Assembly (NCBI GenBank): GCA_018693315.1
Contig: JABHLR010000005.1
Coordinates: forward strand, 11,975-75,974
Direction of reading: 5' to 3'
Length of the DNA stretch: 64,000 nucleotides
From: an archaeon
GTDB lineage: Archaea; Nanobdellota; Nanobdellia; Pacearchaeales; GW2011-AR1
The notes beneath the pieces were generated by a model, which worked only from the letters and a program-made list of their open reading frames with translations, ran no database searches and was not told where the DNA came from. Position numbers and translations under genes: made by a program. Positions 1 to 64,000 of the stretch are shown piece by piece (positions within the stretch are counted from its first letter, which is position 1; each line of letters opens with the position of its first letter).

Positions 1-192
1 CAATGCTTATGAATCCGAGAACGGAGAGTATTGCCAGGATTGTTATGAATGCCTTTGATAATTGGGTTTCTCTGTAGTGTGAAGTTGTGGCGATCTCTTT
101 TTTTATCATGTTAGAATATGGGATGGGATGTTTATAAGTTTTTATTTTTGTATAATATATAAGCTTATATATTGAAATTTCTTTTATTTTTT

Positions 193-600
193 ATGTCTTA
201 TAAGTTTTTGGAGCACACGGCTGATGTGAAGTTTCGGGCGGAGGGTTCTAGTTTGGAGGAGATGTTTGTTGCTGCGGCTGCGGCTATGAACGAGACTGTT
301 CGTGGGGATATTAAGATTTTGGAGCAGGAGGAGAAGGGTTTTGAGGTTGAAGGGAAAGATCAAGTTGGGTTGTTGTATAATTTTTTGGAGGAGTTTTTGT
401 TTTTGTTGGATGCTGAGGATTTTTTGGTTGCTAAGGTTAAATCTGTTGAGATTGATGATAATAAGTTGAAGTGTGTTGTTGTTGGGGATGCGGCGAAGAA
501 TTATAAGTTTACGAATGATGTGAAGGCTGTGACTTATTCTGATATGTTTGTTAAAGAGAAAGGTGGTAAATTTGTTTGTGAAGTTGTGTTGGATGTATAA
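193..600 (+). CDS. Archease (RtcB activator)
   Basis: N-terminal MSYKFLEHTADVKFRAEG matches the archease HTAD signature. About 136 aa, directly upstream of rtcB. ATG at 193 is preferred over the TTG at 172 used by the ORF track. Confidence 0.75.
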   Translation: MSYKFLEHTADVKFRAEGSSLEEMFVAAAAAMNETVRGDIKILEQEEKGFEVEGKDQVGLLYNFLEEFLFLLDAEDFLVAKVKSVEIDDNKLKCVVVGDAAKNYKFTNDVKAVTYSDMFVKEKGGKFVCEVVLDV

Positions 601-609
601 TTTTATATA
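601..609 (+). promoter_or_regulatory. TATA-like box TTTTATATA, 22 nt upstream of the ATG at 631
   Basis: Archaeal TATA-like element at the spacing seen before most genes in this window. Implies a short-leader or leaderless mRNA. Confidence 0.45.
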
Positions 610-630
610 GTATTCTTGGTAATTGTTTTT

Positions 631-2436
631 ATGAAGAAGAGTGGTATGTCTGCGATTGTTGCTGTAGTTTTGATTGTCTTGGTTACTGTTGTTGCGGTTG
701 GGGTTATTTGGGGTATGGTTATTCCTATGATTCAACAGGATTCAGGATTGGATACTTATGATGCTGATGTTATCATTAAGACGGATGGTGGATATACTTA
801 TTTTGATGAAGAAAAGGGTGTTGCTTGCGTGCAAGTTAAGAGGATTGGCGAAGGTAGGGGTTTGAGAAGGATTGATGTTTTGTTTAGTTATGATGGGGCG
901 ACGCTTGATGATAATGGGAATTTTTCAGGGGAAGAGTTGCCTGACGTTAACGGGATGAAGCAGAAGTGTTTTGATTTGACTAATATTATTGTTCAGGGTG
1001 CTGATGGAAAATATATTGCTCCGGATTCTATAACAATTGTGCCGATTTATTTTGATGGATCAAAGGAGATTGAGGGTACTGTCTCGAAGATTGACAGAGG
1101 TAGGGGGCTTACTTCAGGGAAATTTCTTGATTATGGGAGCGCTGAATCTGTTGGGGGATGTGAAGATGATAGCGGATGTTCGGCGGGGGTTTGCTACAAT
1201 GAGGCGTGTTATTCGGATATTATTGTTGGTGGTAAGGTAGATAATTGTTGGCAGTTGCAGAATATTAATTTGGGTTTGACTGAGGATTATATTTTAATGA
1301 AGGATCTTAATTGCTCAATGACTTCTACCTGGAACGGTGGCGATGGGTTTGACCCGATTGGAAATGATCCAAATGTATTTGCTGGGACTTTTGATGGACA
1401 AGGTTTTACGATAAGTGATTTGTATATCGATAGGCCTTCGGAGAATTATGTTGGGTTGTTTGGTTATGTTAGTGGTGGTGAAATAAAAAATGTTGGATTA
1501 GTTGATGTGATTATTCTTGGGGCTAACGATGTTGGCGGATTAGTTGGAGACAGTCATCAGTCTTTAATAGATAACTCTTATGTTACTGGAGCTGTAACTG
1601 GATCAAATAGTCGTGTAGGTGGATTGGTGGGTTATAGTCGTACAGCCTCTTTGGTAAATAACTCTTATGCGGCTGTAGAGGTAAGCGGGACGAGGGGTTT
1701 TACTGGCGGATTAGTAGGATATAATTATTATTCATCGGTAGATAATTCTTATGCAACTGGAACTGTGTTGGGAAGAGTTGCGCGTACAGGTGGATTGGTG
1801 GGCTATAGTCGTGAAGCGGCAATAGATAATTCTTATGCAACTGGAACTGTAGTTGGTGAAGCATATGTGGGGGGATTGGCCGGAGGTAATCAGAGGTCAT
1901 CAATAAATAATTCTTATGCTAGTGGGAATGTGCGAGGAGTTGATTACATTATAGGAGGATTAGTAGGTTATAATTCTCAATCGACAATAAATAACTCCTA
2001 TGCAATCGGAAATGTAGTTGGTGCAAAATCTACGGGCGGATTATCTGGAAATAATCATCAGGCCGCAATAATTAATTCTTATGCTATTGGAGATGTAAGC
2101 GGAACGGAATATGTAGGTGGGCTTGTGGGTAGTGCTGATTTTTATCCACCAATAAATAATTCTTATGCAACAGGGGCTGTGTCTGGAAGTCGCTATGTTG
2201 GGGGATTGGTAGGGGGCAGTAGTAGTGGTTCCACTCTTATAATCAGTGATTCTTATTGGAATAATCATTATTATAATCCTTCTGTTGGTTGTGGGAATTC
2301 TTGTGACGCTGTTATAATGGCTATTAGTGACGATGAAGGTTGGTTTTATGTTGAGGCTAATGCCCCTATGAATGCATGGAGCAGTTCGGCCTGGACCTGG
2401 TCTGGAACGGGTTATCCAAAACTTATTTGGGAATGA
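631..2436 (+). CDS. Pilin-like (class III signal peptide) surface protein with tandem GLUG-motif repeats
   Basis: N-terminus MKKSGMSAIVAVVLIVLVTVVAVGVIWG is a short basic stretch plus hydrophobic segment typical of archaeal type IV pilin-like signals. The C-terminal half carries about 10 tandem repeats of roughly 40 aa (NSYATGxVxGxxxVGGLVGY) that resemble the GLUG motif. Confidence 0.7.
   Translation: MKKSGMSAIVAVVLIVLVTVVAVGVIWGMVIPMIQQDSGLDTYDADVIIKTDGGYTYFDEEKGVACVQVKRIGEGRGLRRIDVLFSYDGATLDDNGNFSGEELPDVNGMKQKCFDLTNIIVQGADGKYIAPDSITIVPIYFDGSKEIEGTVSKIDRGRGLTSGKFLDYGSAESVGGCEDDSGCSAGVCYNEACYSDIIVGGKVDNCWQLQNINLGLTEDYILMKDLNCSMTSTWNGGDGFDPIGNDPNVFAGTFDGQGFTISDLYIDRPSENYVGLFGYVSGGEIKNVGLVDVIILGANDVGGLVGDSHQSLIDNSYVTGAVTGSNSRVGGLVGYSRTASLVNNSYAAVEVSGTRGFTGGLVGYNYYSSVDNSYATGTVLGRVARTGGLVGYSREAAIDNSYATGTVVGEAYVGGLAGGNQRSSINNSYASGNVRGVDYIIGGLVGYNSQSTINNSYAIGNVVGAKSTGGLSGNNHQAAIINSYAIGDVSGTEYVGGLVGSADFYPPINNSYATGAVSGSRYVGGLVGGSSSGSTLIISDSYWNNHYYNPSVGCGNSCDAVIMAISDDEGWFYVEANAPMNAWSSSAWTWSGTGYPKLIWE
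1450..2262 (+). repeat. In-frame tandem coding repeats (about 117-120 nt unit, about 10 copies) encoding the GLUG-like NSYAxG...GGLVGY motif
   Basis: Periodic recurrence of aattcttatgc(a/t)actgg and ggtggattggtgggtta strings across the region. Confidence 0.7.
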
Positions 2437-2479
2437 TTTGATAGTTAGTTTTATATAATTTCTTTTGGTTTTTGTTGAT

Positions 2480-3880
2480 ATGGATTTGAAGAAGATTTCG
2501 GATGTTGAGTGGGAGATTCCTGTCGAGGATGGGATGTTGGTTCCTGGTCGGGTTTTTGCTAGCGAGGAGCTTATAAAAAATATTAAGGGTGATAAAAGTT
2601 TGGAGCAGATTAAGAATGTGGCGAAGTTGCCTGGGATTTTGAGGGCGAGTTATGCTATGCCGGATATGCATCAGGGTTATGGTTTTCCGATTGGGGGGGT
2701 TGCGGCTTTTGATGTTGATAAGGGCGTGATTAGTCCTGGGGGAGTTGGATATGATATTAATTGTTCGGTTCGATTGTTGAAGACTAATTTGACTGAGGCT
2801 GATTTGAAAGGAAAGGAGCAGGAGATCGCTCATTCTTTGTTTAGGACTATTCCTTCTGGAGTTGGTCGAGGTGGGGATTTGAAATTGAGTGATGATGAAT
2901 TGGATGAGGTTTTGGTTGGTGGTGCGCAGTGGGCTGTTGAGAAGGGTTATGGTAAGGATGATGATTGGAAGCATATTGAGGATGAGGGGAAATTGGGTGG
3001 AGCTGAGCCGAAGTTTGTTAGTGGTAGAGCCAAGGGTAGAGGTCGAGGGCAGTTAGGCAGCCTTGGAGCTGGGAATCATTTTTTGGATGTGTTGATTGTT
3101 GATGAGGTTTTTGATAAACGAGTTGCTGAGATTTTTGGATTGGAGAAGGGGCAGGTTGTGATGCTGATTCATTGTGGTTCGCGAGGATTGGGTCATCAGG
3201 TTGCTTCGGATTATATTAAGGCGATGGAGGACGAGTATGGGGTTCCTGAGTATGATCGTGAGTTGGTGAATGCTCCGATTAAGAGTGAGCTTGGGAGGAA
3301 GTATTTGGGTGCGATGAATTGTGCTGCGAATTTTGCCTATGCTAATAAGCAGTTGATTACGCATTTTGTTCGGGAGAATATGAAGAATTATTTTGCGGAT
3401 TTTGAGGCAGAGGTTGTTTATGATATTTGTCATAATATTGCTAAGTTTGAGAAATTTGAAGATAAGGAAGTTTTGGTTATGAGAAAGGGGGCTACTAGGA
3501 GTTTTGGTCCCGGGAGGGAAGAGATTCCTGAGGATTATAGGACAGTTGGGCAGCCTGTTTTGTTGCCTGGTTCGATGGGGACGGCGTCGTATGTTTTAGT
3601 TGGAACTAAAAAGGCGGAGGAGATTTCTTGGGGCTCAACTGCTCATGGTGCTGGTCGGGCAAAGAGTCGTACTCAGGCTAAGAGAGATATAACGTTTGAA
3701 GAGGCTAGGAAGGATATGGCTAAGCGTGGGATTGTTGTTGAGTTTGGCGGGCAGAAGGGAATGGTTGAAGAGTCACCGTTTTCGTATAAGGATGTTGATG
3801 AGGTTGTTAGGGTTAGTGATGAGGCTGGGATTGGGAAACGAGTTGCTAAGTTACGTCCTGTTATGGTTGTTATTGGATAA
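2480..3880 (+). CDS. rtcB: RNA-splicing ligase RtcB
   Basis: Conserved RtcB blocks GVGYDINCSVR, GAGNHFLDV, IHCGSRGLGHQVASDY and STAHGAGR. About 466 aa. ATG at 2480, in frame with the track ORF that begins at a TTG. Confidence 0.9.
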   Translation: MDLKKISDVEWEIPVEDGMLVPGRVFASEELIKNIKGDKSLEQIKNVAKLPGILRASYAMPDMHQGYGFPIGGVAAFDVDKGVISPGGVGYDINCSVRLLKTNLTEADLKGKEQEIAHSLFRTIPSGVGRGGDLKLSDDELDEVLVGGAQWAVEKGYGKDDDWKHIEDEGKLGGAEPKFVSGRAKGRGRGQLGSLGAGNHFLDVLIVDEVFDKRVAEIFGLEKGQVVMLIHCGSRGLGHQVASDYIKAMEDEYGVPEYDRELVNAPIKSELGRKYLGAMNCAANFAYANKQLITHFVRENMKNYFADFEAEVVYDICHNIAKFEKFEDKEVLVMRKGATRSFGPGREEIPEDYRTVGQPVLLPGSMGTASYVLVGTKKAEEISWGSTAHGAGRAKSRTQAKRDITFEEARKDMAKRGIVVEFGGQKGMVEESPFSYKDVDEVVRVSDEAGIGKRVAKLRPVMVVIG

Positions 3881-3913
3881 TTATATAAAGTGGTTTGTTT
3901 TTAGTAATTTAAG

Positions 3914-4297
3914 ATGGTGAAGTTTAGTTTAGAGGTTGGGAAGAAAGATTTGATGTGGGTTGTGCCTGTAATTTTAGTTTTGGGTGTTGGGTTTGCTTTT
4001 GCTTTTGGTGGGAATACTCCGGACGTTATGGGGCATAGTTCTGAGGAGATTGTAGTTGATGATGCGTTTTGTACTAAGATAATGGGGCATGAGTGTGGAG
4101 TTGATAATGAGGGTACTGCTACTTCTGGGGTTACGTCTCCCGCGTGTACTTTTTGTCAGACCTGTGGTGGTTCTTGGCCTAGTTATCAAGGGACCTTTGT
4201 AGACTATGAAAATATTGCCAGATATAGAGGGGCGAGTTGTTCGGGATCGTGGAATTTTAATGGCGCGCTTAATCATCCGCATTTGTGTTGTAAATAA
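3914..4297 (+). CDS. Small cysteine-rich secreted or membrane-anchored protein
   Basis: Hydrophobic N-terminal segment (WVVPVILVLGVGFAFAFGG) and at least 10 Cys. TATA-like ttatataaag about 25 nt upstream. Confidence 0.45.
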   Translation: MVKFSLEVGKKDLMWVVPVILVLGVGFAFAFGGNTPDVMGHSSEEIVVDDAFCTKIMGHECGVDNEGTATSGVTSPACTFCQTCGGSWPSYQGTFVDYENIARYRGASCSGSWNFNGALNHPHLCCK

Positions 4298-4352
4298 GTG
4301 CTCTGGAAAATTGGTTAGTTAATTATATAAAGTACTTTGTTGTCTGTTGGTT

Positions 4353-5708
4353 ATGAAAAAGTTTGGTGTGATTGTTTTTGCTTTAGTGTTAGTCTTTAGT
4401 TTCGGGTTTGTTGCGGCTGCAAGCTGTGGTGTTAGCGACGATAGTCAGTTGATTATGAGATTGTATCAGGAGAATAATTCTCATGGTGCTCTTTGGAATG
4501 ATACTAATGGTTATGATGTTGAGATTTGTGTGCCTGAGGGTGTGGATGTTGGAGATCATGTTTCTGGATTTAAGTTGTATTTGAGTGATGTGTTTAATGG
4601 GCATGTTTCTAATGTATCGGATGCTGTTTATGATCAGGTTGTTGGTTTTGGTGATAATTTAAATTGCGAATATGTTGAAGGTGATTGCCCTGAGGGATTT
4701 GGGTGTGTTGTGACTTTGTCCGCTGCTACTAATGCTCATCTTGCGACATGTGGTGCTGGTGCTTATTCAAATAAAGTTTGTTGTGGAGGTAGTGAAATTA
4801 TGTGGGCAGATATGAATGGCGATCTGATTAATAGTGCTGATTTGGGAGATACTGTTCAGATGATTAAGACTTATGCTGGCTCTGGAAGTTTTGATATTTT
4901 TGAGAATGATGATAGCCTTTTTGAGTTTCTTGTTGATGTTGATGATGAGATTAGGACTGGTCTTGTTGGTGATGATGTTGGTAGTAATTTGGTTGGGAAA
5001 TGGACGATAACTCGAGAAGATTTGGGAAGGACAGAGTATGGTGATTATACTGAATTTAGATTTATTGTCGACGGTGAAACAAGTGAGGCTTTGAATATTA
5101 ATCCAAAGAGGAATGATTCTAAGATGATTATTAGTATTGAGGATCCGGCTTGTGGGAGTTCTTTTGATGTTGGTGGTCCCTCTAGGCAGATTGGAGTTAT
5201 TGCTAATGATGTCGATGATGAGATTGTTGGGTCTTTGAGTGTTTTGGGTGTTGAGGTTGATACTTTTGGTAATGAGGAAGTTCTTTTGGATCATCCATTT
5301 GGTGTTCCTGGTAATGTGCAGATTATTGCTGAGGCGAATAATACTCGAGGGAAGATATCGCGGTCGGTTTCGAGTGTGATGGTTTTGGATAGGACTGTTG
5401 ATGGTAAATATTCTGCGGCTTGTATTGATAGGCCTAGGAATTTTGAGGATTTTGATGGGAATAGTATTGCGATTGATGCTTCGACGAGTCGGGCTGTTAG
5501 AGTTACTAATGGTGGGACTACAGCGACAGTGATTGTACCTGGAGATCCTGGTTTGAATTGGTATTGGACTTTTTCAAGAAGAGATGGTAATCATGAGATT
5601 AGGAATGTTTTAGGTGTTGCCGGAGAGGAGCTTATTGCTTATAATTTTACTGCTGAGTTTCCTAGTTCTGGAAATAATTGGGCTACGTTGGGATTGGATT
5701 TGGTTTAG
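4353..5708 (+). CDS. Secreted surface protein, paralog family A. The C-terminal roughly 300 aa module is shared with the giant protein ending at 12527.
   Basis: Sec-type signal peptide MKKFGVIVFALVLVFSFGFVAAASC. The C-terminal region EIMWADMNGD...NWATLGLDL is almost identical to the C-terminus of ORF 9003-12527. Confidence 0.7.
   Translation: MKKFGVIVFALVLVFSFGFVAAASCGVSDDSQLIMRLYQENNSHGALWNDTNGYDVEICVPEGVDVGDHVSGFKLYLSDVFNGHVSNVSDAVYDQVVGFGDNLNCEYVEGDCPEGFGCVVTLSAATNAHLATCGAGAYSNKVCCGGSEIMWADMNGDLINSADLGDTVQMIKTYAGSGSFDIFENDDSLFEFLVDVDDEIRTGLVGDDVGSNLVGKWTITREDLGRTEYGDYTEFRFIVDGETSEALNINPKRNDSKMIISIEDPACGSSFDVGGPSRQIGVIANDVDDEIVGSLSVLGVEVDTFGNEEVLLDHPFGVPGNVQIIAEANNTRGKISRSVSSVMVLDRTVDGKYSAACIDRPRNFEDFDGNSIAIDASTSRAVRVTNGGTTATVIVPGDPGLNWYWTFSRRDGNHEIRNVLGVAGEELIAYNFTAEFPSSGNNWATLGLDLV
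4791..5708 (+). repeat. Duplicated 3' gene module, copy 1; the partner copy is 11624-12527
   Basis: About 85-90% nt identity over the 5' part, rising to about 97% over the last 430 nt (ggtaatgtgcagatt...ttgggattggatttgg). Confidence 0.8.
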
Positions 5709-6023
5709 TGTTACCACTTAGAGATTACAGTAATAGAAAGTTTTTTAAATTGGATTTTGCTTGTGATTTTAACAATAAACAACCAAAGATAACTACGATC
5801 GACAACTCATCCTCTGGATGGCGACACACAACAAATTGTTATCAAAAATGAACTCAAAATGACTTCATTCGTACCCGAAATATCTCGTGATATTTTGTAG
5901 GTGAATGGAATACCTGTCATTAGGCGTTGATGCCTTATAATTGAGATTCATAGTTTTTCTATATAGTGTTAACCGGATTAGATGGTTTTGGTTCGGAATA
6001 CCTTCTTTTGAAAGGAGATTGGT

Positions 6024-6473
6024 ATGAATATGCAGTTTTTAGCGACGATGGTGTTGAACGAAAAGGTGATGACTTTCCTGCTCACCTATACCATTGTGTT
6101 CATGGCAGTGGTAGTTTTGACCTCTAAGATTTCATCAATTGTCGCGTTTGTTTCCGCGATTATCGTTCCTTGCTTGTTTTGGAACGGAACTTCTGAAGAG
6201 TTCGCGAGGTATAATCTCAGTTGTAAATTAGATGGCCAGGTCTTCTTCGTGTTCAATTGTATTCTTACGATTATAGGGGTGTTTTATTCTGCCTCCTGTT
6301 ATCGGATTGAGCAAGTAGATAAGAGGCTGGATGCTGCAGGCATTGAACGTCCCGAGACGATTTGGGAAAAGATAGGCCGAGCTTTGAGCTGCGATGAGGA
6401 TGCCGTTGATTCTGCGACTGGTTGGGCAGATAAATTGTCTGATTCGCAGACAGAGGTTAGTGAAGAACAATAA
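6024..6473 (+). CDS. Membrane protein (3-4 TM segments) with an acidic C-terminal tail, function unknown
   Basis: 149 aa ORF preceded by aaaggagattggtATG. Hydrophobic segments. Atypical composition. Confidence 0.5.
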   Translation: MNMQFLATMVLNEKVMTFLLTYTIVFMAVVVLTSKISSIVAFVSAIIVPCLFWNGTSEEFARYNLSCKLDGQVFFVFNCILTIIGVFYSASCYRIEQVDKRLDAAGIERPETIWEKIGRALSCDEDAVDSATGWADKLSDSQTEVSEEQ

Positions 6474-6528
6474 TTCTCGCTTTGTAATGCGAGATTCGAG
6501 TAAGAAACGTCTTTGAAAGGACAGAACG

Positions 6529-7200
6529 ATGAAACGTAGAATGATGATGACGATGCTTATTGGGGCTCTGTTGCTTGGAGCCGGAACTATCGAGACGGTC
6601 GAGGCGGCGGTTATTGTGAGCAGTTTTCAGGATTTGATTCCTGGAGTCGGCGAGTCGGGAGTTGTTGTAAATTCGATGCATATGGACATTAATTATGACA
6701 CTGGAGTTTTGGACAATCTGAAGGTCAGAGACCTGGACACTGGTGTCGATTCGGTAGTTGACGAAATTGGCGTTTGGCACCTTGGGCCCTATAAAAAGGT
6801 CTCAGGCGAATTCGTTTTTGGTGCTTTTGCCAACAACGACAACTGGGTTGCTGATATTGGCCCCGGACAAGCCGGTTGGCTTGATGGATATGCCTATGAC
6901 AGTGTTTTTTCCGAAGGGGAAAGTCCCGACGGTATGCTGTTGGTATTCGATCCTGATGGCGGACAGATGGCCTTGTCGTTTTCTACCGGTCCCCTGGTGT
7001 TTGATGCGAATACGACGCTGTACTGGTTGGACTCTCTCGAGCTTGATGGCTCGATTGGAGATGCCAGTGCTCTTGTGTTCTCATTTGGCCCGAGTGATGT
7101 CCGTATTCCGACTGCCGTCGTCGTACCGGAACCCGCAACCCTGACGCTACTCGCTGTAGGCGGACTGGTCGTTTTGCGCCGTCGCCGATCTCGGAAGTAA
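6529..7200 (+). CDS. Secreted protein with a PEP-CTERM-type C-terminal sorting signal
   Basis: Signal peptide MKRRMMMTMLIGALLLGAGTIETVEA. The C-terminus VPEPATLTLLAVGGLVVLRRRRSRK is a PEP motif followed by a TM helix and an Arg cluster. Confidence 0.6.
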   Translation: MKRRMMMTMLIGALLLGAGTIETVEAAVIVSSFQDLIPGVGESGVVVNSMHMDINYDTGVLDNLKVRDLDTGVDSVVDEIGVWHLGPYKKVSGEFVFGAFANNDNWVADIGPGQAGWLDGYAYDSVFSEGESPDGMLLVFDPDGGQMALSFSTGPLVFDANTTLYWLDSLELDGSIGDASALVFSFGPSDVRIPTAVVVPEPATLTLLAVGGLVVLRRRRSRK

Positions 7201-7228
7201 CGGAAGCCGCATGGGACGGATCCTCGTA

Positions 7229-7278
7229 AAAGGCTTTGTGTATAAGAGACGCTTTCTTATGCACAAGCCTTTTTTATT
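7229..7278 (+). terminator. Intrinsic-terminator-like hairpin followed by a T-tract
   Basis: aaaggctttgtgtataaga...tcttatgcacaagcctttttta forms a long imperfect stem and is followed by TTTTTTATTT. Confidence 0.5.
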
Positions 7279-7374
7279 TCTTAAAATGGTTACCAATGGT
7301 TACCAGTCTTTGGTGTGTGGTTTTTGGGGTGGTCGAGGGGCGCTCAAAATGTTTATAAAGTTGTGATATGTTGG

Positions 7375-8973
7375 ATGGATATGAGGTGGGCTGTAATTGT
7401 TTTGCTTGGAGTTTTTTTATTTAGTTTTGCTAGTGCATTAGATACTAGTGATTGTGATGATAGCATGGTAGCTTATTGGCAGTTTGAGGATAGTTTGGTA
7501 GATGGTTATGGGAGTCATGATGGAGGAAGTTGGAGCGGGGTTTCTGCTTATGGCGCAGTCTTAAGTACAGGTCTCGGTGCTTCTTTTGCTGGGAGTAGTA
7601 ATGTTACTATTGATGATGCAACTGATTTGAGGTTTTCTTCATCCTTCACAATTGAGATGTGGGTTGAGGCTACTGATTCTGGAATTATATTTGAAAAAGG
7701 AAATTATAAAATTGAATGGATAAAAGGTAGTGGTCTCCCAGCTCCTAATAATATTAGAGTGAGTGTCGGCAATGTAGTTCTTGATTCTGAAACTATAAGT
7801 GCTAGTGTTCCTCATTATGTTGCGGTGGTTTGGGATGCTGGGTCGGCGGAGAATTTGAGTCTTTATGTTGATGGTGTTTCTGTTAGTGGGACTTTGACGG
7901 GGGCGAGTGATGCGACAACTGATTTGGTTCTTGGTTATGGTTTTAAGGGTTTGATTGATGAGCTTGCGATTTATAGTAGGGCGCTTAGTGCTAGTGAGCT
8001 TGGTTTGCATCGTGGGCTTACGAATGCGGGGAAGGATTATTGTGATTTGTCTGGGGCTGGTGGGACTTCTGTTACTAGAACTGATTTTAGTGTTAATGGA
8101 TGTACTTTTGTTGGTTCTAATGGTCTCAATGTTGATGTGTCGAGGGGGAAGTGTTCTATTGATCCTAATTATGGTGAGTTTTATTGTGATGATGATCTTT
8201 TTCCTTGGATTACTTCGGAAGTTGGGTTAGGTTGTGCTATGGGAAATAGTGATTATGATACTACTAATAATGATAGTTTTTGTTGTCCGCATGGGTATTT
8301 CTGTAATGAGACTACTAGCGGTGGAGAGTTTAGGTGTAGTCTTCGTCCTGAGACTTGTGCGGAGCAGTTGACACAAACGGATTGTAATGCTGTTGATATT
8401 GGATGTATTTGGTTTGATGGAGTTTGTATTGAGGGACTTGGAGATTTTGATTGTGGTTATTACGAAAAGGGTGTGGATGCAGCGAACGAGGAGATTGCCT
8501 GTAATGCTGATAGGTTTAATCTTAGTAAGGTTGGTATAGGGACCGGGATGTGTGGTGAGACAATACAGTGTGCTGATGAGACGTATTCGATTCCTGTGGA
8601 TAATTGTGCTTGTGCGTGGTATGATGGTGCTGATGATGGAAAGAAGTGTCAGGTTAAGTTGGTTGCTATGCAGTTTTTCCATCAGACTGGTGTAGATCCA
8701 AATAGTTTTTCGTGTTCTAGCTCTTATGAACTTGGTCCTTGTGAGGGTGGGCAGCAGCTTGTGAACTGGACATCTCAGGTTCCTGTGGCGGATTTAATTG
8801 GGTTTACTTTAGGTGATGAGAATCTTACTAAATGCCTTACTGCTATAGGTTGTGATAGCGATAGTGATATTAGAAGTTGTGGTGAGCCGATAATTAAGTT
8901 GCCTGGGTTTAGTTTGTTTGCTTTTTTTGCGTCTTTGTTTATTGTCGGGATGTATTATTATTTTAGGGAATAA
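7375..8973 (+). CDS. Secreted Cys-rich LamG (concanavalin-like) domain protein with a PGF-CTERM-like tail
   Basis: Signal peptide MDMRWAVIVLLGVFLFSFASA. LamG_3-like block (FTIEMWVEA...LSLYVDGVSVSG...GLIDELAIYSRALSASEL). Many Cys. The C-terminus LPGFSLFAFFASLFIVGMYYYFRE is PGF plus a TM helix. TATA tttataaag 23 nt upstream. Confidence 0.7.
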   Translation: MDMRWAVIVLLGVFLFSFASALDTSDCDDSMVAYWQFEDSLVDGYGSHDGGSWSGVSAYGAVLSTGLGASFAGSSNVTIDDATDLRFSSSFTIEMWVEATDSGIIFEKGNYKIEWIKGSGLPAPNNIRVSVGNVVLDSETISASVPHYVAVVWDAGSAENLSLYVDGVSVSGTLTGASDATTDLVLGYGFKGLIDELAIYSRALSASELGLHRGLTNAGKDYCDLSGAGGTSVTRTDFSVNGCTFVGSNGLNVDVSRGKCSIDPNYGEFYCDDDLFPWITSEVGLGCAMGNSDYDTTNNDSFCCPHGYFCNETTSGGEFRCSLRPETCAEQLTQTDCNAVDIGCIWFDGVCIEGLGDFDCGYYEKGVDAANEEIACNADRFNLSKVGIGTGMCGETIQCADETYSIPVDNCACAWYDGADDGKKCQVKLVAMQFFHQTGVDPNSFSCSSSYELGPCEGGQQLVNWTSQVPVADLIGFTLGDENLTKCLTAIGCDSDSDIRSCGEPIIKLPGFSLFAFFASLFIVGMYYYFRE

Positions 8974-8982
8974 TTTAAATAG
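8974..8982 (+). promoter_or_regulatory. TTTAAATAG box upstream of the giant surface-protein gene
   Basis: The same 9-mer recurs at 12544, 17085 and 18591, each time 21-29 nt before an ATG. Confidence 0.45.
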
Positions 8983-9002
8983 GTAATTGGGTTGTGTTGT
9001 TT

Positions 9003-12000
9003 ATGAGAAAATTTGGTGTGTTAGCTTTGGTTTTGGTTTTTTTATTTGCGTTTAGTTTTGTTGCGGCGGGGGGTGGATCGCGTGATATAATTAGAAATGT
9101 TGGTTATGAGAATGTGCGTTCTGTAGATGGGGATGTTTGTACGGTAGATCTTTATTTTGATTCTTGTGTTTGGCCAGATTTGGTCATTACCAATCAATGG
9201 TCTAGTAAAACAATTGACGATATTCAAACGGACCCCGAGGGTGATGATCTTGGGTCATGTTGGGGTGGCCAGTTGGTGCACCAGGAAGGTCAGTATTATC
9301 CTGGGACTGCTGCAAGGTATTATGTTAGGGATTTAGATGTTTCTTGTGAGACTGCTGAGGATCATGTTTTTTATGTTAAGGGTACTTGTAGCGGCGGCGA
9401 GTATTGTTGGGAGAATGAAACACATTCAATAGATGTTAATTATGAGGTGCCCTTTATTCCGAGAGATGTTTGTGGTTTATCTGGGATGGTTGGTTTTTGG
9501 GATTTTAGTGGTACGTCTGATACGGTTGTAACTGACTTTAGCGGTAACGGGTTTAATGGAGTAATGGAAGATTCTTCTACTCGTGTTGCTGGAAAAGTTG
9601 GAGAAGCGTTAAGTTTTTCAGGAGCAGGGAGAGTTAATCTTGGTAATTCTGCTTTGTTGAATCCGGTGAGTGAACTGAGTATTGAATTTTTGATGAAAAC
9701 TGCGGATGATGCTGCAGATATTGGAGTTATGTTTTCGAGGCATTGGAGTTTGGATACTGGCCCTAATTGGGCTCAGAGATTGTCTGTCGTCGCTGGAAAG
9801 CTTAATTTTGGGTATGCTGGTGGGGTGAGTTTAACTGGGAATGCGGATGTTGCGAATGGTGTTTGGCACCATGTTGTTTTGACTCATGATGGATCTAGTT
9901 TTAAGCTTTATGTTGATGGGGTTTTGGACAGAAGCGTTCCGGCTCCCGGGAATTTTATTAGTTCTACTTCTAATACATATATAGGGAATTCTAATTATGC
10001 GGGGAATTATGGGATTGGTCATTATAATGGATTGATGGATGAGGTTGCGTTTTATAATCGGGCGTTGACTACTGCGGAAATTTCTGGGCATTATGTGAGT
10101 GTTAGCAATGGTGTTAATTATTGTACGCCTATTGAGGCTGAGAGCACTTGCAATGCTGTTAATTTGGATGTCTATAAAGTTGATCGAGCGACGTATGCGG
10201 TTCCACCTGTTGGTTTGTCTGATGATATTAATTATATGACCCTTGATCGTTCTGCTTCTGATTTGACTGCTTCTGATTTGGCGAATGTTGATGTTTTGAT
10301 TATTGCTGATACTTATTTGACAGGGGATCCAACTCATTCCTGCGATTCTTTGAATGAATGGTCTTGTGCCGCGAATTATGTGAATATTATAGGTAGTTTT
10401 GCGGAGTTAGATGTGATAAAGGATGCTTGGGAAGGTGGGATGGATGTTATTTTGATTGGTGATAATGGCGGTACTCCTGTTGGTAATTCAATAGCAAATT
10501 ATTGGTCAGCGACGGTTACAAACTATTTGACAGACACTATGTATTATACTAATTATGGTATTGCTTATGCTAATGCTCCCCTTGATCCTCCGACTCCAGA
10601 TTTGGCCCAGTTTCCTTTTTTGGAAGGTGTCCAATTCTCTTTGTCATGGGATGGTATCTGGTCTCCTGGGTTGATTTACAATGTGTATTCTCCTGCTAAG
10701 TGTGCTGCTCGTACTGTTATTGATGGATCTTGTATTGCTGCCTATTTACCAAGGGCTGCGGGTCGTGGTTATTTATTTGTTTCTGGTAATGCTAATGTTG
10801 GAAGTGATATTTATACTAAGAATCTGATTGAGAGGAGTTGTCAGGCTGAATGTGCTCTACCTAATTTAGAAGGGTATTGGAGTTTTAACGATGGTTCGAG
10901 TACGAGTGTTTCTGATTTGAGTGGGAATTTTAATAATGGAGTTGTTGTTGGTATGGGTGACGATGATTTGAGCAGTGGGGTATCTGGCTTGGCTTTAGAT
11001 TTTGACGGAGTGGAGGATTATGTTGAGGTGGCAAATAATGATAATTTGAAGTTGGAAAAATTTACGACGGCTGCTTGGTTTAAGGTTAATCGTTTGTTGC
11101 AAGCAGGGGATGAATCTTGGGTGATTTTAATGAGGGGAGAAGAGGTTCAATCTGGGAATTTGAATTATAATACTCAACTTATTAATAGTCCTACTTTGTT
11201 TGGTGAGGATAGTATGAAGCTGGCTTGTGGTTTTGAAAATACTGTTGATACTAACCACTGGATTATTTATGACGTGCATGATGCTTCTTTTGTTGACCGA
11301 TGGATTCATGTTGCTTGTACTTTGGACGGAAACGATTGGAAGATGTATATTGATGGGGAAGAGGTTTCAACTGATTTAAGGAATGGTCGTGAAGCAATAG
11401 CGAGCCTTGGCGGAACTAAACCTTCGCTGATTACTTCTCCTTTTTATGTTGGGGGGGCTTTTTCCAGTGATGGTGATGAAGGAGGAGTAGATGACGTGGT
11501 TAGCTTTTTCGATGGTTCGATAGATGAGGTTTCTGTTTGGAGCAAAGCTTTGACTGCGGTGGAGGTTAAGAATTTGTACGATAAAGGAACGGCTGGACTT
11601 GGGTATTGTGATGTTGCTCCTGTGAGTGAGATTATGTGGGCAGATATGAATGGTGATGAGATTGTTAGTGCTGATCTTGGGGATACTGTTCAGATGATTA
11701 AGACTTATGCTGGTTCTGGAAGTTTTGATATTTTTGAGGAGGATGATACTGTTACAGATCCTTTTGATGATGAGATTAGGAATGATATTGCCGGCGTTGG
11801 TGTTGGTAGTAATTTGATCGGGAAGTGGACCATAACTCAGGACGATTTAAGGAAGACTCTTGGGGATTATGAGGAGTTTAGGTTTATTGTCGACGGTGAG
11901 ACGAGCGAGGCTTTGAGTATTAATCCAAGGAGAGATGATGATAGGATGGTTGTTGGTGTTGAGAATCCGGCTTGTGGTACTCATTTTAACCAAGGAGATG

Positions 12001-12527
12001 GTACAATTATTAGGGTTGTTGTCAGTGATCGTGACGATGAGGTTAGTGGATCTTTAGCTGTTTCTGATGTTGAGGTTGCTACTTTTGGCAATGGTGGAGT
12101 TATTCAGGGCTATACATTTAGTGTTCCTGGTAATGTGCAGATTGTTGCTGATGCGAATAATACTCGAGGGAAGAGATCGCGGTCGGTTTCGAGTGTGATG
12201 GTTTTGGATAGGACTGTTGATGGTAAATATTCTGCGGCTTGTATTGATAGGCCTAGGAATTTTGAGGATTTTGAGGGGAATAGTATTCCGATTGATGCTT
12301 CGACGAGTCGGGCTGTTAGAGTTACTAATGGTGGGACTACAGCGACAGTGATTGTACCTGGAGATCCTGGTTTGAATTGGTATTGGACTTTTTCGAGGAG
12401 AGATGGTAATCATGAAATTAGGAATGTTTTAGGTGTTGCCGGAGAGAGTCTTCTTGCTTATAATTTTACTGCTGAGTTTCCTAGTTCTGGAAATAATTGG
12501 GCTACGTTGGGATTGGATTTGGATTAG
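9003..12527 (+). CDS. Giant secreted surface protein (about 1175 aa) with two LamG-like domains and a shared C-terminal module
   Basis: Signal peptide MRKFGVLALVLVFLFAFSFVAAGGGS. Two concanavalin/LamG-like segments (FSGNGFNG...LYVDGVL...EVAFYNRALT and LSGNFNNG...MYIDGEE...EVSVWSKALT). C-terminal 300 aa near-identical to ORF 4353-5708. Confidence 0.75.
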   Translation: MRKFGVLALVLVFLFAFSFVAAGGGSRDIIRNVGYENVRSVDGDVCTVDLYFDSCVWPDLVITNQWSSKTIDDIQTDPEGDDLGSCWGGQLVHQEGQYYPGTAARYYVRDLDVSCETAEDHVFYVKGTCSGGEYCWENETHSIDVNYEVPFIPRDVCGLSGMVGFWDFSGTSDTVVTDFSGNGFNGVMEDSSTRVAGKVGEALSFSGAGRVNLGNSALLNPVSELSIEFLMKTADDAADIGVMFSRHWSLDTGPNWAQRLSVVAGKLNFGYAGGVSLTGNADVANGVWHHVVLTHDGSSFKLYVDGVLDRSVPAPGNFISSTSNTYIGNSNYAGNYGIGHYNGLMDEVAFYNRALTTAEISGHYVSVSNGVNYCTPIEAESTCNAVNLDVYKVDRATYAVPPVGLSDDINYMTLDRSASDLTASDLANVDVLIIADTYLTGDPTHSCDSLNEWSCAANYVNIIGSFAELDVIKDAWEGGMDVILIGDNGGTPVGNSIANYWSATVTNYLTDTMYYTNYGIAYANAPLDPPTPDLAQFPFLEGVQFSLSWDGIWSPGLIYNVYSPAKCAARTVIDGSCIAAYLPRAAGRGYLFVSGNANVGSDIYTKNLIERSCQAECALPNLEGYWSFNDGSSTSVSDLSGNFNNGVVVGMGDDDLSSGVSGLALDFDGVEDYVEVANNDNLKLEKFTTAAWFKVNRLLQAGDESWVILMRGEEVQSGNLNYNTQLINSPTLFGEDSMKLACGFENTVDTNHWIIYDVHDASFVDRWIHVACTLDGNDWKMYIDGEEVSTDLRNGREAIASLGGTKPSLITSPFYVGGAFSSDGDEGGVDDVVSFFDGSIDEVSVWSKALTAVEVKNLYDKGTAGLGYCDVAPVSEIMWADMNGDEIVSADLGDTVQMIKTYAGSGSFDIFEEDDTVTDPFDDEIRNDIAGVGVGSNLIGKWTITQDDLRKTLGDYEEFRFIVDGETSEALSINPRRDDDRMVVGVENPACGTHFNQGDGTIIRVVVSDRDDEVSGSLAVSDVEVATFGNGGVIQGYTFSVPGNVQIVADANNTRGKRSRSVSSVMVLDRTVDGKYSAACIDRPRNFEDFEGNSIPIDASTSRAVRVTNGGTTATVIVPGDPGLNWYWTFSRRDGNHEIRNVLGVAGESLLAYNFTAEFPSSGNNWATLGLDLD
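11624..12527 (+). repeat. Duplicated 3' gene module, copy 2; partner copy is 4791-5708
   Basis: Near-identical nucleotide sequence, including the last roughly 430 nt at about 97% identity. Confidence 0.8.
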
Positions 12528-12543
12528 TTTCTTGGGGGAATGA

Positions 12544-12552
12544 TTTAAATAG
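12544..12552 (+). promoter_or_regulatory. TTTAAATAG box
   Basis: Conserved 9-mer 21 nt upstream of the ATG at 12573. Confidence 0.4.
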
Positions 12553-12572
12553 TGGTTTGTGTTATATTGTTT

Positions 12573-12845
12573 ATGAAAAAGTTGTTGATGCTTTGTTTTG
12601 CTCTTGTTTTTTTTGCTAGTTTTGTCGTCGCTGCGCCTTCAGAGGTTAGAGCGAATTTTATAATTAATGATGATGAAGTAGTTGCTAACGATGATGACCT
12701 TTCTCTTCTTGAGCCTAGCTTTTGGGATAGTTATGGTAATACGCTGATAGCGATTATAGTTTTGATAATTATTTATGTTTTGTTTAAGAGTTTTAGTAAG
12801 AAGACAAAAAAGAAAACTAAGGGCAAATCTCGTAAAAGAAAGTGA
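12573..12845 (+). CDS. Small type I membrane protein (signal peptide, acidic ectodomain, TM helix, Lys-rich tail)
   Basis: MKKLLMLCFALVFFASFVVAAPSE signal, hydrophobic IAIIVLIIIYVLF segment, C-terminal KKTKKKTKGKSRKRK. Confidence 0.45.
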   Translation: MKKLLMLCFALVFFASFVVAAPSEVRANFIINDDEVVANDDDLSLLEPSFWDSYGNTLIAIIVLIIIYVLFKSFSKKTKKKTKGKSRKRK

Positions 12846-12883
12846 TTTGAAATGTTTATAAAGTATTGTTGCTAGGTTGTTAT

Positions 12884-15565
12884 ATGAAAAGATTGGTGAT
12901 GTTTTTCGTTTTGGCTTTAGCTTTGAGTTTCGTTTCTGCTTCTGTGAGTGTTCATAACATTACTGTCGATATCGCGTATTCTCCGTTTGAAAATTTGAGT
13001 GGTGAAATTAATTTGACTATTGAAGGGGAGGGATATGATGATTTGATAACTTCGAATGATAATGATAGTATTGGGATTGGAGATTTTTTGAATGCAAGCG
13101 GTGTTTTGTTCGGGTGTTCTCCTCCTGATTGTTCTAAGGATTATACTGCTTCTTCGGGTGGTATGGATAATAGTTTTGATATTGGTACTTCTGGTAAGAG
13201 TTATCTTGGTTTTGTTTTGAATGGAGATAATGTTGAGTTGACCAGTATGAATTTTAAGGTTGAGAGTAATTTTGAGGAGAGTTCGAAAGTGCCGCTGACT
13301 ATTGATTTTTTTGAGAGAGAGAATTGGAAGTATGAGGAGTTTTCAAATGATTTTTTGAATGAAAATTGGGGTTGTTATAATCCGGCGATTGAAGAGGTTG
13401 GGCCTGTAATAGGAAGTTTGCTTTATTGTGAGATGGTTTCTGTTCCTGACAGTGGGGTTTTGAAGGTTGGAGCTAAGGTTAGTGGGGTTGATGATAAGAA
13501 ATTGAATATGGAGGTTTGTCCTGAAGGTAGCACAGGTGGTTGTAGGGTATGTGATTATAATACCAGTGTCGATAGTGGATGTACAGTTTTTCCTGATGAG
13601 GGATATATATTTTCTGAGGGTGATTATCGGGTTTGTGTGAGTGCTGATACTACTACTAATTATAGGATATTTAGCGAGGATGGTGGAGAGAATTGCGGTT
13701 TTACGCATGAGTTGATGAACCCAGAGGATAGTGTGAATGATTATGCTATTTTTGCTCAAACTGTTAAGTACGATTCTTCTCTTGCTCTTGGTGCTGTTAG
13801 TTTTGATCAGGAGAGGTTTGTTGAGGCGGCTAACGATCTTCTTGAGAAAAGATATGGTAATGATTGTTCGGATGGTTGTATTTTGCCTATAGCTATTTCG
13901 GGGATTCCCCAAGATGTTAGAGTTTATGATGTTGCGCTGGAATTTGTTAAAGATAATCAGGTTGATTCTACAAATCAGGTTTATGATTTAAGTACAGTTC
14001 CGGTTCTTGTCGATTATAGCGGAGTTGTTGATTTGGGGGCTTTGGGTTTTTCTGTTTCTAAAACCATGGAGTATATTGTTTCTTTGTCTGATGTCCAGCT
14101 GCTTAAGAAAAAAATTAATATTTTACCCGCTCCGATTATTTTGAATGTTTTTCCTTTGGACCCGCCCGCAGGTGTTCCTGTTAATTTTTATGTTAATGTC
14201 GATTTTGATGCGAATAAATCTTTGACTTATGATTGGGATTTTGGTGACGGCACTAAGGACGAAACCGGTGTTCCTTATGCTCTTCATTCTTATGGGAGTT
14301 TGGGAAATTATACAATGACGGTTGAGGTTAGCGCTGGTGGAAATCTGACTTCTGAAAAAAGTTTTAATGTTGTTACGGTTAGTCCGGAGTTTGCTGTTAA
14401 TTCAACTCTTATTTCTAAGAGAAAGGCTTTGAAGGATTTCGTTAAGGATGTTTCTGAATTTCCATCTTGGTATAGTGAGGCTTTGTCTAAGCTTGCTGAT
14501 GTTGATTTTTTTGATGGTGAATTAGATAGGTTAGATAGGGCAAGGAATAATTCTTTTAGCGAGTCTGATTTTATTAAGGTTGCCGAGGAGCTTTATGATT
14601 TGAATGTTCCTAAGGGGATTACCATAAATAGTTTTACTAGTCCTTATTTGATGACAGAACCGACTGATATTAATATTGAGCCAGTTGCTACAATTGGCGG
14701 TGGTTCGACTGGTGCGTCTAATAGCGTTTATCAAAATCCGATTTTGGTGTGGCAAGAACAAAATGTCGTTGCTGATTTTGAAACAAAAGGATTTTCTGTT
14801 GTTTCTTGGAAGGGTGAAATTAATGAGGTTTTTAGAATATATTCTATGAATGTTGAATCTAGTAGTTATGGTGAAAGTTATTTTGTGATTAATAAGCCGT
14901 TTAATGATTTGTATTTTAATGGAGAAGCTAGTGCTAGGAAGGCTGGTAATGCTACTGTGATTATTTTGAATGAAGGAGTGAAGCAATCGTTTGGGTTTTA
15001 TTATAAGACTGGAGAAGAGACCTCGTTTTTTGTTTCTCCAAAATTAAGTTCGGTTATTCTCGAGGGAAATATTGAAGATATTTGTGATTATGATTTTATT
15101 TGTGAGGAAGAGATGGGAGAAAATTCGGATACTTGTCGGAATGATTGTAAGCCTGTTTTTGGTGCGATTCTTTATGTTATTTTGTCCTTGATTTTTTTGT
15201 TGATAATTTATTCTGTTTTGCAGATTTGGTACAAGCATCGTTACGAGGGGCATTTATTTAGGGATAGGAGGCAGCTGTACAATCTTTTGATGTATGTTAC
15301 TAATGCGAGAGCTAGAGGAATGAGTGATGATAGGATTGCTGCTGAGCTTCGAAAGCAGGGTTGGTCAACAGAGAGAGTTAATTATATTATTAAGAAGTCG
15401 AGAGGTCAGAGAACTGGACTTTATGAGATTATTCCGTTTGAGAAAATTTCTGCCTTCTTTAGAAATCGAAAGGCGCAGAAGATTGAGGCGGCGAAGGTTG
15501 CTACTGGGGTTCGACAACAAGACAGGAGAAACATTAATAAATCTGGGTTGCAAAGAAAATTCTAG
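12884..15565 (+). CDS. Large (about 893 aa) membrane-anchored surface protein with a PKD domain
   Basis: Signal peptide MKRLVMFFVLALALSFVSASVSV. PKD signature YDWDFGDGTKDE...YTMTVEV. TM segment near the C-terminus (FGAILYVILSLIFLLIIYSVL) followed by a roughly 110 aa basic cytoplasmic tail. Confidence 0.7.
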   Translation: MKRLVMFFVLALALSFVSASVSVHNITVDIAYSPFENLSGEINLTIEGEGYDDLITSNDNDSIGIGDFLNASGVLFGCSPPDCSKDYTASSGGMDNSFDIGTSGKSYLGFVLNGDNVELTSMNFKVESNFEESSKVPLTIDFFERENWKYEEFSNDFLNENWGCYNPAIEEVGPVIGSLLYCEMVSVPDSGVLKVGAKVSGVDDKKLNMEVCPEGSTGGCRVCDYNTSVDSGCTVFPDEGYIFSEGDYRVCVSADTTTNYRIFSEDGGENCGFTHELMNPEDSVNDYAIFAQTVKYDSSLALGAVSFDQERFVEAANDLLEKRYGNDCSDGCILPIAISGIPQDVRVYDVALEFVKDNQVDSTNQVYDLSTVPVLVDYSGVVDLGALGFSVSKTMEYIVSLSDVQLLKKKINILPAPIILNVFPLDPPAGVPVNFYVNVDFDANKSLTYDWDFGDGTKDETGVPYALHSYGSLGNYTMTVEVSAGGNLTSEKSFNVVTVSPEFAVNSTLISKRKALKDFVKDVSEFPSWYSEALSKLADVDFFDGELDRLDRARNNSFSESDFIKVAEELYDLNVPKGITINSFTSPYLMTEPTDINIEPVATIGGGSTGASNSVYQNPILVWQEQNVVADFETKGFSVVSWKGEINEVFRIYSMNVESSSYGESYFVINKPFNDLYFNGEASARKAGNATVIILNEGVKQSFGFYYKTGEETSFFVSPKLSSVILEGNIEDICDYDFICEEEMGENSDTCRNDCKPVFGAILYVILSLIFLLIIYSVLQIWYKHRYEGHLFRDRRQLYNLLMYVTNARARGMSDDRIAAELRKQGWSTERVNYIIKKSRGQRTGLYEIIPFEKISAFFRNRKAQKIEAAKVATGVRQQDRRNINKSGLQRKF

Positions 15566-15566
15566 G

Positions 15567-16205
15567 ATGATTAAGATAATTAAAAACTTCGCTAGAAGAA
15601 TTTTTTCCAGCGTCTTTAAGAAAAAAGGAGAAATAAAGTTGGGATTCTATGGTTCGCCTAATGCTGGGAAGACTAGTTTGGCTAATCGAATTTGTCAAGA
15701 TTGGTTGGGCGAGGATTTGGGTAGTGTGAGTAAGATGCCGCATGAGACAAGAGAGATTCAGGTTAAGGAAAAAGTTGCGATTGAGAAGGATGGGAAGAAG
15801 CTCGAGTTTAAGTTGATTGATACTCCAGGGATTGCGACTAAGATTGATTTTGAAGATTTTATGAAGTTTGGTTTGAAGAAGAAGGCTGCGCAGGGTCGGG
15901 CTAAGGAAGCGACTCAGGGAATTATTGAATCGATTAAGTGGCTGGATGATATGGACGCTGTTGTTGTTTTGATTGATGCGACTATTAATCCTTATAGTCA
16001 GGTTAATATTACTATTATTGGGAATTTGGTTGCTAGGAAGATTCCGGTTTTGATTGTTGCGAATAAGATTGATTTGAAGAAGGCTGATATTAAGAAAGTG
16101 CAGGGGGCTTTCCCCGAGTATGAGGTTGTTGGGATCTCTGCGAAGAACGGGGATAATATCGAGGAGTTTTATGAAGAGCTATTTAAATTGGTTAAGAAAG
16201 TTTAA
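15567..16205 (+). CDS. Small P-loop GTPase (Era/EngB-like)
   Basis: G1 GSPNAGKTS, G3 DTPG, G4 NKID. The ATG at 15567 follows the upstream TAG stop by one nucleotide. The track's 5' extension overlaps the upstream gene and is rejected. Confidence 0.7.
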   Translation: MIKIIKNFARRIFSSVFKKKGEIKLGFYGSPNAGKTSLANRICQDWLGEDLGSVSKMPHETREIQVKEKVAIEKDGKKLEFKLIDTPGIATKIDFEDFMKFGLKKKAAQGRAKEATQGIIESIKWLDDMDAVVVLIDATINPYSQVNITIIGNLVARKIPVLIVANKIDLKKADIKKVQGAFPEYEVVGISAKNGDNIEEFYEELFKLVKKV

Positions 16206-16232
16206 ATAATACTAAAACAAAGTAATAACAAT

Positions 16233-16676
16233 ATGGTGAAGAAAAAAGTGGTGAAAAAAGTTTCTAAGAAGAAGAAGGTTTCTAGGAAATCTGTGGCGAA
16301 GGATTTGACGATTCATTTTATGCCGTATTCTGAGATTGCGCATGAGGATGCGATTGGTAGGATTAAGAAAATTATGGGGATTGTTTTGAAGGGAAAGATT
16401 ATTATTTTGCAGGGGAAGTTGAGGCCTGATGAAGAGGCGAGGTTGATTGAGAATTCTATGACGCTGATTGGGAATATCGAAGGATTTCAAGGGGTTGAGA
16501 TTGCTGGGCTTTCTGGAGAGAATGAGAACCGTGGTTTGTTTGAGAAAGTGAGGCATAATATTGCGAGAATTTTGGTGGGAGAGCAGGATGCGATCACGAT
16601 TATTGGGCCAGCTTCTGTTGTTAAGGATATTACGAAGGATCCGAAGAAGATTGAGTTGATGCTTCAGCGTAGATAG
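16233..16676 (+). CDS. Conserved archaeal hypothetical protein (DUF2073-like), Lys-rich N-terminus
   Basis: 147 aa. Recalled resemblance to an archaeal family usually found next to a small GTPase and a Zn-ribbon protein; the family assignment is from memory, not a search. Confidence 0.5.
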   Translation: MVKKKVVKKVSKKKKVSRKSVAKDLTIHFMPYSEIAHEDAIGRIKKIMGIVLKGKIIILQGKLRPDEEARLIENSMTLIGNIEGFQGVEIAGLSGENENRGLFEKVRHNIARILVGEQDAITIIGPASVVKDITKDPKKIELMLQRR

Positions 16677-16710
16677 ATAAGTTTATTAATTTCTTAGTTC
16701 TGTTTATTGT

Positions 16711-17079
16711 ATGCCACATCAATGCGTACATTGTAGTAAAATAATTGAAGTTGGGAGTAAGGAAATTCTCGAGGGTTGTAATAGTTGTGGCGGTAAGTTT
16801 TTTTTCTATATTCGTGATGAGCAGGCGGCTAAAATAAAGGAGTCGAAGGAGGAAGTTATTCCGGAGTTTAATACTGTCGATAAGGTGAAAGTTGAGGAGG
16901 ACGTTCGTAGTATTTTGAAGGTTGAGGATGATGAGAAGCCTGTGATTTTGGATTTGGAGAGCGTGAAGGTTTTAGGTCCTGGAAAGTTTGAGTTGGATAT
17001 TGTGAGTTTGATGAACAGGAAGCCGATTGTGTTTAAGGTTAGCGAAGGGAAATATATTATTGATATTGAGGGGATGTGA
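16711..17079 (+). CDS. Zn-ribbon protein (CxxC...CxxC), DUF2072/COG3364-like
   Basis: N-terminal HQCVHCSKII...CNSCGGKFF four-Cys ribbon. 122 aa. Confidence 0.5.
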   Translation: MPHQCVHCSKIIEVGSKEILEGCNSCGGKFFFYIRDEQAAKIKESKEEVIPEFNTVDKVKVEEDVRSILKVEDDEKPVILDLESVKVLGPGKFELDIVSLMNRKPIVFKVSEGKYIIDIEGM

Positions 17080-17084
17080 TTAAT

Positions 17085-17093
17085 TTTAAATAG
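17085..17093 (+). promoter_or_regulatory. TTTAAATAG box
   Basis: tttaaatagtatttttgctagtatttgttATG. A near-identical 35 nt promoter plus start context recurs before the paralog at 18620. Confidence 0.45.
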
Positions 17094-17113
17094 TATTTTT
17101 GCTAGTATTTGTT

Positions 17114-18589
17114 ATGAAAAAGAGAGTATGGAGTTCTTGCGAAAACCATTCACGTATTTTTCGCGGGGCTCAAAAAAGTGGGATGTCTGCGATTGTTGCG
17201 ACGGTGTTGGTTGTCTTGATTGTTGTTGTTACTGTCGGAGTTGTGTGGGGCCTTGTTCTTCCTGTGGTTCAAGATGGGGTGGAAACTGAAATTTCTGATG
17301 TTAGAATTTCTATTGATACTGGTGGAGGTTACACTTTTTTTAATGAAAGTACCGGTGAAGCTTGTGTCCAGGTGAGGAGGTCTAGTGATAACACAAATTT
17401 AGTCAGAATTGATGTTATATTTTCTTTCGGTGGCGATACGTTTGTTGGTAATTTTACTGGTGCTGAGATCCCAGGTGCGAATGAAGCTAATACAGAATGT
17501 TTTGATCTGAGTGATTTTACTAATGAAGACGGGAGCCAAAGATTTCCAGATTCAGTAGAGCTTTCTCCCATTTTTCTTGATGGTGGCAGAGAGGTTGTTG
17601 GAAGCAGAACGCCTAAGGTTGTTAAAATAAAAAATGGAACTAGTGTTGGTGTTGATTCTGATCCACAGAGGATTGATGATGGAGAAGATGACGAGGTTGA
17701 TAACTGTAGGACTTTAGATGTTGCAGGAGGAGAATATAGGTTAGTAAAAGATATTATTAGTGATTCTACTTGTTTTATAATAGTCGCAGAGGGCATTAGC
17801 TTGGATTTAAATGGATTTAATATAACTGGTGAGGGCGATGGGTATGGTGTTTCTGTTGAGGCAGATGGTGCAACTGTTAAGAATGGCGAGATTTATAGTT
17901 TTAATAATGGCATTTATTTGAATGGGGTTAGTGGAAATAATTTGATGAACATTAATGTTGAATCTAGTTATGGAAGTGGTATATACCTTGTCTCAAGTTC
18001 TAATAATAATCTCACAGCTATAGTTTCGAATTCGAATGGGGCGGATGGAATATCTTTTTCTGGAAGTTCCGGGAATATTCTTAGAGATAGTACTACGAAT
18101 TCGAATGGGGCGAGGTTGAGTGGCGGTGGCGGGGTGATGATTTTTGGGGGTTCGAATAATATCTTGATGGATTTAATCTCTGTTTATAATCAGGGTTCAT
18201 CGTCAGATGGAATTTATATAATGAGGAGTCATTCTAATGTGTTGTTGGATATTAACGCAAGTTATAATGGACAGGTGCCAGGGGGTTTCCCTAGAGATAA
18301 TAAAGCAGATGGTGTTCAAATTAAAGAAGGCAATTCTAACAATCTCACTAGGGTTATCGCTATGTTTAATGGCCACCATGGGCTTTATTTTGAAGGTAAG
18401 AACGATGAGTCCCTGATAGTTTCCAGTTTGGTTGCTGATAGCACTTTTTGTGATAATAATGATGATATAGTGGATGTTAAATGTAAGGATTACCATATTT
18501 ATCAAAATCATGGTTTTGGCAATAAGTATGATTCTTTTAGGAGTTCCTGCGGAGAGCTTTTTGGAACTGATGCAGTTCCTTGTGATTAA
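17114..18589 (+). CDS. Pilin-like (class III signal peptide) protein fused to a parallel beta-helix (pectin-lyase-like) domain
   Basis: N-terminus ...QKSGMSAIVATVLVVLIVVVTVGVVWGLVLP. Repetitive NNxxTxIxSNSNGADGISFSG / NSNGARLSGGGG beta-helix-like repeats. Confidence 0.7.
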   Translation: MKKRVWSSCENHSRIFRGAQKSGMSAIVATVLVVLIVVVTVGVVWGLVLPVVQDGVETEISDVRISIDTGGGYTFFNESTGEACVQVRRSSDNTNLVRIDVIFSFGGDTFVGNFTGAEIPGANEANTECFDLSDFTNEDGSQRFPDSVELSPIFLDGGREVVGSRTPKVVKIKNGTSVGVDSDPQRIDDGEDDEVDNCRTLDVAGGEYRLVKDIISDSTCFIIVAEGISLDLNGFNITGEGDGYGVSVEADGATVKNGEIYSFNNGIYLNGVSGNNLMNINVESSYGSGIYLVSSSNNNLTAIVSNSNGADGISFSGSSGNILRDSTTNSNGARLSGGGGVMIFGGSNNILMDLISVYNQGSSSDGIYIMRSHSNVLLDINASYNGQVPGGFPRDNKADGVQIKEGNSNNLTRVIAMFNGHHGLYFEGKNDESLIVSSLVADSTFCDNNDDIVDVKCKDYHIYQNHGFGNKYDSFRSSCGELFGTDAVPCD

Positions 18590-18590
18590 A

Positions 18591-18599
18591 TTTAAATAG
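18591..18599 (+). promoter_or_regulatory. TTTAAATAG box
   Basis: tttaaatagtatttttgttagtatttattATG. Confidence 0.45.
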
Positions 18600-18619
18600 T
18601 ATTTTTGTTAGTATTTATT

Positions 18620-20476
18620 ATGAAAAAGAAAGGTGTTTCTGCGATTGTCGCGACTGTGTTGGTTGTTTTGATTGCTGTTGTCGGTATTGGATTGATTTGG
18701 GGTGTTGTTTTGCCGGTGATTGATGAAGGGTTTTCGGCTCAAGAGTATGATATAGATTTGGTTATTGATGACAGTGCCGGTTATACTTATTATGATGCCG
18801 ATAATAAGGTTGCATGTGTGCAGATTAAAAGAGGGGCTGATGAGTTTAATTTGTCGCGTATTGATGTGTTTTTTTATTTTAATGGAACTTCTTATGGTTC
18901 TAATTTTACTGGAAGCGATGTTCCTGGCCCAAATGAAATCAGAAAGAAATGTTTTAATCTTGAGGACTATGGGGCTCCGAATTCTATAGAAATAGCGTCG
19001 GTGATTTGGGATGATGGAAAAGAAATTATTGGGAAGGTTAGCTCGGCTGTCGCGAGAGTTAAACTTGGTAGTTATCCTGGGACTCCAACTGATATTGCTA
19101 AGTTGGATAAGCCGAAGAAGCAGAATAATAATGGGCCCGCTCCTGTCGTGTGCGTTGGTGGTTGTGATGATGGGAATGATTGTACTGTAGATGTTTGTAC
19201 TGATGGCAGTTGTTCTAATGATGATGTCGCGGATGGTACGGTTTGTACTGATGGTGGTTCTTGTTTGTCTGGGACATGTATTCTTCCTGATTGGATTGAG
19301 ATATCAGATTGTTCTTCTGTTGTGTTGAATGAAGAAGGTGCAACTTATATTCTTGTTAAGGATATTGATAGTACCGGTACGTGTTTACTTGTTGGCGCTG
19401 ATGGGATTACCGTTGATCTTAATGGGTTTGAGATTAGGGGTGAGGCCGAGTGGGATAGTTATGGTGTTATTATAGATGGTCAGGATAATACTATTGTGAG
19501 AAATGGAGGAATTTATAATTATGATACCGGTGTTTTTCTTGACTGGGGGTCAGAATCGAATACAGTAGATAATATGGTAATAAGTGATAATTTAGACCTT
19601 GGGGTGCACATTCTTGAAAGCACCAATAACAATATTATAAACAATATTATAGACGATGTTTGGGGCGGTTTTGGTTATGGAGTGTATGTTGAGGGAGCTT
19701 CTTCGGGATATAATAATATTATAAACAACACAATAGAAGATGTTTCTGCTGTGGGTGTGTCTATTGAATCTTCTGGCAATAAGGTAATAAATAATACTAT
19801 CATATCGTGTTCTGTTGGAATTAGGTCTTTCGGCGGGAGTAGTCTCGAGATTTTTAATAACAAGTTGCAGGATAATGGTGGGCGTGGAATTGATTTTTGG
19901 GGCGATAGTGATGGAAGTATTATCGGTAATTATATTCATTCGAATGGCCTTGGGATTGATTCTTCTACATCAGGTAATGTCTATATTGAAGATAATATAT
20001 TGAACGCTAATGGTCAGGGTGGTTTTTACATTTCTACTTTTAGTCCTAATACTTATGTTATTAAGAATAATTCTATTGTTGGCGATGGTTTTAATACCGG
20101 AATAAGTGTATCTTCTTCTATGGATGAGGCAACTATATCTATTGAGGATAACGTTGTTAATTCTAGTAGTGTTGGTATTTTTGTAGAACAAGGGCGTGGC
20201 TTTAGTGTTTATAATAATATTCTGGAGTCTAATGATGTTGGTTTGAAATTAGCTGGTTGGTCTTCTGGGGGTAATCATGATATTTCAGGTAATCATGTTT
20301 GTGGCAATGATGAGGATTTTGTTTGTGATAGGCATTTTTTGGGAGGTTTTTATTATAATATAGCAGATGTCTATGGAAGTGGAAATACTTTTGGTGGCGA
20401 TAGCGGAGATGTTGTTGCGTGTCCGGTAAATAGTTGGCCAGATTATGATAATGGAGATTATGGTTATTGTTCTTAA
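18620..20476 (+). CDS. Pilin-like (class III signal peptide) protein fused to a parallel beta-helix domain; tandem paralog of 17114-18589
   Basis: N-terminus MKKKGVSAIVATVLVVLIAVVGIGLIWGVVLP. Cys/Asp-rich linker, then NNIINNIIDD...NNIINNTIEDV...NKVINNTI beta-helix repeats. Confidence 0.7.
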   Translation: MKKKGVSAIVATVLVVLIAVVGIGLIWGVVLPVIDEGFSAQEYDIDLVIDDSAGYTYYDADNKVACVQIKRGADEFNLSRIDVFFYFNGTSYGSNFTGSDVPGPNEIRKKCFNLEDYGAPNSIEIASVIWDDGKEIIGKVSSAVARVKLGSYPGTPTDIAKLDKPKKQNNNGPAPVVCVGGCDDGNDCTVDVCTDGSCSNDDVADGTVCTDGGSCLSGTCILPDWIEISDCSSVVLNEEGATYILVKDIDSTGTCLLVGADGITVDLNGFEIRGEAEWDSYGVIIDGQDNTIVRNGGIYNYDTGVFLDWGSESNTVDNMVISDNLDLGVHILESTNNNIINNIIDDVWGGFGYGVYVEGASSGYNNIINNTIEDVSAVGVSIESSGNKVINNTIISCSVGIRSFGGSSLEIFNNKLQDNGGRGIDFWGDSDGSIIGNYIHSNGLGIDSSTSGNVYIEDNILNANGQGGFYISTFSPNTYVIKNNSIVGDGFNTGISVSSSMDEATISIEDNVVNSSSVGIFVEQGRGFSVYNNILESNDVGLKLAGWSSGGNHDISGNHVCGNDEDFVCDRHFLGGFYYNIADVYGSGNTFGGDSGDVVACPVNSWPDYDNGDYGYCS

Positions 20477-20513
20477 TCTAAAGATTTAATAGGTGGTTTT
20501 TCTTGTTTAGAAT

Positions 20514-21731
20514 ATGAGTATGAAAAGTGTTTTGTCGAAGGAGCTCGAGTTGATTTCGCTTTCTCGTGAGGAGATTTTGAGATTGCATAGGGTTTCTAAG
20601 GATTTTATTAGTTCGTTGAAGAGAGCGGGCCTGAGGGCTTATGTGGGGGGTAGTTTGGCGAAGGGTACACTTGTTAAGAAGGGAAAGCAAGATGTTGATA
20701 TTTTTGTTGTGTTTGATTTTAGTGAGGATATTTTGAAGTTGGAGAAGGTGCTGGAGAAAATGAAACTGCCTGGGAAGTTGAGTAAGGTTCATGGGTCGAG
20801 GGATTATTTTCAGATTGATTGTGACGATGTTATTTTGGAAGTCGTGCCTGTTGTGAAGAATAAGGATCCTGAGATGGCGGAGAATGTGACTGATGTTTCT
20901 CTTTCTCATGTTAAGTATGTTGTTGGGGCTTTGAGGAAGAATCCTAAGTTGGCGAATGAGATAAAGTTGGCGAAGACTTTTTGTTATGCGAATCGTTGTT
21001 ATGGGGCCGAGAGTTATGTGAAGGGATTTAGTGGATATTCTTTGGAGATTTTGGTTATTCATTTTGGAGGTTTTGTTAAATTTTTGAAAGGGATTGCTAA
21101 GGTTAGGGTTGTTGATCCTTTGAAATATTTTAAGGGCGAGCGTGATGTTTTGAATGAGATTAATGCTTCGAAGTTGGTTGGTCCGATTGTTGTTGTTGAT
21201 CCGACTTACAAGTATAGGAATGTGACTGCTGGTTTGGGTTATGAGACTTTTGGGAAGTTTAATGAGATTGTTAAGAGCTTTTTGAAATCGCCGTCGCTGA
21301 GTTTTTTTGAGAAGAAGGAAATTGATGTTGCTAGTTTGAAGAAAATGCGCGGTAGGTTTGTTGAAATTGATTTGAGTACTGATAGACAGGAGGGTGATAT
21401 TGCTGGGACGAAGATGAAGAAGTTGTTGGATTTTTTTGCGAGGGAATTGGTTAGAAAAGGGCAAAAGATTTTGGCGAAGGAGTTTGATTATTCGAATGTT
21501 GGGCAGAAAGCTAAGGGTTATTTGGTTGTTGGTGAGAAATTGGAGATTGAAGTTCGTGGACCTTCGGTTGGTTTGCAGGATGCTGTTAAGGCTTTTAAGA
21601 AAGCTAAGGGAAAGAATGTTTTTGCGAGGAAGGGATTTTGGTGGTTTAAGGAAAAAGTTTCTGTTGAAAGTATTTTTGAAATGGTGAAGAAAGTTTCTGG
21701 TGAGATGGGTGCTAGTGGGAAGTTAGTTTAG
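20514..21731 (+). CDS. cca: CCA-adding tRNA nucleotidyltransferase (archaeal class I)
   Basis: Nucleotidyltransferase motif GSLAKGTLVKKGKQDVDIFVVF, then HGSRDYFQIDCDDVILEVVPVV as in archaeal CCA enzymes. 405 aa. Confidence 0.75.
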   Translation: MSMKSVLSKELELISLSREEILRLHRVSKDFISSLKRAGLRAYVGGSLAKGTLVKKGKQDVDIFVVFDFSEDILKLEKVLEKMKLPGKLSKVHGSRDYFQIDCDDVILEVVPVVKNKDPEMAENVTDVSLSHVKYVVGALRKNPKLANEIKLAKTFCYANRCYGAESYVKGFSGYSLEILVIHFGGFVKFLKGIAKVRVVDPLKYFKGERDVLNEINASKLVGPIVVVDPTYKYRNVTAGLGYETFGKFNEIVKSFLKSPSLSFFEKKEIDVASLKKMRGRFVEIDLSTDRQEGDIAGTKMKKLLDFFARELVRKGQKILAKEFDYSNVGQKAKGYLVVGEKLEIEVRGPSVGLQDAVKAFKKAKGKNVFARKGFWWFKEKVSVESIFEMVKKVSGEMGASGKLV

Positions 21732-21733
21732 AG

Positions 21734-22012
21734 TTATTTGTTTCTCTCGTTTACATATTCTTCAATAGATTTTCCGTCGATGGTGTAATATGCTCTTCCT
21801 TGTTTGGTTTCGATGTAAGTTTCGTTTGTGTCTGGTGCGTTTGGATCACCGATAACGTTTTGTGTTTTGGTTCTTCTTTTTTCACTTCTAGTGATATCAT
21901 AATTATGCAAGGCATCTAATCCTTTTTTCGCTTGGACACCGACTAAGCATGCAGTTCCAATTAATAATGCTGATGCAGATATTCCAATAATATGATTTAA
22001 TATTTTTGCCAT
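21734..22012 (-). CDS. Small secreted or membrane protein, function unknown
   Basis: 92 aa with an N-terminal hydrophobic segment. Lies 2 nt downstream of the trmB-like gene on the same strand. Confidence 0.4.
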   Translation of the reverse strand: MAKILNHIIGISASALLIGTACLVGVQAKKGLDALHNYDITRSEKRRTKTQNVIGDPNAPDTNETYIETKQGRAYYTIDGKSIEEYVNERNK

Positions 22013-22013
22013 G

Positions 22014-22817
22014 TTAGTTTTTCCATGCCATGTCGAACATGTATGCTAGGGATGTTGTGAAGAATGGGGAGTTGATCCAGACGCCGTAGTCGAAATCTTC
22101 GTGGACGTTTGTTGGTTTGATTGTGAAGATTAATTCTTTCTTGTCTGCAACTACGAATCTTGCGTGGATAGGTTTTGATTTTACTTCTACTCCGAGTTTC
22201 TTAGATAATTTTGTTGCGTCCTCTTCGCTGTCGCCGATCATTACTTTGATGTCGACTTTTCGTTTCTTCAGTTTTGTGAAGACGTCTTTGAATAATTTTA
22301 GCTTTGAGGAAAGTTCGTATGCTGAGGAAGTCATGTGGATTGTTTTTTCTGCTGTTTCCATAACTGCTCGCATTTGTAAATATAAATTTGATCGGCCTTT
22401 GATGGAAGTTGAAAGTTCGTGGTTTTTGATTGGTTCGATTCCGGTCTTGTGTAGATCTTGTAATTCTTTGTATTCTGTTGTATCTTTTAGCCCTGTTAGT
22501 GTTTTGATTTTTTCTTCTGCGTGAGTTGTTGTGTTGTTCTTTAGTTTCTCGATAACGATTTCTGGTTTTACTGCGATATACTTTACAGGTTTGCCTAGTT
22601 TTTGGATTACAAATCCTCGCTTCTCTAAAGATTCTAAAACGTCGTAAGTTCTTGAACGTGGGACGCCGGAGATCTCTGCGATTTCACCTGCTGAGGAAAT
22701 TCCTTTAGAAAGCAAAGCTAGCCAGACCTTTGTTTCGTAAATGTTTAGGTCGAAGTATCCTTTCAGTTTCTTGATTAATTCTGGTTTTGCTATCATTTTA
22801 CTACTAATAGTGGACAA
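22014..22817 (-). CDS. TrmB-family transcriptional regulator
   Basis: N-terminal HTH ...SAGEIAEISGVPRSRTYDVLESLEKRGFV is typical of TrmB. 267 aa. Confidence 0.75.
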   Translation of the reverse strand: MSTISSKMIAKPELIKKLKGYFDLNIYETKVWLALLSKGISSAGEIAEISGVPRSRTYDVLESLEKRGFVIQKLGKPVKYIAVKPEIVIEKLKNNTTTHAEEKIKTLTGLKDTTEYKELQDLHKTGIEPIKNHELSTSIKGRSNLYLQMRAVMETAEKTIHMTSSAYELSSKLKLFKDVFTKLKKRKVDIKVMIGDSEEDATKLSKKLGVEVKSKPIHARFVVADKKELIFTIKPTNVHEDFDYGVWINSPFFTTSLAYMFDMAWKN

Positions 22818-22906
22818 AAAAATCTTTTATAAATGTTTGGGTTATGTTGTCTTTCTCTAGGGGTTACAATAGGAAGTTTTATATAGAATTTTTTTGTGTC
22901 ATTCTT

Positions 22907-23413
22907 ATGAGATTGAAGTATACTCTGGTATTCTTGTTGGGATTTGTTAGTTGCGCGCTTTTGTTTAGCTTGTTTAGTTATTTTGGTGTGGCACTCGCCG
23001 GTGTACCCATTGAGATGGGCAAGGTTCCGTTTGGGACAGGGATGGTGAGTTATGGGGTTAGTGCGCCTTCTGACTGGGTTTCTGAGGATGATATTGTTGT
23101 TTTTGATGATATGGTTGTTTTGAGGATTGCGAATGCTACATTGTCTAATTATGCGAATAGTGGGAGTATGTTGCCGTTTTTGGATGAGGGTGCGAATGGT
23201 ATACGTGTTGTTCCGGAGAGTGTTGATGATGTGAATGTTGGAGATATTGTTAGTTATGTTTTTGATGGGATCATGATTGTGCATCGAGTTGTTGAGAAAG
23301 GTGTGGATGATGAAGGGGTTTATTTTGTGATGCAGGGAGATAATAATTTGGTGAGTGATGGGAAGGTTCGGTTTGAGGATGTTAGGTATGTTACTGTTGG
23401 GATTCTATATTAA
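22907..23413 (+). CDS. Signal peptidase I (archaeal Sec11/S26B type)
   Basis: Catalytic Ser box NSGSMLPFL, His box IVHRVV and QGDNN box. N-terminal TM segment. TATA ttttatatag 21 nt upstream. Confidence 0.7.
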   Translation: MRLKYTLVFLLGFVSCALLFSLFSYFGVALAGVPIEMGKVPFGTGMVSYGVSAPSDWVSEDDIVVFDDMVVLRIANATLSNYANSGSMLPFLDEGANGIRVVPESVDDVNVGDIVSYVFDGIMIVHRVVEKGVDDEGVYFVMQGDNNLVSDGKVRFEDVRYVTVGILY

Positions 23414-24361
23414 GAGTTTCCAGATTAGTAATCCTAAGAATATTCCGGTTGTGATGTATGGCATTGCTGGGTATGCTTTTCCTTTTTTGGTTATGAAGAA
23501 TAGGAATGATAATCCTGCGAGTGCTCCGAAGATTACGAAGAGTGCTGGGATGATTCCGAATGCTTGCATGAAAACTCCGGCTGTGATTATTGGGAAGATG
23601 ACATCTCCGCCGCCGAGGATTGCCAAGCTTACTTTGAATTTTTTCTTTTTAATTTTGGCTGGCATTTTTTTGCCTTTGTATTTTTGTTTTATCTTTGCGA
23701 TTTGAGCTTTGACTTTTTTGGATGCTGATGGGATTAGGAAACCGCCGAATATTTTTAGTTCTTCCATTTGGAACTTTGCCATTTTTTGCATGACGCCGGA
23801 TTTCCATACTGCCCATGCGTCGTAGATTGAGATTAGGATAAGTAATACTATGACTGTTTTCCAGGTTAGGATTGGGACGAAGACTGCTGCGATTCCGGGA
23901 TAGATTAGGAGTTCTGTTAGGTTGTGGGTGTAGGCGTTTGGGTGGAATATTTTTATGAATGCTAGTGGGATTGCGATTGCCATGGCGACGATTGCGATGT
24001 TCATTAATGGTGTGTATTTTAGGATTGCGTTAAATGAAATTCCGAGGGCTAGTGCGACGACGAGGAAGAACCAGAGCCTGATGACGATTCGCCATTTGTA
24101 TTTCATTAGGATGAAAATTAGTGCGAATGCTAGGGCGAATGCGAAAATGATTGATAGAAAATCTGGAGTTGGTTCGTCTTGTGGCGCTTGGAGTCCGAAT
24201 GGAAGTGATCCTTCGGTCATAAATAATTCTTGTTCGCCTGTTTCCGGGTTGATGATTGTTAGTGATTGTGGGGCATAGGCGTTGACGACGAAGAGGCCGA
24301 TGAATTGCGTGACTATGAACATTGAAAGTAAGAGTAGAGTTATTGTTAATCTGTGTTTCAC
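23405..24361 (-). CDS. Presenilin/signal-peptide-peptidase family intramembrane aspartyl protease homolog
   Basis: Polytopic, with ordered YD (SIYDAWAV), GxGD (LGGGDVIFP) and PAL-like (AYPAMPYI) motifs. Confidence 0.65.
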   Translation of the reverse strand: MKHRLTITLLLLSMFIVTQFIGLFVVNAYAPQSLTIINPETGEQELFMTEGSLPFGLQAPQDEPTPDFLSIIFAFALAFALIFILMKYKWRIVIRLWFFLVVALALGISFNAILKYTPLMNIAIVAMAIAIPLAFIKIFHPNAYTHNLTELLIYPGIAAVFVPILTWKTVIVLLILISIYDAWAVWKSGVMQKMAKFQMEELKIFGGFLIPSASKKVKAQIAKIKQKYKGKKMPAKIKKKKFKVSLAILGGGDVIFPIITAGVFMQAFGIIPALFVIFGALAGLSFLFFITKKGKAYPAMPYITTGIFLGLLIWKLLI

Positions 24362-24402
24362 TTTGTCACCTGTTGATTATTGGGGTGAGAGGTATATAAA
24401 GA

Positions 24403-26292
24403 TTATCTTAATCTGATTGTTTCTAGATTTTTTGGGACTGTTGTTTCTGTTCGCTGTTGTTTGTAAATGGATGAAGCTAAATCTAGACACTTGGATTGTT
24501 CGCCGTGGTTTATGATTACTTTTCTTGGTTTTGGGTTTATGTTGTTCATGAATGCCATTAGTTCGTTTCGTGAGGAGTGGCCGGAGAATCCGTCCAGCGA
24601 TAGGAGTTTTAGTTTTATTGGGACAATTTCTACTTTTCCGTTTACGTCGAATTTTGCTTCTTTCAATCCTTCTTTAAGTTGTCGTCCGAGTCCGCCTGCT
24701 GGTTGGTAACATGAAAGACAGAGTCCGTTATTTGGGCTATCTGCGAATTCTCTTAGGTATTCTACGGATGCGCCGCCAACAAGCATTCCTGATGTTGCTA
24801 GAACTATGCAAGGTCCGCCTTCAATTACTTTTTTTCGTTCGTGTGGGGAGCCAACTTGGCTGAATATTTCTGATACGAATGGGTTGTTGTCTGCGAAGAT
24901 GTTTGCCCGGAGTGCGTTTGATAGGAAATCTGGGTAGGCTGTGTGGATTCCGTTGATGTCCCAGATCATACCATCGATATAGATTGGTACTTTTGTTAGC
25001 TTGCCGTTTCGCATTGCGTCTTCGAGAATTAGCATTTTTTCTTGGGCATGTCCTGTTCCTAATTCTGGAAGTAGAAGTTTTCCGCCGCCTGCTATTACAT
25101 CATTTGCGAATTTGATCAGGGCTTCTTCGGATTCTTTTTTGGGCGGGTAGTTGTTGTCTTTTCCACCGTATGTTGCTTCGAGCTGCAGTGTTTCTAGTCT
25201 TGGGAAATATGATGTTGCGGCTTCTAGGGATCTTGATTTTCCGAATTTGATGTCGCCTGAGTAGACGTAATTGTGGAGGCCGTTTCCGATGTTGAAGTGG
25301 ATCATTGCTGAGCCGAGTGTATGACCTGCGTTGTATAATGTGATTCGGACGTCTGGTGTGATGTCGGTTACTTCTTGGTAGTTTAGCGTTATTGAATGTT
25401 TTACCATGTCTCGAACGTTTGAAGATTTGAATAGTGGGGCTGCGGCTTGTTTATATGCGACGCCGATGAAGTCGAGTGCCATTAGAGCTGATATGTCTCT
25501 TGTTGGCGCTGTCATGTAGACTGGGCCTTTGTATCCCATTTTGTAGAGATAGGGAATTAGTCCGGAGTGATCCAAGTGGGCGTGTGACAAAATTACGGCG
25601 TCGATTGTTGATAGGTCTAGTTCTGGGGCTTCTAGGTATGGATATTTGTCTTTGCCGTTTGAAGATACGTCAACTCCGCAGTCGATTATGATTCTTGAGA
25701 TTGGAGTTTGCAGGAGAAAACAGGAACGTCCGACTTGTCGTCCGCCGCCTAAAGCTGTGATTCTGATCCATTCTTCCATTTTGTCGGGGTTCCATTCTTT
25801 GTAGATTTTTTCTCCGATGTTGTTCAGGAATTTTTTTCGGTACGTATTGTCTTGGTATAGAACTTCTCTGATTTTGTTTGTTATTTTGGATTTGATTGCT
25901 GGGGATCTTTGAACTTGTGGCGTCCAGAATGTTTCGACCTTTACCGTTCTTAATAGTGATCCGCCTTTTCCGATTGCTAATCCTGGTTTTTTTGCTTCGA
26001 TGATTACTGTGCTTCGTTGTGGGTCGAAAATTATTTGTGTTAGTTCGGCTTCTTGTGGGATTATTTGTTTTATTTTTGCTTCAGTCTCTTCTTGTTTCAT
26101 TAGGAGTTTCTTGTCTGCTCGTAGTTCGACTCGTTTTTTGATTGTGTTTACTACGTCTTTGATTTGTGAGTCGCCGTTTTTGAAGAATGCTGTGTCTGTT
26201 GTGTATACGACTATGTTTGCTCCTTCGAAAATTGTTGAGCCGACTACACCTCGCGGTAGCTGCCCTTCGATTGTTTGTAAGATATCTGCCAT
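24403..26292 (-). CDS. aCPSF1/FttA (KH, beta-CASP, metallo-beta-lactamase ribonuclease; transcription termination factor)
   Basis: N-terminal KH region, MBL motif HAHLDHSG, beta-CASP region. 629 aa, typical for archaeal CPSF1. Confidence 0.9.
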   Translation of the reverse strand: MADILQTIEGQLPRGVVGSTIFEGANIVVYTTDTAFFKNGDSQIKDVVNTIKKRVELRADKKLLMKQEETEAKIKQIIPQEAELTQIIFDPQRSTVIIEAKKPGLAIGKGGSLLRTVKVETFWTPQVQRSPAIKSKITNKIREVLYQDNTYRKKFLNNIGEKIYKEWNPDKMEEWIRITALGGGRQVGRSCFLLQTPISRIIIDCGVDVSSNGKDKYPYLEAPELDLSTIDAVILSHAHLDHSGLIPYLYKMGYKGPVYMTAPTRDISALMALDFIGVAYKQAAAPLFKSSNVRDMVKHSITLNYQEVTDITPDVRITLYNAGHTLGSAMIHFNIGNGLHNYVYSGDIKFGKSRSLEAATSYFPRLETLQLEATYGGKDNNYPPKKESEEALIKFANDVIAGGGKLLLPELGTGHAQEKMLILEDAMRNGKLTKVPIYIDGMIWDINGIHTAYPDFLSNALRANIFADNNPFVSEIFSQVGSPHERKKVIEGGPCIVLATSGMLVGGASVEYLREFADSPNNGLCLSCYQPAGGLGRQLKEGLKEAKFDVNGKVEIVPIKLKLLSLDGFSGHSSRNELMAFMNNINPKPRKVIINHGEQSKCLDLASSIYKQQRTETTVPKNLETIRLR

Positions 26293-26296
26293 ATTA

Positions 26297-26962
26297 TTAA
26301 TTGTGTTCTGTGTAAACTTTTTCTACTCTTTGTTTTGATATGTGTTCAATTCCGTCCTTTGTGATTTTGAAAACGTCGATTCCGTGTCCTGATGCTGTGT
26401 CTCGTTCGGATGAGGATTTGATCGCGTCGATTGCGAGTTCTACTCCTTCTTCGATTGTTAGGTCTGGCTTGTACATTCTTTCAAGCATTCCTAGTATATA
26501 AGGCATTCCTGAGGAGAAATTTGCGTCGAAGTCTTCTACTACCATTACGCTGCCGGCTGGTTCGATTGAGTATAGTTCTGCTGTACCGTTTTCGTTTAGG
26601 CCGCCGACCATTAGTCCTGCCATGAATGGGATCATTGAGGGTTGTCGGATGTTTTTGTAGGATGTCATTGCGATCATGTTTGCTGCTTCTTTGATTGTTG
26701 GTCTTGTTTTGTCTTTTAGTTCTTTTAGTTTAAGTTGTGCTGTTATTAGTTTTTTTGAGATTTCGATGTCGGATGCTGTTCCTGTTCCGGAGATTACTAG
26801 GTAGTCGTTTAGCTTTGTAACTTTTTGGCAGTTTTTTTGCATTACGATGTGTCCGCCGGCTGTTGCTTTTCGGTCGCCTGCCATAACTACGCCGTCTTTG
26901 CACACAATTCCGACTAGGCTCGTACCTGTCGTTAAAATATTTTTCTTTAATTCTGCATCCAT
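26297..26962 (-). CDS. psmB: Proteasome beta subunit
   Basis: Propeptide then TTGTSLVGIVCKDGVVMAGDRKAT with the N-terminal Thr nucleophile motif. Confidence 0.9.
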   Translation of the reverse strand: MDAELKKNILTTGTSLVGIVCKDGVVMAGDRKATAGGHIVMQKNCQKVTKLNDYLVISGTGTASDIEISKKLITAQLKLKELKDKTRPTIKEAANMIAMTSYKNIRQPSMIPFMAGLMVGGLNENGTAELYSIEPAGSVMVVEDFDANFSSGMPYILGMLERMYKPDLTIEEGVELAIDAIKSSSERDTASGHGIDVFKITKDGIEHISKQRVEKVYTEHN

Positions 26963-27069
26963 TGTAAACTCTTAGAATTTATAATAATTTGAGGATTATT
27001 TGGTTTTTAAGGTTTTTGGTGTGATTTGTGTGTAATAACTCTTATAAACGGGGGTTTGTTAAGTTTTTG

Positions 27070-27471
27070 ATGGAATATGAGGGTTTGTTGGATGAGGCTT
27101 ATGAGAATGTTGAGGCGACTGATGAGTGTGAGCGTTTTGAGGTGTTGAAAGTTAAGGGGCATCATGAGGGGGTTCGTACTATTATATCGAATTTTGGGCA
27201 GATTGTTTTGTGTATTAGAAGGAAGCCGGAGCATTTTTTGAAGTTTTTGACTAAGGAATTGGCGAGTTCGGGGGAGATTAAGGGGGATAGATTGATTTTG
27301 TCGAGGAAGTTGGCGAGTAAGGATGTTAATGATAAGATTGAGAAGTATGTGAATGGGTTCGTTTTGTGTCCTAAGTGTAAAAAACCGGATACTGAGCTTG
27401 AGAACGCGGGGGCGAAGGCTTTTTTAAGGTGTCTTGCGTGTGGTGAGAAGTATGAAGTGCATAAAATTTAG
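27070..27471 (+). CDS. Translation initiation factor 2 beta subunit (aIF2-beta)
   Basis: C-terminal zinc ribbon CPKCKKPDT...CLACGE plus conserved eIF2-beta core. ATG at 27070 lies 22 nt after cttataaa. Confidence 0.85.
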   Translation: MEYEGLLDEAYENVEATDECERFEVLKVKGHHEGVRTIISNFGQIVLCIRRKPEHFLKFLTKELASSGEIKGDRLILSRKLASKDVNDKIEKYVNGFVLCPKCKKPDTELENAGAKAFLRCLACGEKYEVHKI

Positions 27472-27498
27472 ACGAATTAAATTGAATAGGAGGAAAAT

Positions 27499-27693
27499 AT
27501 GACAATTGAAGGAAGATGTATGAAGTGTAAGGAAAACAAACCAATGAAGGATGCGGAGATGCACAAGACTTCTCGAGGCGGATTTATGGCTAAGGGAAAG
27601 TGTACTGCGTGTGGATGTGGTATGTGTAGAATTATGTCGAAGGACAATGCTGAAAAAGCAGTGACTGATGGCGAGGCCAAAAAGGCTTATTAG
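27499..27693 (+). CDS. Small Zn-ribbon protein (CxxC...CxxC)
   Basis: 64 aa, CMKCK...CTACGCGMC. Preceded by a ggagg Shine-Dalgarno-like sequence. Confidence 0.5.
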   Translation: MTIEGRCMKCKENKPMKDAEMHKTSRGGFMAKGKCTACGCGMCRIMSKDNAEKAVTDGEAKKAY

Positions 27694-27703
27694 TTTTTAT
27701 TTT

Positions 27704-27740
27704 AATTCCTCTTTTAGGGAGAAGAGGATTTTCATTTTTT
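27704..27740 (+). terminator. Hairpin plus T-tract terminator
   Basis: attcctctt-ttaggga-gaagaggat followed by TTTTCATTTTTTATT. Confidence 0.5.
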
Positions 27741-27797
27741 ATTGTGTGTAAGAAATGTGACATAGGTGTTTTGGATTGAATAGATTTTAAAGATTAA

Positions 27798-28064
27798 AAA
27801 AAAGAGTGTGGAGCATCAGAGTATGGTTTTATCATTAGGGTTAATCCCCTTCAGAAGGAGAAGATAGAGAGGCTTGTTGAATTTGCAAAGAAGGATCCGA
27901 GGTCTGTTATTTTGACTAAGTCAGCAGGGCATTTCAATTTGCATTATGATTTTTTGGTGGAAGATGATAATAGCTTAAGTGATATGCTTCACAAGGTTGA
28001 TGAAATTCTTGGAAAAGGAATTCTGGAAGGTCATAAGATTAAGGTTGATAGTATGATTAGTTAG
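27798..28064 (+). pseudogene. Stand-alone Lrp/AsnC C-terminal (RAM) domain coding segment lacking an in-frame start; possible frameshift
   Basis: Frame translates to ...EYGFIIRVNPLQKEKIERLVEFAKKDP...GHFNLHYDFLVEDDNSLSDMLHKVDEILGKG (RAM-domain-like). The only ATG (27823) is in the +1 frame and stops after 14 codons. Confidence 0.3.
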
Positions 28065-28101
28065 GAAGAAGATTTATTAATCTGCTTTTATTGGATATTT
28101 T

Positions 28102-28644
28102 ATGTATGGGAAAAGGGGACAGGGTATGTCGTTGACTACGATTATTTTGATTGTGCTTGGCTTGGCGGTTCTTGTTTTTTTAATATTTGGATTTTCTACA
28201 GGTTGGGGAAATTTGTGGGGAACTATAACTGAGCTTGGTGGTGGAGATGCTAATGTTGATGATATAAGTCGGGGTTGTGCTTTGGCTTGTCAGCAAGGGG
28301 CGTCTTATGGTTTTTGTGATCAGAAAAGGGATTTGATTATTTCTAAGGGTAAGGAGACTAGTGGGAGTTGTTTTGATTTTGCAAAGAAGAGACCTTCTTT
28401 GGGGATTGAAAATTGTAATAATTTATGTAGTGGGGATTCGGATGGTTGTGTTTCCAAGGAGAAGAAAGATGTGAATTGTGATGGGGTTGGGGAGGAGGGT
28501 TCTCCTACCAAAACAACTCCTTCTAGTTCTGTAGGAAGTGGGGCTATTGCAATTGATTTGTCTCAGGAATCTTTGGATATTTCTTATGTGGTGATTACTT
28601 CTGATGAGGATTCGTTTAGTGAAAGTGGGGAGGTTTTTGCATGA
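28102..28644 (+). CDS. Pilin-like (class III signal peptide) Cys-rich secreted protein
   Basis: MYGKRGQGMSLTTIILIVLGLAVLVFLIFG resembles archaeal prepilin signals. Eight or more Cys, Ser/Thr-rich linker. Stop overlaps the next start (ATGA). Confidence 0.55.
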   Translation: MYGKRGQGMSLTTIILIVLGLAVLVFLIFGFSTGWGNLWGTITELGGGDANVDDISRGCALACQQGASYGFCDQKRDLIISKGKETSGSCFDFAKKRPSLGIENCNNLCSGDSDGCVSKEKKDVNCDGVGEEGSPTKTTPSSSVGSGAIAIDLSQESLDISYVVITSDEDSFSESGEVFA

Positions 28645-30218
28645 GGTTGAAATTTTTAATATTGATAATATTTTTGGGATTAAGTATAACTCCGTTTGTT
28701 TTGGCGGAAGAAGTTAAGGTGAATGATGCATTTTATGTTTCTGCAAGTAATTTTGACAGTCTTAATACAAAAGAATATAGGCAATTTAAGAGGGAGCTTG
28801 AGTGGGAGGGGACTGTTCTTAAGGCTGAGAGAAAGTCGAAAATAATTGTTTATTTTTTAGATAGTTTTAATGAGGATGATATGGGGAAATTAGCTCAATC
28901 AAAATTTTCTGAATTTAAATTAGGGAAAGAAGGTCTTCCTGTTTTAAATTTATTAGTGTTTTATTCACTCAAGGAAAAGGAGATAAAAATTATTTATCCT
29001 GCAACTTGTGTATATGATCAGTCAAAATTGGATAATTTGGCAAAAGATACTGCAAGTAAAATGAAAGAATCTAAAGATTATTCTGAAATCGTTACATTGT
29101 TCAAGTCGCTGGCTGAAATTTCTATAGCTAAATTTGAAGATATAAAAGATCATCCCGTATTTAATTGCCCTGCTCCTGAAACCAGTAAATATAAAGTTAA
29201 AGAAATAAAAAAGGAGAATAAGAATTGTAAGCCTTTGTTTGAAAATGATAAATTTAATTCCTCTAGGTTAAAGATACAAATTTTAGGGAATAGTTTTGAT
29301 AATGAAAAAGAATTCAAGAATGCTATTGATAAATATGTTTTAAAAGAAGGATTCCAGAAAATAGAGCCATTCAAGAGCTACACGAAAAATGGCAAGGATG
29401 GCTTATTCCATTTTGTTTATGGGAATTATAATATTGAGGTCGATTTTGGTATGGATGAGGATTCTGAAGATAAAGTCAAGGCAATTACTGACGAGCTTTC
29501 CAAGTGTCCGAATGTGTTTTATACAATATTATTAAACGATAAGATATCTGGAAATTCCGGTGATCCTAATTATTTAAGACCTTTTTATAGACCCAATATG
29601 AAGACAAGCTTTAATACTCTTCGTGGATCAACAATTATGCATGAAACAGGTCATAGGTTTGAATTAGATGATGAATATCCTAGTGGCAATGCTATTAATG
29701 CTGAAATGAGTGAGGAGTTAGGGTCATTTCAATTATCTTGTTCAAGAAAGCCAGATGAACATTGGAAGCAAATTCTTGAGGAATTTGGGGAATATAGGTT
29801 TCGAACTTGTTCTGGAACAGATAAAGCATATAGATCTTCTTTTCAAAGTATCATGAGGCACTCAAAGGTATATAAAAAATTTAATTATTTAAGTTGTCTT
29901 TTTTTGGTTAGAGAATTTGAAAAAGTAGATTTAATTACAGATAAAAAAGTAAGCGATGTTTGTATGAATTTATATAATTCTGGAGAAATTCAACAACCAG
30001 AAGAAATTGCTAAAGAAGATAAGGACTATGAATTTTGTTTATTGGCCAAAAATATGTATGGACGGGATAATAAGAATTACGAAAATATTGATTGTAAAAA
30101 AATGTTAATAGAATGCTCAAAAATAGAAACTAATAATAATAAATTAAAATCGTGCGTACGGAGTAAATTCGATGAAATAGAAAAATTAATTTCGCAATAT
30201 GGAGGGATAACTAATTAA
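28641..30218 (+). CDS. Secreted zinc metalloprotease (HExxH)
   Basis: Signal peptide MRLKFLILIIFLGLSITPFVLA. Zinc-binding motif IMHETGHRFELDDEY. Low-GC, A-rich composition unlike neighbouring + strand genes. Confidence 0.55.
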   Translation: MRLKFLILIIFLGLSITPFVLAEEVKVNDAFYVSASNFDSLNTKEYRQFKRELEWEGTVLKAERKSKIIVYFLDSFNEDDMGKLAQSKFSEFKLGKEGLPVLNLLVFYSLKEKEIKIIYPATCVYDQSKLDNLAKDTASKMKESKDYSEIVTLFKSLAEISIAKFEDIKDHPVFNCPAPETSKYKVKEIKKENKNCKPLFENDKFNSSRLKIQILGNSFDNEKEFKNAIDKYVLKEGFQKIEPFKSYTKNGKDGLFHFVYGNYNIEVDFGMDEDSEDKVKAITDELSKCPNVFYTILLNDKISGNSGDPNYLRPFYRPNMKTSFNTLRGSTIMHETGHRFELDDEYPSGNAINAEMSEELGSFQLSCSRKPDEHWKQILEEFGEYRFRTCSGTDKAYRSSFQSIMRHSKVYKKFNYLSCLFLVREFEKVDLITDKKVSDVCMNLYNSGEIQQPEEIAKEDKDYEFCLLAKNMYGRDNKNYENIDCKKMLIECSKIETNNNKLKSCVRSKFDEIEKLISQYGGITN

Positions 30219-30220
30219 AA

Positions 30221-30799
30221 ATGGATAAAAACAAATTTATTTTTTTGTTTATTGTGATAGGTTTATCCTTAAGCTTAGTTAGTGCAATTGAAAGCGAACA
30301 GACTTATGTTTTTAGAGTTGTAAAAGATGGGCTTTATGTTTCTCCAGTAAGTTTAGATTTGTTTGATTCTCCATTTAGTGAACAATCAAATTTGAATAAG
30401 GGAGAATATCATGCAGATTTGGTTAGTAATGAAAAAGTTTTGTATTCTCTTAAATTTGATTTGTATTCTTTGAGTATGACGAATCCTACTGAAGAGTGTT
30501 TTGAAAATCCCGAAGATGTTTCATGCCAGGAAGATTTGTATATTTATGATTATGCTAATGCGGATGTTATATTGAATTTTCCTTATTATAAAAGTGCTAA
30601 TGCAATAAATGTTTACAATGAGAATGGGCTTATTTTTAGGTTTGATTTTGAGAATGAGACTACTGGTTTCTTTATGCAATATTGGTATTATTTCGTTGCG
30701 GGAGTTATTTTACTCGTTGTGATTGTCTTTTTACTGAAGAGGAAGAAAAATCCTACTTTGCAAAATCAGAGGTTTAAACAAACTCCTCGATATAATTAA
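30221..30799 (+). CDS. Secreted protein with a C-terminal TM anchor and basic tail
   Basis: N-terminal signal peptide. C-terminus YWYYFVAGVILLVVIVFLLKRKKNPT. Confidence 0.45.
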   Translation: MDKNKFIFLFIVIGLSLSLVSAIESEQTYVFRVVKDGLYVSPVSLDLFDSPFSEQSNLNKGEYHADLVSNEKVLYSLKFDLYSLSMTNPTEECFENPEDVSCQEDLYIYDYANADVILNFPYYKSANAINVYNENGLIFRFDFENETTGFFMQYWYYFVAGVILLVVIVFLLKRKKNPTLQNQRFKQTPRYN

Positions 30800-30873
30800 A
30801 GAAGAGTGCCTTATTCCTATTTAGTAGTAACAATTAGAAAGGTTTATATAACATTATTTTCTACGTATTTAAC

Positions 30874-31455
30874 ATGGAGATTATAAAATGGAAGGATATA
30901 ATTGAAGATGATAATTTATCTGGAGAACTTTATAAGAGGGTGCGCTCCCCGAAATTTGTAGATAAAATAATTAGGGAGTATGGCGCCTTTCCAGAGGGCG
31001 AATATAGTTCAGACCTTAGGTTGTGGTTGGCTTCAAAGTTTTATGCTCAGATTAACCCAGCTTATCAGGTTTTAAACGGAAATGTTTCCCAAAAAAGAAT
31101 ACTAGACCTTGGTTGTGGTTCATCCAGCGGTACTTACGAATCTGAAAAATTTGATCCAAAAATGTATGAGCCTTGGTTTTGCAGGGTATTTAAAGAACTA
31201 GGTGCAAATCCCGTTGGAATTGATATCGGAAACCTTAATGAAGAGAAATTTGAACATTACACTGCAAATCTTCTATTACCTGATTCACTTGATTTTCTTG
31301 AAAATAATTCTATAGATGTTGTAACTGCAGACTTATTGTATAATTCTCCAACCCTTGAACAAATGCGTGGTTTTGGAGACTTAAGAGAATTATTGCTTCC
31401 TCAATTAGAGAGAATTGTAAAACCAGATGGATTTTTTGTAGAAGGATCATGGTGA
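30874..31455 (+). CDS. Class I SAM-dependent methyltransferase
   Basis: Motif I ILDLGCGSSSG, acidic post-I residue (VGIDIG), motif IV-like VVTADLL. Confidence 0.6.
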   Translation: MEIIKWKDIIEDDNLSGELYKRVRSPKFVDKIIREYGAFPEGEYSSDLRLWLASKFYAQINPAYQVLNGNVSQKRILDLGCGSSSGTYESEKFDPKMYEPWFCRVFKELGANPVGIDIGNLNEEKFEHYTANLLLPDSLDFLENNSIDVVTADLLYNSPTLEQMRGFGDLRELLLPQLERIVKPDGFFVEGSW

Positions 31456-31473
31456 GGGTTTATCAATAAAATA

Positions 31474-31614
31474 TCATTTCCCCTTAGAATAACCAGCACT
31501 TTTCAACTTATTCTTAGAACACTTATAGCAAATTCTCGATGACTTTGAAATTGTACGAAAAGGCTCGTTGCATCGGTTACATACTCTTTGATAATCTTTA
31601 AGTTTCTCTGCCAT
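31474..31614 (-). CDS. Putative 46 aa Zn-ribbon protein (below the ORF-track size cutoff)
   Basis: Minus-strand ORF MAEKLKDYQRVCNRCNEPFRTISKSSRICYKCSKNKLKSAGYSKGK with two CxxC pairs. Convergent with the methyltransferase gene. Confidence 0.25.
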   Translation of the reverse strand: MAEKLKDYQRVCNRCNEPFRTISKSSRICYKCSKNKLKSAGYSKGK

Positions 31615-31732
31615 ATAAAGATGGAGGATTATTTTATTAAATAGTTTTCTACCTGCTTCTTGTTTTGTTCAGAAGCTATTCGGGGGTTGTAGATATGATT
31701 AATTTTATAAGCCCCGCAATCCTCCAGTTCCC

Positions 31733-31942
31733 ATGCCAAAACTACTAACAAAATCCAACTACCTTTTGGGCTTACAATGCTCGAGATTATTGTGGGTAGC
31801 GAAGAACGATAAGCAGAGAATTCCAGAGCCGGATTATTCTGCGAAGCATAATTTCAAGATGGGAGATATTATTGGAGTTTTAGCCACAAAGGTTTTCCCT
31901 GATGGAGTCGACCTTGTGGATTTGGGTTTTATGGAGAATTAA
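31733..31942 (+). CDS. Hypothetical protein (69 aa)
   Basis: ORF only. Lies in a compositionally atypical stretch. Confidence 0.2.
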   Translation: MPKLLTKSNYLLGLQCSRLLWVAKNDKQRIPEPDYSAKHNFKMGDIIGVLATKVFPDGVDLVDLGFMEN

Positions 31943-32091
31943 CGAAAAATTAGGCATAGAAAACCTTATAAATAATCACATATTAATAATATTAACATGC
32001 TCCCTATTGATCTCCGGGTCAATAGATGATTTTTTCTTTTTTTATTCTATTATTAACAATATTTTATAAAAGTTGATTTCCTGTTTCATTT

Positions 32092-32697
32092 ATGGAAAAA
32101 TGTATCGTAATGATTGATGCAGGATTTTTATCTAAGGTTAGTCGCGAATTGGGGGATGGACATTATTTTAAATATGATTTATTGAAATTTTCCAAAAATC
32201 TTTGTGGTAATTTAGAATTTGTATTTAAACATCTATTTTTTTATAATGCTCCACCATATCAGAGTACTAATCCAAACGAAGGTCAGAAGAAGAGAAAGGA
32301 AGAGTATGATTCTTTTGTTAGTAAGTTGGTTATAGATGATTTTGTTACGATTAAGGAGGGAAGGTGTCAAAGATTGAGAGTAGGGGGAAGATATATTTAC
32401 AAGCAAAAGGGTGTTGATACGCTTCTTACGATGGGGCTAATGGATATCCCAATAAAATATCCTAAGATAAAACAAGTTATTTTAATTGCTAGTGATAGTG
32501 ATTTCGTTCCAGTTATCGAGAGATTGAAGGATTTGGGAATTAAAGTTATATTATTTACTTATTTTAATAGAGTTCGAAATTCTAATTTTTCCAGATCAAA
32601 TGATTTGATTAAATCTGTTAGCAGATATGTTAAGTTAAAAAAAGAGGATTTTGAAGGGTGTAAGTTCTTCGAAAACCATTCAAGTATTTTTAAATAA
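32092..32697 (+). CDS. NYN/LabA-like (DUF88) domain protein, predicted RNase-fold
   Basis: IDAGFL...QKGVDTLL...LIASDSDFVPVIERLKDLGIKV matches the LabA/NYN pattern. Confidence 0.6.
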   Translation: MEKCIVMIDAGFLSKVSRELGDGHYFKYDLLKFSKNLCGNLEFVFKHLFFYNAPPYQSTNPNEGQKKRKEEYDSFVSKLVIDDFVTIKEGRCQRLRVGGRYIYKQKGVDTLLTMGLMDIPIKYPKIKQVILIASDSDFVPVIERLKDLGIKVILFTYFNRVRNSNFSRSNDLIKSVSRYVKLKKEDFEGCKFFENHSSIFK

Positions 32698-32721
32698 ATT
32701 AAAAAAAAGTGGAAGGAAAAT

Positions 32722-32784
32722 AACCGAAGTTATAATCCAACCGAATTTTTTAACCGAAGTTAAAAAATTATCCAACCGAAGTTG
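32722..32784 (+). repeat. Four spaced direct copies of (CC)AACCGAAGTT (one degenerate)
   Basis: Copies at 32722, about 32740 (aaccgaatttttt), 32752 and 32773. Spacing 20-31 nt. Too short and irregular for CRISPR. Confidence 0.55.
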
Positions 32785-32852
32785 AATAATATATGATAGT
32801 ATATTTAGTATTTAAAGGTTTTGGTGGTGGATTAGTTTTATAAAGTAGGGGA

Positions 32853-32890
32853 GGTGTAATGGTGTAATGGTATATTGGTGTAATGGTGGG
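32853..32890 (+). repeat. Three tandem GGTGTAATGG units overlapping the start region of the downstream gene
   Basis: ggtgtaatggtgtaatggtatattggtgtaatggtggg. Lies immediately downstream of tttataaag. Confidence 0.55.
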
Positions 32891-32897
32891 AGCTTGT

Positions 32898-33203
32898 ATG
32901 GGTGATATTTTGGTGAAGGTTCATGAGTCTTATCGTTGGGTTGTGGCTGTTTGTGATGAGGATATTTTTGGTCGGAAATTGGTTGAAGGTAAGAGGGTTT
33001 TGGACGTGAGTGGTGAGTTTTTTAACGGGGAGAAGATGAGCGAGGATGAGGCTGTTGCTGAGATTATTCGGTGTAATCGTGAGGATGCGACTTTTAATTT
33101 TGTTGGTGAGGAATCTGTTGATCTTGCGAAGAGGCTTGGGATTGTGAAAGATGAGGGGATTGTTTTGATTGAGGGTGTGCCGTTTGCTTTGGTGTTATTG
33201 TAA
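32898..33203 (+). CDS. Conserved hypothetical protein (about 100 aa)
   Basis: ORF MGDILVKVHESYRWVVAVCDED... ATG at 32898 is preferred to ATGs inside the tandem repeat. Confidence 0.45.
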   Translation: MGDILVKVHESYRWVVAVCDEDIFGRKLVEGKRVLDVSGEFFNGEKMSEDEAVAEIIRCNREDATFNFVGEESVDLAKRLGIVKDEGIVLIEGVPFALVLL

Positions 33204-33235
33204 GGTTTTATAAATGAAATTCTTGTAAGTGTTTT

Positions 33236-33592
33236 ATGGCGTTTAGTAAGTTTAAGGATAAGACGAAGAAGAATAAGGCGAAGGTTTTTGTGCCGGGGCA
33301 TGAGGGTCCTGTTAGAGTTAAGTTGCCTAATTCGAAGGAAGTAATCGGGATTATAACGCAGAGATGTGGTGGTTCGAGGATGCAGGTTTCGTGTATGGAT
33401 GGGAAGACTCGGAATTGTAGGGTGCCTGGAAGGAAGAGAAGAGGGCTTTGGTTGAGGGAAGGAGATGCTATAATTATTGAGCCGTGGGAGTTTGATGATG
33501 ATAAGGGAGATGTTCTGTTTAAATATACTGAAAATCAGGTGAGGAAGCTTAAGGAAATGGGTAAGTTAGATACTGATGCTAGTGAGTTCTGA
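33236..33592 (+). CDS. Translation initiation factor 1A (aIF1A)
   Basis: OB/S1-like core EVIGIITQRCGGSRMQVSCMDGKTRNCRVPGRKRRGLWLREGDAIIIEPWEFDDDKGDVLFKY matches eIF1A. Confidence 0.85.
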   Translation: MAFSKFKDKTKKNKAKVFVPGHEGPVRVKLPNSKEVIGIITQRCGGSRMQVSCMDGKTRNCRVPGRKRRGLWLREGDAIIIEPWEFDDDKGDVLFKYTENQVRKLKEMGKLDTDASEF

Positions 33593-34110
33593 TGAGAAAT
33601 GTTATTGTTGAAAATATGAATAAGGTCAAGAAGGCTGTGCCTGTGATTGAGAATTCTGTGAAGGTTAAGATTGGTTTTGGGAAGGGTAGTGTTAGATTGA
33701 AGGGGAGTGAGTTGAATGAATATTTGATTGAGAAGGTTGTGCAGGCTGTTGATTTTGGTTTTGACGTTGAGGATGCTTTGTTGTTGAAGGATGAGAAGTT
33801 TATTTTGGAGTTTATTGGGGTTAGAGAGCATACTCACCGGAAGAACTTGAAGGATGTTCGGTCGAGGTTGATTGGGACTGGCGGAAAGGCGAGGAAGACG
33901 ATTGAGAAGTTGACTGGGTCTGTGATTGTGATTCATGATAATAAAGTTGGTGTGATTACCGACGCTGATCATTTAGATGCTGTGACTCAGGCGATTGAGA
34001 ATTTGATTCGTGGGGCTAAGCATGGGAATGTTTTTGCGTATTTGGAGAAGCAGAATATTGCTAGGAATAGGTTTGATGAGGAAGATTTGGGGTTGAGGGA
34101 TGAGGAGTAG
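33592..34110 (+). CDS. KH-domain RNA-binding protein (Dim2/Pno1-like)
   Basis: Two KH-like segments (GKGSVRLKGSELNEY and IGTGGKARKTIEKLTGS). Start overlaps the aIF1A stop (ATGA). Confidence 0.65.
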   Translation: MRNVIVENMNKVKKAVPVIENSVKVKIGFGKGSVRLKGSELNEYLIEKVVQAVDFGFDVEDALLLKDEKFILEFIGVREHTHRKNLKDVRSRLIGTGGKARKTIEKLTGSVIVIHDNKVGVITDADHLDAVTQAIENLIRGAKHGNVFAYLEKQNIARNRFDEEDLGLRDEE

Positions 34111-34146
34111 TTAGTTTTATATATGCTTTTTCTGATAGTTGTTTAT

Positions 34147-34219
34147 GCTTCGGTAGCTCAGCAGGTAGAGCGCACGGCTGTTAACCGTGATGTCGGAGGT
34201 TCGAGTCCTCTCCGAAGCG
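34147..34219 (+). tRNA. tRNA-Asn (anticodon GTT)
   Basis: Manual cloverleaf: acceptor gcttcgg/ccgaagc; D stem gctc/gagc; anticodon stem cacgg/ccgtg with loop ctGTTaa; T arm ggagg-ttcgagt-cctct; discriminator G. 73 nt. Confidence 0.85.
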
Positions 34220-34491
34220 TTCCGCTTAGGGCGTAGAGTACCGAACCTGAGGTTCCCACAAGGACTACCTTCGCTTCGCTTGGCATGATTCTTTTTTGAA
34301 ATTTAATCTAGCGTAAATTAAAATTGGTTATTTGTGTGTTATTTGTGTGTTTTTGTTGGAAAATAGTGTTGTTATTCCATAATTAGACAGAATGTTTATA
34401 AAGAAACCACCATTTGGTATAGTGTTCTGATGTGAAAATTGGAAAGGTTTAAAAGTGAGAATTTGAGCAACTCGGGTTCTTGGGAATTAAA

Positions 34492-35436
34492 ATGGCAGAT
34501 AAAGAATATATAATAGGAGAAAATCAGAGATCGACAGTGTCGGAGGGCCCTGGAATTGTAAGCATATTGACCTTGAACAGGTTGGGTTTGACGAAGAAGG
34601 CAGTTGATTCGATTTTGAAAAATAGCAGAGGAGATTTTAGGATTGTTTTTTTAGATAATGGGTCTACTGACGGGACTCTTGAATATTTGGATGAGTTAAA
34701 GTTGATGTATCCTTCTTTGGTGGATGTTTTGAAGAGTGATATTAATTTGGGTGTTGCCAAAGGTAGGAATAAAATCTTTGAATATGTTCTTGATAAGTAC
34801 GGAGATAATTTTAAGTGGGTGTTGAGTCTTGATAATGATTGCACGGTTCATGAGGGATATGATATGGCGTTGACGAATTGTATTAATGAAACTGGGGCAT
34901 GGGCAGTGTGTCCTCGATTAATTCAGCCAGATGGTAAAATTTTTCATGATGCCCATAATGGGTTTTTGATTGATTTGAATGAGATGAGATTGAAGTTGGA
35001 GTATGGTGGTAGCGTGTCTATGAGTTATGATGACCCCAAGGTTTCTCAGCGGATTGAGACAGATGTTATATTGGGAACTAGTGCGAAGACTCCTAAGTTT
35101 TTGAAGAATGTTGGATTTTACGACGAGGGCCATAAAATTGGATGGGAAGATTTTGCTATTGCCCTGAAGGCTTTTGGGTTGACTGGAGATAGTTTTTCTG
35201 TATGGAGAGATCAGGATAAACACAATGGGGAGGATTGGGTTCCTTTGAGAAAGTTGGCTGATGGAAATACTTCTGGTGTGAACGTAGTGTATGAGCCGGG
35301 GTGTATGATTACTCATGATCATCCAATTGTGACTGAGGCAGATGAGGCCTATGAAAAGGTGAGGTGGGATTCTGAGGTGATTGAAGAGAGTACGGATCAT
35401 TTTGAGAAGACGTGGGGAGTTCGACCGGTATTGTAG
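34492..35436 (+). CDS. Family 2 glycosyltransferase
   Basis: N-terminal GT2 fold signature VSILTLNRLGLTKKAVDSIL...FRIVFLDNGSTDGT and a DxD-like LDND. Confidence 0.7.
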   Translation: MADKEYIIGENQRSTVSEGPGIVSILTLNRLGLTKKAVDSILKNSRGDFRIVFLDNGSTDGTLEYLDELKLMYPSLVDVLKSDINLGVAKGRNKIFEYVLDKYGDNFKWVLSLDNDCTVHEGYDMALTNCINETGAWAVCPRLIQPDGKIFHDAHNGFLIDLNEMRLKLEYGGSVSMSYDDPKVSQRIETDVILGTSAKTPKFLKNVGFYDEGHKIGWEDFAIALKAFGLTGDSFSVWRDQDKHNGEDWVPLRKLADGNTSGVNVVYEPGCMITHDHPIVTEADEAYEKVRWDSEVIEESTDHFEKTWGVRPVL

Positions 35437-35449
35437 TTGGTATTCTAAG

Positions 35450-36421
35450 ATGGCGCGAAAATTTGATGACGGTATAAAAGTTCTTGCATATGGAGATGTT
35501 TCTAAATTGAAGGCGACTATGAATAGGCATTTTCTTCATCAACTAGAAGCTGTTTCAGATGAGGTTACTCAGGCACCGAGCACAATTAATGAATTGAATA
35601 AGTATGTTCGTGATGGCGATTTTACTCATGTGGTGGTACCTGATGAGTGGTTTCATAAACTAGATGGAACGTTGAGTGGATGTGAGGTTCCTGTGGTGGA
35701 GTTGTTGGGAGATCATTGGGTTCCGTGGGCTATTGATAAAAAGAAAAAATATATGGACAATAATGGGATTCGACAGGCGATTGTTTTTTCTGATAGATTT
35801 CAGGAACAGTATAGAGGATTGGTTGATATGCACTGTGTGTTGACAGGGTATGACTCTCCTGTTTTTCAGAATAAAAATAGGAAGAGAGATATTGATATTT
35901 TGATTCATGGTTCTTTGGGTGATGATACGCACAAATGGGTTTATCCGGTTAGGAATTGGCTATCTGAGATTTTACCTGAAATTGGAGAGAAAGAGGGTCT
36001 TAATGTAGAGAGGTTGGATCATCCGGGCTACTGGCCTGATGGCGAAAGGCCCAAGGGAGGTTTTACAGGAATGTATTCTGATATGTTGAATAGATCTAAA
36101 ATAGCTATCGGTGGCTCGAGCCACTGGAGGCTTCCATTAAAAAAGTTTTATGAAGTTTCTGCTTGTGGGGCTATTTTGTTGAGCGATCTACCCTTAGAAG
36201 ATAAGGCTTTTTTTGAGGCTAGGGTGATTGGGATTGATCCTAAGAGGACTGGGTCTCGGGGGAGCGAGGATGCACTTAGGAGAACTCTTGTCGATACTTT
36301 AGAGAATTATGATGCGGTGAAAGGTAGGCTTCAGCCATTTAGGTCTGAGCAAGATCGCTTTGATAGAAGTTATGAGGGAAGGGCTTTGGAGATGAGAGCT
36401 GTTCTTGCAGGTATAAAATGA
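35450..36421 (+). CDS. Putative glycosyltransferase (GT1/CgeB-like C-terminal domain)
   Basis: C-terminal KFYEVSACGAILLSDLPLED block resembles group-1 glycosyltransferases. The ATG at 35450 follows the GT2 stop. Confidence 0.45.
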   Translation: MARKFDDGIKVLAYGDVSKLKATMNRHFLHQLEAVSDEVTQAPSTINELNKYVRDGDFTHVVVPDEWFHKLDGTLSGCEVPVVELLGDHWVPWAIDKKKKYMDNNGIRQAIVFSDRFQEQYRGLVDMHCVLTGYDSPVFQNKNRKRDIDILIHGSLGDDTHKWVYPVRNWLSEILPEIGEKEGLNVERLDHPGYWPDGERPKGGFTGMYSDMLNRSKIAIGGSSHWRLPLKKFYEVSACGAILLSDLPLEDKAFFEARVIGIDPKRTGSRGSEDALRRTLVDTLENYDAVKGRLQPFRSEQDRFDRSYEGRALEMRAVLAGIK

Positions 36422-36460
36422 ATCCCAATAATTTATAAAGTTCTTCTGGTAAGTTATTTT

Positions 36461-37027
36461 ATGCAATTAAAAGATGCGATTGAGTCGAGGAAAAGTGTGA
36501 AGCGGTTTCATCACAAGAAGCCGAATTGGCGGAAGATTATCAAGGCTATTGATGCCGTTAGGTTTGCGCCGAGTGCGGGAAATCAGTTTGTGACGAAATT
36601 TATTTTGGTTAGTGATGAGAAAAAAATTGCTGAGTTGGCTAAGGCGTCGCAGCAGAGTTTTATTGGAGAGGCTCAATATGTTGTCGTTGCTGTTTCGGAT
36701 GATTCTAGTTTGGTTAGGGATTTCGGCGAGAGGGGAGTTAGGTATACTGCGCAGCAGGCTGGAGCGGCGATTGAGAATTTTTTGTTGGCTTTGACTGAGC
36801 AGAAATTAGTGACGACTTGGGTTGGGCATTTTTATGATGATCAGGTTCGGAGGACGTTGAAGATTCCTGAGGGTTTGCATATTGAGGCTATGTTTCCGAT
36901 TGGGATTGAGACGAAGATTAAGACGACGCCGAAGAGGCAGAGGAAACTGGATGGGATTATTAATTTTGATAAGTATGGGGAGAAAAAAATGACTCCTGGG
37001 CTTAAGTTGAGTCGTAGTGCAGTATAA
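36461..37027 (+). CDS. Nitroreductase-family protein
   Basis: RKSVKRF...APSAGNQ signature. 188 aa. Confidence 0.7.
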   Translation: MQLKDAIESRKSVKRFHHKKPNWRKIIKAIDAVRFAPSAGNQFVTKFILVSDEKKIAELAKASQQSFIGEAQYVVVAVSDDSSLVRDFGERGVRYTAQQAGAAIENFLLALTEQKLVTTWVGHFYDDQVRRTLKIPEGLHIEAMFPIGIETKIKTTPKRQRKLDGIINFDKYGEKKMTPGLKLSRSAV

Positions 37028-37050
37028 TTTCTGTTGGAAATAATGTTAAT

Positions 37051-37069
37051 CCTCCGCGAAATGCGGAGG
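37051..37069. terminator. Perfect 7 bp hairpin between convergent genes
   Basis: cctccgc-gaaat-gcggagg flanked by A/T tracts. Sits between the nitroreductase (+) and ftsZ (-) stops. Confidence 0.45.
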
Positions 37070-37103
37070 AAGAATAAAAATAAAATAAAAAACTAATTTG
37101 TGC

Positions 37104-38183
37104 TTAGCTTAAATCGTCTAGTCCGAGTTCGTTGACGCTGATTGTATCTTGATCGTCGAAGGAGCTTGTGTTTTTCCCTAGGATGTATGGCGACTTAACA
37201 CCTGTCATAATTGTAATGACTCTTACTCGTCCTTGGAATTCTTTGTTAACTCTTGCTCCGATGATTACCTGCGCTTCTGGGCTTAGGTTTTCAGTAACTA
37301 ATCTTCCGATACTATCGAATTCTTCAAGCTTTAAATCTGGTCCGCATGTGATGTGGACTAGTGCGCCTGTTGCGCCCCTATAATCTACATCCAATAGTGG
37401 ATGAGTTAGTGCTTGTTGAACTGCTGCGTCTACTCGTGCGTTTGAGTTATCTTCACCGATACCTATTACCGCTACATCTCCGTTCTTCATGATAGAAGAA
37501 ACGTCTGCATAGTCTAGGTTGATTAGGGAAGGTAGTGTGATTGTCTCAACGATACCTTTAATCATAGTGGATACTAGCTCGTTCGCAACTGCGAATGCTT
37601 GTTCCATTGGTAATTGTCCTGCGATGTCAACTAATCTATTATTGTCTAATACGATTACTGTGTCGACGACTTCTCTTAGCTCTTGTAGGCCGAACTCTGC
37701 TTTGTCGATTCTTGCTTTTTCTGCCTCGAAAGGCATTGTAACAACTGCGATAACTACTGCGCCTGCTTCTTTAGCTAATTGAGCAACTACTGGAATGGAT
37801 CCAGTTCCGGATCCTCCTCCCATACCAGCCAGAACGAAAACCATATCCGAATTCGAAACAGATTTCTTCAGGTCAGTAAGAGATTCTTTAGCAGCTTCTC
37901 GTCCCTTTTTAGGGTAGCCTCCACATCCTAAACCACGTGTAAGTTCCTTACCGATAAGGATCTTTTCGTCAGTTTTAGTAATGGATAGATGAAGTGCATC
38001 AGTGTTGATACCATAAATGGTAGCTCCGTTGATACCCTTGTTGAAAAGCCAGGTCGCCATGTTACATCCACATCCTCCGCATCCGAAAACCTTGATGTTG
38101 GCTTTACCAGCTTTAAGATCATCAAAATTAATTGAGTTTGCTTCCGCAGTTTGTATTGCTTCTTTTGCAAAATCTAATGGCAT
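37104..38183 (-). CDS. ftsZ: FtsZ/tubulin-family GTPase with an atypical Cys-containing G-box
   Basis: Tubulin signature GMGGGSGTGS. N-terminal nucleotide-binding motif reads KVFGCGGCGCN rather than the canonical GVGGGGGN. Confidence 0.8.
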   Translation of the reverse strand: MPLDFAKEAIQTAEANSINFDDLKAGKANIKVFGCGGCGCNMATWLFNKGINGATIYGINTDALHLSITKTDEKILIGKELTRGLGCGGYPKKGREAAKESLTDLKKSVSNSDMVFVLAGMGGGSGTGSIPVVAQLAKEAGAVVIAVVTMPFEAEKARIDKAEFGLQELREVVDTVIVLDNNRLVDIAGQLPMEQAFAVANELVSTMIKGIVETITLPSLINLDYADVSSIMKNGDVAVIGIGEDNSNARVDAAVQQALTHPLLDVDYRGATGALVHITCGPDLKLEEFDSIGRLVTENLSPEAQVIIGARVNKEFQGRVRVITIMTGVKSPYILGKNTSSFDDQDTISVNELGLDDLS

Positions 38184-38288
38184 ATTCTCTTTTATTTAAA
38201 CCTCCTTTCAAGTGTTGAAATTGGATAGTAATATGGAGGCGTTTTTGTTTAAAAGAATATGTGTGGTGCGAAAACTATTTTGTAGGGG

Positions 38289-39425
38289 TTATGCGGCGAG
38301 AAGATGTCTTCGATTATGTGGGTGAGCGAGTCCTTCTAGGATATGTTGCTTTGTTGTTGTTCTCCATCGAATTCTTTGGTCTCCAGCTCCATAATAGATG
38401 TATATTTGATCGCCTTCTACAATCATTGCTGTTGGAAATGCCACGTCTTTAATTGTTTCTAGTCTTCCGCGTCCAGTCCTTTCTCTTAATCTGTCTTCTG
38501 GTTTCGGGGATAACAGCGCATCTCTTAGTCTTGCAGTTGCTACTGGTTCTGTTTGTCCAAGTTCAAAGAAGCTTCCGAAATATTGATACCAGTTTAAGAA
38601 TGGGCCTTCGGTTCCTATTACTCTATGGCAGGTTGCGATTTTTCTTCCATCGATGTCAATTGGCGGTCCACCCATTCCGATTTTTTGCCAGCCTTTTTCT
38701 GGGGTTAAAATAGTTCTGTCTTCGAGATTTGCGATTTCGTTTTCCCAATAATCTTTTCTGCGTAAATCGCTTTCATGTTCGAATGGATGGTATTGTATGC
38801 TTTCTGGGAATCTTCCGAAGAGACCTTTTTCTGTTGGGGTTGGATAGTAAAATGATGCGTCTTTGTTTGGGAGGAGCATATCACCCTTTCCGAATTTTTT
38901 GGCTATTTCTAGAAGTGGGGTCCATATTCTTCCGTAGTATGAATCTTTCCCAGCTATGTCTATGGCTCGTTTTAATGGGACCCGAGGTCCGGCGATTCCC
39001 TGATATTCTGCTTCTGTAAGTTCTGGGTCTGAGATGTAGTGTGCGATTCTTGGATCTTTTCCGTCGAATGAAATTGCTGCGATGTCTAGATTTCCGTCGG
39101 GTCTCATTACTGCTCTTGCGTCCTCTGTCCCAAATTTTGCGTAGTGATTGTCGGCTCCGATCAATACTCTGTATTCTTCGCTTAGTCTTGTTGGAGTTTC
39201 TAAGAATGTTGCGTAAACTTTTGAAATTTCATCTCTGGGGTTTCCGGACATTTTGCGGCCATCTCTGGGGACACGTGCACGGATTAACATAGGGTATCCT
39301 TTTCCTTCAATGTAGGTTGGTACGACCGATGGGTTGCATGAAATCTTGTTAGGGGTTTCTAGAATTCCGTCTCTATCAGTGGGCTCTCTTACGTCATCAT
39401 CGGGTGGTTCGTCCGAATCTTCCAT
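38289..39425 (-). CDS. GH130-like glycoside phosphorylase-family protein
   Basis: Blocks FDGKDPRIAHY (cf. EDPRI), KIGMGGPPIDIDGRKIATCHRV (cf. kiGaGpPPI...YHG) and GDQIYIYYGAGDQRI (cf. lyiYYGaaDt). Confidence 0.5.
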   Translation of the reverse strand: MEDSDEPPDDDVREPTDRDGILETPNKISCNPSVVPTYIEGKGYPMLIRARVPRDGRKMSGNPRDEISKVYATFLETPTRLSEEYRVLIGADNHYAKFGTEDARAVMRPDGNLDIAAISFDGKDPRIAHYISDPELTEAEYQGIAGPRVPLKRAIDIAGKDSYYGRIWTPLLEIAKKFGKGDMLLPNKDASFYYPTPTEKGLFGRFPESIQYHPFEHESDLRRKDYWENEIANLEDRTILTPEKGWQKIGMGGPPIDIDGRKIATCHRVIGTEGPFLNWYQYFGSFFELGQTEPVATARLRDALLSPKPEDRLRERTGRGRLETIKDVAFPTAMIVEGDQIYIYYGAGDQRIRWRTTTKQHILEGLAHPHNRRHLLAA

Positions 39426-39456
39426 ATTTTATATATGTGTTTTTTGTTTAAAAGCT

Positions 39457-40458
39457 TTATTGTTCTACAAAATCGCGTATATTTTGTTTGAATTTTTCGA
39501 GGTCTTTTGTTTGAATTTTCCCCCCTGCTGCCGAAGTGTGTCCTCCGGTTTTTGCGTTCTCTAGTCCTTTGATCCCTTCTCTGAGAATTCTCGATACATC
39601 TTTTTTTCTTGAGTGATTTCTTCCGCTTAGAGAAAGGCTTCCGTCTGCCCAGGGTATTACGAAAATGATTACGTCATCGGGGTTGTTTCTGCTAATTATG
39701 GCTGCGACTGGTTTTTTTATGTAGTAGTGTGGGTCGAGACAATATAGGTTTATGTTTCCGAGTTTTTCTTTTTTTGATTCGTATTCTTCTACGAATTTTT
39801 GAACCTCGTTTTCTACTGGTTCCGAATATTTTTTGAGTTGTGCTATCTCTTCTATTGAGTTTATTTCTTTCAGTATTTCAAATGCTTTATCTGGATCTTT
39901 GTTGAAGTATACGAGGGTGTTCGTTATTATGCTCGTTACGTTTTCCCGGAATTTGTCTAATGACATTCCGATTTCTTTTAGGAAGTTGTCTATGAATTCT
40001 TGGTTGATCGGGTGGAGATCTCCGGCATCTGCTATTGTTCCGGCGACGCTTAACCATTTTTTTATTTCTGTTAATTCTCCGACTGTTCTTGATGATGGGA
40101 TATATCCTTCGTCTACTGTTTGGTATGATAAGAGTTCTTTTGGGACTTCTTGTGCTTTTGGGTGATGATCTGTGTATAGGATTTCTTTATCTAGAGGGAG
40201 GTTGAGATATTCTACTCCTGATGGGGCTATGTCTGCTATTAGTATTTTGTCGAATTCTTCGAAACTTGTTTGGTCGTCCCATTCTTTGTAATCGAATGTG
40301 AAGTGTTTTGCTTCCACTCCTCTGTTTTTACACCAGTCGTAGAATAATATTCCTGATGCGAATCCGTCGAGGTCGTCGTGGTGAATTATTGCAACTTTGT
40401 CTTCGCTGGTGATATTATCTAAGAATTCTTTTGCTTGGTTGAAATTTATTTCTGGCAT
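39457..40458 (-). CDS. DHH/DHHA1 phosphoesterase (NrnA/RecJ-like)
   Basis: Motifs HHDDLDGFASG, TDHHPK and GGHTSAAGG. Confidence 0.7.
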   Translation of the reverse strand: MPEINFNQAKEFLDNITSEDKVAIIHHDDLDGFASGILFYDWCKNRGVEAKHFTFDYKEWDDQTSFEEFDKILIADIAPSGVEYLNLPLDKEILYTDHHPKAQEVPKELLSYQTVDEGYIPSSRTVGELTEIKKWLSVAGTIADAGDLHPINQEFIDNFLKEIGMSLDKFRENVTSIITNTLVYFNKDPDKAFEILKEINSIEEIAQLKKYSEPVENEVQKFVEEYESKKEKLGNINLYCLDPHYYIKKPVAAIISRNNPDDVIIFVIPWADGSLSLSGRNHSRKKDVSRILREGIKGLENAKTGGHTSAAGGKIQTKDLEKFKQNIRDFVEQ

Positions 40459-40778
40459 TTTAGTGCGGCGTATTTTAGCTTTATATTTTTAATGGTTGTT
40501 TTGGAGAGGATTAGAGCTTCTTGTTCTAGATCTTTTGATTCTTCTTTTTCTGTCATGTATATTATTTTAAAATCTTTTCCGAATCTTTCGTCTGGTTTTC
40601 CGTCGCCGTTTTCGTCAATGACTTCGAGGAGTTCGGTGTCGTACCATACCCATGCTGTGGGGATTAGTGTTGCGAGTGAGGCTTTGTTTTTTTTGAAGAG
40701 TGCTTTGACTTCTTGAGTTGCGTAGATTTCGGTTCTGAATCTTCCGAGAGTTAGCTCGCCGATTTTTGAGGGTTTCAT
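40446..40778 (-). CDS. Hypothetical protein (110 aa)
   Basis: ORF overlaps the nrnA-like start by 13 nt on the same strand. Confidence 0.35.
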   Translation of the reverse strand: MKPSKIGELTLGRFRTEIYATQEVKALFKKNKASLATLIPTAWVWYDTELLEVIDENGDGKPDERFGKDFKIIYMTEKEESKDLEQEALILSKTTIKNIKLKYAALKCQK

Positions 40779-40830
40779 ATATATTATTTAATATACACTT
40801 GTTTAAAAACTTTCATTGTTGGGTTAAATA

Positions 40831-41124
40831 ATGAAAGTTTTGCATTTTAGGGATTTTAATTGCGAGGGTATTGGTGGAGACGGAAAGTCTTTTCTTGAAG
40901 GAGAGGATAGGGAGCCTGTATCTGTAGCTGTTTTTGAAGACCTTAGTTCCGTTCCTATTGTTTGTGGGTATTATGATCCAGAGACTGAAAATTGCGTGGA
41001 CAATAGAGCCTGTCCACATGTTCGTGACCCTATAGAGTTCCCACTTAAGTCTGATCCAAATTATTTAGATAGAATTGAAGCTGGACTCGCTGCGACTAGG
41101 ATCTCAGTGAGATCTTGGAGCTGA
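40831..41124 (+). CDS. Hypothetical protein (97 aa)
   Basis: ORF only. Lone + strand gene inside a block of - strand genes. Confidence 0.3.
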   Translation: MKVLHFRDFNCEGIGGDGKSFLEGEDREPVSVAVFEDLSSVPIVCGYYDPETENCVDNRACPHVRDPIEFPLKSDPNYLDRIEAGLAATRISVRSWS

Positions 41125-41126
41125 TT

Positions 41127-42458
41127 TTATTCAAAGTCTTTGGCGAGTTTAAAGATTAGTTCTTCTTGGAAATGTGGTGCCATAATTTGGAGTCCGATGC
41201 CGCCGTTCCATTGCCCTTCGATAGGTAGAGAGATTGCCGGGATGCCTGCTATGTTTGCTAATGCTGTTAGGATGTCGTAGGAATACATTTCTTTGTCTGA
41301 GATTGATTCTCCTATTTTGTGTGGTTTTCGTGGAACTGTTGGCATGATGATTGCGTCGACTTCTTGGAATATTTTTTCGAATTGTTTTTTGACGAAGCTT
41401 CTTGCCCGTAGTGCTTCTTTGTAAAATCTTCCTTCGTGTTCGGCCTTTGTTATTTCTGAACCCCCAAGAATTCTTTTGATAACTTCTGGGCCTGCGGCGT
41501 CTTCTATTTTTTTACCAAATCTTCTACCGTCGAATTTTCTCGTTGCTGAAAAGAATTCTGTGAAGACGATTATGAAATAAGTTTCTAGTGCGATGCCCAA
41601 TGGTAGGTTTACTTTTTTTATTTTCCAGTTGTTTTTCTTCGCGATTTCTTTTGTTTTTTCTTCGATTGCGTTTGCTATTTCTTCGTTGCAGAAATCTTTG
41701 ACGTTGACTAATCCGATTATTCCTTTCTTTGTTGGTTTTGATTTTGGCGCGTCTTTTGTTGTTTGATCGAAGTTATCTTGGCCTTTGATTATGTTGAAAA
41801 TTAGTTTTGCGTCCTCGGCTGAGTTTGCTAGTGGGCCTATGCAGTCGAAGGACATGCACATGTCGATTAGGCCGTAACGTGATACTGCACCGTATGTTGG
41901 TTTTAGTCCTGTGACGCCGCAGTGTGATGCTGGGACTCGGATTGATCCGCCCGTGTCTGAGCCTAGTGCGAAATCGCAAAGTTCTTCTGCGACTGCTGCT
42001 GCCGAGCCTGAGGATGAGCCGCCGGGAATTAGTTCTGGGTTTCTAGGATTTTTAGTTGGACCGAATGCTGAAGTTTCTCCTGACCATCCGCATGCGAATT
42101 CGTCCATGTTGACTCCACCTAAGAGTATTGCGTCTTCGGCTAGGAGTTTGTTGATGACTGTTGCGTTGTATGGAGAGGTGTAGTCTTCGAGTACTTTTGA
42201 TGCGCATGTTGTTTTTTGATGTTTTACCGAGATGTTTGATTTAATGGCGAAGCATAGTCCTGCAAGTTTTCCTGCTGTTCCTTTTTTGATTCGTTTGTCG
42301 ATTTCTTTTGCCTGGTCGATTGCGTCTTCGTTTAGGTTTAGGAAAATGTTTAGGTCTTTTGTTTTTGGGGTTGAGATTTTTTTGGAGAAGTTCATTAGGT
42401 TTTCAACTGCTGTTAGTTTACCTTCTTTGATTTGTTTTAGTTTTGTTTTTAGAGTCAT
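41127..42458 (-). CDS. gatA: Asp/Glu-tRNA amidotransferase subunit A (amidase family)
   Basis: Amidase signature GGSSGGSAAAVA and catalytic Ser/Lys context. 443 aa. Confidence 0.85.
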   Translation of the reverse strand: MTLKTKLKQIKEGKLTAVENLMNFSKKISTPKTKDLNIFLNLNEDAIDQAKEIDKRIKKGTAGKLAGLCFAIKSNISVKHQKTTCASKVLEDYTSPYNATVINKLLAEDAILLGGVNMDEFACGWSGETSAFGPTKNPRNPELIPGGSSSGSAAAVAEELCDFALGSDTGGSIRVPASHCGVTGLKPTYGAVSRYGLIDMCMSFDCIGPLANSAEDAKLIFNIIKGQDNFDQTTKDAPKSKPTKKGIIGLVNVKDFCNEEIANAIEEKTKEIAKKNNWKIKKVNLPLGIALETYFIIVFTEFFSATRKFDGRRFGKKIEDAAGPEVIKRILGGSEITKAEHEGRFYKEALRARSFVKKQFEKIFQEVDAIIMPTVPRKPHKIGESISDKEMYSYDILTALANIAGIPAISLPIEGQWNGGIGLQIMAPHFQEELIFKLAKDFE

Positions 42459-43198
42459 AGTAATTCTTCCAATGGTTTTAATTTAGTATTTAGTGGGATT
42501 TCTTCTGTTATAACTTTTCCATTTGATTTGTATAGCTTGTATGCTTTTGCTTTTTTTGAAGAAGTGATTATACGGTATTTGTCATCAATAATTTCTATAG
42601 CAGTACGGTTTTCTAGTGCGATTGCTGAACCGCCGTATTTCTTTATCATTCTTTTAAGAGATGACTGTCTTGATTTTTCTGCGTTATAGTGAGGGCAAAC
42701 CATTAGGTCTACGAAGTCAAGTCCTTTCAGTTTTATTAATTTTTTATTCTTGGATGGTCCAAATCTCATTGAGTCGGAGTTTCCATATTTCATCCAACAG
42801 ATTGCGCCTGCGCTTATTCCTGAGAGAACTATATCTTTTTTGGCTGCCTTTTCAAGTATCTTATCGACTCCGAGTTTTCTCCATGTTTTTAGCATTCGGA
42901 GTGTGTTCCCTCCGCCAACGTAAATTATATCAGAATTTAAAATTTTATTTTCAATTTCTTTTTTTGTGTAATTTTCTTTTAGCAGGTATAGTGCGTCTGT
43001 TTTGCATCCTAGCTTCTCTCCGTAGTATTTTTTAACAACATCATAATAAGACTCAGAGTCGCTACTTGCAGTTGGAATGAATAGAACTCTTGGGTGCTTC
43101 TTCCCAGTTAGTTTTATTATTTCTTGATCTATTTTTTTTGTTTCAATTTTTGTTCCAGGTCTTCCTATCTCTCCGCCACCAATTGCTACTAGTTTCAT
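42455..43198 (-). CDS. Peptidase S51 (dipeptidase E / cyanophycinase-like)
   Basis: IYVGGGNTLRML...LSGISAGA matches the S51 catalytic Ser context. 4 nt overlap with gatA. Confidence 0.65.
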   Translation of the reverse strand: MKLVAIGGGEIGRPGTKIETKKIDQEIIKLTGKKHPRVLFIPTASSDSESYYDVVKKYYGEKLGCKTDALYLLKENYTKKEIENKILNSDIIYVGGGNTLRMLKTWRKLGVDKILEKAAKKDIVLSGISAGAICWMKYGNSDSMRFGPSKNKKLIKLKGLDFVDLMVCPHYNAEKSRQSSLKRMIKKYGGSAIALENRTAIEIIDDKYRIITSSKKAKAYKLYKSNGKVITEEIPLNTKLKPLEELL

Positions 43199-43815
43199 TT
43201 GATATCTCCTTTTTCGATTAGGAATTTTATATTTGGTGCAACGTTGTGTTTGCCTTGTTTTATCTCTTCGATGTCTAGCCAGATTACTTCTTTAGTAGGT
43301 GCGATTGGTTTTATTTCGTCTGGATTTTTTAATTTTGCGAGATAGTGTATTAGTAGGATCGCCATTTTTTCTTCGGTTTGTGGATTTTTCCAAATGATCA
43401 TTGGATGGAGCGGTTTAATTATTTCGATATTAGCGTTGTTTTCCTCTCTTGCTTCTCGGTAGCATGATTCTTCCAAGTCTTCTGTTCCTGGCGCAACAGA
43501 GCCTCCAGGGATTTTATAGAAGTCATCTTTTCCATCCTTGTTTACTAATAATTTTCCGTCTTGAATAATAACTGGTCCGGTGGCTACGATTGATTTTATG
43601 TTTAGTTTTGCTATTCGCTTGTCGAATTCCTTGAAGATGCTGTTTAGAATAAGTGTTGTAGCTTTTCCTTCTAGTTTTGTACTAAAATCATTATCCTCTA
43701 TCATTCCGTTTTTGCTCATGCTTCTTGCAAGGCTTAATTTTTCTTCTAGGATGTTTGATAATTGTAGATCTAGTTCTTTCATTTTTGATTCTTGTTCATC
43801 GTTCATTTTTTCCAC
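43195..43815 (-). CDS. NUDIX hydrolase
   Basis: Nudix box GGSVAPGTEDLEESCYREAREENN. Confidence 0.7.
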   Translation of the reverse strand: MEKMNDEQESKMKELDLQLSNILEEKLSLARSMSKNGMIEDNDFSTKLEGKATTLILNSIFKEFDKRIAKLNIKSIVATGPVIIQDGKLLVNKDGKDDFYKIPGGSVAPGTEDLEESCYREAREENNANIEIIKPLHPMIIWKNPQTEEKMAILLIHYLAKLKNPDEIKPIAPTKEVIWLDIEEIKQGKHNVAPNIKFLIEKGDIK

Positions 43816-44066
43816 GCTCCTTTTTCTGCTACGATTGCGTCGTCTTTTGCGAATGGCGCGTTTGATAATGTGGTGCTTCGGAATTCTGGATCGGTGTTCC
43901 AGCCTTCGCCTTCTTCTCTTGTTCCTGTTTCGTTTTCGAAGTGGCCTTCTGGAGCTTTTATTTTAGATAATTTTGATGCAAATTCATTTAGGAGCTTCTT
44001 TGAGTCCTTTCGGATTTGTTCTTTTTCTTTCTCGGTGACCTCGTGCCATGTGAAGTTTTTTGTCAT
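43803..44066 (-). CDS. gatC: GatC-like amidotransferase subunit C (putative)
   Basis: 87 aa. C-terminal LSNAPFAKDDAIVAEKG resembles the conserved GatC NAP...DG.F.VP segment. First gene of the overlapping gatC-nudix-pepE-gatA chain. Confidence 0.45.
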   Translation of the reverse strand: MTKNFTWHEVTEKEKEQIRKDSKKLLNEFASKLSKIKAPEGHFENETGTREEGEGWNTDPEFRSTTLSNAPFAKDDAIVAEKGAWKK

Positions 44067-44116
44067 ATAGGATAGTATTTGGAAATGTTTATAATGTTTT
44101 GGTTGTTGGTTATTTT

Positions 44117-44455
44117 ATGAGTGATGACTGTGTGTTTTGTAAGATTGTGAAAGGCGAGATTCCGGCTGAAGTGTTTTTGGCGAATGATGAATTTATTGTG
44201 ATTTTGGATGCGAACCCGAAAGTTGAAGGGCATATGTTGGTGATTCCGAAAGAGCATTATGATAATTTTATGGATTTGCCGTCGGGGATGTATGAGAAGT
44301 TTTTGTCGACTGCGAAGGATGCTATTGAGAAGTTGGGCGTGAAAGATTTTAATTTGATTGTGAATAATGGAAAGGATGCGGGGCAGGTTGTTGGTCATTT
44401 GCATTTGCATATTTTGCCTAGAAAAGATGGTGATGGGTTTGAGATTGGGGCTTAG
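44117..44455 (+). CDS. HIT-family nucleotide hydrolase
   Basis: CVFCKIVKGEIP N-terminus and histidine triad HLHLHILP. ATG at 44117 is in frame with the track ORF. Confidence 0.8.
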   Translation: MSDDCVFCKIVKGEIPAEVFLANDEFIVILDANPKVEGHMLVIPKEHYDNFMDLPSGMYEKFLSTAKDAIEKLGVKDFNLIVNNGKDAGQVVGHLHLHILPRKDGDGFEIGA

Positions 44456-44457
44456 AG

Positions 44458-45843
44458 TTATTTCTTTTTCTTTTTTGGAACATCTGTTTTTATGTGAACG
44501 TCTTTGAGTTGTTGTGTCGATAAAGTTGATGGTGCTTCTGTCATTAGGTCTCGCGCTTCTTTGTTTTTTGGGAATGCGATTGTTTCCCTGATTGATTCTG
44601 CGCCTAATATGATTTGTACCAATCTGTCAAGTCCCCATGCGATTCCGCCGTGAGGTGGTGCTCCAAATTTTAGTGCGTCTAGTAGGAATCCGAATTTTTC
44701 TTTTTGTTCTTTTTCTCCGATTCCTAAAACTTCGAATACTTTTTTCTGGACATCCTCTTCGTGGATTCTGATTGATCCTCCACCGATTTCTGTTCCGTTT
44801 AACACGATGTCGTAAGCGATTGATTTTGCTGACTCTGGATCTTTGTTGAATGATTCCATTTCTGGGTGTGTGAATGGATGATGTGTTGCGATCATTTTTC
44901 CTTTACCTTCTGATTTGTCGAATGCGGGGAAATCTACCACCCAGCAGAATGCGAATTCTTTTGGATCGTCTTTGTTTTTTCTTAGGTCTGGTCTGTCTAT
45001 GTTGTATTTTTTCATTGCGTCATCATATTGAATTCTTTGGAATGGGATTTTGATGTCGACGTTTAAGATTTCTTTCCAGATTTTTTTAAGAAGTTTTTCT
45101 GTTAGTGCTATGATGTCGTCTTGAGATGCGAATGACATTTCGATGTCGAGTTGTGTGAATTCTGGTTGTCGATCTGATCTTAGATCTTCGTCTCGGAAGC
45201 ATCTTGCGATTTGGAAATATTTTTCGAAGCCTGCTACCATTAGAAGTTGTTTGAATAGTTGTGGGGATTGTGGAAGTGCGAAGAATTTTCCTGGCTGTGT
45301 TCTTGAAGGTACGACGTAATCTCGTGCGCCTTCCGGTGTCGATTTTCCTAGGATTGGTGTTTCGAATTCGTTGAAGCCTTCTTCGTATAATGTGTCTCGG
45401 ATGATTCTGATTATTTGGCTTCTTAGGACTAGGTTTTTTTGCATCTCTGGTCTTCTTAAATCTAGATATCTATATTTTAGCCTGGTGTCCTCGTTTAGTT
45501 CATCGTTGTCGATGTCGAATGGTAATGGCGGGCATTTTGTGTAAATTTCTAGTTCTGAGATTTTTATTTCGACTGTTCCGGCTGGAGAGTCTTTGTTTTG
45601 TGTTCCTTCAGGCCTTGGTTTTACTTCGCCTGCTAATCTTACCGAGGATTCTTTGGAAAGTGATTTTGCTATTGCAAAGTTTGTTTCGTCTTTTGCTGTT
45701 GTCAGTGTTTGAACTGTTCCGGTGATGTCTCGGATTTCTAAGAAGATTAGTTTTCCGTGTTCCCTGATTGTGTCGATCCAACCTTTGATTTCTACCTGTT
45801 TTCCTTCCATTGATGGGAGATCTTTGATCATTGTTCTTTCCAT
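44458..45843 (-). CDS. aspS: Aspartyl-tRNA synthetase (archaeal type)
   Basis: N-terminal OB anticodon-binding domain and class II core motifs (FRDEDLRSDRQPEFTQLD, GGGSIRIH). 461 aa. Confidence 0.9.
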   Translation of the reverse strand: MERTMIKDLPSMEGKQVEIKGWIDTIREHGKLIFLEIRDITGTVQTLTTAKDETNFAIAKSLSKESSVRLAGEVKPRPEGTQNKDSPAGTVEIKISELEIYTKCPPLPFDIDNDELNEDTRLKYRYLDLRRPEMQKNLVLRSQIIRIIRDTLYEEGFNEFETPILGKSTPEGARDYVVPSRTQPGKFFALPQSPQLFKQLLMVAGFEKYFQIARCFRDEDLRSDRQPEFTQLDIEMSFASQDDIIALTEKLLKKIWKEILNVDIKIPFQRIQYDDAMKKYNIDRPDLRKNKDDPKEFAFCWVVDFPAFDKSEGKGKMIATHHPFTHPEMESFNKDPESAKSIAYDIVLNGTEIGGGSIRIHEEDVQKKVFEVLGIGEKEQKEKFGFLLDALKFGAPPHGGIAWGLDRLVQIILGAESIRETIAFPKNKEARDLMTEAPSTLSTQQLKDVHIKTDVPKKKKK

Positions 45844-45851
45844 GTTGATTA

Positions 45852-46076
45852 ATGTTAATCGGGGTTTTTAAAATTGTGGGAAGGGTTTTTATAGTGAAAA
45901 GTTTTTGTGGTGTTATGGAAAGTAAGAGGAATATGTTTTGGACTGCTGCTTTGTCTGGTGCTGTCGGTGCTGGGTTTGGTTCTGTTTCGGGTTCGAATAG
46001 TGTTGTTGTGACTTTTATTGTCGGAGCTGTTATTGCGTTTTTGATTGCTTGGGGAATTTCTGGGTTTTTTAAATAA
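45852..46076 (+). CDS. Small hydrophobic protein (74 aa)
   Basis: ORF with two TM-like segments. Weak support. Confidence 0.25.
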   Translation: MLIGVFKIVGRVFIVKSFCGVMESKRNMFWTAALSGAVGAGFGSVSGSNSVVVTFIVGAVIAFLIAWGISGFFK

Positions 46077-47462
46077 TTATAATAATTCTTTTAGAATGTC
46101 TGCGACTTCTTTTCCTGAGACTTGGCCCTTGAATTTTCCCATGAGCAATCCCATATATGCTCCTTGAGATAATCCAGGTTTTTCATTGATTATTTTTTCA
46201 GCTTCGGATTTTAAGTTGATGTCTGATTTTTTCATTGCTTCTTTTAGGGATTTTCCTTGAGATATTTTTTGCATTATGTTTTTTATGTCGTTCTCTGAAA
46301 TTTTTCCTTCTTTGGTTTTTTGGAGGATTTCTTCTAACTTATCTATTAAAACTGGTTTGTCAGTTTGGAATAGTGTTAACATTTTTGCGATTAGGTTTGG
46401 ATTGTTGTGTTCTTGAATTAGAACCTTGAAATCTTCGACTTTGTTTTTCTTTAGAATTAGTTTCATTAGTTCTGGGTTGAGTCCGAATTTGTCGAGGTAA
46501 GATCTGTGTTCGGATGCTAGTTTTGGTAAATTCTTTTTTGTTTCGTTGATTAGTTCTCTTGAGATTTTTAGTAAAGGGACGTCGGTTTCTGGATACATTC
46601 TTGCTGCGCCAGGCATTGGTCTTTGGAATTTTGATGTGCCGTCTGGCAGTGCGCCTCGAACTTCTTTTTGGCAGGATTTCTTTTTAATGCATTCTTGTTG
46701 TCTTTCGATTTCTTTGTCGACTGTTGTGATCATCATTTTTGGATCCTGGAATCCTTTGATTTCTACTCGCTTGCTTCCTTTGATTGAGATGTTTACGTCT
46801 TGACGGATTGTTCCAATTCCTCTTTTGACTTTGCAGGCTCGTAGGATTTCTCCGATTTTCAAGGCGGCTTCTTTGATTTCTTCTGGTGTGTGCATGTGTG
46901 GGCCCGTTGCGATTTCTACCATTGCGAATCCTAGTCTGTCTAGCTTGTAGGTTTTTGAGTTTTCATTTTCTGATACTGGTCTTGCCGAGTCTTCTTCGAG
47001 CATGACTGCGTCGATTGCGATTTTGCCCGATGAGATTTCGATGTAGCCGTCGTGTGCGATTAGTGCTGTTCGCTGGAAGCCTGTTGTGTTTGATCCGTCT
47101 ACTACGGTTTTTCGCATGATTTGTGCGACTGGGAAAATTTTGCAGTTTAATAGGTGGGCTATTTGGAGTGTGATTTTTAGGGCTTCTTGGTTTATGTTGT
47201 GCGGCGGTTCTTCGTCTAGTTCTACCAGGCAGTTTGTGTCGAAAACTTGGTATGTGAAGTTTTTGTTTTGTGTTGCTTCGTGCGCGACTGCTACGTCTAT
47301 CTCGCCCGTTTCGCCGACGACTGGATTTAGTGTTCTTTGGATTTCGTATGATGGTTCGTCGGTTCTAAGGAGGCTTGGGCATTCGCAGAATAGCTTGTGG
47401 GTGTCGAGCTGCTGGTGGATTTCTAGCCCTGATTTTAGTCCGAGTTTTTTGTAGTCTTTCAT
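46077..47462 (-). CDS. gatE: Glu-tRNA(Gln) amidotransferase subunit E-like (short form)
   Basis: N-terminal LGLKSGLEIHQQLDTHKLFCECPS matches the GatE-type GLEIHQQL block (GatB has GLEVH). Next to gatD. 461 aa, shorter than typical GatE. Confidence 0.7.
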   Translation of the reverse strand: MKDYKKLGLKSGLEIHQQLDTHKLFCECPSLLRTDEPSYEIQRTLNPVVGETGEIDVAVAHEATQNKNFTYQVFDTNCLVELDEEPPHNINQEALKITLQIAHLLNCKIFPVAQIMRKTVVDGSNTTGFQRTALIAHDGYIEISSGKIAIDAVMLEEDSARPVSENENSKTYKLDRLGFAMVEIATGPHMHTPEEIKEAALKIGEILRACKVKRGIGTIRQDVNISIKGSKRVEIKGFQDPKMMITTVDKEIERQQECIKKKSCQKEVRGALPDGTSKFQRPMPGAARMYPETDVPLLKISRELINETKKNLPKLASEHRSYLDKFGLNPELMKLILKKNKVEDFKVLIQEHNNPNLIAKMLTLFQTDKPVLIDKLEEILQKTKEGKISENDIKNIMQKISQGKSLKEAMKKSDINLKSEAEKIINEKPGLSQGAYMGLLMGKFKGQVSGKEVADILKELL

Positions 47463-47518
47463 ATCTGATTTAATCTGGGAAGGTTTAAATAAGTTGGTTT
47501 ATTTGGTTTAATAAGGAG

Positions 47519-47794
47519 GTGAAAATGAAATTAACAAAGATTAATTATGTGTCGGCTGTGTTTATTGGAGTGTCTGCTCTGGTGATGTATTTCATCTTGG
47601 GTGTTCTGCAATTGATTCTGTTGTCGCAAGATCCAACTTTGATTGCATTGATGGGGTCTGCTAGTAAGGTTCAGATTCTTGTTTATACTCCGCTTATAGG
47701 TGGTGTTGTTGCATATGTATTTACGCTAGTCATGATTTTAGTTTACAATGTTGTAGCTAAGAAGTTCCCGATTAGCTGGAATATTAAGAAGTAA
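47519..47794 (+). CDS. Small membrane protein (91 aa)
   Basis: Two or three TM segments. Preceded by aaggaggtgaaaATG. Confidence 0.4.
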   Translation: MKMKLTKINYVSAVFIGVSALVMYFILGVLQLILLSQDPTLIALMGSASKVQILVYTPLIGGVVAYVFTLVMILVYNVVAKKFPISWNIKK

Positions 47795-47813
47795 CTAAAC
47801 TAAATTTTTTATT

Positions 47814-49064
47814 TTATTTTTTATTAAATTCGCTAGAAATATTTTCTAGCATCTTTTTTTCTGTGTTCCATTGTTTGTGACCTAGCACCCAGCCAAGTTT
47901 TACTAGAGCTGTTTCTGGAAGCATGTCTTCTAAAAATATGATTCCGGTTTTTTGGAGATCTCGTCCGGCTGTGTATATGTTTGGGTTTAGTCGGCCGTAG
48001 ATCGTTTGTGGGGTTGCACAGATTGTTACGCCTTTTTTTATTGCTTGTTTTATTTTTGGGAGCCAGTTGAATTTTGCGTCTTGGGTTGGGACCTGTCCGA
48101 TTCCTGTTACTTCTAAAACGATTCCTTTGTATCCTTGCTCTTGGTAGAATTCTAGAATTGCGGGATCTTGTCCTGGGTATACTTGGACTAGTGCGACTTT
48201 GTCTTGGAATTTTGTGTCGAGTTTTGCTTTGTTGTCTGATCGGGCGTTGAATGTTTTCAGAATTTCAATTTTGTCTGAGTTGATTTCTGCGATTGGTGTG
48301 TCGTTGATTATTTTGAATGCGTCTCTTCGTGATGTGTGCATTTTTCTGACTTTGGTTCCTGGCATTGCGACGCATGCTTCGTCGTTTGTGTTCTTGTGTC
48401 CGACTAGTGCGACTTCGGCGACGTCTGATGTTGCGTATTTTGCTGCGCAGATTAGGTTTAGTGAGGCGTCGGTTGATGCTCGGTCTACTGATCGCTGGGA
48501 GTATGTTAGCGCGATTGGTTTGTTTAGGTCTTTGATGAAGAATGATAGTGCGGCTGCGGTGTAGTGGAGAAAGTCGGTTCCTTGGGTTACGATTATTCCG
48601 GAGATTGAATCGTCGTTCAGATATTTCTCGCAGACTTCTGCGATTTTTTTCCAGTCAGAGAATGTCATGTTTTCGGACCATTTCATGAATGGGCTGACTA
48701 GGACTGGGTTGCAGATTTTTTTGAGTTCGGGTGCTATGTTTAGGATTGCTTCTTTGTCGGTTGAGATTACTCCTCCTGATTTTGGATCTAGTCTTGAGGA
48801 GATTGTTCCGCCGGTGATTATGATTGCGACGTTTGGTAGTTTTGGGTTTATCGTTTCTGGGGCTTCTGTTTTTTTTGGGGCTGTTGATTTTTCTAGGATT
48901 GTTGCGTCTAGGATTTCGTTTTCACGGATTCCGATGTTGTAGCCTGAACCTAGCTTTAGGAGGATTATTTCTGGGTCGTGGGATTGGAGGGCGTGGCCTG
49001 TCCATGATTTTTCTTTTGTTTGGAGTTTGACTTTGTCGCCAGGGGAAAATGTTTTTGTCTTCAT
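47814..49064 (-). CDS. gatD: Glu-tRNA(Gln) amidotransferase subunit D (asparaginase-like)
   Basis: GatD N-terminal domain (PGDKVKL...LKLGSGYNIGI) and asparaginase motif IITGGTISS. Confidence 0.85.
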   Translation of the reverse strand: MKTKTFSPGDKVKLQTKEKSWTGHALQSHDPEIILLKLGSGYNIGIRENEILDATILEKSTAPKKTEAPETINPKLPNVAIIITGGTISSRLDPKSGGVISTDKEAILNIAPELKKICNPVLVSPFMKWSENMTFSDWKKIAEVCEKYLNDDSISGIIVTQGTDFLHYTAAALSFFIKDLNKPIALTYSQRSVDRASTDASLNLICAAKYATSDVAEVALVGHKNTNDEACVAMPGTKVRKMHTSRRDAFKIINDTPIAEINSDKIEILKTFNARSDNKAKLDTKFQDKVALVQVYPGQDPAILEFYQEQGYKGIVLEVTGIGQVPTQDAKFNWLPKIKQAIKKGVTICATPQTIYGRLNPNIYTAGRDLQKTGIIFLEDMLPETALVKLGWVLGHKQWNTEKKMLENISSEFNKK

Positions 49065-49124
49065 ATATTTAGTAGATAAGTTGATTATATAAATTTTTAT
49101 AAATGGGTTTTTTGTTGGGATTTT

Positions 49125-49697
49125 ATGGCGAATACTGTTTTCCGGAAGGCGAAGGCTGGAGATCTTGAGGGGATTTTCGGATTAGCTAAAAGCTTGAAGG
49201 TTGATTATGACGCCCCTCAGAAAACTGGTTTTTTGGTTTATCCTTTGGATCGTAAGGGGTATGGGCGTAGGATTGATTCGTCTGATTTTTTTTATGTTGC
49301 TGATAATGGCGATGGTATTGTTGGGTTTTTGATGTGTTATGGTGGGGATACTGTGAAAACTTTGATGGAGAGTGGGGATTTGAACCATGAGGATTCTATT
49401 ATAAATGGAATATCTGAGGGGGAATATATTTTTGGGGATCAGGTAGGGGTTTCTTCTGGTGATGCTACGAAGGGAATTGGGACTGGGATGATGGAGAGAC
49501 TTTTTGAGGATATGAGGAAAAAGGGTGTTGGTGTTATGCGTGTTGGGATTTTACATGAGCCGGTTGAGAATGTTGCGTCGAAGACGTTTTGTGAGAAGTT
49601 GGGATTTGTTTATCAAAGCGAGGTGACTACGAGGGACGGACATGTGTGGGGTATTTATGAGTTGAGACCGTTTGGAGATGGTCGTGAAAAGAATTAA
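49125..49697 (+). CDS. GNAT-family N-acetyltransferase
   Basis: Motif A-like KGIGTGMMERLFEDMRKKG. Confidence 0.55.
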   Translation: MANTVFRKAKAGDLEGIFGLAKSLKVDYDAPQKTGFLVYPLDRKGYGRRIDSSDFFYVADNGDGIVGFLMCYGGDTVKTLMESGDLNHEDSIINGISEGEYIFGDQVGVSSGDATKGIGTGMMERLFEDMRKKGVGVMRVGILHEPVENVASKTFCEKLGFVYQSEVTTRDGHVWGIYELRPFGDGREKN

Positions 49698-49721
49698 AAA
49701 GTGAAATGAGTAATTGTTTTT

Positions 49722-50393
49722 ATGTGCTTTGCTCCGTATATATCTTTGGCGACGTTTGTTATAGAATTTTCACTGGCTTTGTTTTTTTTGCTTAGAGATC
49801 CGCGGGATAATCTCAATAGGATGCTTGCGTTGATTTCGTTTTTGCTTGGATTTTATCAGCTTAATGAGTTTTTGATTTGTACTACTGGGTTTAATTTGTT
49901 TTCTAGGCTCGCTGTGATTACTACTAGTCTTCTTCCGGTTTTGGCGGTATTTTTTGCGTTGATTGTTTTTAGAAAGAAGTTGAGGTTTTATTGGCGTATT
50001 TTAATTTGTGCGCCTGCGGTTTTTTTTGTTTTGATGTTTGCGATTTCGGATATTCTTAGAGAGTCTGCCACTTGTATGACGATATTTATTCAGTATCCTT
50101 ATTTTGGTTTGGTGTGGAGATTTTTGGGTTTGTATTATATTGTGTATTTGGTTGCGGCGTTGATTTTGTTTTATTTCGCGTCTTTGTCTGTTAAGACGAA
50201 AGAGGAGCGAAGGTTGTCTCACTTGGGTATGTTGGCGATGTTGATTTTTACTGTTCCGACTTTTGTGTTTTTGCTTTTCTTGCCGGTTTTTAATGTTCAG
50301 TTCCCTAGTGTTCTTTGTGAGTTTGGTTTGCTTTTGGCGATTGAGCTTATTGTTCTTATTTGGTATAAAGAAAAGCATAATTTGAAATATTAG
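49722..50393 (+). CDS. Polytopic membrane protein (6-7 TM), function unknown
   Basis: 223 aa, mostly hydrophobic. Confidence 0.5.
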   Translation: MCFAPYISLATFVIEFSLALFFLLRDPRDNLNRMLALISFLLGFYQLNEFLICTTGFNLFSRLAVITTSLLPVLAVFFALIVFRKKLRFYWRILICAPAVFFVLMFAISDILRESATCMTIFIQYPYFGLVWRFLGLYYIVYLVAALILFYFASLSVKTKEERRLSHLGMLAMLIFTVPTFVFLLFLPVFNVQFPSVLCEFGLLLAIELIVLIWYKEKHNLKY

Positions 50394-50433
50394 TCTTAGT
50401 TAGATTTAAAATATAGTTATTCTATTGATTGTT

Positions 50434-51819
50434 ATGAGTGAGAAAGCGTTTCCGGTGAAGATTGGTTTGGAGGTTCATGGGTATCTTGATACTCGGGAGA
50501 AGTTGTTTTGTATGTGTAAGACTGATAGTTTGAGCTCATCCGTTAATTCTAATATTTGTCCGATTTGTACGGGGACTCCTGGTTCGAAGCCGATGGCTGT
50601 TAATGCTGCGGCTGTTGATAAGTTGCTTGAGATTGCTTTGGTTTTTGGGTCTAAGATTAACTATAAGGATTTGATTTGGCAGAGGAAGCATTATGATTGG
50701 GCGGATAATCCTAAGGGGTATCAGACGACGATTTCGGGGGCTCATGCGACGACTAATGCGGTTGGAGGTAAGTTTAAGGGGATAAATATAACAGAGCTTC
50801 ATTTGGAGGAGGATCCGGCGCAGTGGAATCCTGGGACTGGGAAAATTGATTATAATAGATCGGGATTGCCGTTGGTTGAGATCGTTACGGAGCCTGAATT
50901 TAGTGATAGTGAGCAGGTTGTTGAGTGGTTGAAGGCTTTGGTTTTGAGTTTGAGTTATATTAAGGCGGTGAGGAAGAATGCGGGGATTAAGGTTGATGTT
51001 AATGTTTCGACTTATGGTGAGAGGGTTGAGATGAAGAATTTGAATTCCTTAGAGAAGATTCGGAAGGCTATTGAATATGAGATCGCGCGGCAGATTGAGG
51101 CGCATGATAATGGGGAGGTTCAGGAGAGGGAGACTTTGGCGTTTGATGAGAAGCTTGGGAAGACGATTAAGATGAGGAGTAAAGAAGGGGCTGCGGATTA
51201 TAGGTTTATTAGGGATCCTGATTTGCCGATGATTGTTGTGGATAAGAAACGTGTTGGTGAGTTGAAGAGGGGACTGCCTGAGATGCCTGAGAAGAAGTTG
51301 TCGAAGTTGTTGACTAAGTTTAAGGTTGGGGAGAAGGATGCTAAGATACTTACTCGAAATCTAGAGCTTGTCGAATTCTTCGAGAAGCTCGTGGAATTTG
51401 GAGTAGACCCGGGGAGGTACATGTCTTGGATTACGATTGAGTTGTTGAGGGTTTTGAATTATAATAAGAAGTCGCTTGAAGATGAGGATGTTGAGGTTAA
51501 ACCTGAGCATTTGGCGGAGTTGATTAAGGTGGTTGCTGCTGGTGAGATTACTGTTTTGAAGGGGAAGCAGATTATGAATGATATGATTCCGAAGTCGTTT
51601 AGTTTGAAGGATCATAAGGGGGAGATATCTAGTATTGATGAGAGTGCGATAGAGAATCTTTGTCAACAGGTAATTGATGAGAATTTGAAGGTGGTGACCG
51701 AGTATAAAGGTGGGAAGGATGCTAGCTTGAATTATTTAATTGGGCAGGTTATGAGGCTGAGTGAGAGGCGGGCTGATTTTAAGGTCGCTGGGGATTGTTT
51801 GAAGAGGTTGATAGGATGA
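50434..51819 (+). CDS. gatB: Asp/Glu-tRNA amidotransferase subunit B
   Basis: GatB N-terminus VKIGLEVHGYLDT...LFCMC...CPICTGTPG and the C-terminal YqeY-like tail. ATG at 50434. Confidence 0.9.
   Translation: MSEKAFPVKIGLEVHGYLDTREKLFCMCKTDSLSSSVNSNICPICTGTPGSKPMAVNAAAVDKLLEIALVFGSKINYKDLIWQRKHYDWADNPKGYQTTISGAHATTNAVGGKFKGINITELHLEEDPAQWNPGTGKIDYNRSGLPLVEIVTEPEFSDSEQVVEWLKALVLSLSYIKAVRKNAGIKVDVNVSTYGERVEMKNLNSLEKIRKAIEYEIARQIEAHDNGEVQERETLAFDEKLGKTIKMRSKEGAADYRFIRDPDLPMIVVDKKRVGELKRGLPEMPEKKLSKLLTKFKVGEKDAKILTRNLELVEFFEKLVEFGVDPGRYMSWITIELLRVLNYNKKSLEDEDVEVKPEHLAELIKVVAAGEITVLKGKQIMNDMIPKSFSLKDHKGEISSIDESAIENLCQQVIDENLKVVTEYKGGKDASLNYLIGQVMRLSERRADFKVAGDCLKRLIG
51746..51816 (+). repeat. gatB 3' terminal segment; source copy of two downstream partial duplicates
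   Basis: caggttatgaggctgagtgagaggcgggctgattttaaggtcgctggggattgtttgaagaggttgatagg. Confidence 0.7.
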
Positions 51820-52061
51820 AAAGGTGGGCGAAGGTTTTGTTGGTGATTGCGATTGTTTGGATTGTTTTATCTGTTTTTCTTTCTTTTTATTTGTGCAGAG
51901 CTGTAGATAAAAATGTGGCTTGTATGCAGGAGGGCTATTGTCCTGTTAGGAATAACTGTCATTTTGTTGATATGCTTTTGTGGTCTTTTGTTTTAGATAT
52001 TCCTGCGTGGATAATGTTTATTGTTGTGGCTATTTTGGGAAGAAGTAAGGGAAAGAAATAA
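51816..52061 (+). CDS. Small membrane protein (81 aa); start overlaps the gatB stop (ATGA)
   Basis: MKRWAKVLLVIAIVWIVLSVFLSFYL... with two TM segments. Confidence 0.4.
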   Translation: MKRWAKVLLVIAIVWIVLSVFLSFYLCRAVDKNVACMQEGYCPVRNNCHFVDMLLWSFVLDIPAWIMFIVVAILGRSKGKK

Positions 52062-52096
52062 TTCTGTATTAAATTAAAAGGAAAGTAAAGAGAACC

Positions 52097-52330
52097 TTGG
52101 TTCTTTTTGTTGTGGAGCGTAGCGATTACATGTGGTGTGGTGGTGGTGTTGAGGGGATGGGGAGATTGGATAGTCTTTCAGAGAAAGAGATTGATGAGTT
52201 GGCGAAGATTATGGATGTTGGGTTTCTTCAGGATGATTTAGATAGGGATGATAAGATTCTTGTTTTGTCTTCAGAGGCTGAAGAGAAAATTAATGATGGG
52301 TTGAAGAAACTTGGTGGGGGCTCGAAATAA
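52097..52330 (+). CDS. Hypothetical acidic protein (77 aa)
   Basis: ORF only. Its 5' region contains one copy of the GAGCGTAGCGATTACATGTGG repeat. Confidence 0.3.
   Translation: MVLFVVERSDYMWCGGGVEGMGRLDSLSEKEIDELAKIMDVGFLQDDLDRDDKILVLSSEAEEKINDGLKKLGGGSK
52114..52154 (+). repeat. Direct repeat GGAGCGTAGCGATTACATGTGGTGTGGTGGTGGTGTTGAGG; partner at 53859-53917
   Basis: The second copy contains an internal triplication of the GAGCGATTA(C/T)ATGTGG core. Confidence 0.6.
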
Positions 52331-52331
52331 T

Positions 52332-52367
52332 GGTTATGAGGTTGAGTGAGAGAAGGGCTGATTTTAA
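52332..52367 (+). repeat. Partial copy of the gatB 3' end (32 of 36 nt match 51748-51783)
   Basis: ggttatgaggttgagtgagagaagggctgattttaa. Confidence 0.6.
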
Positions 52368-52411
52368 ACAGGCGACGGAAATTATAAAAAGGTTGTTGGG
52401 GGATAAATAAG

Positions 52412-52609
52412 ATGACTAGTGATAGAATAAGTGGTAAAGGGTTAGGTGATTTTGCCCTAGCTGAGGTTGATGCAGCTGATGCAGCTTCTGGTGATTCTTA
52501 TCGCGCATCTATGGGGAGTGATATATGGGGTGTTAGTAATAATACTGGTGCGTCTAGTGAATCTGTTTTGAGTTATGCGGCTAGCTTGGTGGATCAAGAC
52601 GATGTTTGA
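52412..52609 (+). CDS. Hypothetical small protein (65 aa)
   Basis: ORF only. Confidence 0.2.
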   Translation: MTSDRISGKGLGDFALAEVDAADAASGDSYRASMGSDIWGVSNNTGASSESVLSYAASLVDQDDV

Positions 52610-52645
52610 TTTTAAGGTTGCTGGGGATTGTTTGAAGAGGTTGAT
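52607..52645 (+). repeat. Second partial copy of the gatB 3' end (38 of 39 nt match 51773-51811), directly before the HNH gene
   Basis: tgattttaaggttgctggggattgtttgaagaggttgat. Confidence 0.65.
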
Positions 52646-52647
52646 TA

Positions 52648-53427
52648 ATGGTTAATTATGTTGATGAGAATGGTTATAAGAGAGGAAAAATAAAACATTC
52701 AGATTTAATTCACAGACAGATTGCATATGAATTTATTTATAAAAAAAATAAAGGAAAATATTCTAAACCTTTTTCTTCGTATATTGTTCATCATATAGAT
52801 GGCGATAAGAAAAATAATGATATAAGCAATTTGCAAATTATGACTCAGAAGAAACATGAAAAAGTTCATGGGATTATAAGAACAAAAAAAGAAAGAGACT
52901 TATTTGAATTTGAGGAGAAGATTAGAAAGAAAAAGATTCATCCATTAAATGCTGAGTCAATCTCTAAAATAATAAAACAAAACAAAATTTCAAGAAGTAA
53001 TTTGGAGAGAGTTTCAAAATTAAAGAACGTAAAGAAAGCTGAAAAAAAGAAAAGGAATAAAAGAAGGAAGATGTTTTTTGGTTTGATTGTTTTGTTTGTC
53101 GTTTTGTTTGGAATTTTTATTTTTAATGGAGAAGAGGTTAGTCAGAATGCGAATCAGGTTGTTAAGCAAGTTGAAGAAGTTGAACCTTATGAGATTTTAA
53201 TAGATAAATATACAATGATTATAAAAAATAATCAAGACGAAGATATTAATTTGACAATTGTTTATCAAAGATATTCTAAGTGGTTTGGGATAGATGAGGT
53301 AAAAGAGGTGGATGTAGTATTGCTTCCGAATGAAGAGAGGAAAATTGTTGATGAGGGATTTTCTTCAAATAGTGGATGTTCTACTTCTCCGTGTCAATTA
53401 ATTCTAAAAGATGTTATAGTCAACTAA
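52648..53427 (+). CDS. HNH endonuclease-domain protein with a C-terminal TM segment
   Basis: HNH motif HHIDGDKKNNDISNLQIMTQKKHEKVH. Lys-rich linker, then TM FFGLIVLFVVLFGIFIF. Low-GC, A-rich composition. Confidence 0.65.
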   Translation: MVNYVDENGYKRGKIKHSDLIHRQIAYEFIYKKNKGKYSKPFSSYIVHHIDGDKKNNDISNLQIMTQKKHEKVHGIIRTKKERDLFEFEEKIRKKKIHPLNAESISKIIKQNKISRSNLERVSKLKNVKKAEKKKRNKRRKMFFGLIVLFVVLFGIFIFNGEEVSQNANQVVKQVEEVEPYEILIDKYTMIIKNNQDEDINLTIVYQRYSKWFGIDEVKEVDVVLLPNEERKIVDEGFSSNSGCSTSPCQLILKDVIVN

Positions 53428-53816
53428 TGGGAATTATAGAAATTATCGAAAATGCTCCTGCTTGGAAGAAGTGGCTGGGCGCGTCATCTCTCATATTTAT
53501 AATAGCTTTTTTAATTGTTGTTTCAGTTTTTGGAGGGAATGAGGTGGTGACTCTTCCGTCAGATGTTGCAGAAATAAGGCAGAATGCTACAGAATTAGTT
53601 GTCGAGGAAACTGTAAGTGCAGGGGGTGAGATAGCGGGTGCGTTTGCAGATGCAGGAAAAGAAATGGCAAAAACAGTTGATGATCCAATTCTTAGTGCAC
53701 AAATTATTTTTTTAATGTGGCTTTTGGGGGTTTTACTTGCATTTGCTCTGTTTTTAAAAATGTTAGAGGTCGTGGGCATTGATATTGATGCTATTATTAA
53801 AAGTTTAAATAAATAA
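53427..53816 (+). CDS. Membrane protein (129 aa); start overlaps the HNH stop (TAATG)
   Basis: Two TM segments. Confidence 0.4.
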   Translation: MGIIEIIENAPAWKKWLGASSLIFIIAFLIVVSVFGGNEVVTLPSDVAEIRQNATELVVEETVSAGGEIAGAFADAGKEMAKTVDDPILSAQIIFLMWLLGVLLAFALFLKMLEVVGIDIDAIIKSLNK

Positions 53817-53858
53817 TTCTAAGTTACACGAGCGGAGCGATTGGTTGAATAATTTACG

Positions 53859-53917
53859 GGAGCGTAGCGATTACATGTGGAGGAGCGATTATATGTGGTG
53901 TGGTGTTGGTGTTGAGG
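53859..53917 (+). repeat. Direct repeat partner of 52114-52154
   Basis: gggagcgtagcgattacatgtggaggagcgattatatgtggtgtggtgttggtgttgagg. Confidence 0.6.
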
Positions 53918-54016
53918 CACTGCTGTAAGTACCCTCTGTGGAGGGCAGGATGGGAGAAGATTGTTGGGAGGCAGGGAGAGAGGAAGATTTTTAAGAGTGT
54001 GAATTTCTGAGATTGG

Positions 54017-54415
54017 ATGGAAAATAGAGCGTCGGAATATTTTGATAGTAAATTTCGGAAGTGTAAGCAGAGGATTAGGTTGGCTTTTGCTGGAGTTGTT
54101 CTTGGGACGGTTTGTTCTATTGGCGGGGTGATGCTTAATGGTGGAAAATTCTTGGCGCGAGATTCGGGGAAGAGTTTTGTTGAGAAGCGGGTTAGTGATT
54201 CGCTTGTGCTTGGCGGAGGTTTGTTGACTGCCTCTAGTATGGTTGGGGTGTTATTGTGTACTGCGAAGGATGATAAGCTGAAGAAGGAGAGGCGTGAGTT
54301 GGATAGACAGATGATTAAGGCTGATATTTATTCTAGGGAATTTGATCGTCGAGAAGAGATGTTGTCTGGTGGTAATAAGTATGGTGGGGTTAGGGATTTG
54401 TATAAGTGTAATTGA
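54017..54415 (+). CDS. Hypothetical membrane protein (132 aa)
   Basis: ORF with two TM-like segments. Confidence 0.35.
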   Translation: MENRASEYFDSKFRKCKQRIRLAFAGVVLGTVCSIGGVMLNGGKFLARDSGKSFVEKRVSDSLVLGGGLLTASSMVGVLLCTAKDDKLKKERRELDRQMIKADIYSREFDRREEMLSGGNKYGGVRDLYKCN

Positions 54416-54468
54416 GGTTTGGGGAGTTGGGGGATTAATTTTATATAGTTTAGAATGTTGGTGGATGT

Positions 54469-54849
54469 ATGAAGAAGTGGTTAGTAATTTTAGTTGTTTT
54501 AGTTGTTGTGATTTTTGCAGCTGCGCTTGTTTATATCTTTAATGAAGATGAGGTTGAATCAGATAAAGGGAGAGGTGTTTATTATCATGAGCAGGGGTTT
54601 GTTTTGGGTAGCTGTTTAGAGTGGGATGAATTTGACAATGGAGATTCTGGTGCAGGGACGGTTTACACAGAGTATTATCATAAGGAAGATGGTCTGATTG
54701 GAAAGTGTTGGTCTTATCATGGGCCTGGTTCTTCTGGTGGCGCGGGGACCGGTTGTGATACTGATGAGCTATTGGGAGATGCGATAGAAGAGAGTGCTCT
54801 TGGTGGGAAAAGGTTTCCAAAATATGATTGTGATATATATGAAGAATAA
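54469..54849 (+). CDS. Small secreted or anchored protein (126 aa)
   Basis: N-terminal MKKWLVILVVLVVVIFAAALVYIF. TATA ttttatatag 20 nt upstream. Confidence 0.45.
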   Translation: MKKWLVILVVLVVVIFAAALVYIFNEDEVESDKGRGVYYHEQGFVLGSCLEWDEFDNGDSGAGTVYTEYYHKEDGLIGKCWSYHGPGSSGGAGTGCDTDELLGDAIEESALGGKRFPKYDCDIYEE

Positions 54850-54879
54850 TTTTATATAGTTGTTGTGGGTTTTTATTGG

Positions 54880-55026
54880 ATGGCATGGGAATTGGATTTG
54901 AAGGAGAGATCCGGGGTTAATAGGAAACATGTTTATTCTGGAAGTAGGGAGAGTCCGGTTTATGAGTTGACTAAGGAGTGGGAAGAGAATCCGTTTAGGT
55001 TTACTTATTTTGGTAATGAGTGGTAG
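54880..55026 (+). CDS. Putative 48 aa protein (below track cutoff)
   Basis: ORF MAWELDLKERSG...FGNEW with tttatatag 21 nt upstream. Confidence 0.25.
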   Translation: MAWELDLKERSGVNRKHVYSGSRESPVYELTKEWEENPFRFTYFGNEW

Positions 55027-55079
55027 TGTCTATTCTGTAGTGCAATAATTTTTATAAAGTATTTTTTTGTGTTGTTTGG

Positions 55080-55373
55080 ATGAGTCGCGGTAATGAGCAA
55101 ACGTATGATTGTCCTGATTGTGGCGAGGAGGGTGCAACTTTGGATTTTGGTCTTGGTTGTTCTAAGGTGAATGAGTTTAACATATGTTCTGAAACTGGTG
55201 ATTACTGTCCTGTGTGGACGAGTTCTGAGGCTGCTGATGCGCGCGAGACTAAGGCGAGGGGGCTTGAGGGATCTGATTTTTTTGATGGAGATGGTTTGGG
55301 CGAAGACGCGGCTGAGGTTTTACGAGGGCTTGATGATGACGATGGTTATGGTAATCATTATGATATTGATTAG
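55080..55373 (+). CDS. Small acidic Cys-containing protein (97 aa)
   Basis: CPDCGEEG...CSETGDYCP then an Asp/Gly-rich tail. tttataaag upstream. Confidence 0.4.
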   Translation: MSRGNEQTYDCPDCGEEGATLDFGLGCSKVNEFNICSETGDYCPVWTSSEAADARETKARGLEGSDFFDGDGLGEDAAEVLRGLDDDDGYGNHYDID

Positions 55374-55380
55374 GGCGATT

Positions 55381-55390
55381 GTTTTATAAG
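55381..55390 (+). promoter_or_regulatory. TATA-like box gttttataag, 22 nt upstream of the topIB-like ATG
   Basis: Same TATA-to-ATG spacing as other genes in the window. Confidence 0.4.
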
Positions 55391-55411
55391 TGTTGGAGTT
55401 TTTGTTGGGGG

Positions 55412-56512
55412 ATGGAAGGAGATGAGATCGGTTCAGTTAGGATTCTTGCTAAGGGTTTGTCGACTGTTAGAAAAACTAAATCTGGATGGATGAAGGTTTA
55501 TGTTGATATTCCGAAGACGTTTGATGCGATAAAACTTTTTAAGAAAAATAATTATTTGAAGGCTTTGGTTGATTCCAAGGATTCGAAGTTTTTGAAGGGC
55601 GGGTTGAATGCGAAGGGGAAAGTTTTTGGGGATAGGGTGAATGTGCTTCCGAGTAAACATGAGTTAGATAAGGCGTTTTCGCTTTTCGCTGATGGTTTGG
55701 TGATTCATGATGAGTTGTCGAGTTCGCATTGGGATGTGATTTTTAGGAATCCGAATGGTAAGTATTCTTATTTGTATACTTTGGAAAAGAAGAAAAAAAG
55801 TAAGGCGAGGAAGTTTTCGGCTGTTGATAATTTTGAGAAGAATTTGGTTAAGATAAATCGGGCTGTGAATAAAGGGATTGTTGATGGTGATTTGATGGCT
55901 TTGGCGATGAGGACTTTGTTGCAAACTAGGATGAGAGTTGGTAGTGAGGTTTATTATAAAGCTGATGGACATAAGGGTTTGACGACGCTGAAGAAAGGTG
56001 ATGTGAAGATTTCTGGGAATAAAGTTACGTTTTCATTTATTGCTAAGGATGGCGTTCCCCAGGTTATTAGTGAGAGGTTTTCGAAGGAGTATGTTAAAAA
56101 TTTGAAGAGTGTTTTGAGAAAGTTGAAGAGTAATGGTTTTATTTTTGCGAAGGCTGGTCGGCCATTTAGAGATACGGATTTTAAGAAAGCGTTTGAGAAT
56201 TATTGTGGTGAGGAATTTTATCCGCATATTGTTAGGTCTCATTATGCTACGAAGAGGGCTGAGGATTTTTTGAAGAAGCACAAGAAGTCTAACAGGGATG
56301 AGGTTGAGAAATTGTTTGGGGATATTGCTGTGAAGTTGGGGCATAAGAAATTTTCGAAGGGCGAGTGGAAGACTGATTATTCTGCGACTGTTCATTATTA
56401 TATTAAGCCGAAGTTTGTTGATAGGATTTTGAAGAAAATGGAAGCTGGCGCCGCACGCGGCATACCCTCTAAGGAGGGAACTAAAGTTCCAGTTTTATCG
56501 GGCAAAGTTTAA
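55412..56512 (+). CDS. Type IB DNA topoisomerase, small poxvirus/bacterial-type (putative)
   Basis: Matches to conserved TopIB blocks: NPNGKYSYLY (cf. DxxGRxQYxY), TRMRVG...GLTTLKKGDVKISGNKVTFSFIAKDGV (cf. vaccinia IRFG...GLLTLKNKHIEIS...FVGKDKV with catalytic Lys), PHIVRSHYA (Arg), LGH...HYYIKP (cf. catalytic Tyr in Y-[IL]-x-P). About 366 aa. Confidence 0.6.
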   Translation: MEGDEIGSVRILAKGLSTVRKTKSGWMKVYVDIPKTFDAIKLFKKNNYLKALVDSKDSKFLKGGLNAKGKVFGDRVNVLPSKHELDKAFSLFADGLVIHDELSSSHWDVIFRNPNGKYSYLYTLEKKKKSKARKFSAVDNFEKNLVKINRAVNKGIVDGDLMALAMRTLLQTRMRVGSEVYYKADGHKGLTTLKKGDVKISGNKVTFSFIAKDGVPQVISERFSKEYVKNLKSVLRKLKSNGFIFAKAGRPFRDTDFKKAFENYCGEEFYPHIVRSHYATKRAEDFLKKHKKSNRDEVEKLFGDIAVKLGHKKFSKGEWKTDYSATVHYYIKPKFVDRILKKMEAGAARGIPSKEGTKVPVLSGKV

Positions 56513-56548
56513 GTAATTGTTTTTGTTTGATAATTTAGGAGGTGATGT

Positions 56549-56758
56549 ATGATGGAGTATTTTAATAAGAGGATAAAGAAGCTTGATGTTTGGGATATTG
56601 CTTTGACAAAGTTGAGTGTTTTGATTTTTGCTTTGTTTTTAGTTGGAGTTTGGCCCGCCCTTCGTGTTTGGGTTGATTCTAGAAATCCCTGGTGTTTTGT
56701 AGCTGCTTTTGTTATTGTTGTGGCTAGGCCGATTTATAGATTTTATTTGAAGAAATAA
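56549..56758 (+). CDS. Small membrane protein (69 aa)
   Basis: aggaggtgatgtATG context. Two TM segments. Confidence 0.35.
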   Translation: MMEYFNKRIKKLDVWDIALTKLSVLIFALFLVGVWPALRVWVDSRNPWCFVAAFVIVVARPIYRFYLKK

Positions 56759-56788
56759 TTTTATAAAGGAATTTGTATTGTTTATTTT

Positions 56789-56974
56789 ATGGTAAAGAAA
56801 AAAGAGGCGTGTTCTGTGAATGGCGGAGCTTGTCCATGCGGGGGTTTGATGGCGATTGTCATTATTGTTCTTGTTTGGATTTCGACGGCTATGTGGTCTA
56901 AGATTGTGATCACTATTGCTGCAGCTTTGATCCTTTTGTCTGCTGGTGCGTCTTCCTGTGGAAAGAAAAAGTAA
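56789..56974 (+). CDS. Small Cys-containing membrane protein (61 aa)
   Basis: ORF only. Confidence 0.25.
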   Translation: MVKKKEACSVNGGACPCGGLMAIVIIVLVWISTAMWSKIVITIAAALILLSAGASSCGKKK

Positions 56975-57014
56975 TTTTAAAAAAATAAAAAATTGCCAGA
57001 TGTTAGTCTGGACT

Positions 57015-57479
57015 TTATTCGGATTTAGCTTCTTCGGCGTCTTCTTTTGCTTCTTCAACTGTTTCGATCTTCTCTTCGCCTTCTTCAGCGTCTGAGTTAT
57101 CGTCTACAACTTCTGGAGCAGCTTCGTCGTCAAGTGCATCTTCAACATTGCTGTTGATTTCTGATGGGTTTGCTACTGGTGCTTCTGATGGTTCTGAGTT
57201 ATCCCTATCATTGTACCGTGGAGCATTGTCTCGTGGAACCATTGGTTTAGCCTCGCTAACTGTCAATGGTCGACCCTCGACTTCCTTCTTGTTCATTTCG
57301 TCGATGGCTTTTTGAGCAGCACCGTCGTCTGTGAATGTTACAAATCCGAATCCTTTGGATCTACCTGAGAATTTATCTTTGATTAGAACTGCTTCCTCAA
57401 TGTCGCCGTATGACGCAAAAAGTTCGCTCAATCCCTTGTCATCGATAGACCATGGTAGATTACCTACGTATAATTTCAT
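57015..57479 (-). CDS. RRM-domain RNA-binding protein with an acidic C-terminal tail
   Basis: RNP-2 LYVGNL and RNP-1 KGFGFVTF. C-terminal Asp/Glu-rich tail. Confidence 0.75.
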   Translation of the reverse strand: MKLYVGNLPWSIDDKGLSELFASYGDIEEAVLIKDKFSGRSKGFGFVTFTDDGAAQKAIDEMNKKEVEGRPLTVSEAKPMVPRDNAPRYNDRDNSEPSEAPVANPSEINSNVEDALDDEAAPEVVDDNSDAEEGEEKIETVEEAKEDAEEAKSE

Positions 57480-57585
57480 ATTTTCCTCCTGTGTTATTTA
57501 ATAATTTTAATAGAATTGTCATGATTGTTCTTGTTCTCGCTTTACATAATTTTATAGATTGAGGGTTTTTAAGGTTGTGGGTCGT

Positions 57586-58701
57586 TTAATGTGTGAACTC
57601 TAGGATTATTCCTGTGATGAAAATTATTGAGAGGATGATTATTAGGGTCCAGTTTATTGGAACTCGGATTTCTGGATCTTTTTTGTTCCGTTTGTTTGAT
57701 TTTGCTTTTCTTGCCATTAGCATTATTAGGATTCCTGTTAGTCCTCCTGAGATTACACCGCCGACACCTAGGATTAGTGCGAAGCCGACGAAATCGAATT
57801 GTGTCATGAAGATGTAGAGTGCTAATGGAACCATTGATGTTAGGAGGAATCTCATTTTTTTGCCGGTTTTGATGTCGAATTTGAATGTGTCGTTTAGGGA
57901 GAATGATAGGACGAAGTATGACGTGAGCATTGTGAAGATTCCGAGGATTGTCATTAGTGGGCCGAAAGATAGGGTTGCTACTTCAGTGATTGAGCTTCCT
58001 AGGACGCCGATGAATGTTGCGCTGAATATTACGTAAAGTAGGATTGGGATTAGACTTCCGATGATGATTGCTCTTTTTAGGTATTTTTCTTGGCCCTTGA
58101 TTTCTTGTCGTAGTTCTGGGATTGATGTGAAACCGAGTAGCGCGAACATTACTACACCGATGGGTATTGCGAAGTTTGGTGTGCTCCATGTCATTAGGTT
58201 TGATGTGTTGAGTTCTGGTGCGAATCTTGCGAAGATTCCTAGGATGATTGCTATGATTGCTATGACGCCCCATGTTTCGATTTTCTTTAAGCCCTTTAAT
58301 CCTTCTTTTAGCAATAGCGTCATGACGAGCCAGAATATGATTCCGAAAACTAGTGGGGGGATGTTGCCTGGGATTAGTTGTGCTAGGGACTGGCCTTCAC
58401 CGATTAGATAAGCCAGAAGTGCTGAGTAGATACCGAAGAGGACCGATATGAGCATTGCGTATTTCCCCCATTTGCCGAGGTATTTTTCTGCGTAGCCTGA
58501 GAGTTGGTGCTTGCCTCGGGTTCTTAATGTGATTTCTCCGAGTGCTAAGTTTACGAAAACCATTACTGCTCCAAGAACGATTAGCCAGAATATACCGACT
58601 AGGAAGCCTGATTTTGCGAAGACGTATGGGAGACCGAGGATTCCTGCTCCGATAATTGTTCCTGTAAGTGTGAATGTTGTTGCCCAGAATTTTTTGTTCA
58701 T
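57586..58701 (-). CDS. Amino acid permease (APC/HAAAP-like, about 11 TM)
   Basis: N-terminal GTIIGAGILGLP motif and polytopic hydrophobic profile. Confidence 0.65.
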   Translation of the reverse strand: MNKKFWATTFTLTGTIIGAGILGLPYVFAKSGFLVGIFWLIVLGAVMVFVNLALGEITLRTRGKHQLSGYAEKYLGKWGKYAMLISVLFGIYSALLAYLIGEGQSLAQLIPGNIPPLVFGIIFWLVMTLLLKEGLKGLKKIETWGVIAIIAIILGIFARFAPELNTSNLMTWSTPNFAIPIGVVMFALLGFTSIPELRQEIKGQEKYLKRAIIIGSLIPILLYVIFSATFIGVLGSSITEVATLSFGPLMTILGIFTMLTSYFVLSFSLNDTFKFDIKTGKKMRFLLTSMVPLALYIFMTQFDFVGFALILGVGGVISGGLTGILIMLMARKAKSNKRNKKDPEIRVPINWTLIIILSIIFITGIILEFTH

Positions 58702-58790
58702 TGTATCACCTTGATTGTATAGGGTGTTTCCTTTTTTATAGCTTACTACAATAATTTTTTTAAAGGGGTTAGGGTTGCTAATTGTCTAAG

Positions 58791-60575
58791 ATGGTGGATA
58801 TTATTGTGAATGAGAATTTTGAAGAGGATGCTTCTGAGTTGTTTGGAGATATCGAGAGCGGGAGCTTTGATTCGTCGGAGTTGTTTAAGTTGCAGATGGA
58901 TGCGCGGGAGATTTCTTCGGATTCGGAAATTGATGATTTGATTTCTTATGGGATGATTAAGAAAAATTTGGCTTATGATTTGCCGTACCAGAGGGAGGGT
59001 GCTTTGAGGTTATTGAAGGATTTGAATGCGACGGCTCTGTTGGCTGATGAGGTTGGTCTTGGGAAAACGATTACGACGGCGATGGTGATTAAGGAGGGTG
59101 TTGTTCGGGGGTTTTTGAAGAAAGTTGCGATTTTGTGTCCGCCGAGTTTGGTTGATCAGTGGGTTGCGGAGTTGAAGGAAAAGTTTGAGTTGGATTTTCA
59201 TATTGTTGAGTCGGTTGAGGATTGGGAGGAGCATGATTTTGTGATTGCGTCGATCGATAGGGTTAAGATTTTTGATAAGGTTAATAGTCGGTTTAAGCAT
59301 AAGGCGGCGCATGGGATTTCGTGGGATTTGGTTATTGTTGATGAGGCGCATAAGTTGAAAGAGCGGAATACTGTGAGGTGGCGGTTTGTTGATCGGTTGC
59401 GGAAGAAGAGGTTTTTGTTGTTGACAGCGACGCCGTTTCAGAATGATTTGGTTGAGTTGTATAATTTGTTGCATATTTTGAAGCGGGGGCATTTGGGGAC
59501 GATGAAGGAATTTCGGAAGAAGTTTTTGTATCGGGGGAATAAGAGGCATCCGTTGAATCCTGATGAGTTGAAGGAAAAGTTGGAGCAGGTGATGGTTAGG
59601 CGGAGGCGTGATGAGACTGGGATTAATTATAAAAAAAGGATTCCGAAGATTGTGACGATTGAGATGACGCCGCAGGAAAAGACGATTTATGACAATACTG
59701 TTAGGTTGTTGAAGGAGAATTATTTTAGGGCGGACGGTCGTGAGATTAATGGGGCGTTGATTGTGTTTGCGATTTTGCCTAAAGTGACTAGTAGTTCTAA
59801 GTCTGCGATTGAGAGTTTGACTAAGATTGTTGAGGGCGATGTTTATAGTGATGGGACGAAGGATTTTGCGCAGGGAATTTTGGATGATTATGCGACGTTG
59901 AATAAGGATTCGAAAATTGAGAAGCTTGTTGAGTTAGTTGAGGAGATTCGGAATAGATCTGATGATGAGAAAATTTTGATTTATACGCGGCATCCGACGA
60001 CTTTGAAATATATTGTTGAGAAATTGGAGCCGTTTGGCTTGAAGATTATTGAGTTTATGGGTGGGCTGACTAGAGAGGAGAAGTCTGAGAAGATTGAGTC
60101 GTTTAAGAGGGGCGAGGCGGATATTATGATTTCGACTGATTGTGGGGCCGAGGGTTTGAATTTTCAGTTTTGTCGGAATTTGATTAATTATGATTTGCCA
60201 TGGAATCCGATGAGTGTTGAGCAGAGGATTGGGCGGTTGGATAGGATTGGGCAGGAGCGGGATATGTATATTTATTCGTTTGCGACGAAGGGGACGATGG
60301 AAGAGCACGTGGTTGATTTGATTATTAATAAGATGTGTTGCGTTGGCTTGGTGATTGGGGAGTTGCCGATTATTTTATTTAATTTGGGTTTGGATGGTTC
60401 GGGGAAAAGTGGGAAGAATAAGATTGAGGAGAAGTTGATGGCGTCGTTTATTGAAGGGAAGGGGAATTTGGATTTTTTTGCGAGGGGAGTTGATGAGATT
60501 GCTGACGAGATTGCTTTGGGGATGAAGGATTATGAGAAGGAGAAGGTTCATAATAAGAAGTTTTTTGATGAGTAG
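58791..60575 (+). CDS. SNF2-family helicase/ATPase
   Basis: Motif I GLGKT, motif II VIVDEAHKLK, LLLTATPFQN, helicase-C motifs (STDCGAEGLNFQ, QRIGRLDRIGQ). ATG at 58791. Confidence 0.8.
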   Translation: MVDIIVNENFEEDASELFGDIESGSFDSSELFKLQMDAREISSDSEIDDLISYGMIKKNLAYDLPYQREGALRLLKDLNATALLADEVGLGKTITTAMVIKEGVVRGFLKKVAILCPPSLVDQWVAELKEKFELDFHIVESVEDWEEHDFVIASIDRVKIFDKVNSRFKHKAAHGISWDLVIVDEAHKLKERNTVRWRFVDRLRKKRFLLLTATPFQNDLVELYNLLHILKRGHLGTMKEFRKKFLYRGNKRHPLNPDELKEKLEQVMVRRRRDETGINYKKRIPKIVTIEMTPQEKTIYDNTVRLLKENYFRADGREINGALIVFAILPKVTSSSKSAIESLTKIVEGDVYSDGTKDFAQGILDDYATLNKDSKIEKLVELVEEIRNRSDDEKILIYTRHPTTLKYIVEKLEPFGLKIIEFMGGLTREEKSEKIESFKRGEADIMISTDCGAEGLNFQFCRNLINYDLPWNPMSVEQRIGRLDRIGQERDMYIYSFATKGTMEEHVVDLIINKMCCVGLVIGELPIILFNLGLDGSGKSGKNKIEEKLMASFIEGKGNLDFFARGVDEIADEIALGMKDYEKEKVHNKKFFDE

Positions 60576-60605
60576 ATTTAAATAATTGAATTGTGTTTGT
60601 GATGT

Positions 60606-60965
60606 ATGGCGAAGAAAGAGGGTAAAAAAGAGAGGGAAGAGGAGTGGAGTAGGCTTTCTCAGAAACTTAAAGAATTGAGGTTTGAGGATTCTCCGGCTAA
60701 ACGGAAAGTAATTCTTGACGAGGCTATTGCGTCTGAAGATGATAGACTTATGGCAGATGCCTTTTTTTATCTGGGGAATAGTGGTAAGGATTATTCTGTG
60801 AAGTTAAAATATCTTGAGGATGCTAGGGCTTTGTTTAAGAAGACGAATCAGCCGTATTATGCGAATTCGACTTGGACCAGGATACAAATGCTTCAGCAAG
60901 AGGAGAGGCAGAGGCGTCGTCCGCGTTGGAAGAAGATGTTGTTTCCTTTTAGGGCTGCGGCTTAG
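60606..60965 (+). CDS. Hypothetical charged protein (119 aa)
   Basis: ORF lying between the SNF2 gene and the CxxC-rich gene. Confidence 0.35.
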   Translation: MAKKEGKKEREEEWSRLSQKLKELRFEDSPAKRKVILDEAIASEDDRLMADAFFYLGNSGKDYSVKLKYLEDARALFKKTNQPYYANSTWTRIQMLQQEERQRRRPRWKKMLFPFRAAA

Positions 60966-61012
60966 TTTTTTATCACAATAATATTCTTAAAGGGGCTTGC
61001 CGATTTTTTCTG

Positions 61013-62407
61013 ATGTCGAATCAAATAGAAAAGTTTGTGATGGGGTTTTTTGAGAACCTGAAGTGTGGCGTTTCTTTAGAGGATGGTGTTTTGGTCGTTG
61101 AGAATGTCCCGAAGGCTTTTGAGGATTTGTATGGGAAAGTTGCGCCGTATAGATTTTGTTTTGTCGCGGGAATGAAGAATTGTGAGTTTGTTGGGAAGGG
61201 TAGTGTTCTGTTGGCTGCGATGACGAAATTTTTGAAGGGGGCCGGGAAGACGACTTTGTTGAAGATAGATTTTGATGTTGACCCGATGAAGGAAATTGAT
61301 AAGGTTTTGAGTTTGAAGAATTGTGAGATTGATAGTTTGGTTAAGAAATATAAGAATAGTTTTTTCTCGAGGTTTACTTTTATGACAACGTTTAGATATT
61401 TGAATGAGGCGGAACAGATTGTGAATGAGGTTTATGTTCATGATGGGAAAGTTGTCGACGGTGATTTGAGTGGGTATAAGGTTTTGGAGGGCGAGAGTGA
61501 TGCGGTTTCTGAGGATAGTGTGAAGCGGGATTATGATATTGCGAAGGATGTTTTGAAGGGGGTGTTGGAGGCGAAGACTGCGGAGATTGGTGAGAGTTTG
61601 GGGGAGAAGGCTGGGGTTGAGATTGAAAGGATTCGGGCGCATTATGAAAATTTGATGGGGGAGCTTGGTGGGGATTTGGCTGGGGCGTTGAAAAAAATTA
61701 AGGAAGTTGAGTTAGAGTTGAGAAATGCCGAAGATGAAGATAGGGATGTTTTGAGGGCGAGACTGGAGAGATTGAGGAAGGGGCTTGTGAAGATTGGGGA
61801 TGATGAGGCGAGGGATAAGATTTTGAAGGAGCAGGAGTTTACGATTAAGGATGCGATGCATAAGCACAGTTTGAATATTGATAATAAGTTGGTGAATACG
61901 ACTGTGATTTATTATCCTGTTTTTAGCTTTAATTTGTTTCTAAAAGGGGATTCTTCTGGGAGATTTGTTGAGATGAATTATGATCCTTTAACTAAGACTT
62001 TGAATAAGTTGGTTTGTGAATCTTGTGGGAAGGATATTGTGAGGTTGAATTTGTGTTCGGCTGGGCATATTAGTTGTGATGATTGTTTGGAGAAGTGCGG
62101 GGAGTGCGGGAAAGGATTTTGTGGGAAGTGTTTGAAGCGAAGTTGTAGTTCTTGTGGGAAATTGCTCTGTAAGGGTTGTGCGAAGATGTGTATGGGGTGT
62201 GGTAAGCATGTTTGTGGGAATCATATGAGGCGGGATTGTGTTTCTGGGGATGATCGGTGCGTTAGTTGTTTGCGGGCGTGTTTGAGGTGTCATGGTTTGT
62301 CGAGTCCGAAATATTTTGGTGAGGCTTTGGATGGATCGAAGGTTTGCCAGAAATGTTTGGGTGCTGAGAAAAGGGGTAATGTTTTGAAGGATGTTTTTAG
62401 GGATTAG
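61013..62407 (+). CDS. Hypothetical protein with a coiled-coil middle and a C-terminal array of about 9 CxxC pairs
   Basis: C-terminus CESCGK...CDDCLEKCGECGKGFCGKCLKRSCSSCGKLLCKGCAKMCMGCGKHVCGNH...CVSCLRACLRCHG...CQKC. Confidence 0.5.
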   Translation: MSNQIEKFVMGFFENLKCGVSLEDGVLVVENVPKAFEDLYGKVAPYRFCFVAGMKNCEFVGKGSVLLAAMTKFLKGAGKTTLLKIDFDVDPMKEIDKVLSLKNCEIDSLVKKYKNSFFSRFTFMTTFRYLNEAEQIVNEVYVHDGKVVDGDLSGYKVLEGESDAVSEDSVKRDYDIAKDVLKGVLEAKTAEIGESLGEKAGVEIERIRAHYENLMGELGGDLAGALKKIKEVELELRNAEDEDRDVLRARLERLRKGLVKIGDDEARDKILKEQEFTIKDAMHKHSLNIDNKLVNTTVIYYPVFSFNLFLKGDSSGRFVEMNYDPLTKTLNKLVCESCGKDIVRLNLCSAGHISCDDCLEKCGECGKGFCGKCLKRSCSSCGKLLCKGCAKMCMGCGKHVCGNHMRRDCVSGDDRCVSCLRACLRCHGLSSPKYFGEALDGSKVCQKCLGAEKRGNVLKDVFRD

Positions 62408-62447
62408 TTAATCTTATAAAATCATATTTGGTTATGATATAAACTAT

Positions 62448-62519
62448 GAGCCCGTAGTTTAACGGATAGAATAACAGGTTTCGGCCCTGTAGATGGGAGT
62501 TCGATTCTTCCCGGGCTCG
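62448..62519 (+). tRNA. tRNA-Arg (anticodon TCG)
   Basis: Manual cloverleaf: acceptor gagcccg/cgggctc; anticodon stem acagg/cctgt with loop ttTCGgc; T arm gggag-ttcgatt-cttcc; discriminator G. 72 nt. Confidence 0.8.
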
Positions 62520-62589
62520 TTATTTTTAATTCCGTGAAAATGTGAAATTCCTTTGGAATTTGCCAAATTTTCCGCTCCTTCGGTAGTGC

Positions 62590-63279
62590 CTAGATATTTT
62601 TGATAGATATTTTCTTTATCTCTCCTTGTTCAAGGTTTCCGAGCTTTATATTTCCCATTGAAATTCTTTTTAGTAAGTAGATTTTATATTTTAGTTTCTT
62701 GAGTGCTATTCGGATTATTCTATTTCGCCCTTCTTTGATTGTGATGTCGAATGTGTTTTTATTTATGTTACTGATCTTTGCAAATAATTTTCTGTCTTCG
62801 ATTAGTAATCCGTTTTTTAGTTTTGTAATGTCTTCTTTTGTTATGGAGGGCTCTGTTCGGACTTGGTATGTTTTTTCGCTTTCGTGTTTTGGGTGGGTTA
62901 ATTTATTGTTTAGTTCGCCGTCGTTTGTTAATAGTAATAATCCTTCAGATGCTCCGTCTAATCTTCCGACATAGTTTAGGTCGAATCCAATTTCTTTTTT
63001 TAGTTGAGATAATGCTTTAAGGTTGTAGATTGTTCTTCTGTTTTGTGGGTCGTCTTTTGTTACGAGGATTCCTTTTGGTTTGTTTAGGATATAGTAATAG
63101 TTTTTTTGTTTTCGTTCTAAAGCTTTTCCTTCGACTGTTATTTTGTCTGATTCTTCGGCTTTGTCGCCGAGTTTTGCTAATTTGTTATTGAGTTTTACTT
63201 TTCCTTTTTCGATTAGTTCTTCGGCTTTTCGTCTTGAGCAGAATCCGGCGTTGGCGATGATTTTTTGAAGGCGTTCCAT
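62590..63279 (-). CDS. Pseudouridine synthase, RsuA/RluB family (S4 domain plus catalytic domain)
   Basis: S4-like N-terminus (RLQKIIANAGFCSRRKAEELIEKGKVKLN) and catalytic GRLD motif (NYVGRLDGASEGLLLLTNDG). ATG at 63279 (MERLQ...). Confidence 0.75.
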   Translation of the reverse strand: MERLQKIIANAGFCSRRKAEELIEKGKVKLNNKLAKLGDKAEESDKITVEGKALERKQKNYYYILNKPKGILVTKDDPQNRRTIYNLKALSQLKKEIGFDLNYVGRLDGASEGLLLLTNDGELNNKLTHPKHESEKTYQVRTEPSITKEDITKLKNGLLIEDRKLFAKISNINKNTFDITIKEGRNRIIRIALKKLKYKIYLLKRISMGNIKLGNLEQGEIKKISIKNI

Positions 63280-63329
63280 GAATTGTATAGGATAGTTAGT
63301 TTTATAAAATCTTTTAGATAGGTGATACA

Positions 63330-64000
63330 ATGGGGAAGAAGACGACTTTTAATATTAGCAAGAATGATAATTTTAGCGAATGGTATAGTGAGATTTTGGC
63401 GAAGGCTGAGGTGACGGATTTGCGTTATGGTGTTAAGGGGTTTGTTGTGATTCGGCCGTGGGGTGCGAGGATTATTGATAAGATGTATCGGATTTATGAA
63501 TCGGCTTTGAGGGCGACTGGGCATGATCCTGCGATTTTTCCGGCAGTGATTCCTGAAGATAATTTTAAGAGGGAGGCGAGTCATGTTAAGGGATTTTCGT
63601 CTGAGTTGTTTTGGTTGGATAAGAAGCAGGGTGAGGACAAGTTGGCTTTGCGTCCGACGAGTGAGACTGCGTTTTATGATATGTATAAGATTTGGATTAG
63701 GAGTTATCGTGATTTGCCGATGAAGATGTATCAGCGTGCGAATGTTTTTAGAAATGAGACCAAGGCGACTCGGCCTTTGATTAGGTCTAGGGAATTTCAT
63801 TGGATTGAGAGCCATGATGTTTTTGCGAGCAAGAAGGATGCTGAGATGCAGGTTCAGGATGATATTGTGATGACCGAGGAAGTTATGCATAAGATTTTTG
63901 GGGTACCGTTTTTGCCAATGAGGAGGCCGCAGTGGGACAAATTTCCTGGGGCGGAGTATACAATTGGTTCGGATGTTGTGATGCCTGATGGTCGCGTGAT
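63330..64000 (+). CDS. proS: Prolyl-tRNA synthetase (archaeal/eukaryotic type), 5' partial; continues past the window end
   Basis: N-terminal ...FVVIRPWGARI...LALRPTSETAF...FRNETKATRPLIRSREFHWIE is class II ProRS. tttataaaa 21 nt upstream. Confidence 0.85.
   Translation, partial: MGKKTTFNISKNDNFSEWYSEILAKAEVTDLRYGVKGFVVIRPWGARIIDKMYRIYESALRATGHDPAIFPAVIPEDNFKREASHVKGFSSELFWLDKKQGEDKLALRPTSETAFYDMYKIWIRSYRDLPMKMYQRANVFRNETKATRPLIRSREFHWIESHDVFASKKDAEMQVQDDIVMTEEVMHKIFGVPFLPMRRPQWDKFPGAEYTIGSDVVMPDGRV

Follow-up and report, generated by a model that had tools for sequence, protein, structure and literature searches.

How do DPANN archaea, which have tiny genomes and are thought to be host-dependent, acquire and express new surface genes? 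The window, that is the whole 64,000-nt stretch of archaeal DNA analyzed here, raises this question in a narrower form, with the last 45-80 bases of its gatB gene recurring twice downstream, each time ahead of small unrelated genes. The best explanation, to which we give about an even chance, is that the region downstream of gatB is a gene-insertion hotspot in which recombination inside the gene tail duplicates this tail, the copies being kept as a portable expression module.

The gatB tail and its copies in the window

The order of the elements is T1-m81-R1-o57-T2-o65-T3-HNH259-m129-R2, in which T designates the gatB tails and R a second repeat. The features of the region are the following:

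50434-51819, + strand: gatB, Asp/Glu-tRNA amidotransferase subunit B, intact (Pfam GatB_N 2.4e-71, GatB_Yqey 4.6e-29)
51747-51819, + strand: T1, the own 73-nt tail of gatB (VMRLSERRADFKVAGDCLKRLIG-stop), reference copy of repeat family D1
51816-52061, + strand: m81, 81-residue ORFan with two hydrophobic segments, its ATG overlapping the gatB stop codon (ORF list)
52087-52113, + strand: 9-bp hairpin and T-run after m81, a possible transcript end judged from the sequence (DNA folding recovers the stem)
52114-52154, + strand: R1, copy of the clade-wide R box (GAGCGTAGCGATTAC...) with a G/T-rich extension common to R1 and R2 only (repeat alignment)
52157-52330, + strand: o57, small acidic ORF with no Pfam family, its stop overlapping the T2 ATG (TAATG)
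52330-52410, + strand: T2, complete displaced type II gatB tail, an open 26-codon mini-ORF (HMM score 44 bits)
52412-52609, + strand: o65, small ORF without family, its 3' end overprinting the 5' part of T3 in another frame
52572-52655, + strand: T3, third gatB tail, with a decayed 5' part and its 3' 39 nt 38/39 identical to T1
52648-53427, + strand: HNH259 (Pfam HNH_3 1.3e-9, residues 41-71)
53427-53816, + strand: m129, membrane ORF, its start overlapping the HNH259 stop (TAATG) (ORF list, Pfam search)
53813-53917, + strand: R2 complex: stop codon-TAATTCTAAG followed by the R box TTACACGAGCGGAGCGAT at 53824-53841, a further two incomplete R units, and the same G/T-rich extension as in R1
53987-54415, + strand: o132, next gene of the variable region, with a putative TATA-like element GATTTTTAAGAG ~30 nt upstream (sequence)

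Alignment matches 51747-51782 with 52332-52367 (33/36 identical, E 6e-7) and 51774-51812 with 52607-52645 (E 3.7e-12). This agrees with an earlier note on this DNA, according to which the gatB tail recurs twice downstream, the second time next to the HNH gene with one mismatch, except that the first copy has three mismatches and not four. Neither is this first copy a fragment, as was then believed: it belongs to the complete tail T2, which has its own ATG and stop, encodes MVMRLSERRADFKQATEIIKRLLGDK-stop and is recovered by tblastn with the gatB tail (74% over 23 residues, E 6.6e-8). The 5' end of T3 keeps GTTATGCGGCT and, with a 9-nt indel, aligns over 26 residues (E 6.2e-6), and the open mini-ORF of T3, starting at 52602, reads MFDFKVAGDCLKRLING-stop. 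The HNH259 ATG (52648) lies inside T3, 5 nt before the T3 stop, an arrangement found likewise in the gatB tails of the loci L013 and L109. The gatB-tail repeats are real and non-random, and gatB is the only one of the 75 window ORFs of at least 150 residues whose tail recurs as isolated downstream pieces. Moreover, four contigs that were assembled independently from other samples contain the repeat region with 100% identity, so that it is not an assembly artefact.

T1 carries a TATA-like GATTTTAAGG at 51775-51784 and a conserved block, TTGAAGAGGTTGAT, that includes a Shine-Dalgarno-like GAGGT, and it ends in an ATGA stop/start overlap with the next gene. The TATA-like box, the GAGGT and the ATGA overlap all fall within the last 14 gatB codons, where synonymous-codon conservation peaks among 32 species (rank 1 of 431 codon windows, p=0.0014), with a codon identity of 0.78 vs 0.38 for Leu and of 0.75 vs 0.30 for Arg. 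This constraint bears on the nucleotides. Exact matches to the end module AAGAGGTTGATNGGATGA are present in ~25 loci, those of L092 and L112 being isolated copies. The last 45-75 nt of gatB would have a second role, that of providing the gene behind with expression signals, the TATA-like box, the GAGGT and the stop/start overlap. The promoters of the genome itself resemble TTTATATA or GGTTTAAGTA, ~29 nt upstream of the ATG. Type-II tails exhibit TATAAAAA at -29; in T2, the EIIKRL codons read ATTATAAAAAG, which brings this motif 29 nt upstream of the o65 ATG. In type-I tails the TATA-like box is located 39 nt upstream of the ATG and not ~29 nt, so that the promoter and Shine-Dalgarno readings cannot both be optimal. 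A scan for sigma-70 promoters and intrinsic terminators was uninformative, as these models do not apply to archaea, and an Rfam search of the window region and seven related loci at a permissive E-value returned no credible match. A tRNA scan reported no tRNA near the locus, which is therefore not a tRNA-type att site.

Displaced tails and gene turnover in related species

The closest species-level gatB relative of the window is 83% identical at the amino acid level. At least 10 other related DPANN species have the same architecture, in which tails alternate with unrelated small ORFan genes coding mostly for membrane proteins. Displaced tails, in arrays of 2-4 tails or as remnants, occur in L006/L110, L010, L020/L102/L105, L068, L085, L087, L088, L092, L095 and L112. 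Only the tails repeat in these arrays, and the intervening genes are unrelated. Between L085 and L088, T2 and T3 are 95% identical as compared with 83% for gatB, and the cassettes are unalignable; the window T2 shares 80% nucleotide identity with the T2 of these two loci. All of the ~14 displaced tails inspected are open mini-ORFs with a start codon, and most overlap or abut the stop and start of their neighbours.

Gene content behind gatB turns over even between close relatives. The gatB genes of L109 and L112 are 96% identical, homology stops 4-8 nt before the stop codon, and beyond this point only R elements are shared. The conserved neighbour gene c51 adjoins gatB in three species, is displaced from it by 0.8-1.25 kb in three, and lies inverted inside an insert in one. 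In a clean case, L068, an AbiE toxin-antitoxin pair is located between 75-bp tail repeats, and the 4.8-kb insert of L006 encodes HTH proteins and a nuclease-like gene. The independent tail arrays, the shifts of c51, the L109/L112 pair and the AbiE cassette uphold the proposal of the earlier note that genes were inserted repeatedly at one place, the gatB 3' end, with target duplication. The empty site that it proposed to define in related genomes exists at the clade level, where c51 adjoins gatB in some species and is displaced in others; for the window's own cassettes, all ORFans, none was found among the relatives, which are either identical contigs or at most 83% identical in amino acids. 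The m81 gene, of native-like composition, has no homolog but itself among 5.8 billion proteins and is thus unusable for locating an empty site. The hotspot would be a small hypervariable island common to a clade of Pacearchaeota/Woesearchaeota-like DPANN archaea. It has acquired new genes more than once and, judging from the sequences, probably reuses the gatB end as their expression signal.

The R box

The second repeat described in the earlier note at 52114-52154 and 53859-53917 is present, as 52114-52135 equals 53859-53880 (22/22) and 52121-52154 matches 53884-53917 (32/34), and so is the internal triplication of R2 (GAGCG-AGCGATT at 53830, 53860 and 53884). The R 21-mer occurs twice in the window, with 0 occurrences expected from shuffles. 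Its core is a conserved intergenic box of 18-20 nt, TTACACGAGCGTAGCGAT, found in at least 12 related loci and downstream of gatB only; R is therefore not the flanking target-site duplication that had been suggested, and its recurrence in so many loci is of the kind that the earlier note had itself named as counter-evidence. Scanning viral contigs for the R box gave 0 matches. Folding of seven R elements as ssDNA returned z-scores of -0.2 to +1.6, with small local hairpins only, and no element-spanning imperfect palindromes; on this basis, R was rejected as an attC-like hairpin.

How genes may enter behind gatB

In the preferred explanation, new genes would arrive through recombination within the tail or at its end. 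The likeliest route would be Campbell-type or unequal homologous exchange with tail-gene segments of related cells, for which the conserved R element would provide another homology anchor. Every such event would restore an intact gatB and leave the earlier tail before the earlier gene. In the displaced tails, the 3' part would be under selection, as translated mini-ORFs or as promoters feeding the next gene, and the 5' parts would decay or be overprinted. Four independent partial tails (L085/L088 T3, L006, L020 and L010) all begin at GGGCNGATTTT, GGG(C/T)NGATTTT, and the identity flanking the L020 insert amounts to only 8 nt; long-homology recombination fits these two observations less well than a site-specific or microhomology crossover does. 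The start positions of the full-length copies differ. Neither a circular intermediate nor a donor was seen.

The locus represents a recurrent clade-wide slot for gene gain beside an essential gene, in which the coding end of gatB may double as promoter and ribosome-binding/coupling signal, copied with each new gene. If confirmed, this would offer a testable model in which genes turn over like cassettes and no integrase is linked to them, together with a natural coding sequence that is under dual coding and regulatory constraint and acts as a portable module for expression. With the tail module and the R box as a sequence handle, the genes of these organisms that evolve fastest, and that probably serve host interaction, could then be found in metagenomes.

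An unlikely alternative assumes that the gatB 3' end serves as attB for plasmids or viruses that encode a tyrosine integrase and whose attP carries a replacement tail, and that repeated integration and deletion leave att-bounded remnants. [quoted passage not shown] It would account for the direct repeats around the inserts (T1/T2/T3, and the repeat around the AbiE cassette), for the HTH proteins and the nuclease-like gene of the L006 insert, for the occurrence of an HNH homolog (P0002) on a contig that also encodes an integrase and a primase, and for the common boundary of the partial tails and the 8-nt flanks of L020. The gatB locus shares with the Thaumarchaeota iMGE arrays (PMC6563490) a target at the 3' end of a gene that is conserved, a replacement end that leaves this gene intact, direct repeats originating from the gene end, and reuse of the site, which yields several copies in a row. 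Unlike these arrays, the gatB locus contains no integrase or other element backbone but single tiny ORFan units of 0.16-1.2 kb, the repeat copies are more conserved between species than gatB, and they appear to be kept as start/stop-coupled mini-ORFs and promoter-like modules. No tyrosine or serine recombinase is found among the Pfam-annotated genes from 42.4 to 59.8 kb, hence no integrase within 8 kb on either side, the only candidate being an unlinked Topoisom_I gene at 55412-56512. TopoIB was rejected as a linked recombinase, since its proximity to gatB is confined to the window and L015. The L006 and L068 inserts are devoid of integrase, and tblastn with the L113 integrase and other L113/L116 element proteins against all loci returned no match. 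Likewise, no tail-like attP was found: the tail pattern has 0 matches on 2.9 million viral contigs, and no tail copy is present on L113-L116 or on 55 viral loci with HNH relatives. Cassettes as small as 160-500 bp and the variable starts of the full-length copies also argue against integration. The site-specific attachment site of the earlier note is only putative on these grounds, yet the four partial copies do begin at one motif. Under this alternative, the GGGCNGATTTTAAGG core would be the candidate recombinase target.

Flexible islands of the Tycheposon or tRNA-island type also gather cargo at a hotspot where partial copies of the end of the target gene recur. They insert at tRNA genes and encode or require identifiable integrases, whereas at the gatB locus the target is the tail of a protein gene that is possibly also an expression signal.

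It is rather unlikely that DPANN archaea possess an undescribed integron-like platform with the gatB tail and the R box as its pair of recombination sites, a platform that is served by an unlinked recombinase or the cell's own machinery and captures and expresses ORFan membrane or surface genes between portable start and stop/spacer modules. A stricter form of this reading, in which the recombinase is an unlinked one, the gatB tail corresponds to attI plus promoter and the R box to the recombination site associated with a cassette, is distinctly unlikely. The mostly single-gene cassette arrays, with two conserved repeat types only downstream of gatB, the precise cassette ends (start from the tail module, stop-TAATTCTAAG from the R module) and the same framework filled with different cassettes in different species are consistent with such a platform. 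Integrons and CALINs, including archaeal integrons (PMC9668308), similarly have a fixed platform beside an expressed gene, small cassettes between conserved repeats, and a content that varies among close relatives. However, there is no IntI-like gene nearby (42.4 to 59.8 kb), one of the repeats is a gene tail and the other a 20-nt box that lacks an attC-like hairpin and element-spanning imperfect palindromes (folding z 0 to +1.6), some cassettes are inverted on the opposite strand, and no identical cassette was seen in two arrays. A further difference is that the repeat itself would supply the expression signals of each cassette.

It is very unlikely that slippage or unequal crossing-over gave rise to local tandem duplications of a unit made up of the tail and a small two-TM gene, after which the membrane genes diverged fast and the tail was conserved. 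The unit sizes are similar (periods of 248-585 nt), many cassettes encode two-TM proteins of 75-100 residues, and a few cassette proteins show weak similarity (z 3.2-3.6). Nevertheless, in the all-against-all comparison of small membrane cassettes these alignments are low-identity TM matches of marginal z, nucleotide similarity is absent outside the tails, and the units lack paralogy over their full length. Unrelated cassettes lie between orthologous tails of 95% identity, and the cassettes include unrelated soluble ORFs, the AbiE pair, the HNH protein and a gene of foreign composition.

The HNH gene

Homing by a free-standing HNH endonuclease that cuts the gatB tail of HNH-less alleles, repair then copying the HNH gene with imperfect target duplication, is a form of the homing proposed in the earlier note and is hardly credible: although the HNH_3 domain gene begins inside a tail copy and L108 likewise has an HNH-containing gene directly after gatB, the L108 protein is built differently, with its HNH at the C-terminus, it is the only exception among 108 loci in which no HNH259 homolog adjoins gatB, arrays are found without HNH gene in L085, L087, L088, L010, L020, L006 and L068, T1-T2 and R1 lie outside any HNH-linked unit, HNH259 is AT-rich and membrane-anchored by a transmembrane segment with an extracytoplasmic domain, and its relatives, on plasmid- or virus-like contigs, do not adjoin gatB on the contigs examined.

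Free-standing HNH homing endonuclease genes of phages, as known from the mob/seg genes of T-even phages, spread by intronless homing. The window resembles them in that an HNH gene lies between conserved genes and abuts the end of an essential gene; it differs in the membrane anchor, in the repeats of relatives that lack HNH259, and in the absence of HNH259 from this place in other genomes. HNH259 comprises an N-terminal HNH_3 domain, a basic linker, one transmembrane segment and a C-terminal Cys-containing domain, and the H-H...N...H motif is kept in the family alignment. A phage-database search with HNH259 returned weak generic HNH matches only. The GC content of the gene is 25-30% vs 39-44% in its neighbours, and homologs reside on contigs with integrase and primase or with Rep_1, and on viral contigs. 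The HNH gene is of foreign origin, and its composition and relatives point to cargo from a plasmid or virus and not to the driver of the array. With recombination inside the gatB tail as the preferred explanation, the AT-rich HNH-membrane gene would be the most recent visible arrival, joined at the 7-nt microhomology ATGGTTA.

Repeats downstream of gatB and the anatomy of the tails

The window comes from a DPANN archaeon, and the best relatives of its GatB belong to metagenome-assembled genomes (MAGs) labelled Nanoarchaeota, Pacearchaeota or Woesearchaeota, with amino acid identities of at most 83%. The repeats reported in the earlier note downstream of gatB are present, all far above chance expectation: the end of gatB recurs twice (51747-51782 versus 52332-52367, identity 33/36; 51774-51812 versus 52607-52645, identity 38/39), and a second repeat, R, links 52114-52154 to 53859-53917 (22/22 plus 32/34). 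Both downstream tail copies are real, but the first, described as a fragment, is a complete second tail. Four contigs from assemblies of other samples match the region at 100% identity, which rules out an assembly artefact. Of the 75 long ORFs in the window, none but gatB has a C-terminal peptide that reappears downstream in isolated pieces.

Elements of the gatB-downstream region
50434-51819, gatB (Pfam GatB_N and GatB_Yqey), ending in its own tail, T1
52114-52154, R1, first copy of R
52330-52410, T2, displaced tail with its own ATG and stop, encoding MVMRLSERRADFKQATEIIKRLLGDK
52572-52655, T3, displaced tail whose 5' end retains GTTATGCGGCT, followed by a 9-nt indel and a diverged stretch
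53813-53917, R2, second copy of R

The genes of the array are chained through overlapping or abutting stops and starts. gatB overlaps the small gene m81 (ATGA), the HNH gene HNH259 overlaps m129 (TAATG), and the central part reads o57-TAATG-T2-TAAgATG-o65, the ATG of T2 overlapping the stop of the ORF o57. The diverged stretch of T3 is overprinted by the end of o65, whose stop overlaps the start of the T3 mini-ORF, and the last 39 nt of T3 are near-identical to those of gatB; read in the tail frame, T3 encodes VMRLAWWIKTMFDFKVAGDCLKRLING before its stop, and the HNH259 ATG sits 5 nt 5' of that stop. R1 comes after m81, beyond a 9-bp hairpin and a T-run, and R2 after m129.

Displaced tails in related species

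Displaced tails were sought with an HMM of the gatB tail on six-frame translations of related loci, which are MAGs or metagenome contigs throughout, many of them short. In 80 other species, the genes that follow gatB in the window are not found behind it, with the single exception of topoIB in L015; extra gatB tails, by contrast, do occur in other species.

Displaced tails found with the tail HMM (L numbers denote related loci)
L006/L110, 4.8 kb downstream
L010, directly adjoining
L020/L102/L105, beyond a 226-nt hairpin-rich insert
L068, AbiEi/AbiEii pair bracketed by a 75-bp repeat (3 mismatches)
L085, three tails
L087, two tails
L088, four tails
L092 and L095, displaced tail
L112, two short end remnants

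All displaced tails inspected are open reading frames with a start codon, which usually overlaps the previous stop, and their stop overlaps or abuts the next start. At the nucleotide level the small genes between tails, or cassettes, are unrelated to each other and their protein similarity is marginal at best; most encode ORFans of 75-100 residues with two transmembrane (TM) helices, and m81 has no homolog among 5.8 billion proteins.

The L068 pair (7290-8830), the cleanest single insertion of the data set, is an AbiEi/AbiEii-like toxin-antitoxin pair of 1.39 kb between the two tail copies; its AbiEii Pfam match is weak (E 2.9e-4, 21.3 bits, just under the 22.5 cut-off), and the AbiEi-like partner has no Pfam match. 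L095 carries a frameshifted remnant of the gatB 3' end (4202-4395, about 190 nt, residues 405-461). The 4 kb upstream of it contain no gatB, the tail being far-displaced or orphaned, and at 0.8-1.2 kb on the downstream side there are R boxes and a tRNA-like sequence.

Insertion and cassette turnover

The gatB genes of L109 and L112 are 96% identical, yet homology ends 4-8 nt before the stop codon, and beyond it the genes are unrelated, only R elements being common (98% over 61 nt). A conserved 51-residue, two-TM protein with the motif …IGLIGMFAFPSPQQNFLYYIG…, c51, is absent from the window and varies by species in its distance and orientation relative to gatB; it is probably the ancestral gatB neighbour, displaced by insertions.

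Positions of c51 relative to gatB
Adjoining (L001/L093, L099/103/107, L089): L001 7437-7526; L107 8039-8122; L089 2151-2294
At 0.8-1.25 kb: L097 951-1097; L109 1671-1823; L096 1521-1661
Inverted, inside an insert: L006 10309-10449, reverse strand

In L085, L087 and L088, the distal copy is the widely conserved type-I tail (…[D/E]CLKRLIG before the stop), while the present gatB end is type II in L085 and L088 and …EILKRLIGRD in L087, as expected if incoming DNA supplies a new gene end. The gatB of L020 ends in a tail of foreign codon usage, and a native-type tail, 90% identical to that of the window, lies 226 nt downstream, the insert being flanked by the 8-nt GGGCGGAT. The recurrence of the tails and this turnover, both seen in related species, establish that DNA has repeatedly been inserted at the end of gatB with duplication of the tail, as the earlier note had proposed, and that the 3' parts of displaced tails are conserved.

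The L020 insert itself (1418-1645, also in L102 and L105) is made up of the replacement tail and four GC-rich hairpins, whose loops are of the GAA/GCGA/TTCG type; the insert may be MITE-like, or else a small structured RNA.

The gatB tail as a candidate expression module

Synonymous-codon conservation peaks in the last 14 gatB codons, which rank first of 431 14-codon windows (32 species; Mann-Whitney p=0.0014); codon identity there is 0.78 for Leu, 0.75 for Arg and 0.82 for Lys, versus 0.38, 0.30 and 0.54 gene-wide. The constrained patches are GATTTTAAG and TTGAAGAGGTTGAT. Tails fall into two types: type I (…DCLKRLIG before the stop) carries a TATA-like GATTTTAAGG 39 nt upstream of the next ATG and GAGGT 7 nt before the stop-overlapping ATG (ATGA), and type II (…E[T/I]IKRL…) contains GAAAYTATAAAAAG, yielding a canonical TATAAAAA at -29. 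In this genome and its relatives, the promoters of other genes resemble TTTATATA, TTTATAAA or GGTTTAAGTA; these sit some 29 nt upstream of the ATG, and the leader is very short or absent. Exact matches to the 18-nt end module AAGAGGTTGATNGGATGA occur in about 25 loci, among them isolated copies in L092, where the module forms a fusion with a membrane gene's end, and in L112 (1.7 kb downstream of gatB). Between L085 and L088, T2 and T3 are 95% identical, gatB 83%, and the cassettes between tails unalignable. Because of this synonymous constraint, the promoter-like boxes, the exact end module and the conservation of the tails, we infer that the gatB tail may be a portable expression module, comprising a promoter and/or ribosome-binding site and a coupling ORF, the promoter and Shine-Dalgarno assignments resting on sequence resemblance and synonymous constraint.

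The R repeat

Related loci totalling 1.09 Mb contain 23 copies of the R core, TTACACGAGCGTAGCGAT, all of them on the same strand as gatB and at a distance of 0.2-2.5 kb downstream; a copy typically comes directly after a stop codon (…TAATTCTAAG-TTACACGAGCG…) and is followed by a G-rich stretch and the TATA box of the next gene. A search for R elsewhere in the 64-kb window found it confined to the gatB-downstream region. R1 and R2 share a lineage-specific G/T-rich extension; they are therefore paralogous copies of an intergenic element, and not the target-site duplication flanking genes that had been proposed. The box might act in termination or insulation, bind a protein, or serve as an anchor for recombination. 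In DNA folding, the R elements do not form attC-like hairpins, and no Rfam family matches them.

A G-run-rich segment with a hairpin lies 3' of the R box in four loci; the hairpin shows compensatory changes (GGAATCTTCGATTCC versus GGGAACGTTCGTTCCC), and AGATACACGGCGGC… GC hairpins come after it. Quadruplex formation by the G runs is conceivable, and the segment has no match in Rfam. Near position 330 of L089, on the reverse strand, a tandem array of an R-box-like 16-nt unit, CTACCAGCGAAGCGAT, echoes the internal reiteration of R2.

G-run/hairpin segments
L096, 741-960
L087, about 2780-2960, reverse strand
L097, 1113-1260
L088, 3267-3500, 4108-4300 and about 5010-5150

Possible routes of insertion

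The route we prefer, with chances that seem evenly balanced, is homologous exchange, Campbell-type or unequal, in which related cells contribute [tail-gene(-R)] segments; foreign DNA would occasionally be joined through microhomology, and selection would then preserve the 3' 20-45 nt of every displaced tail. Its main rival, integrase-mediated integration followed by decay, has an archaeal precedent (PMC6563490), and four independent partial tails share the start GGG(C/T)NGATTTT; we nevertheless regard it as unlikely, as no integrase was found in or near any array, an attP-like copy is absent from viral contigs, and cassettes are as short as 160 bp. An integron-like platform served by an unlinked recombinase appears somewhat less probable still, and tandem duplication with divergence is disfavoured as improbable. 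Homing by the HNH gene, put forward in the earlier note, is the most doubtful, given that the tail arrays of other species have no HNH gene, and for this reason HNH259 is recently acquired cargo rather than the driver.

HNH259 has an N-terminal HNH_3 domain, connected through a basic linker to a hydrophobic transmembrane segment (FFGLIVLFVVLFGIFIF), and its C-terminal domain contains Cys; the GC content is 25-30% versus 39-44% in its neighbours. Among 5.8 billion proteins, only 8 are relatives of it; where their context is available, the contigs are AT-rich and encode an integrase and a primase (L113) or, in the case of L116, a Rep_1 initiator, and the HNH domain is also present on viral contigs. 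At the T3/HNH259 junction, the native gene start in L113 and a …AATGGTTAA tail variant also found in L013 and L109 have 7 nt in common, ATGGTTA. Directly after gatB, L108 encodes another membrane protein, distinct from HNH259, in which the HNH domain is C-terminal.

The closest known kind of system, the re-used integration site at a gene 3' end, likewise yields tandem repeat copies. The gatB arrays differ from it in having no linked recombinase, in holding single-gene ORFan micro-cassettes, in tail copies that are more conserved than the host gene and kept as coupled mini-ORFs or promoter modules, and in R, a further conserved box that is restricted to the island. We found no description of this tail/cassette arrangement in the literature on DPANN archaea.

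Other observations

Strand asymmetry is extreme across the window (1-64000): GC skew reaches +0.4 to +0.6 where genes lie on the forward strand and is about 0-0.25 at 37-48 kb (reverse-strand genes, AT skew -0.3 to -0.45), and coding strands are strongly depleted in C. Two large ORFs have a 920-nt repeat in common in their 3' parts (4791-5709 versus 11625-12528, 85% identical). Shared 5' regions (17075-17229 versus 18581-18681; 598-735), which include the promoter-like TTTAAATAG, occur in three large ORFs that probably encode paralogous surface proteins. In-frame insertions occur in gatB of L088 (19-1584, about 65 residues between the helical and tail domains) and L032 (6001-7974, about 200 residues). 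Besides GatB, the window encodes GatD, a GatE-like protein (GatB_N only) and a GatA-like amidase within 10 kb (41127-49064). A eukaryotic-type topoisomerase IB (55412-56512) lies 3.6 kb downstream of gatB, and is near gatB in L015 too.

What the first reader, a model, noticed from the sequence alone, without database searches (positions are those of the whole stretch)
55412..56512. Small poxvirus/bacterial-type topoisomerase IB in an archaeal genome, inside the mobile-like region
Block-by-block similarity to vaccinia-type TopIB (GKYSYLY; R..G..GLTTLK...FIAKDGV; HIVRSHYA; LGH...YYIKP) in a roughly 366 aa protein with its own TATA box. In archaea, TopIB has been described essentially only in Thaumarchaeota, and there as the long eukaryote-like form. 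A short viral or bacterial-type TopIB would most likely come from a virus, plasmid or integrated element. TopIB shares the tyrosine-recombinase fold, so a site-specific recombination role also needs excluding.
Basis: partly seen in the sequence, partly recalled or inferred. Interest (0 to 1): 0.7.

Follow-up and report, generated by a model that had tools for sequence, protein, structure and literature searches.

The report
Short topoisomerase IB conserved across DPANN archaea
The gene is a real, compact type IB DNA topoisomerase, an enzyme that relaxes twisted DNA; it is not cargo of a virus or plasmid but belongs to a distinct family found in the chromosomes of at least 180 species of tiny DPANN archaea, a group for which I found no published description of this enzyme.

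Summary
Window 55412-56512 (+) encodes a 366-aa protein that passes the Pfam Topoisom_I cut-off. Its confident AlphaFold model matches every solved TopIB far better than any tyrosine recombinase. The catalytic pentad R175-K212-R275-H311-Y330 is invariant in 78 of 78 relatives. A TATA box lies exactly 29 nt upstream of the ATG, the spacing this genome uses for leaderless genes.

The enzyme is short, but it is neither the poxvirus nor the bacterial subtype. It belongs to a tight, 100%-bootstrap clade with its own N-terminal region. That clade has His rather than the Asn of Deinococcus-type bacterial enzymes, and a family-specific 19-21-residue spacer between His and Tyr. The spacer is 9-10 residues in other short forms and 63-99 in the long archaeal form.

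Relatives occur in at least 180 species-representative DPANN genomes, including complete chromosomes, among housekeeping genes. None was found in IMG/VR, phage records or PHROGs. No att-like repeats or integrase flank the gene. Only the stretch upstream (HNH endonuclease, small ORFs, local repeats) looks mobile.

Most likely this is a housekeeping swivelase that relaxes supercoils. In the literature I could search, archaeal TopIB appears only in the long eukaryote-like form.

The parts
55383..55389 (+). TATA box (TTTATAA) of the TopIB promoter; the transcript is probably leaderless
   Evidence: The box starts 29 nt before the ATG at 55412. Of 99 TTTATA sites in the window, 19 have an ATG at exactly +29, and the 5' end of tRNA-Asn lies at the same distance. 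TTTATAA occurs 54 times against 21.9 expected. A role as promoter is inferred from this pattern, not measured.
55412..56512 (+). Coding sequence of the 366-aa type IB topoisomerase, stop codon included
   Evidence: ORF; start agrees with homologues; Pfam PF01028 E 6e-13; model pLDDT 91.6; TopIB fold matches.
55412..55561 (+). Family-specific N-terminal extension (about aa 1-50): three short strands and a helix
   Evidence: Secondary structure from the model. Conserved within the family, with R10 invariant and W26 nearly so. No Pfam hit. Lies outside every profile alignment to other TopIB groups. Function unknown.
55568..55777 (+). N-terminal beta-sheet (cap-like) DNA-binding domain (about aa 53-122), ending in the GKYSYLY strand
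55781..56455 (+). Catalytic domain (aa 124-348)
   Evidence: Pfam PF01028 covers aa 127-312; helices and strands from the model; profile alignments to Caldiarchaeum, Deinococcus and variola enzymes.
55934..55936 (+). Codon of Arg175 (first Arg of the pentad, MRVG)
   Evidence: Aligned with the Arg of bacterial, thaumarchaeal and phage TopIB; 78/78 conserved; codon read.
56045..56047 (+). Codon of Lys212 (AKDGV)
56234..56236 (+). Codon of Arg275 (HIVRSHYAT)
56342..56344 (+). Codon of His311 (LGHKK)
   Evidence: The Azospirillum-type bacterial enzymes have Asn at this position.
56345..56398 (+). Family-specific spacer between His311 and Tyr330 (KKFSKGEWKTDYSATVHY), predicted to contain a beta-hairpin
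   Evidence: His-to-Tyr distance is 19-21 in the DPANN family, 9-10 in other short TopIB and 63-99 in the long thaumarchaeal form. Strands 312-315 and 318-321 come from the model.
56399..56401 (+). Codon of Tyr330, the predicted nucleophile (YIKP)
   Evidence: Aligned with the Tyr of the Y-[IVL]-x-P motif in all groups; 78/78 conserved; codon read.
56456..56509 (+). C-terminal tail (aa 349-366) peculiar to this organism, predicted disordered
   Evidence: Absent from all 16 aligned homologues; pLDDT below 50 for residues 350-366.

Best explanation
The gene encodes an active, stand-alone type IB DNA topoisomerase that serves the archaeal chromosome as a housekeeping swivelase.

Inferred mechanism, by homology with vaccinia, Deinococcus and human enzymes:
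- The N-terminal beta-sheet domain and the catalytic domain clamp duplex DNA. Tyr120 and Tyr122 of the GKYSYLY strand lie against the groove.
- Tyr330 attacks one strand and forms a 3'-phosphotyrosyl link.
- Arg175, Arg275 and His311 stabilise the transition state. Lys212 protonates the leaving 5'-oxygen.
- The free 5'-OH end swivels round the intact strand, relaxing positive or negative supercoils without ATP or Mg2+. The nick is then resealed.

The gene is transcribed from its own TATA box as a leaderless mRNA. It belongs to a distinct TopIB subfamily that appears to be inherited vertically within DPANN archaea (labelled Woese-, Pace-, Aenigmat-, Nano-, Nanohal- and Iainarchaeota). It is not recent cargo of a mobile element.

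Shown here: family membership, fold, conservation of the active site, distribution and genomic context. Inferred: the enzymatic activity, the promoter use and the cellular role.
For: - Pfam PF01028 passes its cut-off.
- A profile of 62 relatives hits Caldiarchaeum TopIB at 3.7e-15, Deinococcus at 3.9e-12 and variola at 1.2e-9.
- The model has pLDDT 91.6 and pTM 0.83.
- The pentad R-K-R-H-Y aligns with that of every TopIB group and is invariant in 78/78 species genomes.
- At least 180 species-representative genomes carry a relative, including the complete chromosomes OY970338.1 and CP070804.1.
- Neighbours are housekeeping genes and none is fixed; the commonest neighbour family occurs in 14 of 81 loci.
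- The order GatB-TopIB-RRM-permease is kept in the nearest species, at 64% protein identity.
- In the family tree, sequences labelled Pace-, Aenigmat- or Nanohal- largely group together.
- The TATA box lies at the genome's canonical -29 position.
- No relative was found in IMG/VR, phage records or PHROGs.
Against: - There is no biochemical or expression evidence.
- The family sits on the longest internal branch of the TopIB tree. It also carries an unexplained N-terminal extension and a His-Tyr insertion, so its specificity or role may have shifted.
- Vaccinia TopIB can resolve Holliday junctions and catalyse site-specific recombination in vitro (my own knowledge). Fold and pentad alone therefore cannot exclude such a side activity.
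- Taxon labels of metagenome-assembled genomes are rough, so vertical inheritance is suggested, not proven.
- The best viral structural matches are jumbo-phage topoisomerases. An ancient viral origin of the whole family stays open.
Confidence: 0.85

Rival explanations
1. The gene is recently acquired cargo of a virus, plasmid or integrated element. On this view it serves the replication or transcription of that element rather than the host chromosome.
For: An HNH_3 endonuclease with phage-like relatives lies 2 kb upstream. The stretch between gatB and the TopIB gene holds small ORFs without known relatives and local repeats, including three copies of the last 69 nt of gatB. This stretch differs from the nearest species. 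The best viral structural matches are jumbo-phage topoisomerases.
Against: - The gene keeps its position between GatB and RRM/permease in the nearest species.
- Relatives occur in at least 180 DPANN species genomes in varied housekeeping contexts.
- No relative was found in 2.9 million IMG/VR contigs, 50,697 phage records or PHROGs. The only plasmid hit is an ordinary bacterial TopIB at E 8e-4.
- No att-like direct repeats, integrase or tRNA target bracket the gene.
- GC content around the gene (0.39-0.41) is like the rest of the window.
Confidence: 0.04
2. The protein is a site-specific recombinase or resolvase (tyrosine-recombinase-like, or a telomere or dimer resolvase) rather than a relaxing enzyme.
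Against: - This protein gives no PF00589 hit at E <= 1.
- The active-site pattern is the TopIB pentad with the TopIB-type Y-I-x-P tyrosine motif.
- The N-terminal domain carries the TopIB GKYSYLY strand, not a recombinase core-binding domain.
- No paired target repeats lie near the gene.
Confidence: 0.03
3. This rival concerns origin only. The family entered an early DPANN ancestor once, from a large DNA virus or a bacterium, and has been inherited vertically since. On this view it is not an ancestral archaeal enzyme.
For: In the literature I could read, archaeal TopIB is described only for Thaum-/Aig-/Bathyarchaeota and some Asgard archaea, and only as the long form. Jumbo-phage topoisomerases (PaBG, Motura) give the best structural matches over about 335 columns, with E 4e-17 to 1e-14. 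A related phage enzyme (PhiXhv-12) has an intermediate His-Tyr spacer of 15 and an hhalign E of 1.4e-11 to the family profile. Villain et al. 2022 infer that DPANN lineages acquired DNA gyrase by transfer.
Against: No supported sister group appears in the tree. Sequence identity to phage enzymes is under 30% and tblastn finds nothing significant. Profile scores to the thaumarchaeal form (120) exceed those to bacterial (84) or phage (91) enzymes.
Confidence: 0.3

Closest known systems
Poxvirus TopIB (vaccinia/variola, 314 aa; PDB 2h7f, 1a41)
   Different: Only 16% identity. The DPANN enzyme has about 50 extra N-terminal residues and a His-Tyr spacer of 19. Pox enzymes have 9 by residue numbering (H265, Y274; my own knowledge), as do all other short forms measured. 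The N-terminal domain gives no Pfam hit. CCCTT specificity is unknown for the DPANN enzyme.
Bacterial TopIB (Deinococcus radiodurans 2f4q/3m4a; Azospirillum-type, PF21338 + PF01028)
   Different: The sampled bacterial enzymes carry the PF21338 N-terminal domain, which this protein does not hit. They have Asn instead of His (LGNTP) and a spacer of 9. This is the lowest of the three profile-profile scores: 84, E 9e-11.
Long eukaryote-like archaeal TopIB (Thaum-/Aigarchaeota; Caldiarchaeum 6z01; PF02919 + PF01028 + PF14370)
   Same: Best profile hits: hmmsearch 3.7e-15 and hhalign score 120, E 1e-15. It has His in the pentad, similar MRVG[DN]E, GKD[SG]V and R-[ST]-[HY]-x-AT motifs, an H-K-[KR] motif after His, and Y-I-x-P at the tyrosine.
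   Different: The long form has a large cap (PF02919), a coiled-coil linker giving a His-Tyr distance of 63-99, and PF14370. The solved Caldiarchaeum chain is 539 aa. The DPANN enzyme has none of these features.
Jumbo-phage topoisomerases (Pseudomonas phage PaBG, Achromobacter phage Motura, Xanthomonas phage PhiXhv-12; 540-670 aa)
   Same: Best structural matches among viral proteins: E 4e-17 to 1e-14 over 332-338 columns, TM 0.61-0.63 on the query. For PhiXhv-12: PF01028 hit, the R-K-R-H-Y pentad, an intermediate His-Tyr spacer of 15 with a similar GH-F-N-K-G-E start, and hhalign E 1.4e-11.
   Different: These proteins are much longer, with about 300 residues before the catalytic domain in PhiXhv-12. 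Identity is 18-20% structurally. There is no significant tblastn match, and the hosts are bacteria.

Membership tests
Type IB DNA topoisomerase (superfamily level) | Catalytic-core profile (Pfam PF01028) above the gathering score | tested here: met
   49.1 bits against a cut-off of 23.7, E 6.2e-13, residues 127-312.
Type IB DNA topoisomerase (superfamily level) | Catalytic pentad Arg-Lys-Arg-His/Asn-Tyr in the right order and alignment | tested here: met
   R175, K212, R275, H311 and Y330 align with the pentad of bacterial, thaumarchaeal, phage and other TopIB. They are invariant in 78/78 relatives.
Type IB DNA topoisomerase (superfamily level) | TopIB fold of the catalytic domain plus an N-terminal DNA-clamping domain, closer to TopIB than to tyrosine recombinases | tested here: met
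Type IB DNA topoisomerase (superfamily level) | ATP- and Mg-independent relaxation of positive and negative supercoils through a 3'-phosphotyrosyl intermediate | not testable with these tools
   Needs purified protein.
Poxvirus-type TopIB | Poxvirus N-terminal domain profile and the short His-Tyr distance of 9 | tested here: not met
   No Pfam family other than PF01028 covers the N-terminal region at E <= 1. The spacer is 19, against 9-10 in every other short TopIB measured. The clade is separate with 100% bootstrap.
Poxvirus-type TopIB | Cleavage specificity for 5'-(C/T)CCTT | not testable with these tools
   Needs cleavage-site mapping.
Bacterial-type TopIB (Deinococcus/Azospirillum type) | Bacterial N-terminal domain PF21338 | tested here: not met
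   All 120 listed bacterial relatives carry PF21338 + PF01028. This protein and all 120 listed family members carry PF01028 without PF21338.
Bacterial-type TopIB (Deinococcus/Azospirillum type) | Asn in place of His in the pentad (LGNTP) | tested here: not met
   His311 is present in 78/78 relatives. Asn is invariant in the bacterial alignment.
Eukaryote-like long TopIB (Thaumarchaeota, Aigarchaeota, eukaryotes) | Large cap domain (PF02919), linker between catalytic core and C-terminal tyrosine domain, and PF14370 | tested here: not met
   No PF02919 or PF14370 hit. His-Tyr distance is 19 against 63-99. Length is 366 aa against 539 aa for the Caldiarchaeum enzyme.
DPANN short TopIB family (defined here) | High score on the family profile, with a gap to all other TopIB | tested here: met
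   Full-length members score 272-512 bits on the family HMM. Every other TopIB representative scores at most 91. The query is 46-87% identical to members. The clade has 100% bootstrap.
Tyrosine recombinase / integrase (XerC/D, SSV, pNOB8 types) | Phage_integrase profile (PF00589), a recombinase core-binding domain, and paired target sites | tested here: not met
Integrated mobile element or provirus cargo | Element borders (att repeats, tRNA target), element genes next to it, absence from related genomes, relatives in viruses or plasmids | tested here: not met
   No bracketing repeats. The nearest tRNAs lie 21 kb upstream and 6 kb downstream. The position is conserved in the nearest species. 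No viral or plasmid relatives of the family were found.

The most novel reading that the evidence does not exclude
The DPANN enzyme may be a surviving 'minimal' archaeal TopIB related to the stem of the long archaeal/eukaryotic TOP1. It is linker-less and has a small cap, but shares His and the H-K-[KR] and Y-I-x-P motifs with the long form. If so, TopIB was present in early Archaea, not only in Thaumarchaeota and their relatives, and the long eukaryote-like form arose from such a short enzyme by gaining a linker and enlarging its cap. The family's 19-21-residue hairpin between His and Tyr would then mark the very site where the linker later grew.
Probability: 0.15. Interest if true: 0.75.

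Novelty: new variant of a known kind. Interest (0 to 1): 0.55.

Why it matters
Reviews and primary papers on archaeal topoisomerases treat TopIB as a hallmark of Thaumarchaeota and their relatives, with some Asgard archaea, and only in the long eukaryote-like form. The Garnier 2021 table lists no type IB enzyme for DPANN.

A conserved short TopIB in at least 180 DPANN species changes the picture in three ways:
- It adds a fourth lineage to TopIB evolution, beside the pox/NCLDV, bacterial and long eukaryote-like forms.
- It offers a small, easily expressed enzyme with a new N-terminal module and a new insertion next to the catalytic tyrosine.

There is also an annotation gap. This protein hits no NCBIfam model near its cut-off. 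Family members carry the names 'hypothetical protein', 'tyrosine-type recombinase/integrase' or 'DNA topoisomerase IB', depending on the source.

Tried and rejected
- The exact-sequence look-up with the 377-aa TTG-start version found nothing; the 366-aa ATG version was found on 18 contigs.
- The NCBIfam scan gave only noise.
- The afdb50 fold library was not available.
- A first bootstrap run with Biopython's distance calculator timed out. I redid it with my own numpy distances.
- The listing of cluster members gave almost no names for divergent representatives.
- I looked for a conserved operon partner. The SNF2 helicase downstream recurs near the TopIB gene in 7 loci as a close homologue (63-84% identity), but at varying distance and orientation, and mostly among loci whose TopIB sequences group with the Pacearchaeota-labelled ones. 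I read this as local synteny, not a functional pair.
- A 22-nt, 82%-complementary AT-rich inverted repeat (53704-53725 / 56967-56988) brackets the gene and its small neighbours. I judged it to be chance: it is low-complexity and one of only 4 weak pairs in 34 kb.
- Weak Sso7d-like Foldseek matches to the N-terminal strands (E 1.3-2.1) are not significant.
- Polymorphism could not be used to test selection, because the three fetched copies of the locus are 100% identical to the window.

Full report
**Observation**

The ORF listing shows an ORF at 55379..56512 on the + strand. The first in-frame ATG is at 55412 and gives 366 aa. That start agrees with the closest homologue, P0001 (87% identity, starting MKGDE), and with 15 other relatives.

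Pfam gives PF01028 (Topoisom_I catalytic core) at E 6.2e-13 and 49.1 bits, against a gathering score of 23.7. A single-sequence search of PDB sequences finds:
- Deinococcus TopIB at 6e-7
- variola TopIB at 1.3e-4
- the 539-aa Caldiarchaeum TopIB at 1.6e-4
- the vaccinia catalytic fragment at 1.8e-3.

A profile of 62 relatives raises these to 3.7e-15, 3.9e-12, 1.2e-9 and 4e-9.

**Structure and active site**

An AlphaFold2 model built on 62 relatives has mean pLDDT 91.6 and pTM 0.83. Only the last 17 residues are disordered.

In a joint alignment, R175, K212, R275, H311 and Y330 fall on the pentad of every TopIB group sampled. They are invariant in 78 of 78 full-length relatives from species-representative genomes. 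The GKYSYLY strand aligns with variola GRRQYFY residues 66-72. Its two tyrosines, Y120 and Y122, are conserved in 77/78 and 78/78 relatives. Takahashi et al. 2022 (PMC8748870) name Y72 as a DNA-contacting residue of the viral enzyme. The recombinase alternative is therefore excluded as far as sequence and fold can exclude it.

**Host and promoter**

The window is a DPANN archaeal chromosome. Its genes include RtcB, the archaeal CCA-adding enzyme, TrmB, FttA/aCPSF1, a proteasome subunit, FtsZ, GatDE, GatB, AspRS and OapC. The closest homologues are labelled Woese-, Pace-, Aenigmat- and Nanoarchaeota.

The exact protein is on 18 public contigs, among them a 220-kb ENA scaffold and JGI sample 3300004111. 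The three copies fetched are 100% identical to the window.

TTTATAA at 55383 starts exactly 29 nt before the ATG. Across the window, 19 of 99 TTTATA sites have an ATG at exactly +29, against 1-5 at other offsets, and the 5' end of tRNA-Asn lies at the same distance. The motif is also over-represented, 54 occurrences against 21.9 expected. The gene therefore most likely has its own promoter and a leaderless mRNA. This is an inference from pattern, not a measurement.

**Is it on a mobile element?**

The evidence argues against it:
- A pattern scan of one genome per GTDB species found 180 genomes encoding a relative. The 80 best are 46-64% identical and include the complete chromosomes OY970338.1 (1.84 Mb) and CP070804.1 (742 kb).
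- Clustering the ORFs within 5 kb of the gene in 81 loci shows no fixed partner. The commonest neighbour, a DEAD-box helicase, occurs in 14 loci. Others include SerRS, PPDK, adenylate kinase and a ribosomal protein.
- The nearest species (L004, 64% identity) keeps the order GatB - TopIB - RRM protein - permease, while the small genes in between differ.
- There is no relative in IMG/VR, none among 50,697 phage records at E <= 1e-3 and no PHROG family. The only plasmid hit is an ordinary bacterial TopIB on an Azospirillum replicon at 8e-4.
- No att-like repeats bracket the gene. GC content is unremarkable.

What does look mobile lies upstream, at 51.7-53.9 kb. An HNH_3 endonuclease there has phage-like relatives. 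The last 69 nt of gatB are repeated twice more, the last copy abutting the HNH start. A 22-41-nt repeat occurs at 52114 and 53859. The TopIB gene lies outside these repeats.

**Which kind of TopIB?**

The protein is short and has no linker, so by architecture it resembles the viral and bacterial forms. It is nevertheless not a member of either.

Domain content differs between groups:
- The bacterial relatives sampled all carry PF21338 + PF01028.
- The thaumarchaeal ones carry PF02919 + PF01028 + PF14370.
- This family carries PF01028 only.

The family forms a separate, tight group:
- Locally built HMMs separate it sharply. Full-length members score 272-512 bits on the family model; every other TopIB representative scores at most 91.
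- An exhaustive phmmer search of 1.84 billion representatives finds 422 proteins at E <= 1e-3 but only 18 at E <= 1e-30. The family is tight and separated from the rest by a gap.
- A neighbour-joining tree on 243 catalytic-domain columns recovers the family with 100% bootstrap on the longest internal branch. It has no supported sister group. This tree is crude, and the deep topology should not be trusted.

Profile-profile scores are:

| Comparison | hhalign score | E-value |
|---|---|---|
| DPANN vs thaumarchaeal | 120 | 1e-15 |
| DPANN vs bacterial | 84 | 9e-11 |
| Bacterial vs thaumarchaeal | 124 | 1.3e-16 |

The family is thus roughly equidistant from both, and if anything nearer the long archaeal form in its core.

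Its distinguishing features are:
- a conserved extension of about 50 residues at the N-terminus
- His rather than the Asn of Deinococcus/Azospirillum-type enzymes
- a His-to-Tyr distance of 19-21 residues, predicted to form a hairpin.

That distance is 9-10 in all other short forms sampled and 63-99 in the long thaumarchaeal form.

The best viral structural matches are jumbo-phage topoisomerases (PaBG, Motura; E 4e-17 to 1e-14 over about 335 columns). A related Xanthomonas phage enzyme has PF01028, a spacer of 15 and hhalign E 1.4e-11. Sequence identity is nonetheless too low for tblastn to detect.

**Mechanism**

By homology, the enzyme should act in four steps:
1. It clamps duplex DNA.
2. 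It cleaves one strand through Tyr330, forming a 3'-phosphotyrosyl link.
3. It lets the 5'-OH end swivel, which relaxes supercoils of either sign without cofactors.
4. It reseals the nick.

This rests on established knowledge of vaccinia, Deinococcus and human enzymes and on the conserved pentad. It was not tested here.

Villain et al. 2022 (PMC9348778) report DNA gyrase in most Woese- and Pacearchaeota. They describe Topo IB and Topo VI as the only archaeal enzymes, other than gyrase, known to relax positive supercoils. A TopIB in these lineages is therefore a plausible extra relaxase for replication and transcription. Whether it balances gyrase is speculation. Genomes labelled Aenigmatarchaeota carry the TopIB, while the paper names gyrase only in other DPANN phyla.

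**Comparison with the literature**

- Garnier et al. 2021 (PMC8185306) list no type IB enzyme for DPANN.
- Dahmane et al. 2016 (PMC4824112) treat topIb as a thaumarchaeal hallmark and say the short version occurs in some bacteria and viruses.
- Takahashi et al. 2022 place archaeal TopIB in Bathy-/Aig-/Thaumarchaeota and some Asgard archaea, all of the long form.
- Six full-text searches found no paper that describes a DPANN TopIB.

The library does not hold subscription-only papers or every supplementary table, so a mention in passing somewhere cannot be excluded. The sequences themselves are public, and JGI labels some of them 'DNA topoisomerase IB'.

**Verdict**

This is a real TopIB with high confidence, and most likely a chromosomal housekeeping swivelase. 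It belongs to a distinct, DPANN-wide short subfamily that the topoisomerase literature I could search does not describe. The 'pox/bacterial type' label and the mobile-element origin do not.

I rate it a new variant of a known kind, with interest 0.55. It is noteworthy for topoisomerase evolution and DPANN biology, but the enzyme class and chemistry are well known.

Noticed in passing
whole window; examples 55383/55412, 55051/55080, 56760/56789, 49096/49125, 36432/36461, 33207/33236, 32063/32092, 34116/34146 (tRNA-Asn): There is a fixed 29-nt distance from the first T of TTTATA to the ATG: 19 of 99 sites, against 1-5 at other offsets. The 5' end of tRNA-Asn lies at the same distance. This suggests mostly leaderless transcription, and it helps to fix true start codons, e.g. 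631, 7381, 12884 and 44117 instead of the upstream TTG/GTG starts.
   Followed up: partly
whole window (1-64000): Strand asymmetry is extreme: G 17213 against C 8007 (GC skew 0.37, locally up to 0.58) and T 23165 against A 15615 on the + strand. The skew stays positive even where genes lie on the - strand (37-49 kb). The median |GC skew| of 60 other DPANN loci is 0.077, and the nearest species (L004) is not among the 15 most skewed loci. Unexplained.
   Followed up: partly
window 51747-53917: The last 69 nt of gatB (51747-51815) recur at 52332-52400 (74% identity) and 52580-52648 (71%). The third copy abuts the start of an HNH_3 endonuclease gene (52648-53427) that has phage-like relatives. 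A 22-41-nt repeat occurs at 52114-52154 and 53859-53917 (94-100%). This looks like the scar of a homing-endonuclease-type insertion downstream of gatB.
   Followed up: partly
L001 versus L002 (both identical to window 45412-60180): Public gene calls differ on identical DNA. One pipeline calls GatD (416 aa), the full 461-aa GatB_N-domain gene beside it (window 46077-47462) and the amino-acid permease on the - strand. The other replaces GatD and the permease with strings of small + strand ORFs and shortens that GatB_N gene to 308 aa. The G+T-rich + strand probably yields long spurious ORFs.
   Followed up: partly
window 58782-62407: An SNF2-family helicase (58782-60575) is followed by a 119-aa ORF and a 464-aa protein with a Cys-rich C-terminal part and no Pfam hit (61013-62407). 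The helicase and the 464-aa protein recur together within 10 kb of the TopIB gene in 6 other loci.
   Followed up: partly
window 16711-17079: A gene for the origin-associated protein OapC (Pfam E 6e-28) suggests a replication origin may be near. Even so, the GC skew does not change sign anywhere in the window.
   Followed up: no
window 28000-33000: This is a low-GC stretch (0.30-0.33 against about 0.40) with four consecutive ORFs (28102-31455) that have no Pfam hit. By composition it is a better candidate for foreign DNA than the TopIB region.
   Followed up: no
window 56538-56758: A 69-aa ORF with long hydrophobic stretches (56549-56758) starts 36 nt after the TopIB stop. A GGAGGTGA Shine-Dalgarno-like sequence precedes it instead of a TATA box at -29, so it may be co-transcribed with the TopIB gene. 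A T-rich run (56519-56531) lies in between. The nearest species has a 690-aa ORF at that position instead.
   Followed up: no
window 1-20476: The window opens with a run of large ORFs carrying GLUG, Laminin_G_3/ConA-like, PKD, beta-helix/NosD and PEP-CTERM domains, which look like secreted or surface proteins (616-2436, 6529-7200, 7315-15565, 17099-20476). Such proteins might mediate attachment to a host cell.
   Followed up: no
family-wide (P0010, P0031 and others); L009, L017, L036, L057: Database names for the family are inconsistent: 'hypothetical protein', 'tyrosine-type recombinase/integrase' and 'DNA topoisomerase IB'. This protein hits no NCBIfam model near its cut-off. Several genomes that carry the gene have implausible labels (Paceibacterota, Campylobacterales, Planctomycetia, Methanosarcinales), which suggests mislabelled or misbinned assemblies.
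   Followed up: no
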